Below, piece by piece: positions 1 through 56,015 of a stretch of 56,015 nucleotides of DNA. The position numbers were made by a program, and so were the translations under genes. This DNA comes from Bacillales bacterium (GTDB taxonomy: Bacteria; Bacillota; Bacilli; JARBTR01). The notes under the pieces are model-generated. The model searched no databases. It was not told the DNA's origin and saw nothing but the letters and a program-made list of their open reading frames with translations. Position 1 is the first letter of the stretch. The number at the start of each line of letters is the position of its first letter. Location of the stretch: positions 1 through 56,015 of the forward strand of contig JAVBKE010000031.1 in the NCBI GenBank assembly GCA_031554185.1, given 5' to 3'.

Positions 1-161
1 GGTTGTAGGTTACTTGAAGATGGTGCAAGCGTTGCTTCCGCTAACATCTCCATAATTTCTTCATTTGAAATTTTGAAATTTGGATCATATGCACGAACAG
101 AATGACGTTCTTTAATAACAGCGTGAATATCTGTTGCAGCATTTTCCTTAATTGTACTCAT
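1..161 (-). CDS. Nitroreductase family protein, 5' part (runs off window start)
   Basis: Manual translation MSTIKENAATDIHAVIKERHSVRAYDPNFKISNEEIMEMLAEATLAPSSSNLQP; RxSxR and APSxxNxQP motifs; divergent from an HxlR regulator. Confidence 0.85.
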   Translation of the reverse strand, partial: MSTIKENAATDIHAVIKERHSVRAYDPNFKISNEEIMEMLAEATLAPSSSNLQ

Positions 162-323
162 TTTTTGACTTCCTTTCAGTTTTTGTAAATTTGGTATACC
201 GAGTATTGTTTAAAAACCCGGCTAAATGATTATTTTACTCTAAAGCGATTAAAAAAATTGTACTAGAAATTCCCTTTGAAAATTAGGTGCATATCAAATA
301 TAATATAAATAAACGATAAATGC

Positions 324-350
324 TAGTACACAGTTTTATGTGTGATACTA
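324..350. promoter_or_regulatory. Imperfect inverted repeat, candidate HxlR/DUF24 operator
   Basis: TAGTACACA-gttttatg-TGTGATACTA between the divergent nitroreductase and regulator genes. Confidence 0.4.
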
Positions 351-372
351 TCCGAAAGGGGAGTAATAGGAT

Positions 373-732
373 ATGCCAGATGAGAAGGGTAGCGTTGGAT
401 TGCAGGGGTGTAAAAAGATTGATGGCTCCTATCCAATTGAATATACACTAACTGTCATTGGAGGGCAGTGGAAATTGCTAATTTTATATTTGCTATCAGT
501 AAATAAAGTCTTGCGTTATGGAGAGCTTAAGAATGATTTGACTGGAATTACGCATAAAATGCTTTCTACAAGGCTTAAAGAATTAGAGGTACAAGGAATT
601 ATTATTCGAAAGCAATACAATCAAATTCCACCAAAAGTTGAATATAGTATTTCTGAAAAAGGGCAGTCATTGCTTCCAATTTTGAAAACGCTGCATGATT
701 GGGGTGTGAAAAATATGGAGCAACCAAATTAA
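373..732 (+). CDS. HxlR/DUF24 (MarR-type) winged-helix transcriptional regulator
   Basis: IGGQWKLLIL...RYGELK...ITHKMLSTRLKELE...PPKVEYSISEKG signature. Confidence 0.9.
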   Translation: MPDEKGSVGLQGCKKIDGSYPIEYTLTVIGGQWKLLILYLLSVNKVLRYGELKNDLTGITHKMLSTRLKELEVQGIIIRKQYNQIPPKVEYSISEKGQSLLPILKTLHDWGVKNMEQPN

Positions 733-808
733 TGATCCCATCACAGGTATTTTCGGTGATGCAGCGTTTTTATCCAGGTGATTTTTTCGTTCAATAATAA
801 GCGCTTCG

Positions 809-1759
809 CTATTCAGTTTTCTGGTCTCTTAAACTGCAAACCTCTTCTCTCATATCTTTTAATGTTGAGTAGAACCTTTCAACTGCGATAAAAATTGATA
901 CAATTGCAAAAATAATTTTTGTGTTTGAGCTTTCAACATTTATGTCAATAACCGATATTGAAATTGGAATAAACCCCAGAAAAACAATTAGCCTGCGACT
1001 GAGTAGCACAAGCTTTTTTTTATGAATTGAGTTAACCCATAATAAAAGAAAAATAGTAACCCAGAAAATAAATACAGATAGTGATGAAATATCTTTAAGC
1101 AATAATTGTGAGAGCCGACAAAGTACAATTAGCGATATAAAGAGTAAAAAGCTCTTTATCAGTTTTGGCTTCTTTATTTTTAAATCAAAAGATTTTAATA
1201 TTAATATGCAATGTGAGAGCTCTTTTAGAAATTGCCCGTTGTTATCGCTATTGGAAAAAAATATGATAAAAATTAAAATGGTAAGTATCAGTAATATGAC
1301 AATTGCTTCTGGAAATATAAGGGTGAATATAATAGTAGATCCAATCATGATGATTGATATTTTCCTAAACAGATTTTTGGTTAAATTACAAATAACAACA
1401 ACAGGAATAAACATTAAAAAGTACTTTATTGTATTTAATAATTGTGCAGTCGTAGATGCGATAGTTTCTGTTGTAAGCGTCTCTGAATATTTATAAAAAA
1501 CGAGAGTAAAATAGTCAATTGAGCTAGAGATATCAAGCAGTTTAGCTGTATCTATCGTGTAGTTTATCATTGATAAAAAAAGTGAAGTTGTTTCATAGAT
1601 TGCGAATAACACACCTGATATTATGTACCCTAAGAACATTAAGGCTAACAGATCAGGAAATCTGGTTTTCACCCCGTTTTTCTCATTTTCATCCTGTTTG
1701 TTTTTTAATTTCTGGGATGTGATTTCGAACGTCTCAATTATTAAATCTTTTGTATTCAT
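809..1759 (-). CDS. Hypothetical multi-pass membrane protein
   Basis: 316-aa ORF with GAGGAGGGGG RBS, several hydrophobic segments, AT-rich; family not recognised. Confidence 0.7.
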   Translation of the reverse strand: MNTKDLIIETFEITSQKLKNKQDENEKNGVKTRFPDLLALMFLGYIISGVLFAIYETTSLFLSMINYTIDTAKLLDISSSIDYFTLVFYKYSETLTTETIASTTAQLLNTIKYFLMFIPVVVICNLTKNLFRKISIIMIGSTIIFTLIFPEAIVILLILTILIFIIFFSNSDNNGQFLKELSHCILILKSFDLKIKKPKLIKSFLLFISLIVLCRLSQLLLKDISSLSVFIFWVTIFLLLWVNSIHKKKLVLLSRRLIVFLGFIPISISVIDINVESSNTKIIFAIVSIFIAVERFYSTLKDMREEVCSLRDQKTE

Positions 1760-2122
1760 TTAAATCCCCCTCCTCGGTCATAATAATCTTAGCATTGTAG
1801 CTTGGTAAAAATTTTCCTAGGTACTTTTTTTTAGAGTAAATATACTGTCTGCCAAGTACATAAATCAATGATAAACTTGCTGATTTAGGGGTGATTCTGA
1901 TTAAATAGGAAAAATTATTGAAGTTTACCTCGACTATGAAGCCGATAACCTGTATAAGGTTAAGAGGTGCAAAAAAATATTATTGAAACATGTGCAGTAA
2001 TTGATTGTGACATCAATTATGAATTATTACCGAATTGTCAGCGAGAAAAAGAATGGATGAATCAATCAATAATGTTGAAATGAGCGTATATGGGGTTTAA
2101 TGGCTTGCAGTAAATCTAAAGA

Positions 2123-2154
2123 GGCTGATGTAAGTGGAAACCACGACATCAGCC
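2123..2154 (-). terminator. Hairpin downstream of selC (probable terminator)
   Basis: GGCTGATGT...ACATCAGCC inverted repeat with inner GTGG-AAA-CCAC. Confidence 0.55.
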
Positions 2155-2171
2155 CTGTTTATATTCTATTT

Positions 2172-2265
2172 TGGCGGAAGCATATGGGAATCGAACCCAC
2201 CCACGACCATGAGCCGCAACACAGTTTTGAAGACTGGCAGGCACACCAGTTGCCCTTCTACTTCC
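2172..2265 (-). tRNA. selC: tRNA-Sec (anticodon UCA)
   Basis: Reverse complement GGAAGTAG...CAGT-CTTCAAA-ACTG...long variable arm...GTGGG-TTCGATT-CCCAT-ATGCTTCC-GCCA; 94 nt, encoded CCA, adjacent to selB. Confidence 0.96.
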
Positions 2266-2272
2266 ATGAGTA

Positions 2273-2300
2273 ATTATATCATAGCCAATTGGTTTTTCAA
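2273..2300 (-). promoter_or_regulatory. Sigma-A promoter of selC
   Basis: TTGAAA-N16-TATAAT with extended -10 (TGnTATAAT), 7 nt before the tRNA 5' end. Confidence 0.7.
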
Positions 2301-2526
2301 GATGCTATGAACAATTTAATATAGGGTTTTTCTGGGATATCACTGGGGAAAGATCTCAACTACTGAGGAACTAGTAAGCAGGTAATTCACTATGAAATGG
2401 CCGTTTTCATCAAGGATTAAATCTCTTGAATTCTTGCTAATATGGTATAATGGCTACAGTCAAAACATACAAAAACAGATTATGAAATGCAGACCTTATC
2501 AATAGAAATAGAGGAGAAACTTTTCT

Positions 2527-4416
2527 ATGCAAAACGTTATTATCGGCACTGCGGGGCATATCGATCATGGTAAGACAACGTTAATTAAGGCGCTTACGGG
2601 CAGGAACACTGATACTCTGGAAGAAGAGAAAAAGAGAGGTATTTCCATCAATTTAGGATTTACCTACTTTGATTTGCCGAGTGGCAAACGAGCTGGAATC
2701 GTTGACGTTCCAGGGCATGAGAAATTTATTAAAAACATGCTCGCCGGTGCTACAGGAATTGATATCGTACTTTTAACCATTGCAGTGAATGAAGGTGTTA
2801 TGCCGCAAACAGTGGAGCATATTGATATCCTCAATTATTTAAATATAGAAAAAAGCATCATTGTTTTAACTAAATGTGATACGGTTGAGGAACAATGGAA
2901 AGAGCTTGTCATTGAAGATGTAAAGGAAAAAGTCAGTGGCACAATGTTCGAGAGTGCCGAAATAATAGAGGTTGATTCTATTAGTGGCAATGGCATCGAG
3001 CAGCTGATCAAACAAATTGATCAAATGACAGAGATCGTGCGTGTTAAGAATACAAGAACATCGCCAAGACTGAATATTGATCGCGTTTTCTCATTGAAAG
3101 GATTCGGTACAATTGTGACAGGCACCTTATCGGAGGGAGCAATTTCCGTTGAAGATGAACTTGTTATCTACCCACATAAACACAAAGCTAAAATAAGAAA
3201 TATTCAAGTACATGAACAAAATGTCAATACAGCGTACGCAGGACAGCGGACAGCGATTAACATTGCTAATATTAAAACAACGGATGTGAAGAGAGGCGAT
3301 GTTCTTGGTGTAGTTGATGCGATGAAGGCAACTAAATTCCTTGATGTAAAAATTGAATTGGTGAAGTCCTTCGAAAGGGAATTAAGGCTTTGGAGTAGAG
3401 TAAGGGTTTTCTTAGGTACAAAAGAAGTTCTAGCGCGACTTGTTCCATTGGATAAAGAAATGATTGCTGGTGGTGAGGGTGGATTTTGCCAATTGCGACT
3501 TGAGGAGACTGTTTACGTTAAAAAAGGTGACCGTTTTGTACTTCGTTTTTTCTCACCTGTTTCGACAATCGGTGGCGGGATTGTTCTAGATCCTAATCCC
3601 AAGAAGCATGGGACCTCGGACATTGCCATCCTTCAAAAGTTGCAGATGCAGTTTGAAGGCGATGACAAAGAAATCATTGAAAACTATATAGAGGATAATG
3701 GCGAAAAGAAAGTGACATTGAAAGACATCTTGGGCTATATCTCAAAGGACGATACGGTTACACAGGGGCTTGTGAAAGAACTAGTAGACGAGGAGATCAT
3801 CTGTGAAATCAATCAAGCGTTCTATCACCTGAACACAATTGAGCAAATTCAAATGAGTCTAGTTGAAAAACTGTCAATATTTCATCAGAAATTCAACCTT
3901 AAAGAGGGCCTCTCCAAAGAAGAGCTACGAAAGAGCGTCAAAATCAAATTTGCTACAAAAGAATGGGATATTCTCCTTGGAAAAATAGAAAGCGACAAGT
4001 TGATCAAAATTCAGTCAAATATTGTCTCCCTCCATGGTTTTTCTGTAGAATACAATGAGAAACAGAAGAAAATAAAAGATGAAATCGAGCAGGTATTATT
4101 AAAAAGTAAATTTACGCCACCAACGCTTGAAGCGTTAACGAATCATCAAAGCAAAAGCTATCTTGAGGTACTTGAATCTTTGCTAAATAAGTCAGTGGTT
4201 GGACTGGATCAACAAACGGTCATTCATAAAGACTATTATGATCAAGCTAAAGCAATTGTTTTAGAAAAATTGGATAAAAATGGTGAAATCACCCTAGCAG
4301 AATTAAGGGATGAGATCCAATCAAGCCGAAAATATGCAGTTCTCCTTTTGGATGATTTTGATAAGAAAAAAATGACTAGACGAATAGAGGATAAACGTGT
4401 CCGATTTGGGGTTTAA
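2527..4416 (+). CDS. selB: Selenocysteine-specific elongation factor
   Basis: [24 protein letters not shown] and DVPGHE G-domain motifs; C-terminal winged-helix SRKY motif; 629 aa. Confidence 0.97.
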
Positions 4417-4447
4417 ATGTGATCTTTTTGTGACATTTCAAAACCTA

Positions 4448-4476
4448 TTGACTTTTAAAATGCAGGTTCCTATAAT
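4448..4476 (+). promoter_or_regulatory. Sigma-A promoter of grd operon
   Basis: TTGACT-N17-TATAAT. Confidence 0.8.
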
Positions 4477-4503
4477 GGACTTGAAAGCAATGATAATAAA
4501 TAT

Positions 4504-4633
4504 GGATGAAGAGTAAGCGAGAGCGTATGTGAAGATGCCACCGAAGGGACAAACTAGGGGCTGACCGATCCTTAGTGAAATTCTCAGGTAAAAGGAACTT
4601 ACTTGGACAAACTCTGGATTTAATTAGACTGAG
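4504..4633 (+). ncRNA. Glycine riboswitch, singlet with 3' ghost aptamer
   Basis: GGATGAA leader, P1 GAGTAAG/CTTACTT, GAGAG, CACCGAAGG, CTCAGGTAAAAGG motifs, then GGAC...CTCTGGA...GACTGAG. Confidence 0.88.
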
Positions 4634-4662
4634 TATAGGTATAATGCCTATACTCTTTTTTT
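4631..4662 (+). terminator. Riboswitch-controlled intrinsic terminator
   Basis: GAGTATAGGTA-TAA-TGCCTATACTC followed by T7; overlaps the ghost helix. Confidence 0.85.
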
Positions 4663-4687
4663 ATTAAAAAAGTTTGGTGGAGATGAA

Positions 4688-5062
4688 TTGAAAAAGATTG
4701 TGATCTCAAATAATCCTTCTGTTTATCAGCAATACAATACTGAAGTGGCGTTTCTTTATCAAGAAAGCTATACATTTATAGATGTTCTACGAGTAACAAG
4801 AGATATGATTCACAAGGGGCATAAACTCCTTACCCACCCTTTATCAGGCAGTATTAAGCCGTATGAAACACCTTATAAAACGATTTTAGTTACAAAAGAA
4901 ACTGTAACCCTCGATTTAGATTCACTCCATATGATAGAAGATGCCATTACAACGACTGAGAAATTCATAAAAAATATTCAACAAAGAAAATTAAATACGA
5001 AGACACTGCAAGATTTTCAAATGATTGATTTAAGTTTAATTGAAGATAGTATGACCAGATAA
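4688..5062 (+). CDS. grdX: GrdX family protein
   Basis: RDMIHKGHKLLTHPLSGSIKPYETPYKTI signature; first gene of a grd operon. Confidence 0.9.
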   Translation: MKKIVISNNPSVYQQYNTEVAFLYQESYTFIDVLRVTRDMIHKGHKLLTHPLSGSIKPYETPYKTILVTKETVTLDLDSLHMIEDAITTTEKFIKNIQQRKLNTKTLQDFQMIDLSLIEDSMTR

Positions 5063-5157
5063 TTTTAAAGGAGGTGTTAAGGCATCGGGAAATTGCACTA
5101 CATTTTTCCGGTAAACTTGTTCACAGTACTTAAAATAACGGAGGTACAAATCCAATT

Positions 5158-6117
5158 ATGAGAGAAATTGATGTAGTCATTATCGGGGCAGGACCTGCAG
5201 GACTTTCCGCTGGGCTTTATGCGAGCCGGGCTAAGCTCAGTACGATTATTCTGGAACACAATGCCCGTGGTGGACAAATCGTCATTACAGACGAAGTCGC
5301 CAACTATCCTGGCTCGATCGAAGATGCGACAGGTCCAACATTGGTGAAAAGGATGGTGGATCAAGCGAAGGCGTTCGGTGCTGAAATTGTTAAAGACAAG
5401 GTCATTAGTATTGATCTATCTGGCCGAACGAAAATTGTCAAGGGTGTTGACAATGAATATCATGCAAAAGCTGTGATCATTGCCAATGGTGGGAAAAGTC
5501 GTCCAATTGATTGCCCAGGTGAGAAAAAGCTTATTGGCAAAGGGGTGTCTTATTGTGCTACTTGTGATGCTGATTTCTTCGAAGACATGGAAGTGTTCGT
5601 CATCGGTGGCGGAGACTCTGCTGTAGAAGAAGCACTGTATTTAACAAAATTCGCACGCAAAGTAACGATTGTCCATCGCCGTAATGAGCTTCGGGCTGCT
5701 AAATCACTTTGTGATCATGCTTTTGACAATGCAAAGATTGAATTTTTATGGGATACAGTTGTGGAAGAGATCAAAGGTGATGGTATTGTCGAATCGATTG
5801 TATTTAAGAATGTGAAGACAAATGAGGTTCATGAATTCTTCGCTGATGAAGAAGATGGGACTTTTGGTGTGTTCGTTTTTATCGGATTTAATCCAGTGAG
5901 TGAACTATACAAAGGGGCTATCGATATGGATGAATCAGGTTATATTGTGACAGACGACAACATGAATACGAATATTGATGGTGTCTATGCCGCCGGAGAC
6001 ATTAGAGTCAAGTCTCTCCGCCAAGTGGTTACTGCCGCTGCCGATGGTGCAATTGCTGCCGTCCAAGCAGGTAAGTATATAGATGAATGTCAAAATGAAA
6101 AAGTGAAAGTGAGGTGA
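5158..6117 (+). CDS. trxB: Thioredoxin reductase (grd-associated)
   Basis: GAGPAG, CATC active site, [10 protein letters not shown]. Confidence 0.95.
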
Positions 6118-6121
6118 TTTC

Positions 6122-6439
6122 GTGCATTTAATAGAAAAAGAAGCATTTCAAACAGAGGTACTAGATTATCAAGGTCTATGTGTTGTCGATTATTTTGGCG
6201 ATGGTTGCGTACCATGTCAAGCGCTTTTACCAGATATCGAGGCACTTGCTGAGCAATATCAGGGAAAAGTAAAGTTTGTGAAATTCAACACAACTAAGGC
6301 AAGAAGGCTAGCAATTTCGCAAAAGATACTTGGACTACCGACCATTTCAATTTATAAAAATGGTGAAAAGGTAGATGAAGTAACCAAAGATGATGCAACA
6401 AAAGCAAGCGTACAAGCGATGATTGAAGGGCAATTATAA
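6122..6439 (+). CDS. trxA: Thioredoxin (GCVPC type)
   Basis: GCVPC active site typical of glycine-reductase-linked thioredoxins; GTG start. Confidence 0.9.
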
Positions 6440-6485
6440 TGCTATTTGATGACCGATTTTAGTAGGAATCAAGGAGGTGAATATC

Positions 6486-7769
6486 ATGAAACTAGAACTT
6501 GGAAACATTCATATCAAAGATATCCAATTTGCGGATTTTACAAAAGTAGACAATGGCGTTCTCTATGTGAATAAGCAAGAGCTAAAGAATCTGGTCATGG
6601 AAGATGAGAATATCAAAAGTGTTCAATTTGATTTAGCTCGGCCGGGTGAAGAAACAAGAATCACACCTGTTAAAGATGTCATCCAGCCCCGCGTAAAAGT
6701 AGAAGGTGGCGAGTATTTTCCTGGGACGATTGGCAAAGTCGGAACTGTTGGTAGTGGCCGGACGCATGTTCTACATGGTATGGCGGTGGTGACTTGTGGT
6801 GAAATTGTTGGATTCCAAGAAGGAATCATTGATATGAGTGGCCCAGGGGCAGATTTCACACCATTTTCAAAATTACTCAATCTTTGCGTTGTAATTGAAC
6901 CTGTAGAGGGCATCAAGCCTTATGATTATGAGGCATCTGCAAGATTTGCAGGCTATAAAGTAGCCAAACTACTTGGGGAAAATGCACGAACAATTACACC
7001 GGATGAAGTCACTGTCTATGAAACTAAGCCGGTTTTAGAAAGTATAGCAGAGCATCCTGACCTGCCAAAAGTGGGTTATGTCTACATGCTACAAACGCAA
7101 GGATTAATGCATGATACTTATGTCTACGGTGTTGATGCGAAGAAGATTGTGCCAACAATTCTTTACCCAACCGAGGTAATGGATGGGGCTATCACCAGCG
7201 GAAATTGTGTTTCTGCCTGTGATAAAAACACTACTTACCATCACCAAAACAATCCGATTATTCAAGATTTGTATGCTCGTCACGGTGTCGATATCAATTT
7301 TATCGGTGTCATTATTACCAATGAAACAGTTTTCTTGGCTGATAAAGAGCGTTCATCAGATTGGACAGCAAAGCTTTGTAAGTTCTTGGGGTTTGATGCG
7401 GTGATTGTTTCGCAAGAAGGGTTTGGCAATCCTGATACAGACCTGATCATGAATTGCAAGAAAATTGAGTTTGAGGGAATCAAGACTGTTATTGTCACGG
7501 ATGAGTACGCAGGTGTCGACGGAACTTCTCAATCTTTAGCGGATGCTGATCCACTGGCAAATGCAGTAGTCACAGGCGGTAATGCCAATGAGAAAATTGT
7601 GCTACCACCAATGAAGAAAATCATTGGGATGCTAGATTATGTGGACAAAATTGCTGGCGGTGCTACTGGTAGCTTACGAGCAGATGGCAGCATTGAAGCG
7701 GAAATTCAAGTCATCACGGGTGCAACTAACGAGTTAGGTTTTAACCGTATGACAGCTAAAGAGTACTAA
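6486..7769 (+). CDS. grdE: Glycine reductase component B proprotein (alpha/beta subunits)
   Basis: MKLELGNIHIKDIQF N-terminus, SGNCVSACDK processing motif, EGFGNPDTDL; ATG 6486 follows AAGGAGGTG. Confidence 0.92.
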   Translation: MKLELGNIHIKDIQFADFTKVDNGVLYVNKQELKNLVMEDENIKSVQFDLARPGEETRITPVKDVIQPRVKVEGGEYFPGTIGKVGTVGSGRTHVLHGMAVVTCGEIVGFQEGIIDMSGPGADFTPFSKLLNLCVVIEPVEGIKPYDYEASARFAGYKVAKLLGENARTITPDEVTVYETKPVLESIAEHPDLPKVGYVYMLQTQGLMHDTYVYGVDAKKIVPTILYPTEVMDGAITSGNCVSACDKNTTYHHQNNPIIQDLYARHGVDINFIGVIITNETVFLADKERSSDWTAKLCKFLGFDAVIVSQEGFGNPDTDLIMNCKKIEFEGIKTVIVTDEYAGVDGTSQSLADADPLANAVVTGGNANEKIVLPPMKKIIGMLDYVDKIAGGATGSLRADGSIEAEIQVITGATNELGFNRMTAKEY

Positions 7770-7808
7770 TCAAACAATTAAATAATGATAGGAAAGGGGA
7801 AATGAAAG

Positions 7809-8279
7809 ATGGGATTATTTGATGATAAAAAAGTGATTGTCATTGGTGATCGTGATGGTATTCCAGGACCAGCTGTTGAAGAGTGTTTGAAATCAACAAC
7901 TGCTGAAGTCGTCTTTTCTGCTACAGAATGCTTTGTTTGAACTGCAGCAGGAGCGATGGACCTAGAAAATCAAAATAGGGTAAAAGCCGCTGTTGATAAA
8001 TTTGGCGGAGAAAACGTAATTGTGTTAATTGGCGCAGGAGAGGCAGAAGCCGCAGGCCTTGCAGCAGAAACAGTTACGAATGGAGATCCTACTTTTGCAG
8101 GTTCGTTAGCTGGAGTCCAGTTGGGACTCAAGGTATACCATGTTGTAGAACCAGAATTTAAAGAAGCTGTAGATGCAGCTGTTTATGATGAACAAATTGC
8201 GATGATGGAAATGGTCTTGAATGTCGATGAGATTGTTCAAGAAATGACTTCAATGCGTGAACAGTTCACCAAGTACTAA
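7809..8279 (+). CDS. grdA: Glycine reductase selenoprotein A (Sec at UGA 7938-7940)
   Basis: [22 protein letters not shown]...[19 protein letters not shown]; CxxU motif; in frame with ORF-track fragment 7956..8279; 156 aa. Confidence 0.96.
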
Positions 8280-8306
8280 TATTTTCTCAGAAAGGAGGAG
8301 AAGCAA

Positions 8307-9617
8307 ATGGGAAAGCTTCGTATTGTTCATTATCTCAACCAGTTCTATGGCGGAATTGGTGGTGAAGACAAAGCTGACTACAAACCTGAACTTCGTGAGG
8401 GCTTTGTAGGTCCAGGGATGGCAATTAATGCACAACTCAAAGGAGAGGCAGAAATTGTTGCAACCGTCATTTGTGGTGATTCTTATTTTAACGAAAATGT
8501 AGAAGAAGCGACAAACACATTGATGGATATGATTAAATCGGTGCAACCGGATATTTTGATTGCTGGTCCTGCATTTAATGCGGGGCGTTACGGAATGGCT
8601 TGTGGGCAAATTTGTTCAACAGTTTCTAATCAATTAAATATTCCTGTCGTGACAGCAATGTATGAAGAAAATCCAGGTGCTGAATCGTTTAAAAAGGATG
8701 TCTACATACTAGCAACGGGAAAATCCGCTGCTAGTATGAGAGCAGCTGCACCAGCGATCGGGCAATTTGCATTAAAGCTGTTAGGCAAAGAAGAAATTGG
8801 CTCTGCGACTGAAGAAGGTTACTTTCCAAGAGGCCGCAGGAAGAATGTATTTGTATCCGAAAGAGGCGCAACCAGAGCAGTCAATATGCTTGTGGACAAA
8901 ATCAAAGGTGAGTCTTTTGAAACGGAATATGCTATGCCAATTTTTGATACTGTTCCAGCAAATCCAGCTGTGAAAGATATCAAAAATGCACGAATTGCGC
9001 TAGTTACTTCTGGCGGGATTGTTCCTAAAGGAAATCCAGATAGAATTGAATCTTCAAGTGCATCGAAATACGGGAAATATAGTATTGCTGCACTTGATGA
9101 GCTGACTGAAGCCACATATGAAACGGCTCATGGCGGCTATGATCCTTCTTATGCAAATGAAAATCCAAATCGAGTTGTTCCTATCGATGTTCTGCGTGAC
9201 ATGGAAAAAGAAGGCGAGATCGGAAAATTGCATGAGTATTTTTATAGTACCGTTGGTAATGGGACGTCTGTAGCGAGTTCAAAAGCGTATGCTGAGAACT
9301 TTGCACAGGAACTCGTGGCAGATGGAGTAATGGCTGTCATATTAACATCCACCTGAGGAACTTGTACTCGTTGCGGTGCAACGATGGTTAAAGAAATTGA
9401 AAGAGCTGGCATTCCTGTTGTACATGCATGCACAGTGGTTCCAATTTCTATAACAGTAGGTGCAAATAGAATTATTCCTACTGTGGCAATTCCGTATCCA
9501 TTTGGTAATCCGCTACTGGATGCAGCTGAAGAGAAAAAGGTGAGACGGAAACTGGTTGAACAAGCGATTGTTGCTTTGCAAACTGAAGTGGAAGGTCAAA
9601 CTGTTTTTGAACAATAA
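8307..9617 (+). CDS. grdB: Glycine reductase selenoprotein B gamma subunit (Sec at UGA 9354-9356)
   Basis: VHYLNQFYGGIGGEDKA N-terminus; ILTST-UGA-GTCTRCGATM (UxxCxxC); joins ORF-track fragments 8307..9356 and 9384..9617; 436 aa. Confidence 0.95.
9368..9384 (+). promoter_or_regulatory. Bacterial SECIS hairpin of grdB
   Basis: Perfect stem TCGTTGC-GGT-GCAACGA starting 11 nt after the UGA. Confidence 0.8.
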
Positions 9618-9630
9618 TACAAGATTGATA

Positions 9631-9664
9631 TGAGGCTTTGCCATGATCATTTGGTAAAGCCTTG
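9631..9664 (+). other. Intercistronic stem-loop between grdB and grdC
   Basis: TGAGGCTTTGCCA/TGGTAAAGCCTTG, no U-tract. Confidence 0.65.
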
Positions 9665-9686
9665 TAGAAGTTATGGAGGGTGAAAA

Positions 9687-11219
9687 ATGTCATTAGCAGT
9701 CCTAAAAGGTGCGAGTTATATACTTGTACATACACCAGATATGGTTCTTCATGCGGGTACAACTCAAACAATGGAGAAAGCTTCAAATCCAGATTCTGAT
9801 TATTTAAAGGCGCTAGATAATCATATTAGAGATTTTTCAAAAGCAGTTAATTATGGACCGAACCAGACATTTATCGGAAACTTGACGCCTGATGAGCTAA
9901 AAGCAGTTACTGCACCATGGTATGAGCAAGGCATACAATCCGCTGATCGGTTTGGGAAATTTGGCGAAATTATGCCGCAAGAAGAGTTTATTGGCCTGCT
10001 GAAAATTGTAGACGTTTTTGATTTGGTTCAGCTCGAAACTGGTTTTGTAGAATTAGCAAAAGATCAACTACTGAACCATCCATTATTAAAAGATGATGTC
10101 ACTAAGCTGAAAGAGGGCGTTACCCTTGGTGAAATCGAAATAATGGTTACAGAAAAAGGTGCGGAACCGATCTTTCATCAAAAGCAGTTAGTTGGTTGCG
10201 TGAAAAGAGCCCATGATGTTGATGTGAATTTGAATGCCCATGTCCTTTTTGAAAATCTTGTTGTGAAAGCTTCTGGCTATTTAGCCTTCAAGAATTTAAT
10301 CGCAAAATACCAGCTTGATGTAACAGCAGTCGATTATGTGATTGAGTGCTCTGAAGAAGCATGTGGTGATATGAATCAAAGAGGTGGCGGTAACTTTGCC
10401 AAGGCAATTGCAGAAACAGTCGGTGCAGTGAATGCAACTGGTTCTGATACAAGAGGTTTCTGTGCTGCGCCTATTCATTCACTCATTGAAGCATCGGCAC
10501 TTGTCAAAGCGGGTGTTTACAGAAACGTTGTCGTTGTAGCAGGTGGGGCAACTGCAAAACTCGGTATGAACGGAAAAGATCATGTGAAAAAAGGACTACC
10601 CATATTAGAAGATGTGTTAGGAGGATTCGCTGTTCTTATCAGCGAAGACGATGGGGTGTCGCCGGTTTTTAATACAGATTTGGTTGGACGTCATACAGTC
10701 GGAACTGGTTCATCGCCTCAAGCTGTAATGAGTGCACTAGTCACAGCTCCCTTAGAGAAGGCCGGACTTGCAGTTACAGATATTGATAAGTACTCTGTTG
10801 AAATGCAAAATCCAGAAGTGACAAAACCAGCTGGTGCTGGTGATGTTCCAGAAGCGAATTATAAAATGATCGCTGCACTTGGTGTGATGAGAAAAGATAT
10901 TGAACGCAAGCAGTTGCCTGATTTTATTGAGAAGCATGGAATGGTTGGGTTTGCACCTACACAAGGGCATATTCCTTCAGGCGTTCCTTACTTGGGTTTT
11001 GCGCGTGAGGATTTAACAACAGGCTCATTTAATAAAGCAATGATTATTGGCAAAGGCAGTCTGTTTCTTGGGCGCATGACAAACTTGTTTGATGGGGTAT
11101 CAATCATCTTGGAAAGAAACAATGGTCAAGGTGAAGATGGGAACATTTCTAAAGAACAAGTGAAGTCCTTAATCGGAGAATCATTAAGGGAGTTTGCTTC
11201 TCAACTAATGAAAGCTTGA
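9687..11219 (+). CDS. grdC: Glycine reductase component C beta subunit
   Basis: ECSEEACGDMNQRGGGNFAK, RGFCAAP, GKGSLFLGRMTNLFDGVS; FabH-like. Confidence 0.95.
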   Translation: MSLAVLKGASYILVHTPDMVLHAGTTQTMEKASNPDSDYLKALDNHIRDFSKAVNYGPNQTFIGNLTPDELKAVTAPWYEQGIQSADRFGKFGEIMPQEEFIGLLKIVDVFDLVQLETGFVELAKDQLLNHPLLKDDVTKLKEGVTLGEIEIMVTEKGAEPIFHQKQLVGCVKRAHDVDVNLNAHVLFENLVVKASGYLAFKNLIAKYQLDVTAVDYVIECSEEACGDMNQRGGGNFAKAIAETVGAVNATGSDTRGFCAAPIHSLIEASALVKAGVYRNVVVVAGGATAKLGMNGKDHVKKGLPILEDVLGGFAVLISEDDGVSPVFNTDLVGRHTVGTGSSPQAVMSALVTAPLEKAGLAVTDIDKYSVEMQNPEVTKPAGAGDVPEANYKMIAALGVMRKDIERKQLPDFIEKHGMVGFAPTQGHIPSGVPYLGFAREDLTTGSFNKAMIIGKGSLFLGRMTNLFDGVSIILERNNGQGEDGNISKEQVKSLIGESLREFASQLMKA

Positions 11220-11228
11220 GGTGAAAAA

Positions 11229-12389
11229 ATGACACAAGATATAAAAAAATTAATTGGTGAAGTTTTCTTACAAGTTGCAGATGGGATTGAGTCTGGTGTT
11301 TTTCAAGAAAGAAAAAAAGTAGGGCTGACACTGTTTGGATCTGAACATGGCGCATCAAACCTTGTAAAAGGTGCGGAAGCCGCTTTTCGAAATGATGGCC
11401 GGTTTGACATCGTGTTAATCGGACCGAAAGTGGAAACAAAACTTGAGGTCATCGAAGTGGCAAGTGAAGAATTGATGCATACCAAAATGGAAGAATTATT
11501 GGATAACGGGTCAATAGATGCCTGTGTGACTATGCACTATAACTTTCCAATCGGTGTCTCAACTGTTGGCAGAGTGGTTACACCAGGTCAAGGAAGAGAA
11601 ATGCTTTTGGCAACAACGACTGGGACGAGTTCGACAAACAGGGTTCATGCAATGATAAAGAATGCTATAGGTGGCATCATTACTGCTAAAGCGATCGGGA
11701 TTGAAAAACCAACAGTTGGCATTTTAAACATCGACGGTGCTAGACAAGTTGAAAAAGCACTCGAAGCGTTAAATGTGAATGGTTATTCAATTGAGTTCTC
11801 AGAGTCCATTCGCGCTGATGGTGGTGCTGTGATGAGAGGAAATGATTTACTTTGTCCCAATGTCGATGTCATGGTCACTGATAGTTTGACAGGAAACCTT
11901 ATGATGAAAATGTTCTCAGCATATATGACAGGTGGTAGTTACGAAGCTTTGGGTTATGGTTATGGCCCTGGCGTAGGCGCTGATTATAATCGCCTAGTGC
12001 TCATCCTTTCAAGAGCTTCAGGTGTACCTGTTGTTGCTAACGCATTGATTTATGCGGCACAACTGGCTCAGGGAAATTTAATCAAAGTGGCTAAGCAAGA
12101 GTTTGAGCAGGCGAAAGGGGCAAAATTAGATGAAATCTTGGCGATGATGACCAAAATAACGAATGAACAGAATAAGTCGGCAGGGCTAATTAAACAACCA
12201 AATAAGGAAGTTGTCACTGAAGAAATTAGCGGGATTGACATCATGTCACTGGAGGAAGCAGTGCAAGCACTTTGGCGTGAAGGAATTTATGCTGAAAGTG
12301 GCATGGGATGTACTGGGCCGATTGTATTGGTGAATGAAAATAAGCTTGCAGCGGCAAAGCAATCGCTAGAGAAGACTAATTTCTTGTAG
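11229..12389 (+). CDS. grdD: Glycine reductase component C alpha subunit
   Basis: GSEHG, MHYNFPIGVSTVGR; C-terminal GIYAESGMGCTGP with catalytic Cys; PlsX-like. Confidence 0.95.
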   Translation: MTQDIKKLIGEVFLQVADGIESGVFQERKKVGLTLFGSEHGASNLVKGAEAAFRNDGRFDIVLIGPKVETKLEVIEVASEELMHTKMEELLDNGSIDACVTMHYNFPIGVSTVGRVVTPGQGREMLLATTTGTSSTNRVHAMIKNAIGGIITAKAIGIEKPTVGILNIDGARQVEKALEALNVNGYSIEFSESIRADGGAVMRGNDLLCPNVDVMVTDSLTGNLMMKMFSAYMTGGSYEALGYGYGPGVGADYNRLVLILSRASGVPVVANALIYAAQLAQGNLIKVAKQEFEQAKGAKLDEILAMMTKITNEQNKSAGLIKQPNKEVVTEEISGIDIMSLEEAVQALWREGIYAESGMGCTGPIVLVNENKLAAAKQSLEKTNFL

Positions 12390-12773
12390 AAAAACAGAGG
12401 TAGTGTGGAAAAAAATAGAAGACTGGAAAGCAAGCACTTAATCCAGTACCGTATACTTTTATATAATGGAAATAAAAGGAATGGAAACCCCTCGGGAATG
12501 GGAATGGGTGTTGATGGGTGCGGAGCGCTCTTTTTTATGGAAATGTCTATTTTCATATCAGCATGGAAATAAAAAAAAAGTGACTATAATCAATAGTTGT
12601 TAATCAGAATTTCATGAAAATAATAAGATTGTTATATTCAATCGTTTTTCTACAATGAGCATGTAATTTAGATCCATGAAAAAATTGTTTTAGTAAATTG
12701 GGTAGTCTATACTAATGATTTATTGCGATCATTTGTTATAATGGGGGTACTAAAAAAAAAGAATGAGGAAAAA

Positions 12774-14327
12774 ATGAACAGATCTTTAATCAATTTTGCA
12801 AAGCAATTGCAAAATGACTTACCCCTTACAACGGACGATGCGCTTAGCCTTGTTGATGAAGCTAGGGTTCTCTATCGTCAATATCGTGTACAGATTCTAG
12901 AGAATAATGAAAAACACCTGATTGGCAATGTTCGCGATAAAGAGAAAGAATTTATTGTCATCAATTTTAAACCTTCTCTACAAAAAAGCTGTAGTTGCGC
13001 CTCAAAGGAACCGGTTTGCCAACATCAATTGGCACTTTTTTTTGCTGCATTTGATCGGTATCAAAGTATTTCTAAATGGATTGAAGCTTGGAAAACAGGT
13101 AGTGAGCAAAACGAGATGTATCAATTTTCATATACAATTGATGTAGAACGAGAATTGGAAAATTGGATAGCGTTTTTCGAGAAAGCAGCACAGAAGGAGC
13201 TTTCTAAGGAACTATTTCGTAGTTACTATGGTGAGTACAACTTTGTTTCAGCTTATACAAAAGCAATTCGGTCACGAATTCCCTCTGACCCTAGCTGGGC
13301 AAACCTTTATTTAATGATTGGCTATTATTTTGGGCTGAAAGAAATATGGTTAACGGAGGATCCAAAAACAGTTACCACTTTTTACAGAAGTAAAGGGGAA
13401 TATCTTCTAGATTCTTTTGGTGAAGCAGTAAGAGGGTATATGGATAATCCGATCCCTGAAAAAGCTGAGGTTGTCTTCAAGCAACTTAGGGAAGAGACGC
13501 AATCCTCAATTTTCATGGATCAAGACTATTTACTGCAGAAATGGCACGTTTATTGCGTGTTTTGGTCAAAATTTCTGGCTTCCGGTGAGGATCGTAAAGC
13601 AGAAATTGAAAGGTTGCAAGCCAGTTCCAATCATTATTTTAGCAAGCCAGCACTGATGTATTTGTGGGATGTAGAAAATCAGTCGGAAAAAGCTGCCTCC
13701 ATTTTGAATGAAGTGGAACTAACCTCATTTCCATTACTCATTTCTATGATGGATCACTATAACGAGCAAAAGGATTTCCAATTCGTGAAATTGATCATTG
13801 ACTGGGTGATAGAACATGTGCAAGTGGCTGATATTATTCAGGTGAAGGAAGCGCTTGTTTCTCCAATTGAACATTTCTGTACCATAGTCATTGACTATGT
13901 AGAAAATTCACAGGATTTTGATCTAGGTGAAAAGGCGTTGAAACAGTACATGCCTTTTTCTCAAAAAGAATATGCATCACTCATTTTTGAGAAGAAAGAT
14001 TATCGTAAATGGGTTGATTTGCTGATGATTAGTCCAGAAAATATCTTATACAGATATTCAGAACAAATTGCAACCATCGCAAAAGAAGCACCTGAATTCC
14101 TTCTACCGATTTATCATTTTCACATTAGCTTAGAAATTGCAAGCAAAAATCGTCAATCCTACAAGCAAGCTGTTCGTTATATGAAAAAATTAAGAACGAT
14201 TTATAAAAAATTGAAAAAGAACCATGCGTGGGAGCAATATCTAGATTATATTGTGTCATCAAATAAGCGCCTACGCGCCTTTCAATCAGAGCTAGAAAGG
14301 GGGAAGCTGATTAGTTATGTTGAATAG
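12774..14327 (+). CDS. SWIM zinc finger protein (YwqB-like)
   Basis: CSC...CQH SWIM motif; C-terminus KNRQSYKQAVRYMKKLR...KRLRAFQSEL; overlaps SNF2 gene; start chosen after GAGG. Confidence 0.85.
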   Translation: MNRSLINFAKQLQNDLPLTTDDALSLVDEARVLYRQYRVQILENNEKHLIGNVRDKEKEFIVINFKPSLQKSCSCASKEPVCQHQLALFFAAFDRYQSISKWIEAWKTGSEQNEMYQFSYTIDVERELENWIAFFEKAAQKELSKELFRSYYGEYNFVSAYTKAIRSRIPSDPSWANLYLMIGYYFGLKEIWLTEDPKTVTTFYRSKGEYLLDSFGEAVRGYMDNPIPEKAEVVFKQLREETQSSIFMDQDYLLQKWHVYCVFWSKFLASGEDRKAEIERLQASSNHYFSKPALMYLWDVENQSEKAASILNEVELTSFPLLISMMDHYNEQKDFQFVKLIIDWVIEHVQVADIIQVKEALVSPIEHFCTIVIDYVENSQDFDLGEKALKQYMPFSQKEYASLIFEKKDYRKWVDLLMISPENILYRYSEQIATIAKEAPEFLLPIYHFHISLEIASKNRQSYKQAVRYMKKLRTIYKKLKKNHAWEQYLDYIVSSNKRLRAFQSELERGKLISYVE

Positions 14328-17130
14328 TCAAAATAACCGGATGCAGGTGAACTGTAAACTGGTTGATTCCCAGCAGTTCTTTATTTATGTCACTTACAAA
14401 ACAGTGGAACTTCCGCTGGAGCGGTGGTCTGGCATACTTTTTCAATGGCATGCACCTAGTTTTTATGGTACAACGCTCACCCGGACGAATATCAATGGCA
14501 AACCGGGTGTCTTAATTTCTGCCTATGATTGGCTTGAAATCTTAGCAACCAAATCCTTTAATGATTTAATGAATTGGCATTGGGACCCACTTTCAAGCGC
14601 TAGTTTATCACTGAGTGAAGCTATATTTGAAAATATTCAGGTGCTAGAATACAAACCTTCTGGGGTTGTACAAGAAGAACAAGGTACCCTTCAGCTGCCT
14701 GAAAAAATTGAAAATCAGTTTGCAAGTGATTTTTGGTCAACACCACTAATGGGCATTTCTCTCGACGAGGAGAACGCTACAGAAAAGCAGACAGTTAAGT
14801 CATTCGCGACTAATTGGTTCCGTGAATCAGTCAAAGCAGAACCAACTTATCAAAAGATCATTGAGTTAGAATCAAAACTGATCGAAAAGGGAATTTCAAC
14901 GGATGGCCTCAGCCAGTTCTTTGATCATGACCGTTGGCAACAGTTTATTGGTGTGGAAACAGAGGCACCCTTCACAATTGGTGTTCGCTTGTCTGATCCG
15001 GATTTTGAGCAAGATCAGAATGCTGAGGACTGGAAGCTAGAGGTCTTTTTGAGGAGTAAGAAATCACCTGAAATAGTGATTCTCTGGTCTGATCGTAGAA
15101 AAGCAGCACCTTCCTGGAAAAAGCATTTTTATGATGTTGAACTTGAAATAGCACGTTGGAAATTTATGTTTCCTTGGTTTACAGCTGAAATTAATGATAC
15201 TCAGGCGTGGTCATTTTTGATGGATGCTTCAGAAATCCTTGTCAAACTTGGGGTAGAAGTGCTTTTGCCAGCGTGGTGGCAGTCAATACAAAGTGCAAAA
15301 ATGGCTGTTAGTGCGAAAGTCAGAAATAACTTTAAGTCATTTGTTGGATTAGACGCACTGGTTGATTTTGATTGGCAGCTAGCGATTAATAATCAAATGA
15401 TTTCAAGGGATGAATTTAACCAGTTGGTTACAGAGAAACGTAGATTGATTTTTATCGGTGGTAAGTGGATCAGATTGGACGATCAATTTATGGATCGAAT
15501 TCAGCGGATCATGCGTGAAGCAGAAGAGAAGGGCTTGACGATGTATGACCTGCTTCATCAACAGTTACCGACTGCTGATGGTGAGTCATCTAATGCCGAT
15601 AACGAATATATACAGATTCAATTTGAAGTGAACAATGAATTAAAGCGCTTTATGAATCATTTAAATCATTTTTCAGAAATTCCTGTATCGGCAGTAGCGC
15701 AGAGTTTTCAAGGTGAGTTGCGTCCTTATCAGATTCAAGGGATGAGCTGGCTATTGTTTTTACGAAAATACGGTTTGGGATGTTGCCTTGCGGATGATAT
15801 GGGACTTGGAAAGACGATTCAGATCATTAGTTATTTGCTGTCGGTCAAAGAATCAGAAGAACGACAAGCGCCCTCACTCATTGTTTGCCCTACTTCTGTG
15901 CTCGGGAATTGGCAGAAAGAGCTAGAGAAGTTTGCTCCAAGTTTAAATGTGGCACTTCATTACGGGCCACAAAGAAAACATGAAGCGCAGTTTCATGAAG
16001 CAATTGCCAAAGCTGATGTTGTCTTAACAAGCTACGGGCTCTTGCCGCAAGATGAAGTCGATTTTCTGGATGTCAAATGGGATGCGATTGTATTAGATGA
16101 GGCGCAAAATATCAAGAATGATTTCACAAAACAATCGAAAGTGGCTCGGAAACTAAAAGGGCGCCATACGATTGCCGTGACAGGAACACCGATTGAGAAT
16201 CGATTGAGTGAATTGTGGACGATTTTTGATTTTGCGATTAAAGGCTATCTTGGTTCAGCAAACAAATTTAATCAGAATTTTGCAAGTCCAATTGAACGAG
16301 AAGGCGATAAGAAAAAAACAGTTCAGTTACAGAAATTAATTCAGCCATTTCTACTTAGGCGTTCAAAAAAGGATAAGGAAATTGCCTTAAACTTACCTGA
16401 TAAATTAGAGCAAAAAGAGTTCGTATCACTTACAAGTGAGCAGGCAGCGCTTTATCAAAGTATTGTTGAAGATACATTGGTCAAAGTAGATCAAACAGAA
16501 GGTTTTGAACGGAAGGGTCTTATTTTGCAGATGCTATCAAAGTTGAAGCAGATTTGTAATCATGCTGCCCTGTTCTTAAAAGAGGAAAACCCACAAGATA
16601 TTTTAAAGCGTTCTGAAAAAACAGAGAAATTAGTTGAACTGCTTGAGACGATTTTAGCGAAGCAAGAAAGTACTTTGGTGTTTACGCAGTTTCTTGATAT
16701 GGGACATATGATCCAAACTTTACTCAAATCACAGTTTGGGTTGCAAGTACCTTTCCTAAAAGGAAGTGTACCGAAAAAGCAACGGGATGAGATGATTGAG
16801 CGTTTTCAAAATGGAGAATTCCCAATTCTACTCTTATCACTTAAAGCAGGCGGTACAGGACTAAATTTGACTGCGGCTAATCATGTTGTTCACTATGATC
16901 GTTGGTGGAATCCTGCTGTTGAGAATCAGGCAACAGACCGAGTGCATCGAATCGGTCAAACAAAATTTGTTCATGTGCACAAGCTAATCGTATCAGGAAC
17001 TCTTGAAGAGAAAATAGATATAATGCTCGAGAAGAAAATGCATTTAAATGAGGAAATTATTCAAAGTGATAATTGGGTTACTGAACTTTCGACGGAAGAA
17101 TTGAAGGATTTGTTGGTGCTTTCGGAGTAG
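14317..17130 (+). CDS. SNF2-family helicase/ATPase (YwqA-like)
   Basis: LADDMGLGKT, DEAQ, TGTPIENRL, GLNLTAANHVVHYDRWWNPAVENQATDR. Confidence 0.93.
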   Translation: MLNSQNNRMQVNCKLVDSQQFFIYVTYKTVELPLERWSGILFQWHAPSFYGTTLTRTNINGKPGVLISAYDWLEILATKSFNDLMNWHWDPLSSASLSLSEAIFENIQVLEYKPSGVVQEEQGTLQLPEKIENQFASDFWSTPLMGISLDEENATEKQTVKSFATNWFRESVKAEPTYQKIIELESKLIEKGISTDGLSQFFDHDRWQQFIGVETEAPFTIGVRLSDPDFEQDQNAEDWKLEVFLRSKKSPEIVILWSDRRKAAPSWKKHFYDVELEIARWKFMFPWFTAEINDTQAWSFLMDASEILVKLGVEVLLPAWWQSIQSAKMAVSAKVRNNFKSFVGLDALVDFDWQLAINNQMISRDEFNQLVTEKRRLIFIGGKWIRLDDQFMDRIQRIMREAEEKGLTMYDLLHQQLPTADGESSNADNEYIQIQFEVNNELKRFMNHLNHFSEIPVSAVAQSFQGELRPYQIQGMSWLLFLRKYGLGCCLADDMGLGKTIQIISYLLSVKESEERQAPSLIVCPTSVLGNWQKELEKFAPSLNVALHYGPQRKHEAQFHEAIAKADVVLTSYGLLPQDEVDFLDVKWDAIVLDEAQNIKNDFTKQSKVARKLKGRHTIAVTGTPIENRLSELWTIFDFAIKGYLGSANKFNQNFASPIEREGDKKKTVQLQKLIQPFLLRRSKKDKEIALNLPDKLEQKEFVSLTSEQAALYQSIVEDTLVKVDQTEGFERKGLILQMLSKLKQICNHAALFLKEENPQDILKRSEKTEKLVELLETILAKQESTLVFTQFLDMGHMIQTLLKSQFGLQVPFLKGSVPKKQRDEMIERFQNGEFPILLLSLKAGGTGLNLTAANHVVHYDRWWNPAVENQATDRVHRIGQTKFVHVHKLIVSGTLEEKIDIMLEKKMHLNEEIIQSDNWVTELSTEELKDLLVLSE

Positions 17131-17212
17131 TTTGAGGAATATAAATTTTCTTCTATAGGCTCTATTCATTTGGTGCAAATTATTGCAAAAACACCGGATG
17201 TCTGAGCGTCAT

Positions 17213-17248
17213 GCTGTCAAGAAGGTAAAAATTCTTGGCAGCTTTTTT
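17213..17248 (+). terminator. Intrinsic terminator
   Basis: GCTGTCAAGAA/TTCTTGGCAGC + T6. Confidence 0.8.
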
Positions 17249-17393
17249 AATAAATTAATTTGAAAATTCTTATTTCTTATTGATGGTTTTACTTTGGATT
17301 TAATATGTCAGTGTAACATAATGCCTGTTCAAAATTGAAATAAAATTCTACCCCAAAGTATGGTAGAATAGAAACTATTAAAATTCGAAGGAA

Positions 17394-18611
17394 ATGCTTA
17401 CGATGACATCAAAACCCACATTGATCAAATTCTATATTCTCAGCTCTTTTATGATGCTGGCATGTAATATGGTTCACCCGGTGACACCAGCATTTCTCAG
17501 AAGCATTTCGATGCCAGACTATATGTTTGGATTAGCATTTGCGGCTATGTCATTTACAAACTTTCTATTTAGCCCGTTCTGGGGGAAGTTGAGTGACTCA
17601 GTAGGTAGATTACGCATATCAAGTATTACGCTAGTTGGTTATGCCTTTTCACAAATGCTTTTCATGGTTTCTGATTCAGTAGAAATGGTGATGATTTCGA
17701 GATTGGTATCTGGTCTATTTGCTGGCGGATTTTCGGTTTGCTGTATGATTTATTTGGCAGAAATTACAGATAAAACAAACCGGGCAAAGTACACAATGTA
17801 TTATGTAGCTTTTGGCTCTGTTAGTGCGGCTGGGGGTTATTTACTTGGTGGGTTTATCGGAGATTATGCTATCAGCGCAACATTTATCACACAATTCATT
17901 TTGCTGCTGACTAGTGCACTTTTGTATGTCATATTGTTAACAGACTCCGTAGAAAAACCTGCGAAGATTGAGTGGAGTGGGCTATCGCAAGCAGCAAATC
18001 CGTTCTCGTTTTTCATTCAAGCAAAAACAATTATGACACCTGCTTTGCTAGTATTTCTGATTACAATTTTCTTTACAAGTTTTGCGATGAGTGATTATGA
18101 TAATTCATTGAATTATTATTTGAGCCAAGTATTTAATTTCCCACCATCATATAATGGCATCTTAAAAGCGATTATGGGGATGATTGGTCTAATCGCGAAC
18201 TTTACTATTAATCCGTGGCTAGTTCGCCATACTGATGGGCGTAAATCGATTGTCTTCATTTTGGTGACATGTGGTACAACCTTGTTGATTGCAAGTAGCC
18301 GAATTGGTCTGGCACCATTTCTGTTATGGAATGTCTTGTTTTATTGCTTTAATACGATGTATTTGCCAATTCAACAGGCATTGATTACTGACGGTCAAAA
18401 AGAGTCTGCAAATGGGCTGATTTTTGGTATTTTTAATTCAGTAAAGGCACTGGGAATGATTTTTGGTTCGCTCGTTGCAGGTTTTGCTTATGAACTAAAT
18501 ACGACACTACCGTTTGTAATTGGTGGGGCAGTATTTTTCATCTCAGCCGCACTGGCTATTTTCAACATCTTTCAATATCGTGGAATGAAAGTGAGGAATA
18601 ACATGGAATGA
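17394..18611 (+). CDS. MFS transporter (drug/H+ antiporter-like)
   Basis: About 12 hydrophobic segments; WGKLSDSVGR motif A. Confidence 0.88.
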   Translation: MLTMTSKPTLIKFYILSSFMMLACNMVHPVTPAFLRSISMPDYMFGLAFAAMSFTNFLFSPFWGKLSDSVGRLRISSITLVGYAFSQMLFMVSDSVEMVMISRLVSGLFAGGFSVCCMIYLAEITDKTNRAKYTMYYVAFGSVSAAGGYLLGGFIGDYAISATFITQFILLLTSALLYVILLTDSVEKPAKIEWSGLSQAANPFSFFIQAKTIMTPALLVFLITIFFTSFAMSDYDNSLNYYLSQVFNFPPSYNGILKAIMGMIGLIANFTINPWLVRHTDGRKSIVFILVTCGTTLLIASSRIGLAPFLLWNVLFYCFNTMYLPIQQALITDGQKESANGLIFGIFNSVKALGMIFGSLVAGFAYELNTTLPFVIGGAVFFISAALAIFNIFQYRGMKVRNNME

Positions 18612-18653
18612 TTGTAATAGAATAGTTGTTTCGAATGATACATGGTATATATG

Positions 18654-18694
18654 GATTGCTCTTTTGTCAAAAGCGAAAGGGACAATCTTTTTTT
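18654..18694 (+). terminator. Intrinsic terminator
   Basis: GATTG-CTCTTTTG...CGAAAGGG-A-CAATC + T7. Confidence 0.65.
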
Positions 18695-18823
18695 GATTTG
18701 TCGCTATCTAGTCCTTCTAGAAGGAAGCTGTCACATGAGACGGAAAAATGATAGACTAGAGGCAGTTGAGGTTTGAGGTGGAAGTAAAGGTTCGATTGAG
18801 AGTAGATAAGGAGAATTCTTAAT

Positions 18824-19681
18824 ATGAAAATTGCGAAAGTCATCAACAATAATGTTGTTAGTAGTTTCAACGAACAGAAAAAAGAAATCATCTATATGGG
18901 CAAGGGTGTTGGTTTTCAAAAGAAGATTGGAGACTTTGTGGATAGCACCAAAATTGATAAAGTTTTTACAATTGAAAATGAGACTATTTCGGATCGGTTT
19001 ATGCAACTTCTTTATGACATTCCAACAGAATATGTAGAGATCACAGAGCAAATTATTTCTTATGCTAGAGCACGTATGGGTAAAGAGTTAAATGACATTA
19101 TTTTTGTTACCCTGACAGATCATATTCATTTTGCTATCATCAGAAAAGAAAAAGGCATGGAAGTATCTAATGTTTTACTTTGGGAGATCAAAAGGTTTTA
19201 CCAGTTTGAATATGAGATTGGGAAAAAGGCACTTCAAATGATTGAAGAACAGTTGGGGGTTTCATTATCAAAAGATGAGGCGGGTTTTATCGCTTTACAT
19301 ATAGTCAATGCTGAACTGAACGAAGAAATGCCAGATATGATGAATATTACTCGTATTATGCAAAAGGTCATAGCAATGATTGAACACTATTTTGATCAAA
19401 GTTTTGAGGAAGATTCATTGGATTACCATCGCTTCATTGTCCATTTGAAGTTTTTTGCGCAGAGGCTTATCAATAACACACCAATTGAAAACAAGGATGA
19501 AAAAGAAAATATTGTTTATGAAGCAGTTAAATCTAGATATTCTGAAGCTTATCACTGTGCAAAGAAAATTAAAACAATGATTCAAGAAAACCATCAGTAC
19601 ACATTGATTGAAGATGAAGTGATTTATTTGGCCATTCATATTGAACGGATTACAAGTCAACGATTGAAGGCAAATACGTAA
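18824..19681 (+). CDS. BglG/LicT family PRD antiterminator
   Basis: MKIAKVINNNVV..MGKGVGF CAT domain; two PRDs (LTDHIHFA, IALH, FIVHLKFF, YLAIH). Confidence 0.93.
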   Translation: MKIAKVINNNVVSSFNEQKKEIIYMGKGVGFQKKIGDFVDSTKIDKVFTIENETISDRFMQLLYDIPTEYVEITEQIISYARARMGKELNDIIFVTLTDHIHFAIIRKEKGMEVSNVLLWEIKRFYQFEYEIGKKALQMIEEQLGVSLSKDEAGFIALHIVNAELNEEMPDMMNITRIMQKVIAMIEHYFDQSFEEDSLDYHRFIVHLKFFAQRLINNTPIENKDEKENIVYEAVKSRYSEAYHCAKKIKTMIQENHQYTLIEDEVIYLAIHIERITSQRLKANT

Positions 19682-19994
19682 CTCACTCAAGATTTTATTG
19701 TAATTGTTAGGCCATTAAGTTGCTGTGTGATGGAAATTAGATCGGTTTGGTTGGGTATCCTTCGTTATTTTCTCTCCTGAATCAATTCAGCTTCTTTGTA
19801 ATTTTCCGTATCAATTGTTGTTTTGGTTAGAAGAAAAATCCTGATAAATGATAGATCCCCAGAAATTGCTGATTGGTAAGCTTTAAGATTTCTTTATGCA
19901 TATCAAAAGGGGTATGATAAATAAAACAAATTTCCATATTCAGTAATGTTTCATGCTAAAATAAGAAGTATAAAAAACGAGAGGTGGTATTCAA

Positions 19995-20975
19995 ATGGAA
20001 TATGTGAAGTTTGGGAATACAGGGCTTGATGTTTCTCGGATTTGCTTAGGTTGCATGAGCTTTGGGGATGCATCTCGTTGGAACCAACCATGGGTGCTGA
20101 ATGAAGCAGATAGTCGACCAATTATTAAGCAAGCACTTGGTATGGGGATTAATTTTTTCGATACAGCAAATGTCTATTCAATGGGGGCTAGCGAGGAAGT
20201 ACTGGGTCGTGCGTTAAAGGATTATGCCAATCGTGATGAGGTCGTCATTGCTACAAAGCTTTTTGGGAAAATGCATGAGGGCGCGAACGGTTCTGGACTT
20301 TCGCGGAAAGCCATATTGAGTGAGATTGATAAAAGTTTGCATCGCCTTGGAACGGACTACGTAGATCTGTATATCATCCACCGTTGGGACAACAATACGC
20401 CAATTGAAGAGACAATGGAGGCGCTGCACGACGTAGTAAAGGCTGGTAAGGCTAGATACATTGGTGCATCGTCTATGTTTGCATGGCAATTGCAAAAGGC
20501 ATTGTACACGGCTGAGAAAAATGGTTGGACAAAGTTTGTATCCATGCAAAATCATTTGAATCTGTTATACCGTGAGGAAGAACGAGAAATGTTACCGTTA
20601 TGTAGGGAAGAAAAAATTGCAGTAACACCGTATAGCCCGCTTGCAGCTGGAAGATTGGCGCGTGATTGGTCAGTTGCAACGACTAGAAATGGAACTGATA
20701 AGAATGCCAAATCAAAGTACAATGACAGTGCTGATATCGATTGTTTAGTAGTGGATAGACTAGAAAAACTTGCTAAAAACCGAGGTGTACCTCGCTCGCA
20801 AATTGCGCTTGCTTGGCTTCTACAGAAAGAAACGGTCACGGCTCCCATTGTAGGCACGACAAAAGTTTCAAATCTAGAGGATGCGGTTGCCTCGATATCA
20901 ATTTATTTAACATCTGATGAAGTGGACTATTTGGAAGAGTTATATGTACCGCATAAGATAATTGGGCATAGATAG
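19995..20975 (+). CDS. Aldo/keto reductase
   Basis: GINFFDTANVYS, DYVDLYIIHRWD, PYSPLAAG motifs. Confidence 0.93.
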   Translation: MEYVKFGNTGLDVSRICLGCMSFGDASRWNQPWVLNEADSRPIIKQALGMGINFFDTANVYSMGASEEVLGRALKDYANRDEVVIATKLFGKMHEGANGSGLSRKAILSEIDKSLHRLGTDYVDLYIIHRWDNNTPIEETMEALHDVVKAGKARYIGASSMFAWQLQKALYTAEKNGWTKFVSMQNHLNLLYREEEREMLPLCREEKIAVTPYSPLAAGRLARDWSVATTRNGTDKNAKSKYNDSADIDCLVVDRLEKLAKNRGVPRSQIALAWLLQKETVTAPIVGTTKVSNLEDAVASISIYLTSDEVDYLEELYVPHKIIGHR

Positions 20976-21162
20976 ATATCTGCAATCATTTTGGCGAAGT
21001 CATGTACAGATAACTATATTCAGGCCTCAGGGGCTATCAAGAAGGGAAGAATTTTTGGCAGTCCTTGAGAAGTTATTAGAAATAATATAGATAACAAATA
21101 ACGTAAGATAGTATTGCTATTGGTAGGAAATTATGTTATTTTGATAGAGAGTTAAATATACA

Positions 21163-21193
21163 GGATTGTGACTGTTCATTCAGGCAAGACCTA
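21163..21193 (+). promoter_or_regulatory. RAT (ribonucleic antiterminator) element
   Basis: GGATTGTGACTG-N6-CAGGCAAGACCTA matches the BglG/LicT/SacY RAT consensus and overlaps a terminator. Confidence 0.9.
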
Positions 21194-21250
21194 AGCATGA
21201 ATATGGATGCGTACCCGCGCGTTCGTATATTCACGCTTAGGTCTTTTTTT
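21186..21250 (+). terminator. RAT-overlapping leader terminator
   Basis: AAGACCTAAGC...GCTTAGGTCTT long stem + T-tract. Confidence 0.88.
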
Positions 21251-21408
21251 ATTGCTTATTGCAGAATTTCTGCGGTATACGATGAGCATTTAACGATTTA
21301 TGAAGGAAAGGAGGACACGCACAAAAGCAATGTATACAGGTCTATTTTGATTTCGGGCGTAGCACTATTATTTTACTAATAAACTTTGACAGTCATTGGG
21401 AGGATATC

Positions 21409-22827
21409 ATGGGTAAATTTGAAAATGATGTAATACAACTTTTAACGCATATTGGTGGGAAAAAAAATATTGCGGCGGTTACGCATTGTGTAACACGATT
21501 ACGCTTTGTATTAAATGATCCAAGTAAAGCAAATATTACTAAGATTGAAGAACTGCCTGCTGTAAAAGGAACATTTACAAACGCTGGCCAATTTCAGGTA
21601 GTCATTGGTAATGATGTGCAACGTTTTTATAATGAATTTATTGCTTTTGCATCCATTGATGCAGCTTCTAAGGAGGAAGCAAAATCTGCTGCTAAGCAGA
21701 ATATGAACCTGGTACAAAGAGCAATGACCAATCTATCAGAAATATTTGCGCCTCTAATCCCAGCACTCATTGTTGGTGGTCTTATCCTTGGGTTTAGGAA
21801 TGTGATTGGTGAGATTGAAATGTTTGATAATGGTACAAAAACATTGACGGAAGTTTCCCAGTTTTGGGAAGGCATATATTCATTTTTATGGTTGATCGGA
21901 GAAGCGATATTTCACTTCTTGCCGGTCGGAATTGTTTGGTCCATTACGAAAAAAATGGGGACGACACAAATATTGGGGATTGTACTCGGGATTACACTTG
22001 TGTCACCTCAGCTGTTAAACGCTTACGATGTTTCAAGTGGAGCAGTACCGCCGGTCTGGGATTTTGGCTTTGTTCAAATCGATATGATTGGTTATCAGGC
22101 ACAGGTTATTCCGGCGATGCTTGCAGGATTTTTGTTGGTTTATTTAGAGAGAGGATTCCGGAAAATCATACCAGAAGTTGTTTCAATGATTTTCGTACCG
22201 CTGTTTGCTCTAGTGCCTACGGTCTTAATCGCACATACGATACTAGGACCGATTGGTTGGACAATTGGGACCTGGATTTCTGATATTGTTTACACAGGAC
22301 TGACTTCATCGTTTAATGGCCTTTTTGCAGGAATATTTGGCTTTTTCTACGCACCCATTGTACTAACTGGATTGCATCATATGACAAATGCTATTGACCT
22401 GCAGTTAGCCGCAGATTTTGGTGGGACGCCTCTGTGGCCAATGATTGCTCTTTCAAATATTGCACAGGGTTCTGCTGTTCTCGCTATGGTTTTTATCCAT
22501 AAGAAAGACAAAGTAGAGAAGCAAGTATCGATTCCGGCTACGATTTCTGCTTACTTAGGGGTAACAGAACCGGCAATGTTTGGGATTAACTTAAAGTATA
22601 TGTATCCCTTTTTAGCAGCAATGATAGGGTCATCGGTGGCAGCAATCATCTCGGTTAGCTCAGGTGTAATGGCTCAGTCAATCGGTGTGGGTGGTATTCC
22701 TGGAATCTTATCGATCATACCAGAGGACATGCTCATGTTTGCAGTGGCTATGCTTGTTGCGATAGTGATTCCTTTCGCACTCACATTCTTATTTCACAAA
22801 AAGCAGCTATTTGTTAAGAAAGTATAA
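21409..22827 (+). CDS. treP: PTS trehalose-specific EIIBC
   Basis: THCVTRLRF EIIB motif; GYQAQVIPA, TGLHHMTNAIDLQL; adjacent to a phosphotrehalase. Confidence 0.88.
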   Translation: MGKFENDVIQLLTHIGGKKNIAAVTHCVTRLRFVLNDPSKANITKIEELPAVKGTFTNAGQFQVVIGNDVQRFYNEFIAFASIDAASKEEAKSAAKQNMNLVQRAMTNLSEIFAPLIPALIVGGLILGFRNVIGEIEMFDNGTKTLTEVSQFWEGIYSFLWLIGEAIFHFLPVGIVWSITKKMGTTQILGIVLGITLVSPQLLNAYDVSSGAVPPVWDFGFVQIDMIGYQAQVIPAMLAGFLLVYLERGFRKIIPEVVSMIFVPLFALVPTVLIAHTILGPIGWTIGTWISDIVYTGLTSSFNGLFAGIFGFFYAPIVLTGLHHMTNAIDLQLAADFGGTPLWPMIALSNIAQGSAVLAMVFIHKKDKVEKQVSIPATISAYLGVTEPAMFGINLKYMYPFLAAMIGSSVAAIISVSSGVMAQSIGVGGIPGILSIIPEDMLMFAVAMLVAIVIPFALTFLFHKKQLFVKKV

Positions 22828-22971
22828 AAGCAAGCAATAAATGGCAGAATTTCTTAGCTGCATGACTCTATATCGCTGGATATTCTGGCAAGAGCTACAC
22901 TTCCCGATTCAAGTATTTTCTTGTCATGGACGGGTGAATCTTCTACGTGCAAACAATAGAAAGGATGATGA

Positions 22972-24633
22972 ATGATGAAGGATTTTAAAAAGGCAACCAT
23001 CTATCAAATCTATCCAAAATCATTTTATGATTCAAATGATGACGGTTTTGGTGATTTACAAGGGGTGATTGCAAAGTTAGATTATTTACAACAATTAGGC
23101 ATCGACTACATCTGGTTGACACCATTCTACGTGTCACCTCAAAAAGATAATGGTTACGACGTTGCTGATTATAAAATGATTGATCCCATTTTCGGGACGA
23201 TGGCTGACTTTGAAATACTGTGTAAGGAAGCAGAAAATAGAGAGATTGGCATTATGCTGGACATGGTTTTAAACCACACTTCAACCAAGCATGAATGGTT
23301 TCAAAAGGCGCTAGATGGTGAAAAAAAATACCAGGATTATTATCTCTTTAAACGCGGGAAAAATGATTCAGCGCCGACCAATTGGCTGTCCAAGTTTGGC
23401 GGACCGGCATGGCAAAACGTTGATCATTTAGATATGTATTATTTGCATCTTTTCGATCAAACACAGGCAGATTTAAACTGGCGAAATGAAGAAGTCAGAG
23501 AAAATCTCTATGATATTGTGGATTATTGGATGAAGAAAGGCGTGATGGGTTTTCGATTTGATGTTATCAACTTAATCTCAAAACCACTCATGCTTGAGGA
23601 TGATCAAGAAGGTGATGGAAAGAAGTTTTATACTGATGGTCCTGATGTTCATTCATATATAAAAGAACTGAATGAGAAAACATTTGGTAAAAATAAAGAC
23701 ATCATTACCGTGGGAGAAATGTCATCAACGACAGTAGACAATTGCATTCGCTATTCAAATCCTTCAGAAAATGAACTAACTATGGTCTTTAATTTTCATC
23801 ATTTGAAGGTTGATTATGCAGAGGGGGAGAAGTGGAGTGCCGTTGATTTTGATTTTATCAACCTGAAAAAAATCTTCAATCATTGGCAAACTGAAATGAT
23901 AAAAGGGGGCGGTTGGAACGCGCTGTTTTGGTGTAACCATGACCAGCCTAGGATTGTTTCTCGATTTGGGAATGATACCAAATACCGACTCCAATCTGCC
24001 AAGATGCTGGCGACAACACTTCATATGATGCGCGGGACTCCTTATGTTTATCAGGGTGAAGAAATTGGGATGACGAACCCTTGTTTTCAGTCCATTGATG
24101 ACTACAGAGATGTTGAATCTATTAACTATTATCGTATTTTAGAAAGAGAGGGAATGTCAAAACAAGATATAATCAAAATCCTTAGCAAGAAATCCAGAGA
24201 TAATAGCCGAACGCCGATGCATTGGAATCATAGTAAAAGTGGTGGTTTTACGAAAGCTACACCATGGATTCCGCTAAGTGCTAATTTTGATACGATTAAT
24301 GTGGCACAATCTTTGAATGATGATGATTCTATTTTTCATCATTATCGTCGCTTAATCTTGCTACGTAAGCAGTATGATGTTGTTGCCCTTGGTGATTTCA
24401 CCCTCATTGATGAAGAACATCCACAGGTATTTGCCTATAAAAGATGTTACCAAAATCAACAGTTGGTTGTCGTCAATCATTTTTATGAGGGTATTGTGCA
24501 ATTTGAATTGCCAAAGCTTGATACGATACTGACTTCATCAATTTTAACCAGTAATTATCCTGATTCAGCGGACTATAGTGATTTGATCACGCTCAGGCCA
24601 TATGAATCAATTATCTATTTAATTAGTTCATAA
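22972..24633 (+). CDS. treA: Trehalose-6-phosphate hydrolase (GH13)
   Basis: YQIYPKSF, GFRFDVINLISK, FWCNHDQPRIVSRFG, SRDNSRTPM. Confidence 0.88.
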   Translation: MMKDFKKATIYQIYPKSFYDSNDDGFGDLQGVIAKLDYLQQLGIDYIWLTPFYVSPQKDNGYDVADYKMIDPIFGTMADFEILCKEAENREIGIMLDMVLNHTSTKHEWFQKALDGEKKYQDYYLFKRGKNDSAPTNWLSKFGGPAWQNVDHLDMYYLHLFDQTQADLNWRNEEVRENLYDIVDYWMKKGVMGFRFDVINLISKPLMLEDDQEGDGKKFYTDGPDVHSYIKELNEKTFGKNKDIITVGEMSSTTVDNCIRYSNPSENELTMVFNFHHLKVDYAEGEKWSAVDFDFINLKKIFNHWQTEMIKGGGWNALFWCNHDQPRIVSRFGNDTKYRLQSAKMLATTLHMMRGTPYVYQGEEIGMTNPCFQSIDDYRDVESINYYRILEREGMSKQDIIKILSKKSRDNSRTPMHWNHSKSGGFTKATPWIPLSANFDTINVAQSLNDDDSIFHHYRRLILLRKQYDVVALGDFTLIDEEHPQVFAYKRCYQNQQLVVVNHFYEGIVQFELPKLDTILTSSILTSNYPDSADYSDLITLRPYESIIYLISS

Positions 24634-24766
24634 TTTTCACTCCCAGAGAGAGCAAGTCAGCAAGTATCATGTATGCCTTCGGTAGTAGAAAGTACAGTAT
24701 TAGAATGTGCTGGAAGTGTAATTGAAAAGGACATGGTTAATAAAGTCTGTTTATGATCAACAAAAT

Positions 24767-24811
24767 AATCCCGGAATCACTTATCTATCGATAAGATGAT
24801 TCCGGGATTTT
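24767..24811. terminator. Bidirectional terminator
   Basis: AATCCCGGAATCA/TGATTCCGGGATT between convergent genes. Confidence 0.75.
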
Positions 24812-24824
24812 GTATTAACCACTA

Positions 24825-26027
24825 TTAATCAGCAAATTTCTTTATTCCAATGACCTTATACACTTTGAAATAGGCCCAGATGGCGTTTAGCAATAATAAT
24901 GTGCCAGTGAATAAAAATACTGTTTCAATGCCGAAATGACCAGCAATTTGACCACCGATCACTGACCCGCAGAATACACCAATGTAACCTGCCGACATAT
25001 TAAATCCAAACACCCGTCCAGTCATTGCCTGAGGTGTGACTCTCTTAATCAAAGTGTTAACAGATGGATTTAGACCACCGATTGTTAATCCAAGGATGAA
25101 GCGAAGCAAGACAAGCTGCCAAACTGCAGTCACAAAGCTTTGCGGGATAAATGTTAATGCAGCAGCGATTAGCGCAACGAAAATAACTTTATGTGCACCG
25201 ATTCGATCTGATAACTTTCCTAGCCGAGGAGCAGCAATGATATTGGCTAGTCCTGCGGCAGAGAATGCGAGCCCTGATAATAAGGCTAGATGAGTGGTTA
25301 CTGGCGCCAGTTGATCAATGTAGAGTGTGATAATTGGCTCGATTGAGAATAGTGAAAAGTTGATAATGAAAAAGGTAACAAACAGGGTAATCGTGATACT
25401 TTTTTCAGGAACCATCTGCCAAGCTTCTTTAATATTAGGAACCTTCTCCTCAGAACGAACAAAGTCTTCTTTTACAAACAGCGCAGTAGTGATGAAAGTG
25501 ATCATCATCAGACCGCCGATCACAAAGAAAACATTTCGATAGCCAAGTGTTTCACCAAGATATCCGCCGAGTAATGGTCCAATTAGCGAGCCTGCAATGC
25601 TCGCAGTAGACAGTGTGCCAAGCGCATAACCTGCATGTTCTCTATCTGTTTGCGTGGCAATCAGCGTCGTACATGCAGTGGCATAACCTGCGATGACCCC
25701 TTGCAAAGTTCTCATGATAATTAACACATACACATTGGGTGAAAACCCAGTCAGGAAAATAATAATCGCCATTCCGAGGCTTGCGCGTAGCAACATTGGC
25801 TTTCTTCCATACTTATCAGCCGCTTTCCCCCAGATTGGTGAAAAGATGGCTGCAACGATAAAAGTTACCCCAAAAGCAATTCCTGACACCATTGCAATCC
25901 TCGAGGGATCGTTGACACCTAGTTCCTCTACAAACAAGGGAAGGATCGGTGCGACTTGGCTGATACCAATTCCAGTGATAAACATCCCAATCCAACAAAC
26001 AATTAAATTTCTTTTCCATAACGGCAT
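24825..26027 (-). CDS. MFS multidrug efflux transporter (MdtG-like)
   Basis: WKRNLIVCWIG, WGKAADKYGRKPMLLRASLGM. Confidence 0.9.
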   Translation of the reverse strand: MPLWKRNLIVCWIGMFITGIGISQVAPILPLFVEELGVNDPSRIAMVSGIAFGVTFIVAAIFSPIWGKAADKYGRKPMLLRASLGMAIIIFLTGFSPNVYVLIIMRTLQGVIAGYATACTTLIATQTDREHAGYALGTLSTASIAGSLIGPLLGGYLGETLGYRNVFFVIGGLMMITFITTALFVKEDFVRSEEKVPNIKEAWQMVPEKSITITLFVTFFIINFSLFSIEPIITLYIDQLAPVTTHLALLSGLAFSAAGLANIIAAPRLGKLSDRIGAHKVIFVALIAAALTFIPQSFVTAVWQLVLLRFILGLTIGGLNPSVNTLIKRVTPQAMTGRVFGFNMSAGYIGVFCGSVIGGQIAGHFGIETVFLFTGTLLLLNAIWAYFKVYKVIGIKKFAD

Positions 26028-26468
26028 AACATAGGCCTTCCTTCTAAATTTTTGTGTAGGGTGAAAAGTAGATTTAAATTTCTTTTATTCTACAAGAAAT
26101 CAGAAATCCCAAATTCACAAACTTGAAATGGTTGTGTATTGACAGTATAGTATTCGCTACTGCCTGCAGCCGAGTTCAACAATATGGTATTTATTATACA
26201 TCAATCTGGCTGATAAAAATGAGAAATTTTATCGACCTCTTGGATTGTGATTGTGTAGTTACTAGTACATCTAATTGCTAAATTAGCATTTTAAATAGCA
26301 AATTATTGAAGAAAATTGGCCGAATCATGTGTTTCTTTAAAGAATTCAATGGTGATTTTACATGAATAAAAGAACATATGTAGCAACTGTTTTCCCCTCC
26401 CCGGGACAACGGCCCTGGAAAATCATTTAATACTTTGTAAAGAAGGATGGATAAATACCAATGTTTTC

Positions 26469-26507
26469 TTAACATTCCCTTTACAATTCTACTATACGGT
26501 CTTAATA
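26469..26507 (+). promoter_or_regulatory. Pho boxes upstream of pstS
   Basis: TTAACA (26469), TTTACA (26480) and TTAATA (26502) in 11-bp register, as in B. subtilis PhoP sites. Confidence 0.7.
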
Positions 26508-26646
26508 CTTTTCCTGTATTGTGAAAATAAGCTTTAAAGAAGAGTTGAAAAGAGATTGAATGTTGAGATGTCAGAGCGGAAAATACATTCCAACTCAGTT
26601 CAGCGCCCTTTCGAGCATCATGCATTCATTAGGAGGAAATTAGGAG

Positions 26647-27594
26647 ATGAAGAAATTTTCAAAATTGATTTTAGTAGCTGTTCTAGCGCTTTCAACAATT
26701 ACGTTAGCGGCTTGCGGTAATGATGATTCGAAGTCAGCTTCAGATTCAAATGCTGTCAGTGGGGATATTAACATGGACGGCTCATCAACTGTATTTCCAA
26801 TCATGGAGGCAGTCGCTGAAACTTACATGGGTGAAAATCCTGATGTACGAGTATCTGTAGGTGTTGCTGGAACCGGTGGTGGTTTTGAAAAGTTCACGAA
26901 AGGTGAGACTGACTTTTCAAATGCTTCACGTCCGATCAAGGATGAAGAAATGGCGCTTGCAAAGGAAAATGGAATTGATTACTCAGAATTACAAATTGGA
27001 TATGATGGTTTAACCGTTGTAGTGAATAAAGAAAATGATTTCATTGATTACTTAACAGTTGATGAATTGAAAAAGATTTGGATTGATGATGGAACGACGA
27101 AAACATGGAATGAAATTCGCCCGGAATGGCCTGAGGAAGAAATTAAATTCTACTCTCCAGGACATGACTCAGGCACTTACGATTACTTCGATGAAGTCAT
27201 TCTTGGTGGAGCCGAGATTGAAAAGACTGCTCAACTTTCAGAAGATGATAATGTGCTTGTCAAAGGTGTAGAAGGTGATCCTAATGCAATTGGTTACTTC
27301 GGATATGCTTACTACTTAGAGAATAAGGAAGATCTGAAAGTAGTGCCAATTGATAACGGAAATGGACCGATTAAGCCAAATAGTGAGACGATTGCTGATG
27401 GAACATATGCACCATTATCAAGACCACTTTACACTTATGTGAACAATGAATCATATTTGGAAAAGCCACAAGTAGAGGATTTCACAAAGTATCTACTTGA
27501 AAGTGGTAGTCAGTATGTTGAGGAAGTAGGCTACATTGCCTTACCAGAAGAAGATTATCAAAAGCAACTGGATGATCTAGCCAATATTCAATAA
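26647..27594 (+). CDS. pstS: Phosphate ABC transporter substrate-binding lipoprotein
   Basis: LAAC lipobox; [22 protein letters not shown]. Confidence 0.95.
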
Positions 27595-27710
27595 ATTGAG
27601 AAGTACAGTCAACCATATATGAGGTGCAAAGGATTCTGTCTAACAGTCTCCTTTGCCTTCATTTCGATTTTTAAGAAATAAAAAGATGTCAGATTTTAGT
27701 GAGGGAATGT

Positions 27711-28670
27711 ATGAGTTCTAAACAAGGAACTGAAAAAAATAGTCTAGACAATCAAGAAGAAAAAAAATATCGTCAGTATTTTAGGCACTCTAATAGTGGT
27801 TTTGTTGAGAAATTAGTACCGAAATTATTGCTAATCACGGCGCTTGTCTCCATTGTAACGACTTTGGGTATTGTCGCAACTTTACTATTTGAAACCGTTC
27901 ACTTTTTTACGCGAGTGCCGATTATGGATTTCTTAACGGATACGTCATGGTTACCATGGAATGAAGAGACTGGCACTTATGGCATTCTCGCACTTATTTC
28001 TGGAACACTTTTAACGACTGCTATTGCGCTTATTGTCGCGATTCCAGTTGGTTTGTCATCAGCATTATACCTAAGTGAATTTGCTAGTGAACGGACGAGA
28101 AAAATATTGAAGCCTGTCCTTGAGGTCTTAGCAGGCATTCCATCGATTGTTTATGGATTTTTTGCGCTCACATTTGTGACACCAATGCTGCAACAAATCA
28201 TTCCAGGATTACAAACATTTAATGCACTTAGCCCAGGGATCGTGATGGGAATTATGATTATTCCGATCGTTGCATCGATGTCAGAGGATGCCATGAGTGC
28301 AGTACCGGTTGCGATACGTGAAGGGGCACTTGCAATGGGTGCAACGAGGCTTGAAGTTGCGCTAAATGTGGTATTACCTGCCGCGATTTCGGGTGTCATT
28401 GCTTCATTCGTTTTAGCCTTCTCACGTGCGATTGGGGAGACGATGATTGTGTCGATCGCTGCTGGTGCATCGCCTTCAATTAGCCTTAATTTCTTAGAGC
28501 CAACACAAACCATGACGGCTTATATTGCCCAAGTAACGACGGGCGATGCCGGATATGGTACAACAATTTATTACAGTATTTATGCAGTAGGGATGACATT
28601 ATTTATCTTTACGTACTTAACAAATATGCTTGCAGGCAAGATTTCACGTCGGTTTAGGGAGGAATACTAG
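27711..28670 (+). CDS. pstC: Phosphate ABC transporter permease
   Basis: LAGIPSIVYG, SRAIGETM; start 27711 or 27699. Confidence 0.93.
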   Translation: MSSKQGTEKNSLDNQEEKKYRQYFRHSNSGFVEKLVPKLLLITALVSIVTTLGIVATLLFETVHFFTRVPIMDFLTDTSWLPWNEETGTYGILALISGTLLTTAIALIVAIPVGLSSALYLSEFASERTRKILKPVLEVLAGIPSIVYGFFALTFVTPMLQQIIPGLQTFNALSPGIVMGIMIIPIVASMSEDAMSAVPVAIREGALAMGATRLEVALNVVLPAAISGVIASFVLAFSRAIGETMIVSIAAGASPSISLNFLEPTQTMTAYIAQVTTGDAGYGTTIYYSIYAVGMTLFIFTYLTNMLAGKISRRFREEY

Positions 28671-29551
28671 TGGGTACCTTTAAAAAAGATGATCATTTTA
28701 ATAAAAGATTGTCCTCAAGGTTGAGACTGAATCGGCGTGTAAAATATCTATTCTTTTTTGCTACAACGATTGGTGTTTTGGTACTAGCCATGCTCTTGAC
28801 TGATATTATTGGTAAATCTATTGGCTGGCTTGATATCGACTTTCTAACGAATTATGCCTCGCGGAACCCTGAGGATGCTGGGGTTTATGCAGCCATTGTT
28901 GGTTCCCTTTATTTACTTGCAGTGACCGTACCTGTTTCATTGACGATTGGTATTGGTACAGCGATTTATCTCGAAGAATATGCACCAAAAAATAGATTTA
29001 CACGCTTTGTGCAAACGAATATTTCTAATCTGGCAAGTGTACCTTCGATCGTGTTTGGTTTAATGGGGTTAACGGTTTTTGTTCGTGCACTTGGACTCGG
29101 GCGAAGTGTACTTGCTGCAGGTCTAACAATGAGTTTATTAGCATTGCCAGTAATTGTTATCACAACACAAGAGGCGATTCGTGCTGTACCTGCTCATTTG
29201 CGTGAGGCATCTTATGGAATGGGCGCAACCAAGTGGCAAACGATTCGGAAAGTGGTTATTCCAGTAGCGACACCAGGAATTTTAACTGGGACTATTTTAG
29301 CGATATCGAGAATTATTGGTGAAACTGCACCGCTAATTGTTTTGGGAATCCCTGTTTTTGTAGCGTTTTTACCAACTAGCGTGATGGATACATTTACCAC
29401 GTTGCCAATGCAAATTTATAACTGGACATCTAGACCGCAAGAAGAGTTTCAACACGTAGCAGCAGCTGGTATTGTCGTATTGCTAGTGATTCTGCTGATG
29501 CTAAATGCAGTAGCAATTCTGGTTAGAAATAAGATGCAGAAAAAATATTAA
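28670..29551 (+). CDS. pstA: Phosphate ABC transporter permease
   Basis: NLASVPSIVFG, SRIIGETAPL. Confidence 0.93.
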   Translation: MGTFKKDDHFNKRLSSRLRLNRRVKYLFFFATTIGVLVLAMLLTDIIGKSIGWLDIDFLTNYASRNPEDAGVYAAIVGSLYLLAVTVPVSLTIGIGTAIYLEEYAPKNRFTRFVQTNISNLASVPSIVFGLMGLTVFVRALGLGRSVLAAGLTMSLLALPVIVITTQEAIRAVPAHLREASYGMGATKWQTIRKVVIPVATPGILTGTILAISRIIGETAPLIVLGIPVFVAFLPTSVMDTFTTLPMQIYNWTSRPQEEFQHVAAAGIVVLLVILLMLNAVAILVRNKMQKKY

Positions 29552-29563
29552 GGAGTTTTCCCT

Positions 29564-30364
29564 ATGAATATTGTTCAAGTAAAAGATAAGCCGATCACAA
29601 CTGGTCAGGGAAATAATCAACCAATTATTTGCACGAAGGATTTGAACTTGTGGTATGGTGAAAATAAGACATTAAAAGATATCAATATGACGGTTTATGA
29701 AAATGAAGTGACTGCGATTATTGGGCCTTCTGGTTGTGGTAAATCAACCTTTATTAAAGTACTGAATCGTATGGTTGAGATTGCACCAAATGTGAAAATA
29801 ACTGGTGAAGTACTGTTTAGAGATCGAAATATTTTTGATCATGGGGTTGAAAAATTGCGCACCTATGTTGGGATGGTTTTTCAGAAGCCAAATCCGTTTC
29901 CTAAGTCTATTTTTGATAATGTGGCCTATGGTCCAAGAATTCATGGTGTAAAAAATAAAAAGATTCTTGCTGAGATTGTTGAAAAAAGTCTTCGTAGTGC
30001 GGCAATTTGGGATGAAGTGAAGGACCGGTTACACACAAATGCTTATGGTTTATCAGGCGGGCAACAACAACGTCTTTGTATCGCACGATGCTTAGCTATT
30101 GAGCCAGAAGTCATTTTGATGGATGAGCCAACATCGGCTTTAGATCCGATTTCAACATTGAAAATTGAAGAGTTAATGAATGACTTGAAGAAGCAATATA
30201 CGATAATTATCGTGACGCACAACATGCAACAAGCAGCAAGAATTTCAGATAAAACCGCTTTTTTCCTCACTGGTGAGGTCGTTGAATATTCAGATACGAA
30301 GTCGTTGTTTGATAATCCTCAAAGTATCAAAACGAAGGAATACGTAACTGGGCAGTTTGGGTGA
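29564..30364 (+). CDS. pstB: Phosphate ABC transporter ATPase
   Basis: [35 protein letters not shown]. Confidence 0.95.
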
Positions 30365-30467
30365 GGTCGTTCAATTGCTAAGAAAAAAGGAATGAAACCA
30401 TTTTCGCTGGTTTTAAATAGATGGTTGATGGCGTTTTCAAAATGCTTTTTTATAAAAGGAGAAGAAA

Positions 30468-31172
30468 ATGAGCAGACATGTACTTGTTGTTGAAGATGAG
30501 CTAACCATATGCCAGTTACTGCAATACAATTTAGAAGCTGTGGGCTTTAAGGTGCAATTAGCAAATAGCGGAGATGTTGGTTTTAGCCTTGCTTCAAGCG
30601 GAGAATTTGACTTTATTATTTTGGATGTTATGCTTCCGAAAATGGATGGCTTTGAAATTTGCAGAAAGTTGCGGCAAGATGGCATTTTGACACCGATATT
30701 AATGCTAACTGCCAAGTCTGAGGAGTATGACCGAATCTTAGGTCTTGAGTTCGGAGCAGATGATTATTTGACAAAGCCGTTTAGTCCAAGGGAAGTGATT
30801 GCGCGTATAAAAGCAGTGCTTCGCCGAACGGAAGCGAAACCTGAGGAGATCATCAAAATGAATATCGGAGCGATCACCGTGTTTCCCGACCGCTTCGATG
30901 CTTATCTAAATGACGAAAGGCTTGATTTGACTGTAAAAGAATTTGAATTACTGGCCTTCTTTTGTAAAAATCGAAAACAGGTTTTCAGCCGGCAGATATT
31001 GCTTGATGCTGTATGGGGAATCGATTATGATGGTGATATTCGAGTGATCGATATGCATGTTAGTCGGCTGCGAGATAAGATTGAAAATGATTCGAAAAAA
31101 CCATGCTACCTAAAAACGGTACGGGGCATTGGCTATAAATTTGATGAACCAGAGTCGAACAGGGGGCTTTAG
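30468..31172 (+). CDS. phoP: OmpR/PhoB family response regulator
   Basis: Receiver domain (LDVMLP) + wHTH (IDMHVSRLRDKIE, TVRGIGY); directly follows pst genes. Confidence 0.75.
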   Translation: MSRHVLVVEDELTICQLLQYNLEAVGFKVQLANSGDVGFSLASSGEFDFIILDVMLPKMDGFEICRKLRQDGILTPILMLTAKSEEYDRILGLEFGADDYLTKPFSPREVIARIKAVLRRTEAKPEEIIKMNIGAITVFPDRFDAYLNDERLDLTVKEFELLAFFCKNRKQVFSRQILLDAVWGIDYDGDIRVIDMHVSRLRDKIENDSKKPCYLKTVRGIGYKFDEPESNRGL

Positions 31173-31196
31173 GTTCCGTGGTCAGATTAACTAGAC

Positions 31197-31238
31197 AACT
31201 AGGCTAGTGGGGCGATTTTGTCCGTTAGCCTAGTTTTT
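31197..31238 (+). terminator. Intrinsic terminator
   Basis: AACTAGGCTAGTGG/CCGTTAGCCTAGTT + T-tract. Confidence 0.8.
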
Positions 31239-31290
31239 GTTGTGCGCACGCCGTCTAACATTTTGTAACCATCCTTCATAATAAATAAAA

Positions 31291-31334
31291 TCCTTTTGAG
31301 TGACTTTCCATGAAACAGAGGTCACTCAAAAGGA
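31291..31334 (-). terminator. sdh operon terminator
   Basis: TCCTTTTGAGTGAC/GTCACTCAAAAGGA inverted repeat. Confidence 0.8.
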
Positions 31335-31341
31335 TAAATAG

Positions 31342-32094
31342 TTAGTAATTACCAAAGAATTTTTTAAATGAATGAACAGCCACTTGGCGATTCATATGGG
31401 CAATCGAAGTCGTGAGTGGAATGCCTTTTGGACAAGCCCGTACACAGTTTTGTGAGTTACCACACTCTGAAAGACCACCATCTCCCATTAAAGCGTCTAA
31501 TCGCTCTTCTTTATGCCATTCACCAGTTGGGTGAGCGTTGAACAAACGAACTTGTGAAATCGCAGCTGGTCCAATAAAGTTTGATTTTGAATTAACATTT
31601 GGACAGGCTTCTAAGCAACAGCCACAAGTCATACACTTTGATAATTCATAAGCCCATTCTCGTGTTCTTTCCGGGAGCCTTGGACCTGATCCAAGTGGGA
31701 AAGTACCATCAATTGGTACCCAAGCCTTTACTTTACGCAAAGAATCAAACATTCTCTGCCTGTCGACAAAAAGGTCACGTACCACTGGGAAAGTACTGAG
31801 CGGCGCGAGTCTAATTGGTTGTTCAAGTTGATCAACCAAAGCTGAGCAAGATTGACGAGCCTTTCCATTGATGAGCATTGAACAAGAACCACACACCTCT
31901 TCTAAACAAACACATTCCCAAACAACGGGCGTTGTTTTTTCACCCTTTGCATTGATTGGATTCTTTTGAATGTCAATTAATAGTCCGATGATATTCATAT
32001 TAGGGCGATATGGGATGCTAAATTCCTCAGTATATGAACTGCCTTTTGGATCATTTTGCCGGGTAATCAGTACTTGAATATTTTTGCTATTCAC
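31342..32094 (-). CDS. sdhB: Succinate dehydrogenase iron-sulfur subunit
   Basis: CLEEVCGSC, CMTCGCCLEACP, CGNSQNCVRACP. Confidence 0.96.
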   Translation of the reverse strand: MNSKNIQVLITRQNDPKGSSYTEEFSIPYRPNMNIIGLLIDIQKNPINAKGEKTTPVVWECVCLEEVCGSCSMLINGKARQSCSALVDQLEQPIRLAPLSTFPVVRDLFVDRQRMFDSLRKVKAWVPIDGTFPLGSGPRLPERTREWAYELSKCMTCGCCLEACPNVNSKSNFIGPAAISQVRLFNAHPTGEWHKEERLDALMGDGGLSECGNSQNCVRACPKGIPLTTSIAHMNRQVAVHSFKKFFGNY

Positions 32095-32108
32095 CTATAT
32101 CCACCACC

Positions 32109-33857
32109 TTATTTTTTTGTATAGTCACGTTTCCGTGGTTTAATCAATGAAATGTCTACTGCTTCATATTGAATTTCTGGTAAATTAGTTCCTGCGTTAT
32201 ACGTAGCAATTGTTGTTTTTAACCAATCATTATCATTACGGTCTGGGAACTCAGGCTTATAGTGAGAGCCGCGACTTTCATTTCGATAATAGGCGCCGAT
32301 TGTAATGACATGGGCCAAGTTAATCATCGATTCAAGTTGACGGATAAAAATGCTACTTGTGTTGCTCCACTTAGCCGTATCATCAATGTTGATGTTTTTA
32401 TATCGTTCAGTGAATTCTTGTAACTTTTCATACGTCTCCATCAGTCTCGTATTGTCACGAACTACTGTCACATTATCAGTCATTAGCTGACCTAACTCTT
32501 GATGAAGCCTATAGGCATTTTCTGTACCGTTCATCGCAAGAATTGACCGATATTTTTCACTATCTTCTGCTACTTGAGATTCAAAAATGCTTGCTGGTAA
32601 ATCATGGGCAGTTGCCGAATTGTCATTTGCATAAGCAAGTGCTGACGGTCCCGCTGCCATACCACCATAGACGGCAGATAACAACGAATTTGCACCAAGA
32701 CGATTTGCACCATGCTGAGAGTAATCACATTCACCAGCTGCAAATAATCCAGGGATGTTTGTTTGTTGGTGTTCATCAACCCACAGCCCACCCATTGAAT
32801 AGTGTACACCAGGGAAGATTTGCATTGGGATTTTTCGAGGGTCATCCCCTTTAAATTTCTCATAGATTTCCATGATGCCACCAAGTCGGTTATCAAGGAA
32901 TTTTGAATCAAGATGTGAGAGATCTAGATATACTTTGTTCTCACCGTTAATGCCAAGCTTTTGATTGACACAAACATCAAATATTTCACGAGTGGCAACA
33001 TCACGTGGTACCAAGTTGCCGTACTTAGGAAATTTCTCTTCAAGGAAATACCAAGGTTTACCGTCTTTATAAGTCCAAACACGACCACCTTCACCACGTG
33101 CTGATTCACTCATAAGGCGGTTTTTATCATCACCAGGAATGGCTGTTGGATGAATTTGAATAAATTCTCCATTGGCAAATTTTGCACCTTGTTGGTAGAG
33201 ACGACCAGCTGCGTAGCCAGTGTTAATCGTAGAATTTGTTGATTTTCCGAAAATCATGCCGAGTCCGCCAGTCGCCATCACAACAGCTTCAGCAGGGAAG
33301 GCGATGATCTCCATTGTTTTTAAGTTTTGTGCTGTGATTCCCCGGCAAATCTTTTGATCATCAAGGACAGCAGAAACAAACTCCCAAGATTCATATTTTT
33401 TCACTAAACCTTCATCTTCTAACCGGCGTACTTGCTCATCTAGCGCATATAGCAATTGTTGACCAGTTGTTGCACCAGCAAATGCTGTGCGGCGGTACAG
33501 GGTACCTCCAAAGCGTCTGAAATCTAGATTTCCTTCTGGGGTACGATTAAACATGACGCCCATGCGATCAAACATTTGAATAATCTCAGGTGCCGCCTCG
33601 ACCATTTTTTTGACCAGCGGTTGGTTGGCGAGAAAGTCACCACCATAAACAGTGTCATCAAAGTGAATATCAGTTGAATCATTTTCCCCTTTTGTATTTA
33701 AAACGCCATTAATCCCGCCTTGTGCGCACACTGAATGTGATCGCTTTACTGGAACAACCGAAAATAAATCGACTTTGTTCCCAGCCTCAGCAATTTTAAT
33801 TGTTGCCATAAGGCCGGCAAGACCTCCGCCTACGACTACAAATTTTCCTTTAGCCAT
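32109..33857 (-). CDS. sdhA: Succinate dehydrogenase flavoprotein
   Basis: RSHSVCAQGGIN, QIHPT, HYSMGG, HGANRLGANSL (Bacillus type). Confidence 0.96.
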   Translation of the reverse strand: MAKGKFVVVGGGLAGLMATIKIAEAGNKVDLFSVVPVKRSHSVCAQGGINGVLNTKGENDSTDIHFDDTVYGGDFLANQPLVKKMVEAAPEIIQMFDRMGVMFNRTPEGNLDFRRFGGTLYRRTAFAGATTGQQLLYALDEQVRRLEDEGLVKKYESWEFVSAVLDDQKICRGITAQNLKTMEIIAFPAEAVVMATGGLGMIFGKSTNSTINTGYAAGRLYQQGAKFANGEFIQIHPTAIPGDDKNRLMSESARGEGGRVWTYKDGKPWYFLEEKFPKYGNLVPRDVATREIFDVCVNQKLGINGENKVYLDLSHLDSKFLDNRLGGIMEIYEKFKGDDPRKIPMQIFPGVHYSMGGLWVDEHQQTNIPGLFAAGECDYSQHGANRLGANSLLSAVYGGMAAGPSALAYANDNSATAHDLPASIFESQVAEDSEKYRSILAMNGTENAYRLHQELGQLMTDNVTVVRDNTRLMETYEKLQEFTERYKNINIDDTAKWSNTSSIFIRQLESMINLAHVITIGAYYRNESRGSHYKPEFPDRNDNDWLKTTIATYNAGTNLPEIQYEAVDISLIKPRKRDYTKK

Positions 33858-34026
33858 TCGTTATCCCTCCGTATGTTTAGGTGAAAGTTCTCTACTAATT
33901 CTTTGAAATTGTAAAAATTGGGGTGCCTAGATGCGAGTGGAAAACGATTATACAATCGGCATCTGTTGCTTTTTACACTAGCTTTACAAAAAAAGTTCAT
34001 ACGATTTTGGTTTACTATTTTCGCAA

Positions 34027-34635
34027 TTAAACAAATGTAAATAATGTAAACATCGTAATTCCGAATAGTGTTACACCAATGACGAGTACAGCATACTGAG
34101 TGACTTTTTGAGATTTTTCAGAAATCGTTATGCCCCATGTAATGAGGAAAGTCCAGATACCATTAGCAAAGTGGTAGATACAAGCAGCAGAACCGACGAT
34201 GTACATCAAAATGATAAGTGGGTTTTGAAAAAGATCATGCATCATATCAAAATCTGGACGAACGCCATACAAAGTAACTTGCATTTTTGTTTGCCATACA
34301 TGCACAAAAATGAAAACAAATGCAATTAGTCCAGTTATTCTTTGTAAATAGAACTTCCAGTTACGTGCATAGTTATATTGACTGATATTGTTCTTTGACT
34401 TCAGTGCTATGTATATGCCGTAAAGTCCATGGAATAGTAGCGGTAAAAAGATTACAGTCACTTCGAGGAAAGCTAAGTAGGGAAGACTCTCCATAAACTC
34501 AGCTGCCAGATTGTAAGATTCTACCCCTCTAAGTACGCTAGAATTGACGAGTAAGTGTACTGTCATAAATACACCGACAGGAATAATTCCTGAGAGTGAG
34601 TGTAGCTTTCGAAGGAAATGTTCGTTTGTTTTCAT
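34027..34635 (-). CDS. sdhC: Succinate dehydrogenase cytochrome b558
   Basis: RKLHSLSGIIP, FHGLYG, HVW, YHFANGIW (four heme His). Confidence 0.95.
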   Translation of the reverse strand: MKTNEHFLRKLHSLSGIIPVGVFMTVHLLVNSSVLRGVESYNLAAEFMESLPYLAFLEVTVIFLPLLFHGLYGIYIALKSKNNISQYNYARNWKFYLQRITGLIAFVFIFVHVWQTKMQVTLYGVRPDFDMMHDLFQNPLIILMYIVGSAACIYHFANGIWTFLITWGITISEKSQKVTQYAVLVIGVTLFGITMFTLFTFV

Positions 34636-34926
34636 TCTTTGTTTGCTCTCCTTTCATTTTTTAAACTAGGTAAAACATGTCAGATGAAAATAATTAATTG
34701 TCAATTGCTAGGCCAATTTTACTACATACCTAGTAAATTCTACAACTATCTACAAAAATGTACAAACAAAATATTGAAATTGCAAACATCATTGTTAATT
34801 ATCGCTATTTAAGGCGATAATGACAATTTGCAAGTTGTTATTTTGGCAGTTCATGTAGAAAGAAGTAGAAATAACTTCTTAATTATATCATTTAATACAA
34901 AAATCGATAAGAGAAATGATCTGCAA

Positions 34927-36682
34927 GTATGTGTCAAGTTTTTCTCGAAGGTGTTGCCACACCAATAAATACAGCACATAAGAAATGTACACTTCATAGG
35001 GCATATCGCTCCATATTTTTTAAAGACTTCAATGGACGCCTAACTTTGTAAGGCTGAGCCTACCGGCGGTAGGCATTTGACAGGAGAGGTTTATCAAAGA
35101 GTCCACGATCCAAGTCAGCGCTCAACCTCTCCTGTCAAACGCTATAGTAGGTAATTCTTCAATCAACTAGAATTACCGAAATGCTTGTGCTAGGTTACCA
35201 GTTGCTGACGAATTGGCGCCATTCAAACTGATTTTCCCTCGTTTTGCGCCTACTGAGGGACGTGTTTTTGATTGTAAAAGTAATACCATATTTACTTTTT
35301 GGGTTACTTGTCGTTGTTTTCGTTCACTTCTTTTTTGTGAGGTCAAATAGGCGCCTCTTAAAGTATTGTTTAATATCCCTTGCTTTACCTTCACCATGCC
35401 TTCAGCACCTGCCGCACTCCAATGCATACCACGCTTTTTCATGCGAAATGACACATGCCTTTGATTTGACTCCATGGCTCCTAGACCTCTAGCGACCTGT
35501 GGCTTTTTTTCCACCTTCATTCGCCAGTCAAAAATCCTTTCCCAATTTCCTGAAATATAAGTACAAAAATCCTTTAGCTTCTGACTTTTTTTCTCATCGT
35601 CCAGTGTACTTTCATAAGTGTCTGTCCATCGTTTAAATGCATCTTTATCATGCGCATCTATTGCTGCTCTCACATGGCTTTTAAACGGGTTCTGAACACC
35701 AAATGCTCGGCTCAAACTTTGATAGATGTGGTACGAATCCAATTGTGCTAACACTGGCTTTTTTGACTGCGAAAACGCTGTCCGAAACTTTTCCGCTCTA
35801 TAGCCTGAACCACCATCACTATTAGCCACAATTTGCGTATCCTCTAAACTATATTTTTGTGCTCCTATTGACTGGACTTCTTTCCAAAATGCTTCGTTAC
35901 CCTTTGTTGTCATGATCACTGTTGGCTGCTTTAGCGAAGCTCTTTCTCCATTTAATTCCCAACCTTCATACATGATCCCATGGTACACTTCTCGGCTTTT
36001 TCGCTTCTGCGTGCTTCGTATAAACACTCCATCTGCTTCAACCATTAGATAATCAACTTTTTTCCCTTCTGGCAAGCTCTCCGCATATTCTAGTTCTTCC
36101 ATGGCTTCCTGATCCGCCTGCCCTTGGGCTGCACCAACCTGCTTGACAATTTTCCCTACGGTCTGGTGACTCATCTCTACGCTCGTCCATTCCTTCAGTA
36201 TCCTTGATGTCTCTCGGTAGGTGCTTTCACTTGCCATCTCTGCCACCTTTATTTCTACCAGTGGACTATACCTTTGATGACGTCTCAGACCCATCCATTC
36301 ATCTAGTGGGTAATATGCCTTTCCCTTTGCGTCATGCATTAACGTTCTCTTTATTTTCACGCGCCCAAATGTAAAACAAATGTTTTTTTCGTCTTTCCTC
36401 TTCATTACGCTTTTCTTTTCCTGCTCTTCCTCCACTATCACTTGATTTAATGATTCTAATGCCTCTGTCATTGCCTCTAGAAACACTTCGTCTTTGTACA
36501 GCGTTAATTTCTCTTCTGCTTCAATTGAGTTCTTTGTTCCCTTTATTATTTCGCATATTCTTGTTACAATTGGTTTCATAAGAAAGCACTCTCTAAATGT
36601 ATTTGCCCTTGGAAGCATACATTTATGTTACTGTGCTTTCTTTTTATTGCCTAGTAGGCATCGAGTAATATTTTACACGTAC
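34927..36682 (-). mobile_element. ISLre2-family insertion sequence, 1756 bp
   Basis: Imperfect 22-bp terminal IRs (GTATGTGTCAAGTTTTTCTCGA vs GTACGTGTAAAATATTACTCGA, 17/22) flanked by 9-bp direct repeat GATCTGCAA at 34918-34926 and 36683-36691. Confidence 0.9.
35173..36618 (-). CDS. ISLre2-family transposase
   Basis: EADG, NSDGG, LDSYH, GAMES..RMKKRGMHWS motifs; true start may be ATG 36579. Confidence 0.9.
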   Translation of the reverse strand: MLPRANTFRECFLMKPIVTRICEIIKGTKNSIEAEEKLTLYKDEVFLEAMTEALESLNQVIVEEEQEKKSVMKRKDEKNICFTFGRVKIKRTLMHDAKGKAYYPLDEWMGLRRHQRYSPLVEIKVAEMASESTYRETSRILKEWTSVEMSHQTVGKIVKQVGAAQGQADQEAMEELEYAESLPEGKKVDYLMVEADGVFIRSTQKRKSREVYHGIMYEGWELNGERASLKQPTVIMTTKGNEAFWKEVQSIGAQKYSLEDTQIVANSDGGSGYRAEKFRTAFSQSKKPVLAQLDSYHIYQSLSRAFGVQNPFKSHVRAAIDAHDKDAFKRWTDTYESTLDDEKKSQKLKDFCTYISGNWERIFDWRMKVEKKPQVARGLGAMESNQRHVSFRMKKRGMHWSAAGAEGMVKVKQGILNNTLRGAYLTSQKRSERKQRQVTQKVNMVLLLQSKTRPSVGAKRGKISLNGANSSATGNLAQAFR

Positions 36683-37075
36683 GATCTGCAATATGAGCTT
36701 GAAATTCGAAGAGGCCTACATCTACACAATACTCAAACCATATAATCACTGCACTTTGTATGAAAAATCTCTTCATTTTCGAGTAATTACATCACAAAAC
36801 AACAAAATAAATTTTGAAAATCATTTTTTCTCCGTTAGAGTTGCAACTTTAAGTTTAAACAATTAAAATTCTCTTTTTTACTGTCAGTATTAATATGTTA
36901 TGATTGAGAAAACTTTTGTTAGATTTTCAAAGTGTTGTCGATAGGGTAAAGTGTCCTGAGCAAAAAAAGATTTCTAAGGTCGCTTTGAAATTGCTTTAAC
37001 CTTTACAAATCAATGGGAAACCAGATTAACTTACACTATCAGCAAATGACGCTTAAACTAGAAAGGAAGTCCGTT

Positions 37076-38908
37076 TTGTCATCATTAGCCGTTTTAAAAA
37101 AAACCTTTGGTTATGACCAATTTCGTGAAGGGCAAGCTGAGCTAGTTGGAGCAATTATGGAGAAGCAGGATGCACTTGGTATTATGCCAACAGGGGCAGG
37201 AAAGTCAATCTGCTTCCAAGTCCCTGCACTAGAACTTGAGGGGGTTACCTTGGTTGTATCACCACTGATCTCTTTAATGAGTGACCAAGTTCAAGCACTC
37301 ATCCAAGCAGACGTAAAAGCTGCCTATTTAAATAGTTCATTGTCAGCTAACCAATATCGAACTGTACTGAAAAATATTCGAAATAACCAATATAAGATCA
37401 TCTATGTTGCACCTGAAAGGCTACTGACTGACTCTTTTCTCGATCTAGCCAATCAAATCACCATTTCAATGATTACCATTGATGAGGCACATTGCCTTTC
37501 GCAATGGGGACAAGATTTTAGACCGAGTTATTTAAAAGTAGTTGATTTCATTGAAACCCTGCCAGTAAGGCCGATCATTTCGGCATTTACCGCTACGGCT
37601 ACGGCACATGTACGTGATGATATCATTGAGAAACTGCAATTAGAGGACCCGTTTATTTTAACAACAGGATTTGACCGAACTAATCTCTCTTTTGCGGTCA
37701 AAAAGCCAAAAAGTAAGATGGATGCGCTAGAAGAATTTTTAGAATTACATGAAGGAAAGAGCGGCATTGTTTATTGTTCAACAAGAAAAAATGTCGAACA
37801 GGTTTATCAAAACTTGCTTGACCAAGGGTATGCGGCGGCAAGGTACCATGCTGGCCTTCCTGACGAAGAGCGAGAGAATAGCCAAACAGATTTTTTGTAT
37901 GACCGAAAAAGAATCATGGTTGCTACCAACGCCTTTGGTATGGGCATCGATAAGAGCAACGTCTCGTTTGTTGTTCACTATAATATGCCAAAGAACATTG
38001 AAAACTACTATCAAGAAGCGGGAAGAGCAGGCCGCGATGGCGAACCAGCAGAATGTCTGTTGCTATATAGTGGGCAAGATGTGATCACGAATCAGTTCCT
38101 GATTGATAACAGTAATGACAATGATGAAATTGATCCAATTACGCAAAAGGCCATTCGAGCCAAAGACCGAGAGCTGCTGAAACAAATGACTTTTTACTGC
38201 CACACAATGGATTGCCTTCGTGCTTATATCTTACGTTATTTTGGCGATACAACCGGTAATTACTGTGGAAATTGTAGTAACTGTAATGATCATTTTGAAA
38301 CTGTAGATGTGACAGTTGAAGCGCAAAAAATTCTATCCTGCGTAAAACGGGTGAATGAGCGATTTGGAATTAAAGTAATTGTCGATACACTGCGTGGAAA
38401 GAAAAATCAGCGGATTACGAGTCTACACTTAGATCAGCAATCAACCTTTGGGATAATGGCAGATGTCAGTGAAAGTAAGATCCGTGATATTATCAATTTT
38501 TTATTGCTAAACGAGTACCTGTGTACAACAAGTGGTGAGTATCCAGTTGTTCAATTAACAGAGAAATCACTCATTATATTGTTTGAGAAAGAACCTGTTT
38601 CAATGAAAATTGTTAAAGAGGAAGAACGCACGAAACCAAGAGTGGCTAGGGCAGGCAAAACGGTTCATTATGAAAACAAAGAGCTGTTTACAAAGCTTAA
38701 ATCACTACGAAGCCAATTGGCTCAGGAGCAAAACGTTCCTGCTTTTGTTGTATTCTCTGATGCAACACTTCATGATATCTGCGCGAAGTTACCGAAGAAT
38801 CATTTAGAGTTCTTAGAAGTTTCGGGTGTGGGGCATGCGAAATTGACGAAGTACGGAGATGTCTTTTTGGAAGTGGTTACGGCTTTCTTGGAAGAGAATC
38901 CAGTGTAG
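37076..38908 (+). CDS. recQ: DNA helicase RecQ
   Basis: MPTGAGKS, DEAHCLSQWGQDFRP, Zn-RQC and HRDC domains; TTG start after AAGGAAG (ORF open from 37013). Confidence 0.95.
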   Translation: MSSLAVLKKTFGYDQFREGQAELVGAIMEKQDALGIMPTGAGKSICFQVPALELEGVTLVVSPLISLMSDQVQALIQADVKAAYLNSSLSANQYRTVLKNIRNNQYKIIYVAPERLLTDSFLDLANQITISMITIDEAHCLSQWGQDFRPSYLKVVDFIETLPVRPIISAFTATATAHVRDDIIEKLQLEDPFILTTGFDRTNLSFAVKKPKSKMDALEEFLELHEGKSGIVYCSTRKNVEQVYQNLLDQGYAAARYHAGLPDEERENSQTDFLYDRKRIMVATNAFGMGIDKSNVSFVVHYNMPKNIENYYQEAGRAGRDGEPAECLLLYSGQDVITNQFLIDNSNDNDEIDPITQKAIRAKDRELLKQMTFYCHTMDCLRAYILRYFGDTTGNYCGNCSNCNDHFETVDVTVEAQKILSCVKRVNERFGIKVIVDTLRGKKNQRITSLHLDQQSTFGIMADVSESKIRDIINFLLLNEYLCTTSGEYPVVQLTEKSLIILFEKEPVSMKIVKEEERTKPRVARAGKTVHYENKELFTKLKSLRSQLAQEQNVPAFVVFSDATLHDICAKLPKNHLEFLEVSGVGHAKLTKYGDVFLEVVTAFLEENPV

Positions 38909-38954
38909 TTTTTGAAATCCTTTAGGTAATATTGAATGTTAATAGTAAAACAAG

Positions 38955-39003
38955 AAAAAGGTAGACAGAAAGTAGCATTTACGCTATTGTTGTCTACCTT
39001 TTT
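38955..39003. terminator. Bidirectional terminator
   Basis: AAAAAGGTAGACA/TGTCTACCTTTTT between convergent genes. Confidence 0.8.
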
Positions 39004-39016
39004 ATAGGATGATTCC

Positions 39017-39421
39017 TTATTTCTCGGCAGTGAACATCCAGTTGATTCCAAACTGGTCTTTCAATGAACCGTGCAATTCTGCGAAGAATGAAGGGTTTAG
39101 CTCCATATACACTTCAGCATTTACCGCCAACACTTCCCAAGCCTTTTTTACAAGTGCTATGTCTTTTGTAGTTATTGACACATACATGTTTGAGCCAAGA
39201 CCATCTTTGCCTGCACTATCAGCGGCCATCATCTCAGTACCATCAATTACGATGCGAGAATGTAGCACCAATTCCTTGTCACTTTCTGGAATAGGGAAGC
39301 TTGGAGTAACTGGCATATCCTTGTATTTTCTAATTTCTGTGATTTTCCCTCCAAAAGCTTTTTCATAAGTCTTCAGCGCTTCTTCACAATTTCTGTCAAA
39401 AATTAAGTAATGCGTAATCAT
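39017..39421 (-). CDS. VOC/PhnB-like glyoxalase family protein
   Basis: YLIFDRNCEEAL..YEKAFGG...LKDQFGINW. Confidence 0.88.
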   Translation of the reverse strand: MITHYLIFDRNCEEALKTYEKAFGGKITEIRKYKDMPVTPSFPIPESDKELVLHSRIVIDGTEMMAADSAGKDGLGSNMYVSITTKDIALVKKAWEVLAVNAEVYMELNPSFFAELHGSLKDQFGINWMFTAEK

Positions 39422-39600
39422 CTTAAATCCTTCTTTCTATTGATTGTCTAGTCGTTTTGCTATGGTATGAAATACTTAGCGAAGTAAGCATATCAAATTT
39501 TTCTGGCATGTGCTATAGTGGATCAACATTTATTGTCATTTTCTACTCAGATTGAGGCTCTGTTTCGTGAGCAACTTCCAGTGCCTATGTACGAGTGAAT

Positions 39601-40368
39601 TTAAATTTGATCCGCTAGATAAAACAAGCCACCATTGACAACATGAACATGAATTTCTGGTTTGTAGAGATTAGTAATCGCTTCTAGTTCCTGTTCATAT
39701 TGGTCATCATCAATATCCATGTAGAAACTATTTAACAATTGTAAATCTATCTCCATTCGCTTATTTGCTCGCCTACTCCAATCATCATTCTCTTTTGCAA
39801 TGATTGTATCGATATGGTTTTCTATCCGTCTCATACCACTTTTGAGCGTGATAAATGGATGTAATGTGTAGCTCATGTCGGCAATTCTTGGTGAAAGCGT
39901 ACGCCCCGCAACTTGGTCTAGGAAATCTTCCGTGATTTCCCCGTTAATTAAGTTGAGCCCTAAAGATACAAACTGAGATTTTTGTTGGTCACATTGATAA
40001 GAAATCGTTGCATTTACACATAGCCAAGGGTAAAGGCCTGTCTGCTTATTCTCATACAAGCGAATATGGGTAGCAGATTTTCTACATGAATTGAATATTT
40101 GATGAAGTCTTGGTGACCCAAAATGAATTTTTTCCGAACCGTCTACTGTTTTTGTTGCATTTGTAGAAAGCCGTAGTAGTGTTGTCTTAGGTTCGCCGCC
40201 CGTCTTTTCAAGGTAATGCCAGTAAAAGGGGCGATTCATCAGTTGCTTGTCGATATCAATGGTCAGTTCTACCGCAATTTCTTCATTGGTAGACTCGATA
40301 ATCTGACATTGATTCGTCTGGAAATAGTCGAGCAAAAAGCGATGGACATGTTGAGTTTGCAAAATCAC
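39601..40368 (-). CDS. yqhG: YqhG family protein
   Basis: DKQLMNRPFYWHYLEKTGG, IHFGSPRLHQIF, VNGGLFYL; next to yqhH. Confidence 0.85.
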   Translation of the reverse strand: MILQTQHVHRFLLDYFQTNQCQIIESTNEEIAVELTIDIDKQLMNRPFYWHYLEKTGGEPKTTLLRLSTNATKTVDGSEKIHFGSPRLHQIFNSCRKSATHIRLYENKQTGLYPWLCVNATISYQCDQQKSQFVSLGLNLINGEITEDFLDQVAGRTLSPRIADMSYTLHPFITLKSGMRRIENHIDTIIAKENDDWSRRANKRMEIDLQLLNSFYMDIDDDQYEQELEAITNLYKPEIHVHVVNGGLFYLADQI

Positions 40369-40409
40369 ACTTCCTTATTAGATTGGCATGATAGGGTACT
40401 GTCAAATTT

Positions 40410-42044
40410 TTATCGAATATTTTCTAGCGTTTGCTCACCATTTGGACCATTCATTTCTTTAGCAAACTCAATCAGGTTCACTAAGTTATCCATCTTCACA
40501 CGCATTTCGCCCTCGGTTTTCGATTTACCGATAATATCGACAAGGTGTTTTTCTAAACTTTTAATTTCTAAACGCATTAGAATGTCATCCAATTCACCAA
40601 CGACTTTTTCAAACAGTTCTATTTTATCGTAGAGGATGCGCATCACGTGTTCTTCAACGGTGTTACGGGTGGCAAAATTGATGATTCTGACATCATGTTC
40701 TTGTCCAAAGCGATGAACGCGTCCAATTCGCTGCTCCAAACGCATTGGATTCCATGGGAGGTCGAAATTAATAATATTGTGGCAGAATTGCAAATTTAGC
40801 CCCTCACCACCAGCTTCTGTTGCGATCATGACTTGTGCTCTTGTTTGGAATAACTGTTTCATCCAGTCTTTTTTGCCGCGCTTAAAGCCACCTCGAAACG
40901 GAACAGAGCTAATCCCGTTTTGCTGGAAAAACCACTGTAAGTAAAACTGTGTTGCTCGATATTCTGTGAAAATCAGCACCTTATCGTCAATTTCTTGAAT
41001 TAATGCTAAAGCTTTTTCTGCCTTCGAATTGCAGTCAACTTGCTCAACAATAGGGATCAGGTGATCTGCACCCATATTTTTTAGTGTAAAATAGACAGCC
41101 TCGCGGCTACTGCACGCTTCTCGTTGCAGAATCAATGATGAGAAAGAATCACTGCGAAACTGAGAAACAGCGTCGTATAGTATGCGTTCGGTTGGCGCCA
41201 TCTCAATCAGAACAGTTTCGACTTGTCGCTTCGTCCACGCGACACCCGAGGTTTCGCGCCGGTTTCGTACCATAACACTGTTAATCAGCTGATTGAGAAT
41301 TTGGCTGCCTTCAGGATTTCGCCGTGAATCAGAGAATCGATCCATGAAATTTTGGTAGCTTCCAAGCAGACCTGGTTTTAATAACGAGACTAAGTAGAAA
41401 ATTTCTTCCAAACGGTTTTGTATCGGTGTTGCTGTTAATAGTAGGCAGAATTTCTTTTGTAATTTACTCACTAATTCATAGTTTTTTGAACGATTATTTT
41501 TTAACTTGTGTGCTTCATCAACAATGACTAGATCGTATTCTTCCTTCAGAATTTCAGTTTGATTAGCAGGTCTTTTGGCAGTATCCAAGGAAGTGATGAC
41601 AATGTCATAGCTACTCCAAGGGATATTTTTCTTAAACACCGCAACAGGTATATGAAATTTTTCAATTAATTCTTGCGACCATTGCGAAACAAGTGATGCA
41701 GGGACAAGAATCAACGCTTTTTTGACAAGTCCTCGAATCATATATTCTTTTAAAATCAGTCCGGCTTCGATTGTTTTTCCAAGGCCCACTTCATCTGCTA
41801 AAATCGCTTTGCCGTTCATGTTCTCGATGACCTCTGTAGCAGATTGTAATTGATGGGGGAGTGGTTCAAAGCTTGATAAATACTTTGGTGATCGTAGACC
41901 TGTGAATTCAGGTACAATCAAATTCTTTTCTGCTTCGATCGCTAGTTTGAAAAGGTCATAATTGCACCAAGGGCCATCCGTTTCAACTTTGCTTTCTAGT
42001 GTATTTAACCAACTGTCATCAAATATGACCTCAACTTCTTTCAA
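40410..42044 (-). CDS. yqhH: SNF2-related helicase YqhH
   Basis: ILADEVGLGKTIEAG, DEAH, GEGLNLQFC, PWNPMRLEQRIGR; divergent from gcvT as in B. subtilis. Confidence 0.88.
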   Translation of the reverse strand: MKEVEVIFDDSWLNTLESKVETDGPWCNYDLFKLAIEAEKNLIVPEFTGLRSPKYLSSFEPLPHQLQSATEVIENMNGKAILADEVGLGKTIEAGLILKEYMIRGLVKKALILVPASLVSQWSQELIEKFHIPVAVFKKNIPWSSYDIVITSLDTAKRPANQTEILKEEYDLVIVDEAHKLKNNRSKNYELVSKLQKKFCLLLTATPIQNRLEEIFYLVSLLKPGLLGSYQNFMDRFSDSRRNPEGSQILNQLINSVMVRNRRETSGVAWTKRQVETVLIEMAPTERILYDAVSQFRSDSFSSLILQREACSSREAVYFTLKNMGADHLIPIVEQVDCNSKAEKALALIQEIDDKVLIFTEYRATQFYLQWFFQQNGISSVPFRGGFKRGKKDWMKQLFQTRAQVMIATEAGGEGLNLQFCHNIINFDLPWNPMRLEQRIGRVHRFGQEHDVRIINFATRNTVEEHVMRILYDKIELFEKVVGELDDILMRLEIKSLEKHLVDIIGKSKTEGEMRVKMDNLVNLIEFAKEMNGPNGEQTLENIR

Positions 42045-42082
42045 CGCGGATTGCCTCCGATCCTAACAGAATTTACTTCCAT

Positions 42083-42112
42083 CAGTATTTCCTAAATGAT
42101 TGGAATTTATAA
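42083..42112 (-). promoter_or_regulatory. Sigma-F-like promoter of yqhH
   Basis: TTATA-N15-GGAAATACTG vs consensus GYATA-N15-GGnnAnAHTR. Confidence 0.5.
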
Positions 42113-42168
42113 GGGTAGCCGCTAATAAATGATGATCAGAACTTGCGACCAAAATTCTTGTGAAATAA

Positions 42169-42197
42169 TTGCTGACAGCTTGTGATAATGGTACGAT
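42169..42197 (+). promoter_or_regulatory. Sigma-A promoter upstream of small ORF/gcv operon
   Basis: TTGCTG-N17-TACGAT with extended TG. Confidence 0.5.
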
Positions 42198-42358
42198 AAG
42201 AAGAGGGAAAACGTTTTGCTTTGGTGGTTATTACCACGTTATTTTGATAGATGTTGAGAATTGGTTTTTTTGAAAGGATTCGTATACGCTTTCTAGTGAA
42301 TGAAAGCATCTCATTAAGAACAGATTAGAAACTTGAAAAAAGAGGAGTAGGTACTCAA

Positions 42359-42490
42359 ATGGATTTTCTACAAACACTTTTATTTGGTGTTGCAGGTCTG
42401 ATGATTTTGACGTTTATTCTCATTATTGGTTTTATCTTTGTGATTTACATATTCGTAAAAAAATTAATGAAAAACGGTCGAGATGATTGA
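42359..42490 (+). CDS. Small single-pass membrane protein, 43 aa (not in ORF track)
   Basis: GAGGAG RBS; MDFLQTLLFGVAGLMILTFILIIGFIFVIYIFVKKLMKNGRDD. Confidence 0.65.
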   Translation: MDFLQTLLFGVAGLMILTFILIIGFIFVIYIFVKKLMKNGRDD

Positions 42491-42584
42491 AATAGTTTGA
42501 TAAATTGATTAAGAAAGTGTTACTCTCATTGTGCAAATTCAGAGCATATATGGCTAAGACATTTTAATAAAGTGAGGGATTTGA

Positions 42585-43688
42585 TTGGCAGAATTACTGA
42601 GAACACCATTATTTAATGAGTATGCAAAATTAGGCGGAAAACCAATTGACTTTGGCGGTTGGGAATTACCCGTCCAGTTCTCTAGCATTGCTACCGAGCA
42701 TGAGGCGGTTCGAAAGCAGGCAGGGTTGTTTGACGTTTCTCATATGGGTGAATTCACACTTAAAGGGGCTCGTGCTGGTGATTTCTTGCAGTCTATATTA
42801 ACAAATGATATAGCCACAATGAAAATTGGTAAGGCACAGTATAACATTATGTGCTATCCAGACGGTGGCGCTGTCGATGATTTAATTGTTTATAAAGTAG
42901 CCGAGGATGACTATTTTATTTGTGTGAATGCTTCAAATATTGAAAAAGACTTCGCTTGGATGATGAAACACAAGCCAGACGGGCTTGCGCTCGAAAATAT
43001 TTCTGGTGAGATTGGTCAAGTTGCTTTGCAGGGGCCGTTAGCGGAGCGCGTTTTGCAAAAGTTAACGGCTACTGATTTGAGTGCGATTCCTTTCTTTGGA
43101 TTTGTTTATCAGGCAGTCGTAAACGGGATTACTTGTATGATTGCCCGCACTGGATACACTGGTGAGGATGGCTTTGAGCTGTATGCCAAGGCTTCGGAAA
43201 TCGTTCAGGTGTGGCGTGATATTCTTGATGCTGGTAGTAGGTTCGGCGTTATCCCTTGTGGATTAGGTGCGAGGGACACATTACGTTTCGAAGCGTGTTT
43301 GCCGCTGTATGGGCAGGAACTTTCACAGACTATCTCACCGATTGAAGCTGGTGTTGGTTTTGCCGTGAAAACAGATGCTGAGGCAGATTTTATCGGGAAA
43401 GCTGTTTTGAAAAAATATAAAGAATTAGGTGCACCTCGGAAAATGGTTGGTATTGAGATGACTGGTCGCGGCATTCCTAGACATGGCTATCCCGTCTATG
43501 TAGGCGATGAGCAAATCGGGGAAATTACAACTGGAACGCAGGTGCCAATAACGAAACGGAATATCGGTATGTCGATTATAGAAACGGCATTTGCCCAGAT
43601 TGGCCGAGAGGTATTTGTTGAGATTCGTGGAAAAAAAGTACCTGCTATCATTGTCTCTACACCTTTTTATAAAAGGGAGCGTAAATAG
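42585..43688 (+). CDS. gcvT: Glycine cleavage system T protein (aminomethyltransferase)
   Basis: FGGWELPVQF, FDVSHMGE, RTGYTGEDGFE, GLGARDTLR. Confidence 0.96.
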   Translation: MAELLRTPLFNEYAKLGGKPIDFGGWELPVQFSSIATEHEAVRKQAGLFDVSHMGEFTLKGARAGDFLQSILTNDIATMKIGKAQYNIMCYPDGGAVDDLIVYKVAEDDYFICVNASNIEKDFAWMMKHKPDGLALENISGEIGQVALQGPLAERVLQKLTATDLSAIPFFGFVYQAVVNGITCMIARTGYTGEDGFELYAKASEIVQVWRDILDAGSRFGVIPCGLGARDTLRFEACLPLYGQELSQTISPIEAGVGFAVKTDAEADFIGKAVLKKYKELGAPRKMVGIEMTGRGIPRHGYPVYVGDEQIGEITTGTQVPITKRNIGMSIIETAFAQIGREVFVEIRGKKVPAIIVSTPFYKRERK

Positions 43689-43791
43689 AATTTGATGGAC
43701 TTTAATAACTAGCAAGGTAATGAATTTGGTTTGGATCAAGCGTTGTTGAGCAGGCCTTGAAAAATTTGTAATGAAAAGGGAGTTGACCTAA

Positions 43792-45138
43792 ATGCAACAT
43801 CGTTATTTACCGATGACTGAGCAAGATGAAAAAGAGATGCTACGGGAAATCGGGATTTCATCTATCCAGGAACTGTTTGCTGACATTCCAGCATCTGTTC
43901 GTTTTCAGGGGGAACTTAATCTGAAACCGGCGGCTTCTGAAACCGACTTAATAGAAGAAATGACAGTACTAGCCGCTAAAAACGCCGACATTCGCAGCTA
44001 TAAATCATTTCTTGGAGCGGGCGTTTATGACCACTATATACCGGTTATTGTCGATCATGTCATTTCTCGTTCTGAGTTTTACACGGCATATACGCCTTAT
44101 CAACCAGAAATTTCACAGGGAGAATTGCAGGCGATTTTTGAATTTCAGACAATGATTTGTGAAATTACCGGGATGGCTGTTGCCAATTCTTCTATGTATG
44201 ATGGTGGAACAGCACTTGCGGAAGCGGCAATGCTTTCAGCTGGTCATACGCGCCGGAAGCAGATACTGGTTTCTAAAGCGGTGCAACCTGAGACAAGAGA
44301 TATCTTACATACATATGCGAAAGGACAAAACTTAGATGTGATTGAAGTGCCGATAAAAGATGGCGTGACCGATTATGCTGCACTTTCAGAACTAGTCACA
44401 AGCGATACGTCTTGCGTGATTACGCAGTATCCCAATTTCTTTGGCAGAATTGAAGAATTAGCACAAATGGGTGAACTGGCGCATGAGCACAAAGCGATGT
44501 TTGTCGTATCAAGTAATCCGCTAGCGCTAGGTTCGCTGAAACCGCCAGGTGACTTTGGTGCTGATATTGTTGTTGGTGATGCACAACCTTTTGGTATTGC
44601 AACTGCATTTGGTGGGCCACACTGTGGATTCTTTGCTGTTACGGACAAACTGATGCGTAAGGTGCCAGGTCGACTTGTCGGGCAGACGATTGATGAGGAT
44701 GGCAAACGCGGTTTTGTATTGACGTTACAAGCAAGAGAGCAACATATTCGTCGTGACAAAGCGACGTCAAATATTTGTTCTAACCAAGCTTTAAATGCAT
44801 TAGCAGCATCCGTTTGTATGACAGCGCTTGGTAAATTGGGAATTAAGGATATATCAATACGTAATATGCAACATGCTCAATATACAAAGGAAGCCTTTAA
44901 GCAAGCTGGTCTGGAGGTTGTCTATGAAGGACCTAATTTCAATGAATTCATTATTAAATGTCGTGAGAATGTTGACACAATTAATGAGAAACTTCTTAAC
45001 AAAGGGATCATCGGTGGATACAATTTGGAGCGAGATTATCCTGAACTTGAAAACTGCATGCTTGTCTGTGTGACGGAACTGCGTTCAAAAGCAGACATTG
45101 AGAATTTTGTAAAAGAAATGGGGTGTCTTCATGGGTAA
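43792..45138 (+). CDS. gcvPA: Glycine decarboxylase subunit 1
   Basis: [30 protein letters not shown]. Confidence 0.96.
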
Positions 45139-46609
45139 GCACGACCAAGCACTAGTGTTTGAAAGTAGTAAACCTGGTAGAACTGGGTACTCATTACCTG
45201 CAACTGAAATTCCAGCTTATCCGATCATTGATCTGATTCCTGAGGAATACATTCGAACAGAGAGTCCAGCGCTACCAGAGATGTCTGAACTTGATATCAT
45301 GCGTCACTATACAGCATTGTCGAATCGAAATCATGGCGTTGATTCTGGATTCTATCCACTTGGATCTTGCACGATGAAGTATAACCCGAAGATTAACGAG
45401 GCGATTGTTCGATTGCCAGGATTCGCTCATTTGCATCCTTATCAACCAGCATCGTCAGTGCAAGGTGCACTTGAGCTGATGTATGATTTGCAAGAACATT
45501 TAAAAGAGATTGCAGGAATGGACGAGTTCACATTACAACCTGCTGCAGGTGCACAGGGGGAGTGGACCGGACTGATGCTGATTCGGGCTTATCACGAGCA
45601 GCGTCAAGATTTCAAGAGAACTAAGGTGCTAATTCCCGATTCAGCACACGGCACTAATCCTGCATCAGCAACCATTGCAGGCTATGAAACGGTGACGATT
45701 AAGTCACTTGATAATGGTCTGGTAGATATTGCTGATCTGAAGGCGCATGTTGGCGAAGACACGGCTGCACTGATGCTGACAAATCCGAATACACTTGGTT
45801 TGTTTGAAGAAAACATTCTTGAGATGCAGGAAATTGTTCATGGTGTTGGTGGTAAACTGTACTATGATGGTGCCAACTTAAATGCAATTATGTCGAAAGT
45901 GAGACCGGGAGATATGGGATTTGATGTCGTGCACTTAAATCTACACAAAACCTTTACTGGACCACATGGTGGCGGTGGACCTGGATCAGGGCCGGTCGGT
46001 GTCAAAGCAGATTTAATCCCATTTTTACCAAGACCACTTATTGTCAAAACAAATGCTGGTTATCGGTTAGATTACAATGGTCCAGATACAATTGGGCGGG
46101 TGAAACAATATTATGGCAATTTTGGTATTAATGTTCGTTCCTATGTGTATATCCGCACAATGGGGCCGGATGGAATTAAAGCTGTCACAGAGCAGGCCGT
46201 CCTCAACGCAAACTATATGATGCGCCGATTACAGGAGCATTTTGATTTACCATTTGATTGTCATTGTAAGCATGAATTTGTGCTTAGTGGTAGAAGGCAG
46301 AAGAAATTGGGCGTTAGAACACTAGACATGGCGAAGCGTCTGCTTGATTTTGGCTATCACCCGCCAACGATTTATTTCCCACTTAATGTGGAAGAGTGTA
46401 TTATGATTGAACCAACAGAGACAGAGTCGAAGGAAACACTTGATGATTTCTGTGATGTGATGATTCGAATTGCTAAAGAAGTAGAGGAAAATCCGGTGGT
46501 TGTTCAGGAAGCACCTTATACGACCGTGGTGAAACGCTTGGATGAGACGTTGGCGGCTCGTAAGCCTATTCTTCGGTACCGTGCTATGGACAGTAATGCT
46601 ATTAATTGA
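45131..46609 (+). CDS. gcvPB: Glycine decarboxylase subunit 2
   Basis: [27 protein letters not shown] (PLP Lys). Confidence 0.96.
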
Positions 46610-46611
46610 AT

Positions 46612-46660
46612 AAAAATTGATCGTTCACTTCTTACTTGGTAAGGGTGGCCGATTTTTTTT
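46612..46660 (+). terminator. Intrinsic terminator after gcvPB
   Basis: ATCGTTCACTTCTTAC/GTAAGGGTGGCCGAT + T-tract. Confidence 0.7.
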
Positions 46661-46987
46661 GCGCTTGACCCCTTTTGCTTTAACCTTGGAGGTTATAATA
46701 ACCCAGATACTATAGCTGTTGAAATTGAGGGTGTTAGGCTTATCACATCAGATAGAATTAGCTGTTTTTGAGAGACTAATATGAAAAAATAGTCTAAGTA
46801 TAGTCAAAGCAGTCTTGAATGCTCAAAAATAGGGAGGTTTAGTGGCTAAACCAAGTATTTTTATTCAGTCATAAAATTTTTTTAGTTATTTTTTTATGTC
46901 ATGAAATATAGAGAGTGTATCATTAGAATTGTTTGATAGTCCGTGCTTATAGCCCGTTTATACGCTTTTATCCTCCTTGATTTTTGT

Positions 46988-47016
46988 TTGCAAATGTAAA
47001 ATTTGGGGTGTATAAT
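46988..47016 (+). promoter_or_regulatory. Sigma-A promoter
   Basis: TTGCAA-N17-TATAAT. Confidence 0.7.
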
Positions 47017-47207
47017 TCAGGACTATCATCTTGAGGTGATGATGTGGGAGGAGGTGTCATTGCATAGTCTTCTCATAAATCCTTCTAGACCAAGTAAATG
47101 GGTGATTAATATAATGCCAATGTTGAGTACAGAGGGTTGGACATATTAATTGTATATTTACAAGTTTTTGAGGTAGTAAAAAATTGAACAAAAAGGGGAA
47201 TAAGAAA

Positions 47208-49289
47208 ATGTACAAGCAAAAGAATTCTAGATATAAGCTTGCTAAACAAATGATGAAGCTTCTACTCATACTTACTTTGGTCACTAGTGGTATGATGTCG
47301 GTACCAACAGCAAATGCTGCAGCATCAGAGGGAACAGACTTCGCGTTTATAAAGCCAAGTTCTACACCTGACTTTGATGGTGCGACACCATTAATCGTTA
47401 AGACACTGCCAAAAGGCGGAGATGTGGATACTGGCTTAGAATGGTTCCGGGTGCCTGTAAGTGGCGATGAATCATATGCTGATGTAGCTGCATTTGATGC
47501 TAAATATAGCACCACTCCAGCGGCTGATAAAGCTGAAATGAATGGAACGAACGAATCAACTCCACAAGCTTTTTATCTAGAGGATGGATTATCTAACCAA
47601 ATTGGTAGGAACGGTGAGTATTGGGTTAAGGTAACATTCAAGGAAGAAGCAACTGGAGAAGAATTTCCTGTAATCCATTCCGTTGATGTGAACAGTCTTT
47701 TCACACAATCAGTTGTCCAACGTGATGGTAAAGATGGGCAGACTGGAACAGAACTGTATGCTGCAGAATCGGTCAGAACGACTGGTACAAATGAAGACTA
47801 CATTACAAATAAAGTGGGTCTGGCTTTTGACATGAATGGAGAAATACTTGCTTCTACAAGTAATGGTCAAGACTCGGTGAAAAATACGCCTCAAGGAACA
47901 TATGCAACACTAGCGGTGCAACCAAGAATGTTGACACCTGAGTACGGGATTCCGGCTAGCGTTGATGTACCAGTGAACAGCACAGATCTCGGTACTGTAT
48001 CTTTCACATATGAACCCAATCAACAGGTAGGAAATAGTGAAGTTTCCTTCCATATTGCAGATAACACGTCAAAACCTGTTCAAGGTGCAAACATCAATAT
48101 TGATGGGAAAAACTATCTGACTGATGCTAGTGGCAATTCAGAAGCCATTACGCTGAAAGCACCTGGAAGATACGTATTTACGGTAACCGGCGATGGCTAT
48201 ATCGCTACTTCTGGTGTTGTTTATTTCACTGGGGAAGGACAAAGTGTGATTGAGGAAGCAGTACTCGAAGCTAGTGATCCGGGAGTATCAACTGTATATG
48301 GGTATGTAGTGGATGAGAATGGATTTCCACTCCCTGGTGCAACAGTTAGTACACCGATAAACAATTATAAAGTGACAACTGATGATAATGGTTTCTATGT
48401 GTTACCTGGTGCATCTGATCCTACCGTGATGACTGATGTGAAAGTATCCAAGGATGGCTTTGTTAGCCAACAGGTTTCGGTAGTGACAGCGTCAGGTGTG
48501 AACGCGAAGCAAAACTTCACACTTGTCAAAGGTGCAAATCAAGGATATACAATTTCAGGTACTGTAACAGATCTGTCAGGAACTCCAGTTGGTGGCGCTA
48601 CTGTAAGTGCTGGTGGTAAGGGTACAACAACCGATGTACATGGTGATTATACATTAGGGCTACTTGCACCAGGGGAAGTTACGGTTGAAGCTTCAAAACC
48701 TGGTTATACAACGAGTGTTGAGACTATTAATGTTACTCAAGACATGGAATACAATATTCAGTTAGCTAAACTTCAGCAAACAACAGTTTCATTTCAGGTT
48801 TGGGATTCCGAAAAAGAAATTCCAGTTGAGGGTGCAACGGTAGCATTCAACGGACAAACGTATATAACGAATGCAGATGGTATCACAGAAGATGCTAGTG
48901 TTTCAGGATATGGAGAGTTTCCTTATACCGTTTCAAAGGATGGATATGAGGATGTGACAGGTTTCATTTATTTAGATGGCGGGCAGGAATTTGTAAATGA
49001 AAGTGTCTATTTACGACCAATCCCAACACCAGTATCTGATGTCGACACGACAGTTTCATTTGTTGTTCGTGATGATCAAGGAACAGAAGTTGAAGGAGCA
49101 GCGGTAGAATTTAGCGGACAAACATACACCACGAATGCAGATGGTATTGCCGAAATCACTGTTACAGAAGATGGATGGCAGTCTTATAGTATAACAAAGG
49201 ATGGATTCGCAGAAACATCTGGAGAAATTTATGTAGCTGACGGAGAAGAGTTTGTCTTTGAATATGCTTATTTGCAAGCGCAACAATAG
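47208..49289 (+). CDS. Secreted acidic protein with tandem carboxypeptidase-regulatory-like/prealbumin-fold repeats
   Basis: Signal peptide ending PTANA; repeated 'PVxGATV...TxxDG...V(S/T)KDG(Y/F)' units; ATG 47208 after AGGGG. Confidence 0.8.
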   Translation: MYKQKNSRYKLAKQMMKLLLILTLVTSGMMSVPTANAAASEGTDFAFIKPSSTPDFDGATPLIVKTLPKGGDVDTGLEWFRVPVSGDESYADVAAFDAKYSTTPAADKAEMNGTNESTPQAFYLEDGLSNQIGRNGEYWVKVTFKEEATGEEFPVIHSVDVNSLFTQSVVQRDGKDGQTGTELYAAESVRTTGTNEDYITNKVGLAFDMNGEILASTSNGQDSVKNTPQGTYATLAVQPRMLTPEYGIPASVDVPVNSTDLGTVSFTYEPNQQVGNSEVSFHIADNTSKPVQGANINIDGKNYLTDASGNSEAITLKAPGRYVFTVTGDGYIATSGVVYFTGEGQSVIEEAVLEASDPGVSTVYGYVVDENGFPLPGATVSTPINNYKVTTDDNGFYVLPGASDPTVMTDVKVSKDGFVSQQVSVVTASGVNAKQNFTLVKGANQGYTISGTVTDLSGTPVGGATVSAGGKGTTTDVHGDYTLGLLAPGEVTVEASKPGYTTSVETINVTQDMEYNIQLAKLQQTTVSFQVWDSEKEIPVEGATVAFNGQTYITNADGITEDASVSGYGEFPYTVSKDGYEDVTGFIYLDGGQEFVNESVYLRPIPTPVSDVDTTVSFVVRDDQGTEVEGAAVEFSGQTYTTNADGIAEITVTEDGWQSYSITKDGFAETSGEIYVADGEEFVFEYAYLQAQQ

Positions 49290-49425
49290 AATTTAATGGT
49301 TATACATGTACAAAAATGCGGAGCGTATTGTTGAAGGCATTCAATGTTAGTGAAATGACAAAAGTGGTTTCCAATTCAGGTCTGATTAAATGTAGATAAA
49401 AGACAACCTCAAGTCACTATGAACA

Positions 49426-49466
49426 GTAGAAAAACTGCGATATTTCACTATCGCAGTTTTTCTACT
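49426..49466 (+). terminator. Intrinsic terminator
   Basis: GTAGAAAAACTGCGATA/TATCGCAGTTTTTCTAC. Confidence 0.75.
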
Positions 49467-49571
49467 TCTACTGAAAGTGATAAAATTACAATCAAAAAAA
49501 GAAGCATTTTTTTCAGATAGTCGTTTCACTTCTTTTTTAGATCACTTAATGATTTGAACCATTAAACCATA

Positions 49572-49626
49572 TTGACAAATAGGATCTTTACAGTAAAATT
49601 TTAAGCCGATGGTAATTTAATTACCA
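49572..49626 (+). promoter_or_regulatory. Sigma-A promoter with downstream palindrome
   Basis: TTGACA-N16-TAAAAT, then TGGTAATT-T-AATTACCA at 49610-49626. Confidence 0.6.
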
Positions 49627-49647
49627 AGAAAATCAAAGGGGATTACA

Positions 49648-50448
49648 ATGCATAAGATTGGAAAATTGTTTTTAGTTGGTAGTTTAGCTACCCTAATGTT
49701 AACAGGATGTGGCGAAAGCGAATCAGCAAAGGGAACAGAGTTAACTAAAGAAACCAAGGCAATTGAGGAGTGGACATATGAAGGTGAAACAGGCCCAACT
49801 CATTGGGAAGAGTTAGGCTTCATTGAAGGTGGAAATGAGCAATCACCGATTAATATCGTTACTTCAGAAGTCCTGCCAGTTGGTGCGCCATGGGAGGAAA
49901 CAATTAGCTATTCACCAACAACATTCAAAATGTTTAACAATGGGCACACTGTAGAGGCAGTGGCTGAAACTGAAAACAACACAGTAACCATCGATAATGA
50001 AACCTACACGCTAGAACAATTCCATTTTCATACGCCAAGTGAGCATCAAATTAATGGTGAAAATGCCGATATGGAACTTCATCTAGTCAATAAAGATGAA
50101 GAAGGGAATATCGCGGTATTAGGTGTCCTCATCAATGAAGGCGCTGAAAACGCAGAGCTTGCAAAAATGTGGAGCTCACTACCAGCAAAAGTGACTTCTG
50201 AAGAAGAAGCGACTGAAATCACCGAGCAGATTGATCCGATGATGCTACTGCCAACAGATAGAACAAAATACGAGTACTCAGGTTCTTTAACAACACCACC
50301 AGCTTCTGAGCATGTGAAATGGTTTGTTTTTGCGCAGCCAATTGAAATGTCCAAAGCACAAATCGAACAGTTCCAAACATTGTTTAAGGACGATCACAGA
50401 CCAGTACAACCAATCAATGACCGCGATGTCTACCAAGATGTATCGTGA
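49648..50448 (+). CDS. Alpha-class carbonic anhydrase, lipoprotein
   Basis: LTGC lipobox; QSPINI, NNGHT, QFHFHTPSEH, ELH, YSGSLTTPP. Confidence 0.92.
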   Translation: MHKIGKLFLVGSLATLMLTGCGESESAKGTELTKETKAIEEWTYEGETGPTHWEELGFIEGGNEQSPINIVTSEVLPVGAPWEETISYSPTTFKMFNNGHTVEAVAETENNTVTIDNETYTLEQFHFHTPSEHQINGENADMELHLVNKDEEGNIAVLGVLINEGAENAELAKMWSSLPAKVTSEEEATEITEQIDPMMLLPTDRTKYEYSGSLTTPPASEHVKWFVFAQPIEMSKAQIEQFQTLFKDDHRPVQPINDRDVYQDVS

Positions 50449-50479
50449 ACACCTGAATTAATTGCTACTAAATAAAAAT

Positions 50480-50522
50480 AATCGTTCACTCCCTACCAAT
50501 TGAGAGCTGAACGATTTTTTAT
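50480..50522. terminator. Bidirectional terminator
   Basis: AATCGTTCA/TGAACGATT with flanking A/T tracts between convergent genes. Confidence 0.7.
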
Positions 50523-50569
50523 AAAAAATGTAAAATGATCCGCGTCTAGCTTTTTCGCAATATTTCAGA

Positions 50570-51163
50570 TTATTCCTCAATTAAAGCCGATTCTTTTACA
50601 AAAGCCACTGTACCACCTTGTAAAGAAGAGATTCGGGCCAGTGATTCTACTCGGATTCCATTCTCATCTAACCATTGGCGCCCCGGTTGAAATGATTTTT
50701 CAATGACAATACCAACACCAACAGTTGTTGCACCGGCTTTTTCTATAATTGTGAGAAGTCCCTTGGTAGCTTCGCCATTTGCTAAAAAGTCGTCAATAAT
50801 GAGAATGCGATCTTCGATATGAATGGCATTCTCAGCTACTGCAATGTTCGATGTTTCTCGCTTAGTATACGAATGCACATCTGCCGTGAACAGGGCATGT
50901 GCTAGGGTTAGTGATTTGCTTTTTTTTGCAATAATCAGTGGCACACCTAGTTTTAGTGCAGTCATGTTTGCGGGTACAATTCCCGAAGCTTCAAGAGTCA
51001 GCACTTTTGTCACATTTTCCTCTGCAAAGCGCTTGGCAAATTCAATGCCAACTTGCTCCATTAATAATGTATCCACTTGATGATTCAAGAATTGATCTAC
51101 CTGTAGTATGTTATTAGGCAACACGCGCCCCTCTTGCAAAATCATTTCCTGTAAAGCTCTCAT
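50570..51163 (-). CDS. xpt: Xanthine phosphoribosyltransferase
   Basis: VDQFLNHQVD, TLEASGI, IIDDFLANG, IEKSFQPGR. Confidence 0.95.
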   Translation of the reverse strand: MRALQEMILQEGRVLPNNILQVDQFLNHQVDTLLMEQVGIEFAKRFAEENVTKVLTLEASGIVPANMTALKLGVPLIIAKKSKSLTLAHALFTADVHSYTKRETSNIAVAENAIHIEDRILIIDDFLANGEATKGLLTIIEKAGATTVGVGIVIEKSFQPGRQWLDENGIRVESLARISSLQGGTVAFVKESALIEE

Positions 51164-51207
51164 CGAAACTCCTCCCAGAATGATATAAAAAACACAAATT
51201 CAAATTG

Positions 51208-51278
51208 CACTCATAGTCAAATAATTTATGGTTGCTTGGTAGAAACTGACGAGCTATATCCTCGTAATTATATGAATG
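51208..51278 (-). ncRNA. Purine (guanine) riboswitch
   Basis: CATTCATATAAT..GATATAG..GTTTCTACC..CCATAAA..GACTATGAGTG; C at the discriminator position; upstream of xpt. Confidence 0.85.
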
Positions 51279-51562
51279 AAAAGAATTAGATAAATTAGTA
51301 CATAGCAACTGCTTTGTGTACGGATTTCGCCAATTTTCATTTCTAATATGTGAATACCTTGATATTTCAGATAACTAATAAAATTCGGTGCAATCTTTGT
51401 AATATCTACTTTACATAATTGCCATGAAAATAAATTGCCAATAGAAAATAAAATATGATAAAATGTATAAGTATGCAATGCTAAAAATATGACCATGGAA
51501 ATTTGAAGAATAAAAACCATTCAAATAACAGTCTTTTTCCAGAAATAGGGCTAGGTGAAATG

Positions 51563-52546
51563 TTACTGAACCACTCGTCTTCGCTGAGAAGGTAACTGGC
51601 AATATTGCTCTTTGTATAGCCTGTAAAAGTAAGTTTTATTTTTAAATCCAACCTGTTCAATAATGTGGTTAATCGGCACATTTGTCGATTCAATCAATAA
51701 GTTTGCGCTTAATATTTTTTGCTTATTCACAAGTTCTGTAAATGTTAGACCCGTTCTTTTTTTAATCATATTACTCAAATAGTTCTTATTATAGCCTAGT
51801 TCGCTGGCTGCTGAACTTAATGTGATTTCACGGAAATTCTTTTTAATCAGCTGCAATGTGTTTACAGTTACTCTGTTCGACTCCAAATACATATTTTTCA
51901 CTTCGTCTGACAAGTATTTATCACATTTGCGAACGAGTTCAGTAAATAGGATCGGTAAATAAAGCGAAATAATTTTTGCTGAAAGTTCTTCACCCCGATA
52001 ATACTCGGTAATGATTTGTTCTAATATCTGCTGAATATGAGGGATGTTTGCACTTTTAAAAATGATATATTTGTTTCGATTGCCATCAATCGTTGAATTT
52101 AATAAGAAATCGTAGACTAAGCTATTCTTCTTTTTAATATCTGCTAGCCATTCAACATTGATGCTTTGGTCGCGAAATAAAATATTAATCAAAATATCGT
52201 TGTCGCCAGTAGCTTTAATTGAATGGTGACAGCCACGACCTAGTAAGAGTAACTCACCTTCGTGTAGCACTTCCTCATTTCCTTCAATGATCTGTCGGAA
52301 CTCGCCGCTGAGGACGTAGTTTAGCTCTAAAAATTGATGTGAGTGGTAGGGATAATCCGCATAGCGATTATGTTTACTGACACTAATGTCTTTATTGCTA
52401 AAAAAATAGTCGCTTAGTAAATGCATCGTTCCATCTTCATCTGAAAAAGAATCATTCGGAAAATCCATCACAAATTCTCCAGTCTCTTTTTGAATTTTCT
52501 CTTGGCTATTTAATTGATAAAGTCGCCTTTTGATTGCTTCCTCCAT
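51563..52546 (-). CDS. AraC family regulator with cupin sensor (rhamnose cluster)
   Basis: YPYHSHQFLELNYV cupin; C-terminal double HTH (VGFKNKTYFYRLYK). Confidence 0.9.
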   Translation of the reverse strand: MEEAIKRRLYQLNSQEKIQKETGEFVMDFPNDSFSDEDGTMHLLSDYFFSNKDISVSKHNRYADYPYHSHQFLELNYVLSGEFRQIIEGNEEVLHEGELLLLGRGCHHSIKATGDNDILINILFRDQSINVEWLADIKKKNSLVYDFLLNSTIDGNRNKYIIFKSANIPHIQQILEQIITEYYRGEELSAKIISLYLPILFTELVRKCDKYLSDEVKNMYLESNRVTVNTLQLIKKNFREITLSSAASELGYNKNYLSNMIKKRTGLTFTELVNKQKILSANLLIESTNVPINHIIEQVGFKNKTYFYRLYKEQYCQLPSQRRRVVQ

Positions 52547-52664
52547 ACTGCCTCCTCTGTAAATTTGATACTATTATTATAGACACAGGATATTGAATGT
52601 GTAAACAACAACCAGTACATTATTATTTAAGCGCGCTTATAAAAATAATGTAGGAGTGTTACAT

Positions 52665-53960
52665 GTGAGTAGTATTGTAACTGGAAGCAGAAAAGCAACT
52701 ATTGCTGTATCATTAACAAATTATCTAGATTCGGGTTGTATTGTAGCGGGTGCCAGTGGTTTAACGCTATGGGCTTCAGAATTTGGTCTCGACAGTTTCG
52801 CAGTAGGATTACTAGGAGCGGTTAGTGCCAATGCATTCGGGTCAGCGTTTGGTGCTCTTATCGGAGGACATTTAGCTGATAAATTTGGACGTAAATTTAT
52901 CTATAGCTATAATATGCTCATTTATGTTTTGGGCGTTGCTATTATCATGTTCTCTATGAATTTCTTTATGTTATTAATGGGCTTTCTTATTACAGGTTTA
53001 TCTGTCGGTGCTGGTGTACCGGCCTCTTGGACGTATATTTCAGAAATGGCTGATCCTAAAGAGCGAGCCAGGAACATCGGGATATCGCAGTTTGCTTGGT
53101 CTCTCGGTCCAGCAATCATTTTCACCTTAGGGGTGATTGTATCACCACTCGGTCTATTAGGTAATCGCTTGCTTTTCCTATCACTGCTCATCGTAGCATT
53201 AGTTGCTTGGACCTTACAGCGAAAACTAGATGAGTCAAAAGAGTGGGAAGATGAACAAGTAAAATTAAAAGAAAACAGTACGAAACAAACCAACATGTTC
53301 AGGGAAGCCTTTTCCAATCGTGTCAATGTTAAATCGATTGTCTTCCTTGTTGGTGTTTACATGTTCTGGAACCTAGTCGCTGGAGCAATGGGATTCTTCA
53401 TGCCATACGTTTTTGAAACGGTTGGTGGTGTGACCAATACACAGGCCAATTTACTTCAAGCAGTACTTTGGATCTTAACAGCTGCAGGAACTTACTATGG
53501 ATTTGCTAAGTTTGGCGATCGTGTCAGTCACCGTTGGTTATTTTTCACAGGCGGAATTCTCGCTGTTGCTTCATGGGTTGTACTCACTTTTGTAGGATTC
53601 TCATGGGCAGGCCTTTGGACATTCGTTGTACTTTGGGGTGTTTCTGCAGGGATTGGCGCACAAGCATTCTATGCTTTATGGTCAACTGAGTTATTCCCAA
53701 CGAACTATCGTGGTGGTGTGCAAGGAATCATGTTCTTCCTTGTTCGTGGTAGTGCAGGCATTTGGTCCATTATTTTCCCAGTGATTCTAGCAAACCTTGG
53801 CTTCACAGTTGCAGGTTCATTCATGATTGTTATGCTGATCATTTCGCTAGTCATTGGAACGATTTGGACACCGAATACACGTGGACGGACACTTGAGGAT
53901 ATTACAAGTGAACGCTATGGTGATCTTGAGAAGACAGCAAAGAAAAAAACTACGGCTTAA
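52665..53960 (+). CDS. MFS sugar transporter (probable L-rhamnose permease)
   Basis: GGHLADKFGRK, ELFPTNYRG, PNTRGRTLE; upstream of rhaB; GTG start 8 nt after AGGAG. Confidence 0.85.
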   Translation: MSSIVTGSRKATIAVSLTNYLDSGCIVAGASGLTLWASEFGLDSFAVGLLGAVSANAFGSAFGALIGGHLADKFGRKFIYSYNMLIYVLGVAIIMFSMNFFMLLMGFLITGLSVGAGVPASWTYISEMADPKERARNIGISQFAWSLGPAIIFTLGVIVSPLGLLGNRLLFLSLLIVALVAWTLQRKLDESKEWEDEQVKLKENSTKQTNMFREAFSNRVNVKSIVFLVGVYMFWNLVAGAMGFFMPYVFETVGGVTNTQANLLQAVLWILTAAGTYYGFAKFGDRVSHRWLFFTGGILAVASWVVLTFVGFSWAGLWTFVVLWGVSAGIGAQAFYALWSTELFPTNYRGGVQGIMFFLVRGSAGIWSIIFPVILANLGFTVAGSFMIVMLIISLVIGTIWTPNTRGRTLEDITSERYGDLEKTAKKKTTA

Positions 53961-53977
53961 AGGGAAAGTGATCGATT

Positions 53978-55432
53978 GTGAAAAATTACATTGCAGTTGA
54001 TATCGGTGCATCTAGTGGCCGACTCATCTTAGGTAATATTGAAAATCAAAAGATAGTGATGGAAGAAGTGCACCGGTTTAAAAATGAGTTTACTTTTCGC
54101 GATGGACATGATCGTTGGAAAATTGACGAATTAATTCATGAAATTTTCATTGGTCTTGAGAAAGTAAAACAAGCAGGTATTTCTGAAGTGACTGTTGGCA
54201 TTGATACATGGGGTGTTGACTATGTGTTAGTCTCACCAGAAGGGGAACGATTAGCAGATTCCATTTGTTATCGTGACCAGCGTACCAAAAACAAGGTAAC
54301 AGAACTTGCTTCTGAATTTCCGAAAGATTACATCTATCAGAAAACGGGGATTCAATTTTTAGAATTAAATACACTTTATCAGCTATATGCCGAAGATAAA
54401 GAATTGATAAAACAGGCTGATAAAATTCTGTTGATTCCTGATTATATTGGGTTTGTGTTAACTGGCAAACAAGTAGCGGAAACGACAAATTCTTCCACGA
54501 CACAAATGCTAAACCTGAGAGAACAGTTGTTTGATAAGGATTTATTAAAACATCTTAACATCGACGCTTGTAAATTTGCTGATTTAACAGATGCGGGCAC
54601 TTATTTAGGTGAAGTGTTACCAAAATGGCACACTGCGTTTGATATTCCAACTTGCCATGTGATTACGGTTGCCACTCATGATACGGCTTCGGCTGTCATT
54701 GGGACCCCTTCCAAGGGAGAAGATTGGGCATTTTTAAGCAGTGGGACTTGGTCACTTCTTGGCATGGAATTACCTGTTCCAAATAACAGTCAAGCAGCAT
54801 TTGAAGAAAACTATACAAACGAGTGGGGTGCCTATGGCACCTACCGTTTCTTGAAGAATATCATGGGGCTTTGGATTGTTCAGGAAATTGCCCGGAATAC
54901 GGACTATCAGTATACCTATGCAGAAATGGCTGAACAGGCAGAGCAGTATCCATTTTTCAAACAGATAATCAATGTGAATGACAGTCGTTTTAACAATCCA
55001 GTCAGTATGATTGAAGAAATTCAAGGGTACTGTCGCGAAACCCGGCAGTCTGTGCCTGAAACGATTGGCGAGCTAACCAATTGTGTCTATAGCAGTTTAG
55101 CGATCTGTTATGCGAATGAGCTAGATAAGCTACAGCAAATTACCGGCAACGAAGTGAATAAGCTCTATATCGTGGGTGGTGGAAGCAACGTCAGCATGCT
55201 CAACCAATTAACTGCCAACTTAACAAACACCACCGTTTACGCAGGCCCATCAGAAGCCACAGCGATTGGCAATTTAACTGTTCAAATGATTACAGAGCAA
55301 GAGATTCGAGATATGGCACATGGGCGTGAAATCATACGAAATTCTTTTCAGATAAAAGATTTTCAGCCACAAAAAATGGCAGATGTTCATGCGTTAAAAG
55401 CGTATAAACAATTAATTCAAAACGAAACTTAG
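53978..55432 (+). CDS. rhaB: Rhamnulokinase
   Basis: [44 protein letters not shown]. Confidence 0.93.
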
Positions 55433-55444
55433 GAGGTCATTAAA

Positions 55445-56015
55445 ATGACTGAAGTACAAAAACGTTATCAAGTTGCAAAAGAACGCTATGCAGCAATTGG
55501 CGTCGATACTGAGAAGGCAATTGAAAAATTAAAGGAAATTAAAATCTCTGTCCATTGCTGGCAAGGTGATGATGTCAAAGGGTTTATGAATCCTGAGGGT
55601 GACCTAACAGGCGGGATCATGGCAACTGGGAATTACCCAGGTGTTGCACGAACACCAGCAGAGTTACGTTCTGATCTTGACAAAGCCTTCTCGCTAATCC
55701 CAGGAAAGCACAAAGTTAATTTGCATGCGATCTATGCAGATACAGACGAAAAAATCGATTCTAATACGATTGAACCAAAGCATTTTGCCCCATGGGTAGA
55801 GTGGGCGAAGAAGCAGGGATTAGGGCTTGATTTCAACCCGACTTTCTTCTCTCATCCAATGTTGAAAGATAATTACACACTAGCACATCCCGATAAGGAA
55901 GTCCGTGATTTCTGGATTGAGCACGGTAAACGGTCTCGTAAAATTGCTGCATACTTTGGCAAGGAATTAGGTCAAACAGCGATTAATAACTTCTGGGTTC
56001 CAGATGGTTCGAAGG
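55445..56015 (+). CDS. rhaA: L-rhamnose isomerase, 5' part (runs off window end)
   Basis: Manual translation MTEVQKRYQVAKERYAAIGVD...SVHCWQGDDVKGF...ATGNYPG...NLHAIY. Confidence 0.93.
   Translation, partial: MTEVQKRYQVAKERYAAIGVDTEKAIEKLKEIKISVHCWQGDDVKGFMNPEGDLTGGIMATGNYPGVARTPAELRSDLDKAFSLIPGKHKVNLHAIYADTDEKIDSNTIEPKHFAPWVEWAKKQGLGLDFNPTFFSHPMLKDNYTLAHPDKEVRDFWIEHGKRSRKIAAYFGKELGQTAINNFWVPDGSK

Follow-up and report, generated by a model that had tools for sequence, protein, structure and literature searches.

A predicted selenocysteine-dependent glycine reductase operon of likely clostridial origin in a respiration-capable Bacilli genome

The grd locus and its genes

The window, by which the whole stretch of 56,015 nucleotides analysed here is meant (contig JAVBKE010000031.1 of assembly GCA_031554185.1), carries selC, selB and a grd operon. 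A previous sequence-only reading of this DNA had described intact selC, selB and grdX-trxB-trxA-grdE-grdA-grdB-grdC-grdD with both selenocysteine (Sec) codons, and all of them were recovered at the same positions using ARAGORN, Rfam and profile models. In the list below and throughout, G000 refers to the host, a metagenome-assembled genome (MAG), G001 to its sister species of the same genus, and G002 and G003 to genomes of the two remaining genera in the family.

2172-2265, minus strand: selC, tRNA-Sec with anticodon TCA (ARAGORN; Rfam RF01852, 60.3 bits against a gathering score of 47)
2300-2273: promoter-like site of selC, TTGAAA-16-TATAAT (pattern match)
2527-4416, plus strand: selB, Sec-specific elongation factor, 629 aa (TIGR00475, 348 bits against a cut-off of 242)
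4448-4476, plus strand: promoter-like site of the grd operon, TTGACT-17-TATAAT (consensus scan 11/12, pattern match only)
4506-4609, plus strand: glycine riboswitch, single aptamer (Rfam RF00504, 53.2 bits against 32, full model 1-94)
4631-4665, plus strand: terminator-like hairpin with a T run (hairpin 4631-4655; 11-pair stem, then TTTTTTTATT); putative expression platform of the riboswitch
4688-5062, plus strand: grdX (NF038093, 133 bits against 40)
5158-6117, plus strand: trxB, complex-dedicated thioredoxin reductase (TIGR01292, 376 bits against 343)
6122-6439, plus strand: trxA, clostridial-type thioredoxin (NF047697, 149 bits against 140)
6477-7769, plus strand: grdE, protein B proprotein, 430 aa (best model sarcosine GrdG, 663 bits, below the cut-off of 780)
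7809-8279, plus strand: grdA, selenoprotein A, Sec44 encoded by TGA 7938-7940 (NF040748, 266 bits against 130)
8307-9617, plus strand: grdB, selenoprotein B, Sec350 encoded by TGA 9354-9356 (TIGR01917, 710 bits against 602)
9357-9394: SECIS_4 element of grdB, directly 3' of the Sec codon (Rfam, 65.4 bits against 38)
9687-11219, plus strand: grdC, protein C beta subunit (NF040746, 813 bits against 450)
11229-12389, plus strand: grdD, protein C alpha subunit (NF040747, 582 bits against 350)
4555-12710, no strand: stretch with no alignable counterpart in G001, which has ~130 unalignable bases instead

The glycine riboswitch had been missed in the sequence-only reading. The Bacillus-type context described there was confirmed for a b558-type SdhCAB, a YqhG family protein (PF11079), a Snf2 helicase and gcvT-gcvPA-gcvPB, all encoded in the window. 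The 534-aa protein encoded at 12723-14327 matched no Pfam or NCBIfam model, which leaves the names ywqB/ywqA given there tentative.

GrdA features the redox motif C41-F-V-U44 at the in-frame TGA, fitting the C-x-x-U motif of selenoprotein A as defined in a table of PMC13188914. No stable hairpin was predicted 3' of the grdA TGA as a candidate SECIS (z +0.86). GrdB features U350-G-T-C, fitting U-x-x-C, and is of the glycine type, since it exceeds the cut-off of the TIGR01917 equivalog and remains below those of the sarcosine (692 against 800 bits) and betaine (582 against 775 bits) models. GrdE, a full-length protein whose only close NCBIfam model is sarcosine GrdG, shares 80% identity with its counterpart at locus L011. 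All 45 of the 45 homologues aligned keep the motif S-G-N-C244-V-S-A-C-D-K unchanged; C244 is what we take to be the self-cleavage site yielding the pyruvoyl group. Protein C is present with both GrdC and GrdD above the model cut-offs, as are the dedicated thioredoxin reductase and thioredoxin inside the operon. Both selC and selB of the Sec-decoding trait are present in the window, and the host genome further encodes ackA, pta and an intact third selenoprotein gene, which is PrdB-like.

Regulation and proposed mechanism

The promoter-like site, the riboswitch and the terminator-like hairpin follow one another in the leader in the order expected for regulation, and a glycine riboswitch was also located ahead of grdX in seven of the eight related loci scanned (46 loci in the set). 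According to excerpts of PMC10880999, the grd operon of Clostridioides difficile likewise has a glycine riboswitch ahead of it and a dedicated trxA3/trxB3 pair.

The steps proposed here are taken from established knowledge of the glycine reductase complex. Recognition of glycine by the leader riboswitch would prevent termination at the hairpin. Glycine would then be bound and deaminated by the self-cleaving, pyruvoyl-bearing GrdE together with GrdB via Sec350, followed by transfer of the carboxymethyl group from GrdE/GrdB to Sec44 of GrdA and release of acetyl phosphate via GrdC/GrdD, from which acetate kinase would generate ATP. Re-reduction of GrdA would proceed from NADPH through TrxB and TrxA, and the glycine cleavage genes in the window may provide for the oxidative side if glycine is disproportionated. 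The operon is complete and apparently a working one.

The host genome and its sister species

The host MAG is 77% complete, in 242 contigs with 1.2% contamination, and is assigned to the Bacilli because it shares this class with Vagococcus acidifermentans; a genome labelled as belonging to the same class, G007, matches the V. acidifermentans record with 100% identity over 4287 bases. The suggestion of a respiration-capable host was substantiated by genes for a haem-copper oxidase (one COX1 gene), two cytochrome bd subunit I genes and SdhCAB. It is not Bacillaceae-like in the strict sense; its order comprises only four species, all of them MAGs, and membership of the Bacillaceae or Bacillales was not found. 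The GC content of the grd block is 41.1% versus 40.7% for the genome, and no compositional trace of transfer was detected, neither the GC nor the GC3 values of the grd genes falling outside those of the genes around them.

Neither GrdA nor GrdB was found anywhere in G001. Its contig C77 aligns to window positions 4382-4554 and 12711-12778, and selB (81% identity) directly adjoins the downstream gene (64%), the grd genes being absent from this place. Between these two genes the alignment runs across the grd promoter-like site and through the initial 49 aptamer bases, with a score reached by none of 2000 shuffles. For the aptamer's 3' half there is no significant conservation (1621 of 2000 shuffles scored as well), and no Rfam glycine riboswitch was detected in this stub at the gathering score or up to an E value of 10. 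Because selB adjoins the downstream gene and the promoter and riboswitch stub is kept, the grd genes appear to have been lost in G001, through a later deletion that would have spared the foreign selC-selB. From these alignments the transfer is predicted to be older than the G000 species, the foreign selC-selB and the remnant of the grd leader being common to G001, and the earlier proposal that this species itself acquired the genes is revised on the same ground.

Origin of the grd genes

The clostridial origin proposed for grd was upheld by phylogeny, in which trees were quick searches with SH-aLRT support only. The best GrdB match, with 77% identity, is from a Defluviitaleaceae MAG among 46 named loci, only one of them from Bacilli. 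These loci were collected by scanning for six peptides that match the query exactly and are thereby a biased sample. In the GrdB tree of 57 rows, the host sequence is sister to that of the Defluviitaleaceae MAG (SH-aLRT 95), and both lie inside a six-row clade of Lachnospirales and Defluviitaleaceae (SH-aLRT 95). In the combined GrdC and GrdD tree, the host falls within a clade of 21 rows made up of clostridia and Vagococcus (SH-aLRT 96), and the donor is not resolved; the contig of the closest MAG is devoid of grdC/D and of everything 5' of grdX. In both the GrdB and the SelB trees, which had been suggested as a check, the host sequences nest among those of other classes. The grd gene order of the host is also the clostridial one, unlike that of Vagococcus.

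In total, GrdB-family selenoproteins were uncovered in 10 of 401 sampled Bacilli genomes, and the glycine-specific cut-off was reached in only two of the 401. Six of the other Bacilli matches were scanned, and their best models were betaine (four) or sarcosine (two) reductase, below the cut-offs; the remaining Bacilli sequences form separate branches in the GrdB tree. The three closest relatives, G001, G002 and G003, gave no grd matches, leaving one of the four genomes of the order with grd. Among the papers listed by full-text searches on glycine reductase in Bacilli or Bacillales, no title or abstract opening describes a grd operon in Bacilli, the available portions of PMC5029168 and PMC1794560 make no mention of one, and a genome note on Enterococcus durans, in the part at hand, gives a grdB annotation only.

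Origin of selB and selC

SelB of the host, whose amino-acid composition is unusual in the SelB alignment, is 81% identical to that of G001, 45% to that of the Lachnospirales MAG at locus L023, 45% to that of Vagococcus, and only 33-34% to those of G002 and G003, and its identity to SelBs of other classes lies at 38-45%. The nearest SelB outside the genus is that of L023, where the order is selB-riboswitch-grdX. The SelBs of G002 and G003 are 64% identical to each other and belong to a Bacilli-only clade (support 100). Monophyly of the four SelB sequences of the family was rejected, being 173 log-likelihood units worse with an AU p of about 1e-77. Judged from sequence comparison, the selB of the host is a clostridial-type xenolog. 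No second selB was found in the G000 assembly, and a tblastn search with the proteins from G002 and G003 uncovered no remains of a native-type selB either. The tRNA-Sec is 96% identical to that of G001 and only 67-73% to those of G002 and G003, a weak signal from 94 bases. The SelB trees, likewise quick searches with SH-aLRT support only, and the AU test agree with the suggestion that part of the Sec machinery arrived with grd, namely selB and probably selC.

A gain of Sec decoding itself by this transfer does not fit the relatives. The genes selA, selB, selC and selD are all present in G001, G002 and G003, and SelA looks vertically inherited by sequence identity, that of G001 being 54-57% identical to those of G002 and G003 versus 43-48% to outsiders. 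Nor did the statement survive that Sec decoding is uncommon in Bacilli, an idea corrected by SelB scores above the cut-off in 99 of 401 sampled genomes, spread over 64 of 145 genera.

These comparisons suggest that the genus ancestor already decoded Sec before a selC-selB-riboswitch-grd block was taken up from a Lachnospirales- or Defluviitaleaceae-like clostridium, and that the native selB and probably selC would then have been displaced by the foreign copies. The left border of the block cannot be defined because the contig begins 2.1 kb upstream of selC and the upstream genes of the sister map to other G000 contigs. It is considered likely that the operon is a canonical, glycine-inducible, Sec-dependent glycine reductase of clostridial origin in respiring Bacilli, with a history of uptake of this block, displacement of the native selB and probably selC, and later loss of grd from the sister. 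The chances are about even for the further proposal that the foreign selB-selC hitch-hiked with grd, permanently displaced the native pair of a Sec-decoding lineage and now serves the other selenoproteins of the lineage, SelD and the orphan PrdB-like protein, having been kept in the grd-less sister. The native SelB may have been displaced owing to poor reading of clostridial SECIS elements. The selD SECIS hairpins of G001 are nearly identical to those of G002 and G003, and therefore give no sign of having been re-adapted after SelB was exchanged.

Alternative explanations

The genes selA and selD, which according to the sequence-only reading must be elsewhere in the genome, were both not found in the 77%-complete assembly, and their presence is a matter of prediction, as therefore is the function of the module in this organism. 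In G001 they form a divergent pair (contig C31) in a selD-selA region of about 14 kb, and none of its approximately 12 ORFs matched in G000. Contig C115 of G000 ends at the left edge of this region, and the right flank lies mid-contig in C188. An assembly gap is the likely reason for the absence; true absence of selA and selD is possible. A decaying relic in which the host has lost selA and selD would agree with the missing genes and with the concurrent absence of the neighbouring ORFs, but it is quite unlikely in view of ten intact genes with both TGA codons kept, a grdB SECIS element of 65 bits, the intact PrdB-like third selenoprotein gene, the presence of selA and selD in all three relatives, and an incomplete assembly with a contig that ends right at the region edge. 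Somewhat similar in standing, though simply unlikely, is a recent insertion into the G000 species only, with G001 never having possessed grd and the shared similarity being the 3' flank of selB. The restriction of grd to one of four genomes of the order and the lack of detectable conservation in the aptamer 3' half speak for it, against which the G001 alignment spans the promoter-like site and 49 aptamer bases at a score matched by no shuffle, the aligned riboswitch belongs to the grd leader in seven of eight relatives scanned, and G001 has the same foreign-type selB and selC.

Vertical inheritance, with grd and this type of selB ancestral in Bacilli and lost many times, is largely refuted and highly improbable. 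The occurrence of GrdB-family selenoproteins and of SelB in 10 and 99 of the 401 genomes and the lack of a compositional anomaly would be compatible with it, but only two genomes meet the glycine-specific cut-off, the others being betaine- or sarcosine-like or on separate branches, and the GrdB and SelB of the host nest among other-class sequences with monophyly of the family SelBs rejected. It is hardly credible, finally, that a clostridial fragment was joined to a Bacilli contig during assembly or binning, in spite of the fragmentation of the MAG into 242 contigs and of its 1.2% contamination, given that the contig continues for 43 kb with Bacillus-type genes. A chimeric contig was rejected, as the junction of selC-selB with the same downstream gene is common to G001, an independent MAG of the genus, and GC is uniform across the joints.

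Comparison with known systems

Clostridioides difficile and other proteolytic clostridia possess the same grd genes in the same order (grdX-trxB3-trxA3-grdE-grdA-grdB-grdC-grdD), including the dedicated thioredoxin pair, and share the riboswitch in the leader as well as Sec in both selenoproteins, GrdA and GrdB (see also PMC10880999). Different from these operons, that of G000 resides in respiring Bacilli and has selB and selC directly upstream, an arrangement observed in only two (L023 and L047) of the 23 named loci with at least 3 kb of sequence upstream of grdX.

Horizontal gain of the Sec-decoding trait and glycine reductase was reported for Photobacterium profundum (Romero et al. 2005, PMC1273633, available portion). 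Like G000, this host is facultative and not a clostridium, has a selenoproteome with glycine reductase and carries foreign sel genes. P. profundum gained the entire trait, with selA, selB, selC and a selD that contains Sec, beside a native selD, according to the same part of that paper. The G000 lineage differs, since the recipient would already have had the full trait and only selB and probably selC were replaced, with SelA appearing vertical. Gene transfer of this kind is already known, and the twist is that the operon carried along its own decoding factor.

The locus provides a clear example of glycine reduction of the Stickland type among respiring Bacilli, in a lineage for which metagenomes are the only source. 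More unusual is a selenoprotein operon that travelled with its own decoding factor and replaced that of the recipient, as proposed here, and both gain and later loss are documented inside one genus, providing a natural system for tests of SelB-SECIS compatibility. Trees of sel genes can mirror the history of one operon instead of the history of the trait in its entirety, which calls for caution. If displacement did occur, it would represent a ratchet through which a metabolic operon comes to rewire a portion of the translation machinery.

Among the sampled Bacilli, a glycine-type GrdB occurs elsewhere only in Vagococcus acidifermentans (703 bits), whose SelB groups with that of G000 (SH-aLRT 99). 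Unlike in G000, its grd genes are ordered grdX-grdE-grdA-grdB-trxB-trxA-grdC-grdD and no riboswitch was found at the locus. Its selB is located on another contig beside a PrdB gene, and its GrdB, 65% identical to that of G000, branches separately.

Operon layout and selenocysteine codons

The selC-selB-grd module described in the sequence-only reading, in which grd denotes the selenocysteine (Sec)-dependent glycine reductase operon, is present with all its elements at 2172-12389, and both Sec codons were confirmed.

Elements of the module (window coordinates)
First element of the 2172-12389 stretch; -; tRNA-Sec (selC), Rfam/tRNA search
After selC, before the promoter-like site; selB, passing the NCBIfam cut-off
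4448-4476; grd promoter-like site, pattern match
4506-4609; glycine riboswitch, single aptamer
4631-4655; terminator-like hairpin
3' of the hairpin, up to 12389; grdX, trxB, trxA, grdE, grdA, grdB, grdC and grdD, in that order

The curated NCBIfam cut-offs were passed by all module proteins except GrdE, whose sole model match was sarcosine GrdG, under its cut-off. GrdE shares 80% identity with the GrdE of its nearest relative (locus L011) and keeps the motif S-G-N-C244-V-S-A-C-D-K, which is invariant in 45/45 homologues. GrdB was typed by score as glycine (710 bits against a cut-off of 602), not sarcosine or betaine. Its TGA lies at 9354-9356 within the motif U-G-T-C, directly followed on the 3' side by SECIS_4 (Rfam, 65.4 bits). 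The grdA TGA is located at 7938-7940 within C-F-V-U; no SECIS for grdA was matched in Rfam at the gathering score, and no stable hairpin was predicted in the post-TGA region (window 7938-7990, z +0.86).

The known clostridial grd operon carries a leader riboswitch and a thioredoxin pair (PMC10880999). The window operon, with the same two features, is a standard clostridial grd operon, and its gene order is the common clostridial one, unlike that of Vagococcus.

Origin of the glycine reductase genes

Scanning one genome per species for GrdB yielded 46 loci, among which the top match was a Defluviitaleaceae MAG (77%); the remainder were mostly clostridia (63-72%), with some Desulfovibrio (58-59%) and one member of the Bacilli (Vagococcus, 65%). 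GrdB nested among clostridia in a tree of 57 rows, from which L002 (a duplicate of L020) and the truncated L049-L051 were omitted. There the GrdB of the window pairs with that of the Defluviitaleaceae MAG (SH-aLRT 95), the pair sits within a six-row Lachnospirales/Defluviitaleaceae clade (95), and Vagococcus GrdB forms a separate branch. The GrdC+GrdD tree (35 rows) placed the window in a 21-row clade of clostridia and Vagococcus (96) without resolving the donor. No compositional anomaly was seen, the GC content of the grd block being 41.1% versus 40.7% for the genome.

A full-length GrdB-family selenoprotein was encoded in 10 of 401 sampled Bacilli genomes, and only two of them, the window host and Vagococcus, reached the glycine cut-off. 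Six matches scanned from the eight further genomes all fell under the cut-offs, four scoring best as betaine GrdH (706-719 bits versus 775) and two as sarcosine GrdF. Neither GrdA nor GrdB turned up in the other three genomes of the host order.

Probable loss of grd in the sister species

In the sister species of the same genus (G001), selC-selB is directly followed by a homologue of the window gene at 12723. Two stretches of the 313-base spacer align to the window, one to 4382-4554, covering the grd promoter-like site plus 49 bases at the 5' end of the aptamer (0/2000 shuffles as good), and the other to 12711-12778; the 130 bases between them showed no alignment, and no significant retention of the 3' half of the aptamer was detected in the spacer. 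Of the 8 relatives scanned, 7 have this riboswitch in their grd leader, so the spacer is most simply explained if the ancestor shared by the two species carried grd and the sister later deleted it.

Probable replacement of SelB within an older Sec trait

The window SelB is 81% identical to that of the sister species, 38-45% to SelBs of other classes and 33-34% to the SelBs from G002 and G003, which represent the family's remaining two genera and share 64% with each other. Two SelB trees (63 and 70 rows) placed G002 and G003 inside a Bacilli-only clade (100), and the window genus grouped with Vagococcus among sequences from other classes, within a clade formed by these. Forcing the family's four SelBs, a taxonomic group, to be monophyletic cost 173 log-likelihood units (AU p ~1e-77) in a test run after the tree had been seen. 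The closest SelB beyond the genus belongs to a Lachnospirales MAG (L023), where selB, a glycine riboswitch and grdX through grdD follow the order of the window with similar spacing. The tRNA-Sec identities (96% within the genus, 67-73% to G002/G003 and 76-78% to several clostridial sequences) weakly suggest the same direction as SelB. No second selB exists in the host assembly.

The genes selA, selB and selC, along with a selD that itself contains Sec, occur in all three relatives. The SelA sequence from the sister species matches its counterparts in the two other genera at 54-57% identity and outsiders at 43-48%, a pattern that vertical descent would give. In each selD gene (L063-L065) the motif A-G-U-G-C-K contains an in-frame TGA, and some 15 bases 3' of this codon there is a small hairpin, similar in all three; in G001, which carries the foreign SelB, the stem and loop differ slightly. 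Sec decoding, previously taken to be uncommon in Bacilli, is not rare in the class, because SelB exceeded the cut-off in 99/401 sampled genomes and 64/145 genera.

Joint transfer of glycine reductase and sel genes into a facultative host has been described for Photobacterium profundum (PMC1273633), and the present module resembles that case. Two points are new: the recipient belongs to an order of Bacilli represented by MAGs alone, and a Sec apparatus already in place was replaced in part, with the replacement outlasting the loss of grd in the sister species.

Functional status in the host

All module genes are intact. Besides grdA and grdB, contig C186 holds a third selenoprotein gene, likewise intact, which encodes a PrdB-like orphan (L075:8411-9151 (-), 247 aa, one in-frame TGA; 175 bits to TIGR04483, whose cut-off is 300). 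This gene is flanked by asnA and galE, has pta and a haem synthase gene nearby, and occurs in both species of the genus (G001:C25 in the sister) but was not found in G002 or G003. The search for selA and selD found neither in the 77% complete host assembly, which has no counterpart of the G001 selD-selA region. Contig C115 stops at the left edge of that region, but the sequence flanking the region on the right is found within contig C188; an assembly gap is likely.

Host and window context

The host MAG (242 contigs, of which the window is C90; 77% complete, 1.2% contaminated) belongs to the Bacilli. This class placement follows from one genome of its class that matches the Vagococcus acidifermentans record without a difference over 4287 bases. 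The description "Bacillaceae-like" agrees with the remaining window, which contains b558-type sdhCAB, pstSCAB, treP/treA, licT, and a YqhG family gene adjoining a Snf2 helicase and divergent gcvT-gcvPA-gcvPB, but is only loosely right because the host order holds just four genomes, all MAGs of 77-88% completeness. Respiratory capacity is backed at the level of gene content by one gene for haem-copper oxidase subunit I and two for cytochrome bd subunit I; the genome also carries ackA and pta.

In Bacillus subtilis, the gcvT-gcvPA-gcvPB operon is preceded by a tandem glycine riboswitch. None was found upstream of the window operon (42044-42585), even at E up to 1; within the window, predicted glycine riboswitch control is limited to the reductive pathway.

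The gene next to selC (809-1759 (-)) has a low GC content (31.7%) and encodes a multi-pass membrane protein, and a 534-aa protein (12723-14327 (+)) is translationally coupled to the Snf2 helicase (14317-17130); neither matched Pfam/NCBIfam. An ISLre2-family transposase (35173-36618 (-), 320 bits versus 200) lies between sdhC and recQ. An eukaryotic-type (alpha) carbonic anhydrase domain protein is encoded at 49648-50448 (+) (PF00194, 160 bits), and a purine riboswitch (51194-51295 (-), 79 bits) lies upstream of a xanthine phosphoribosyltransferase gene (50570-51163 (-)).
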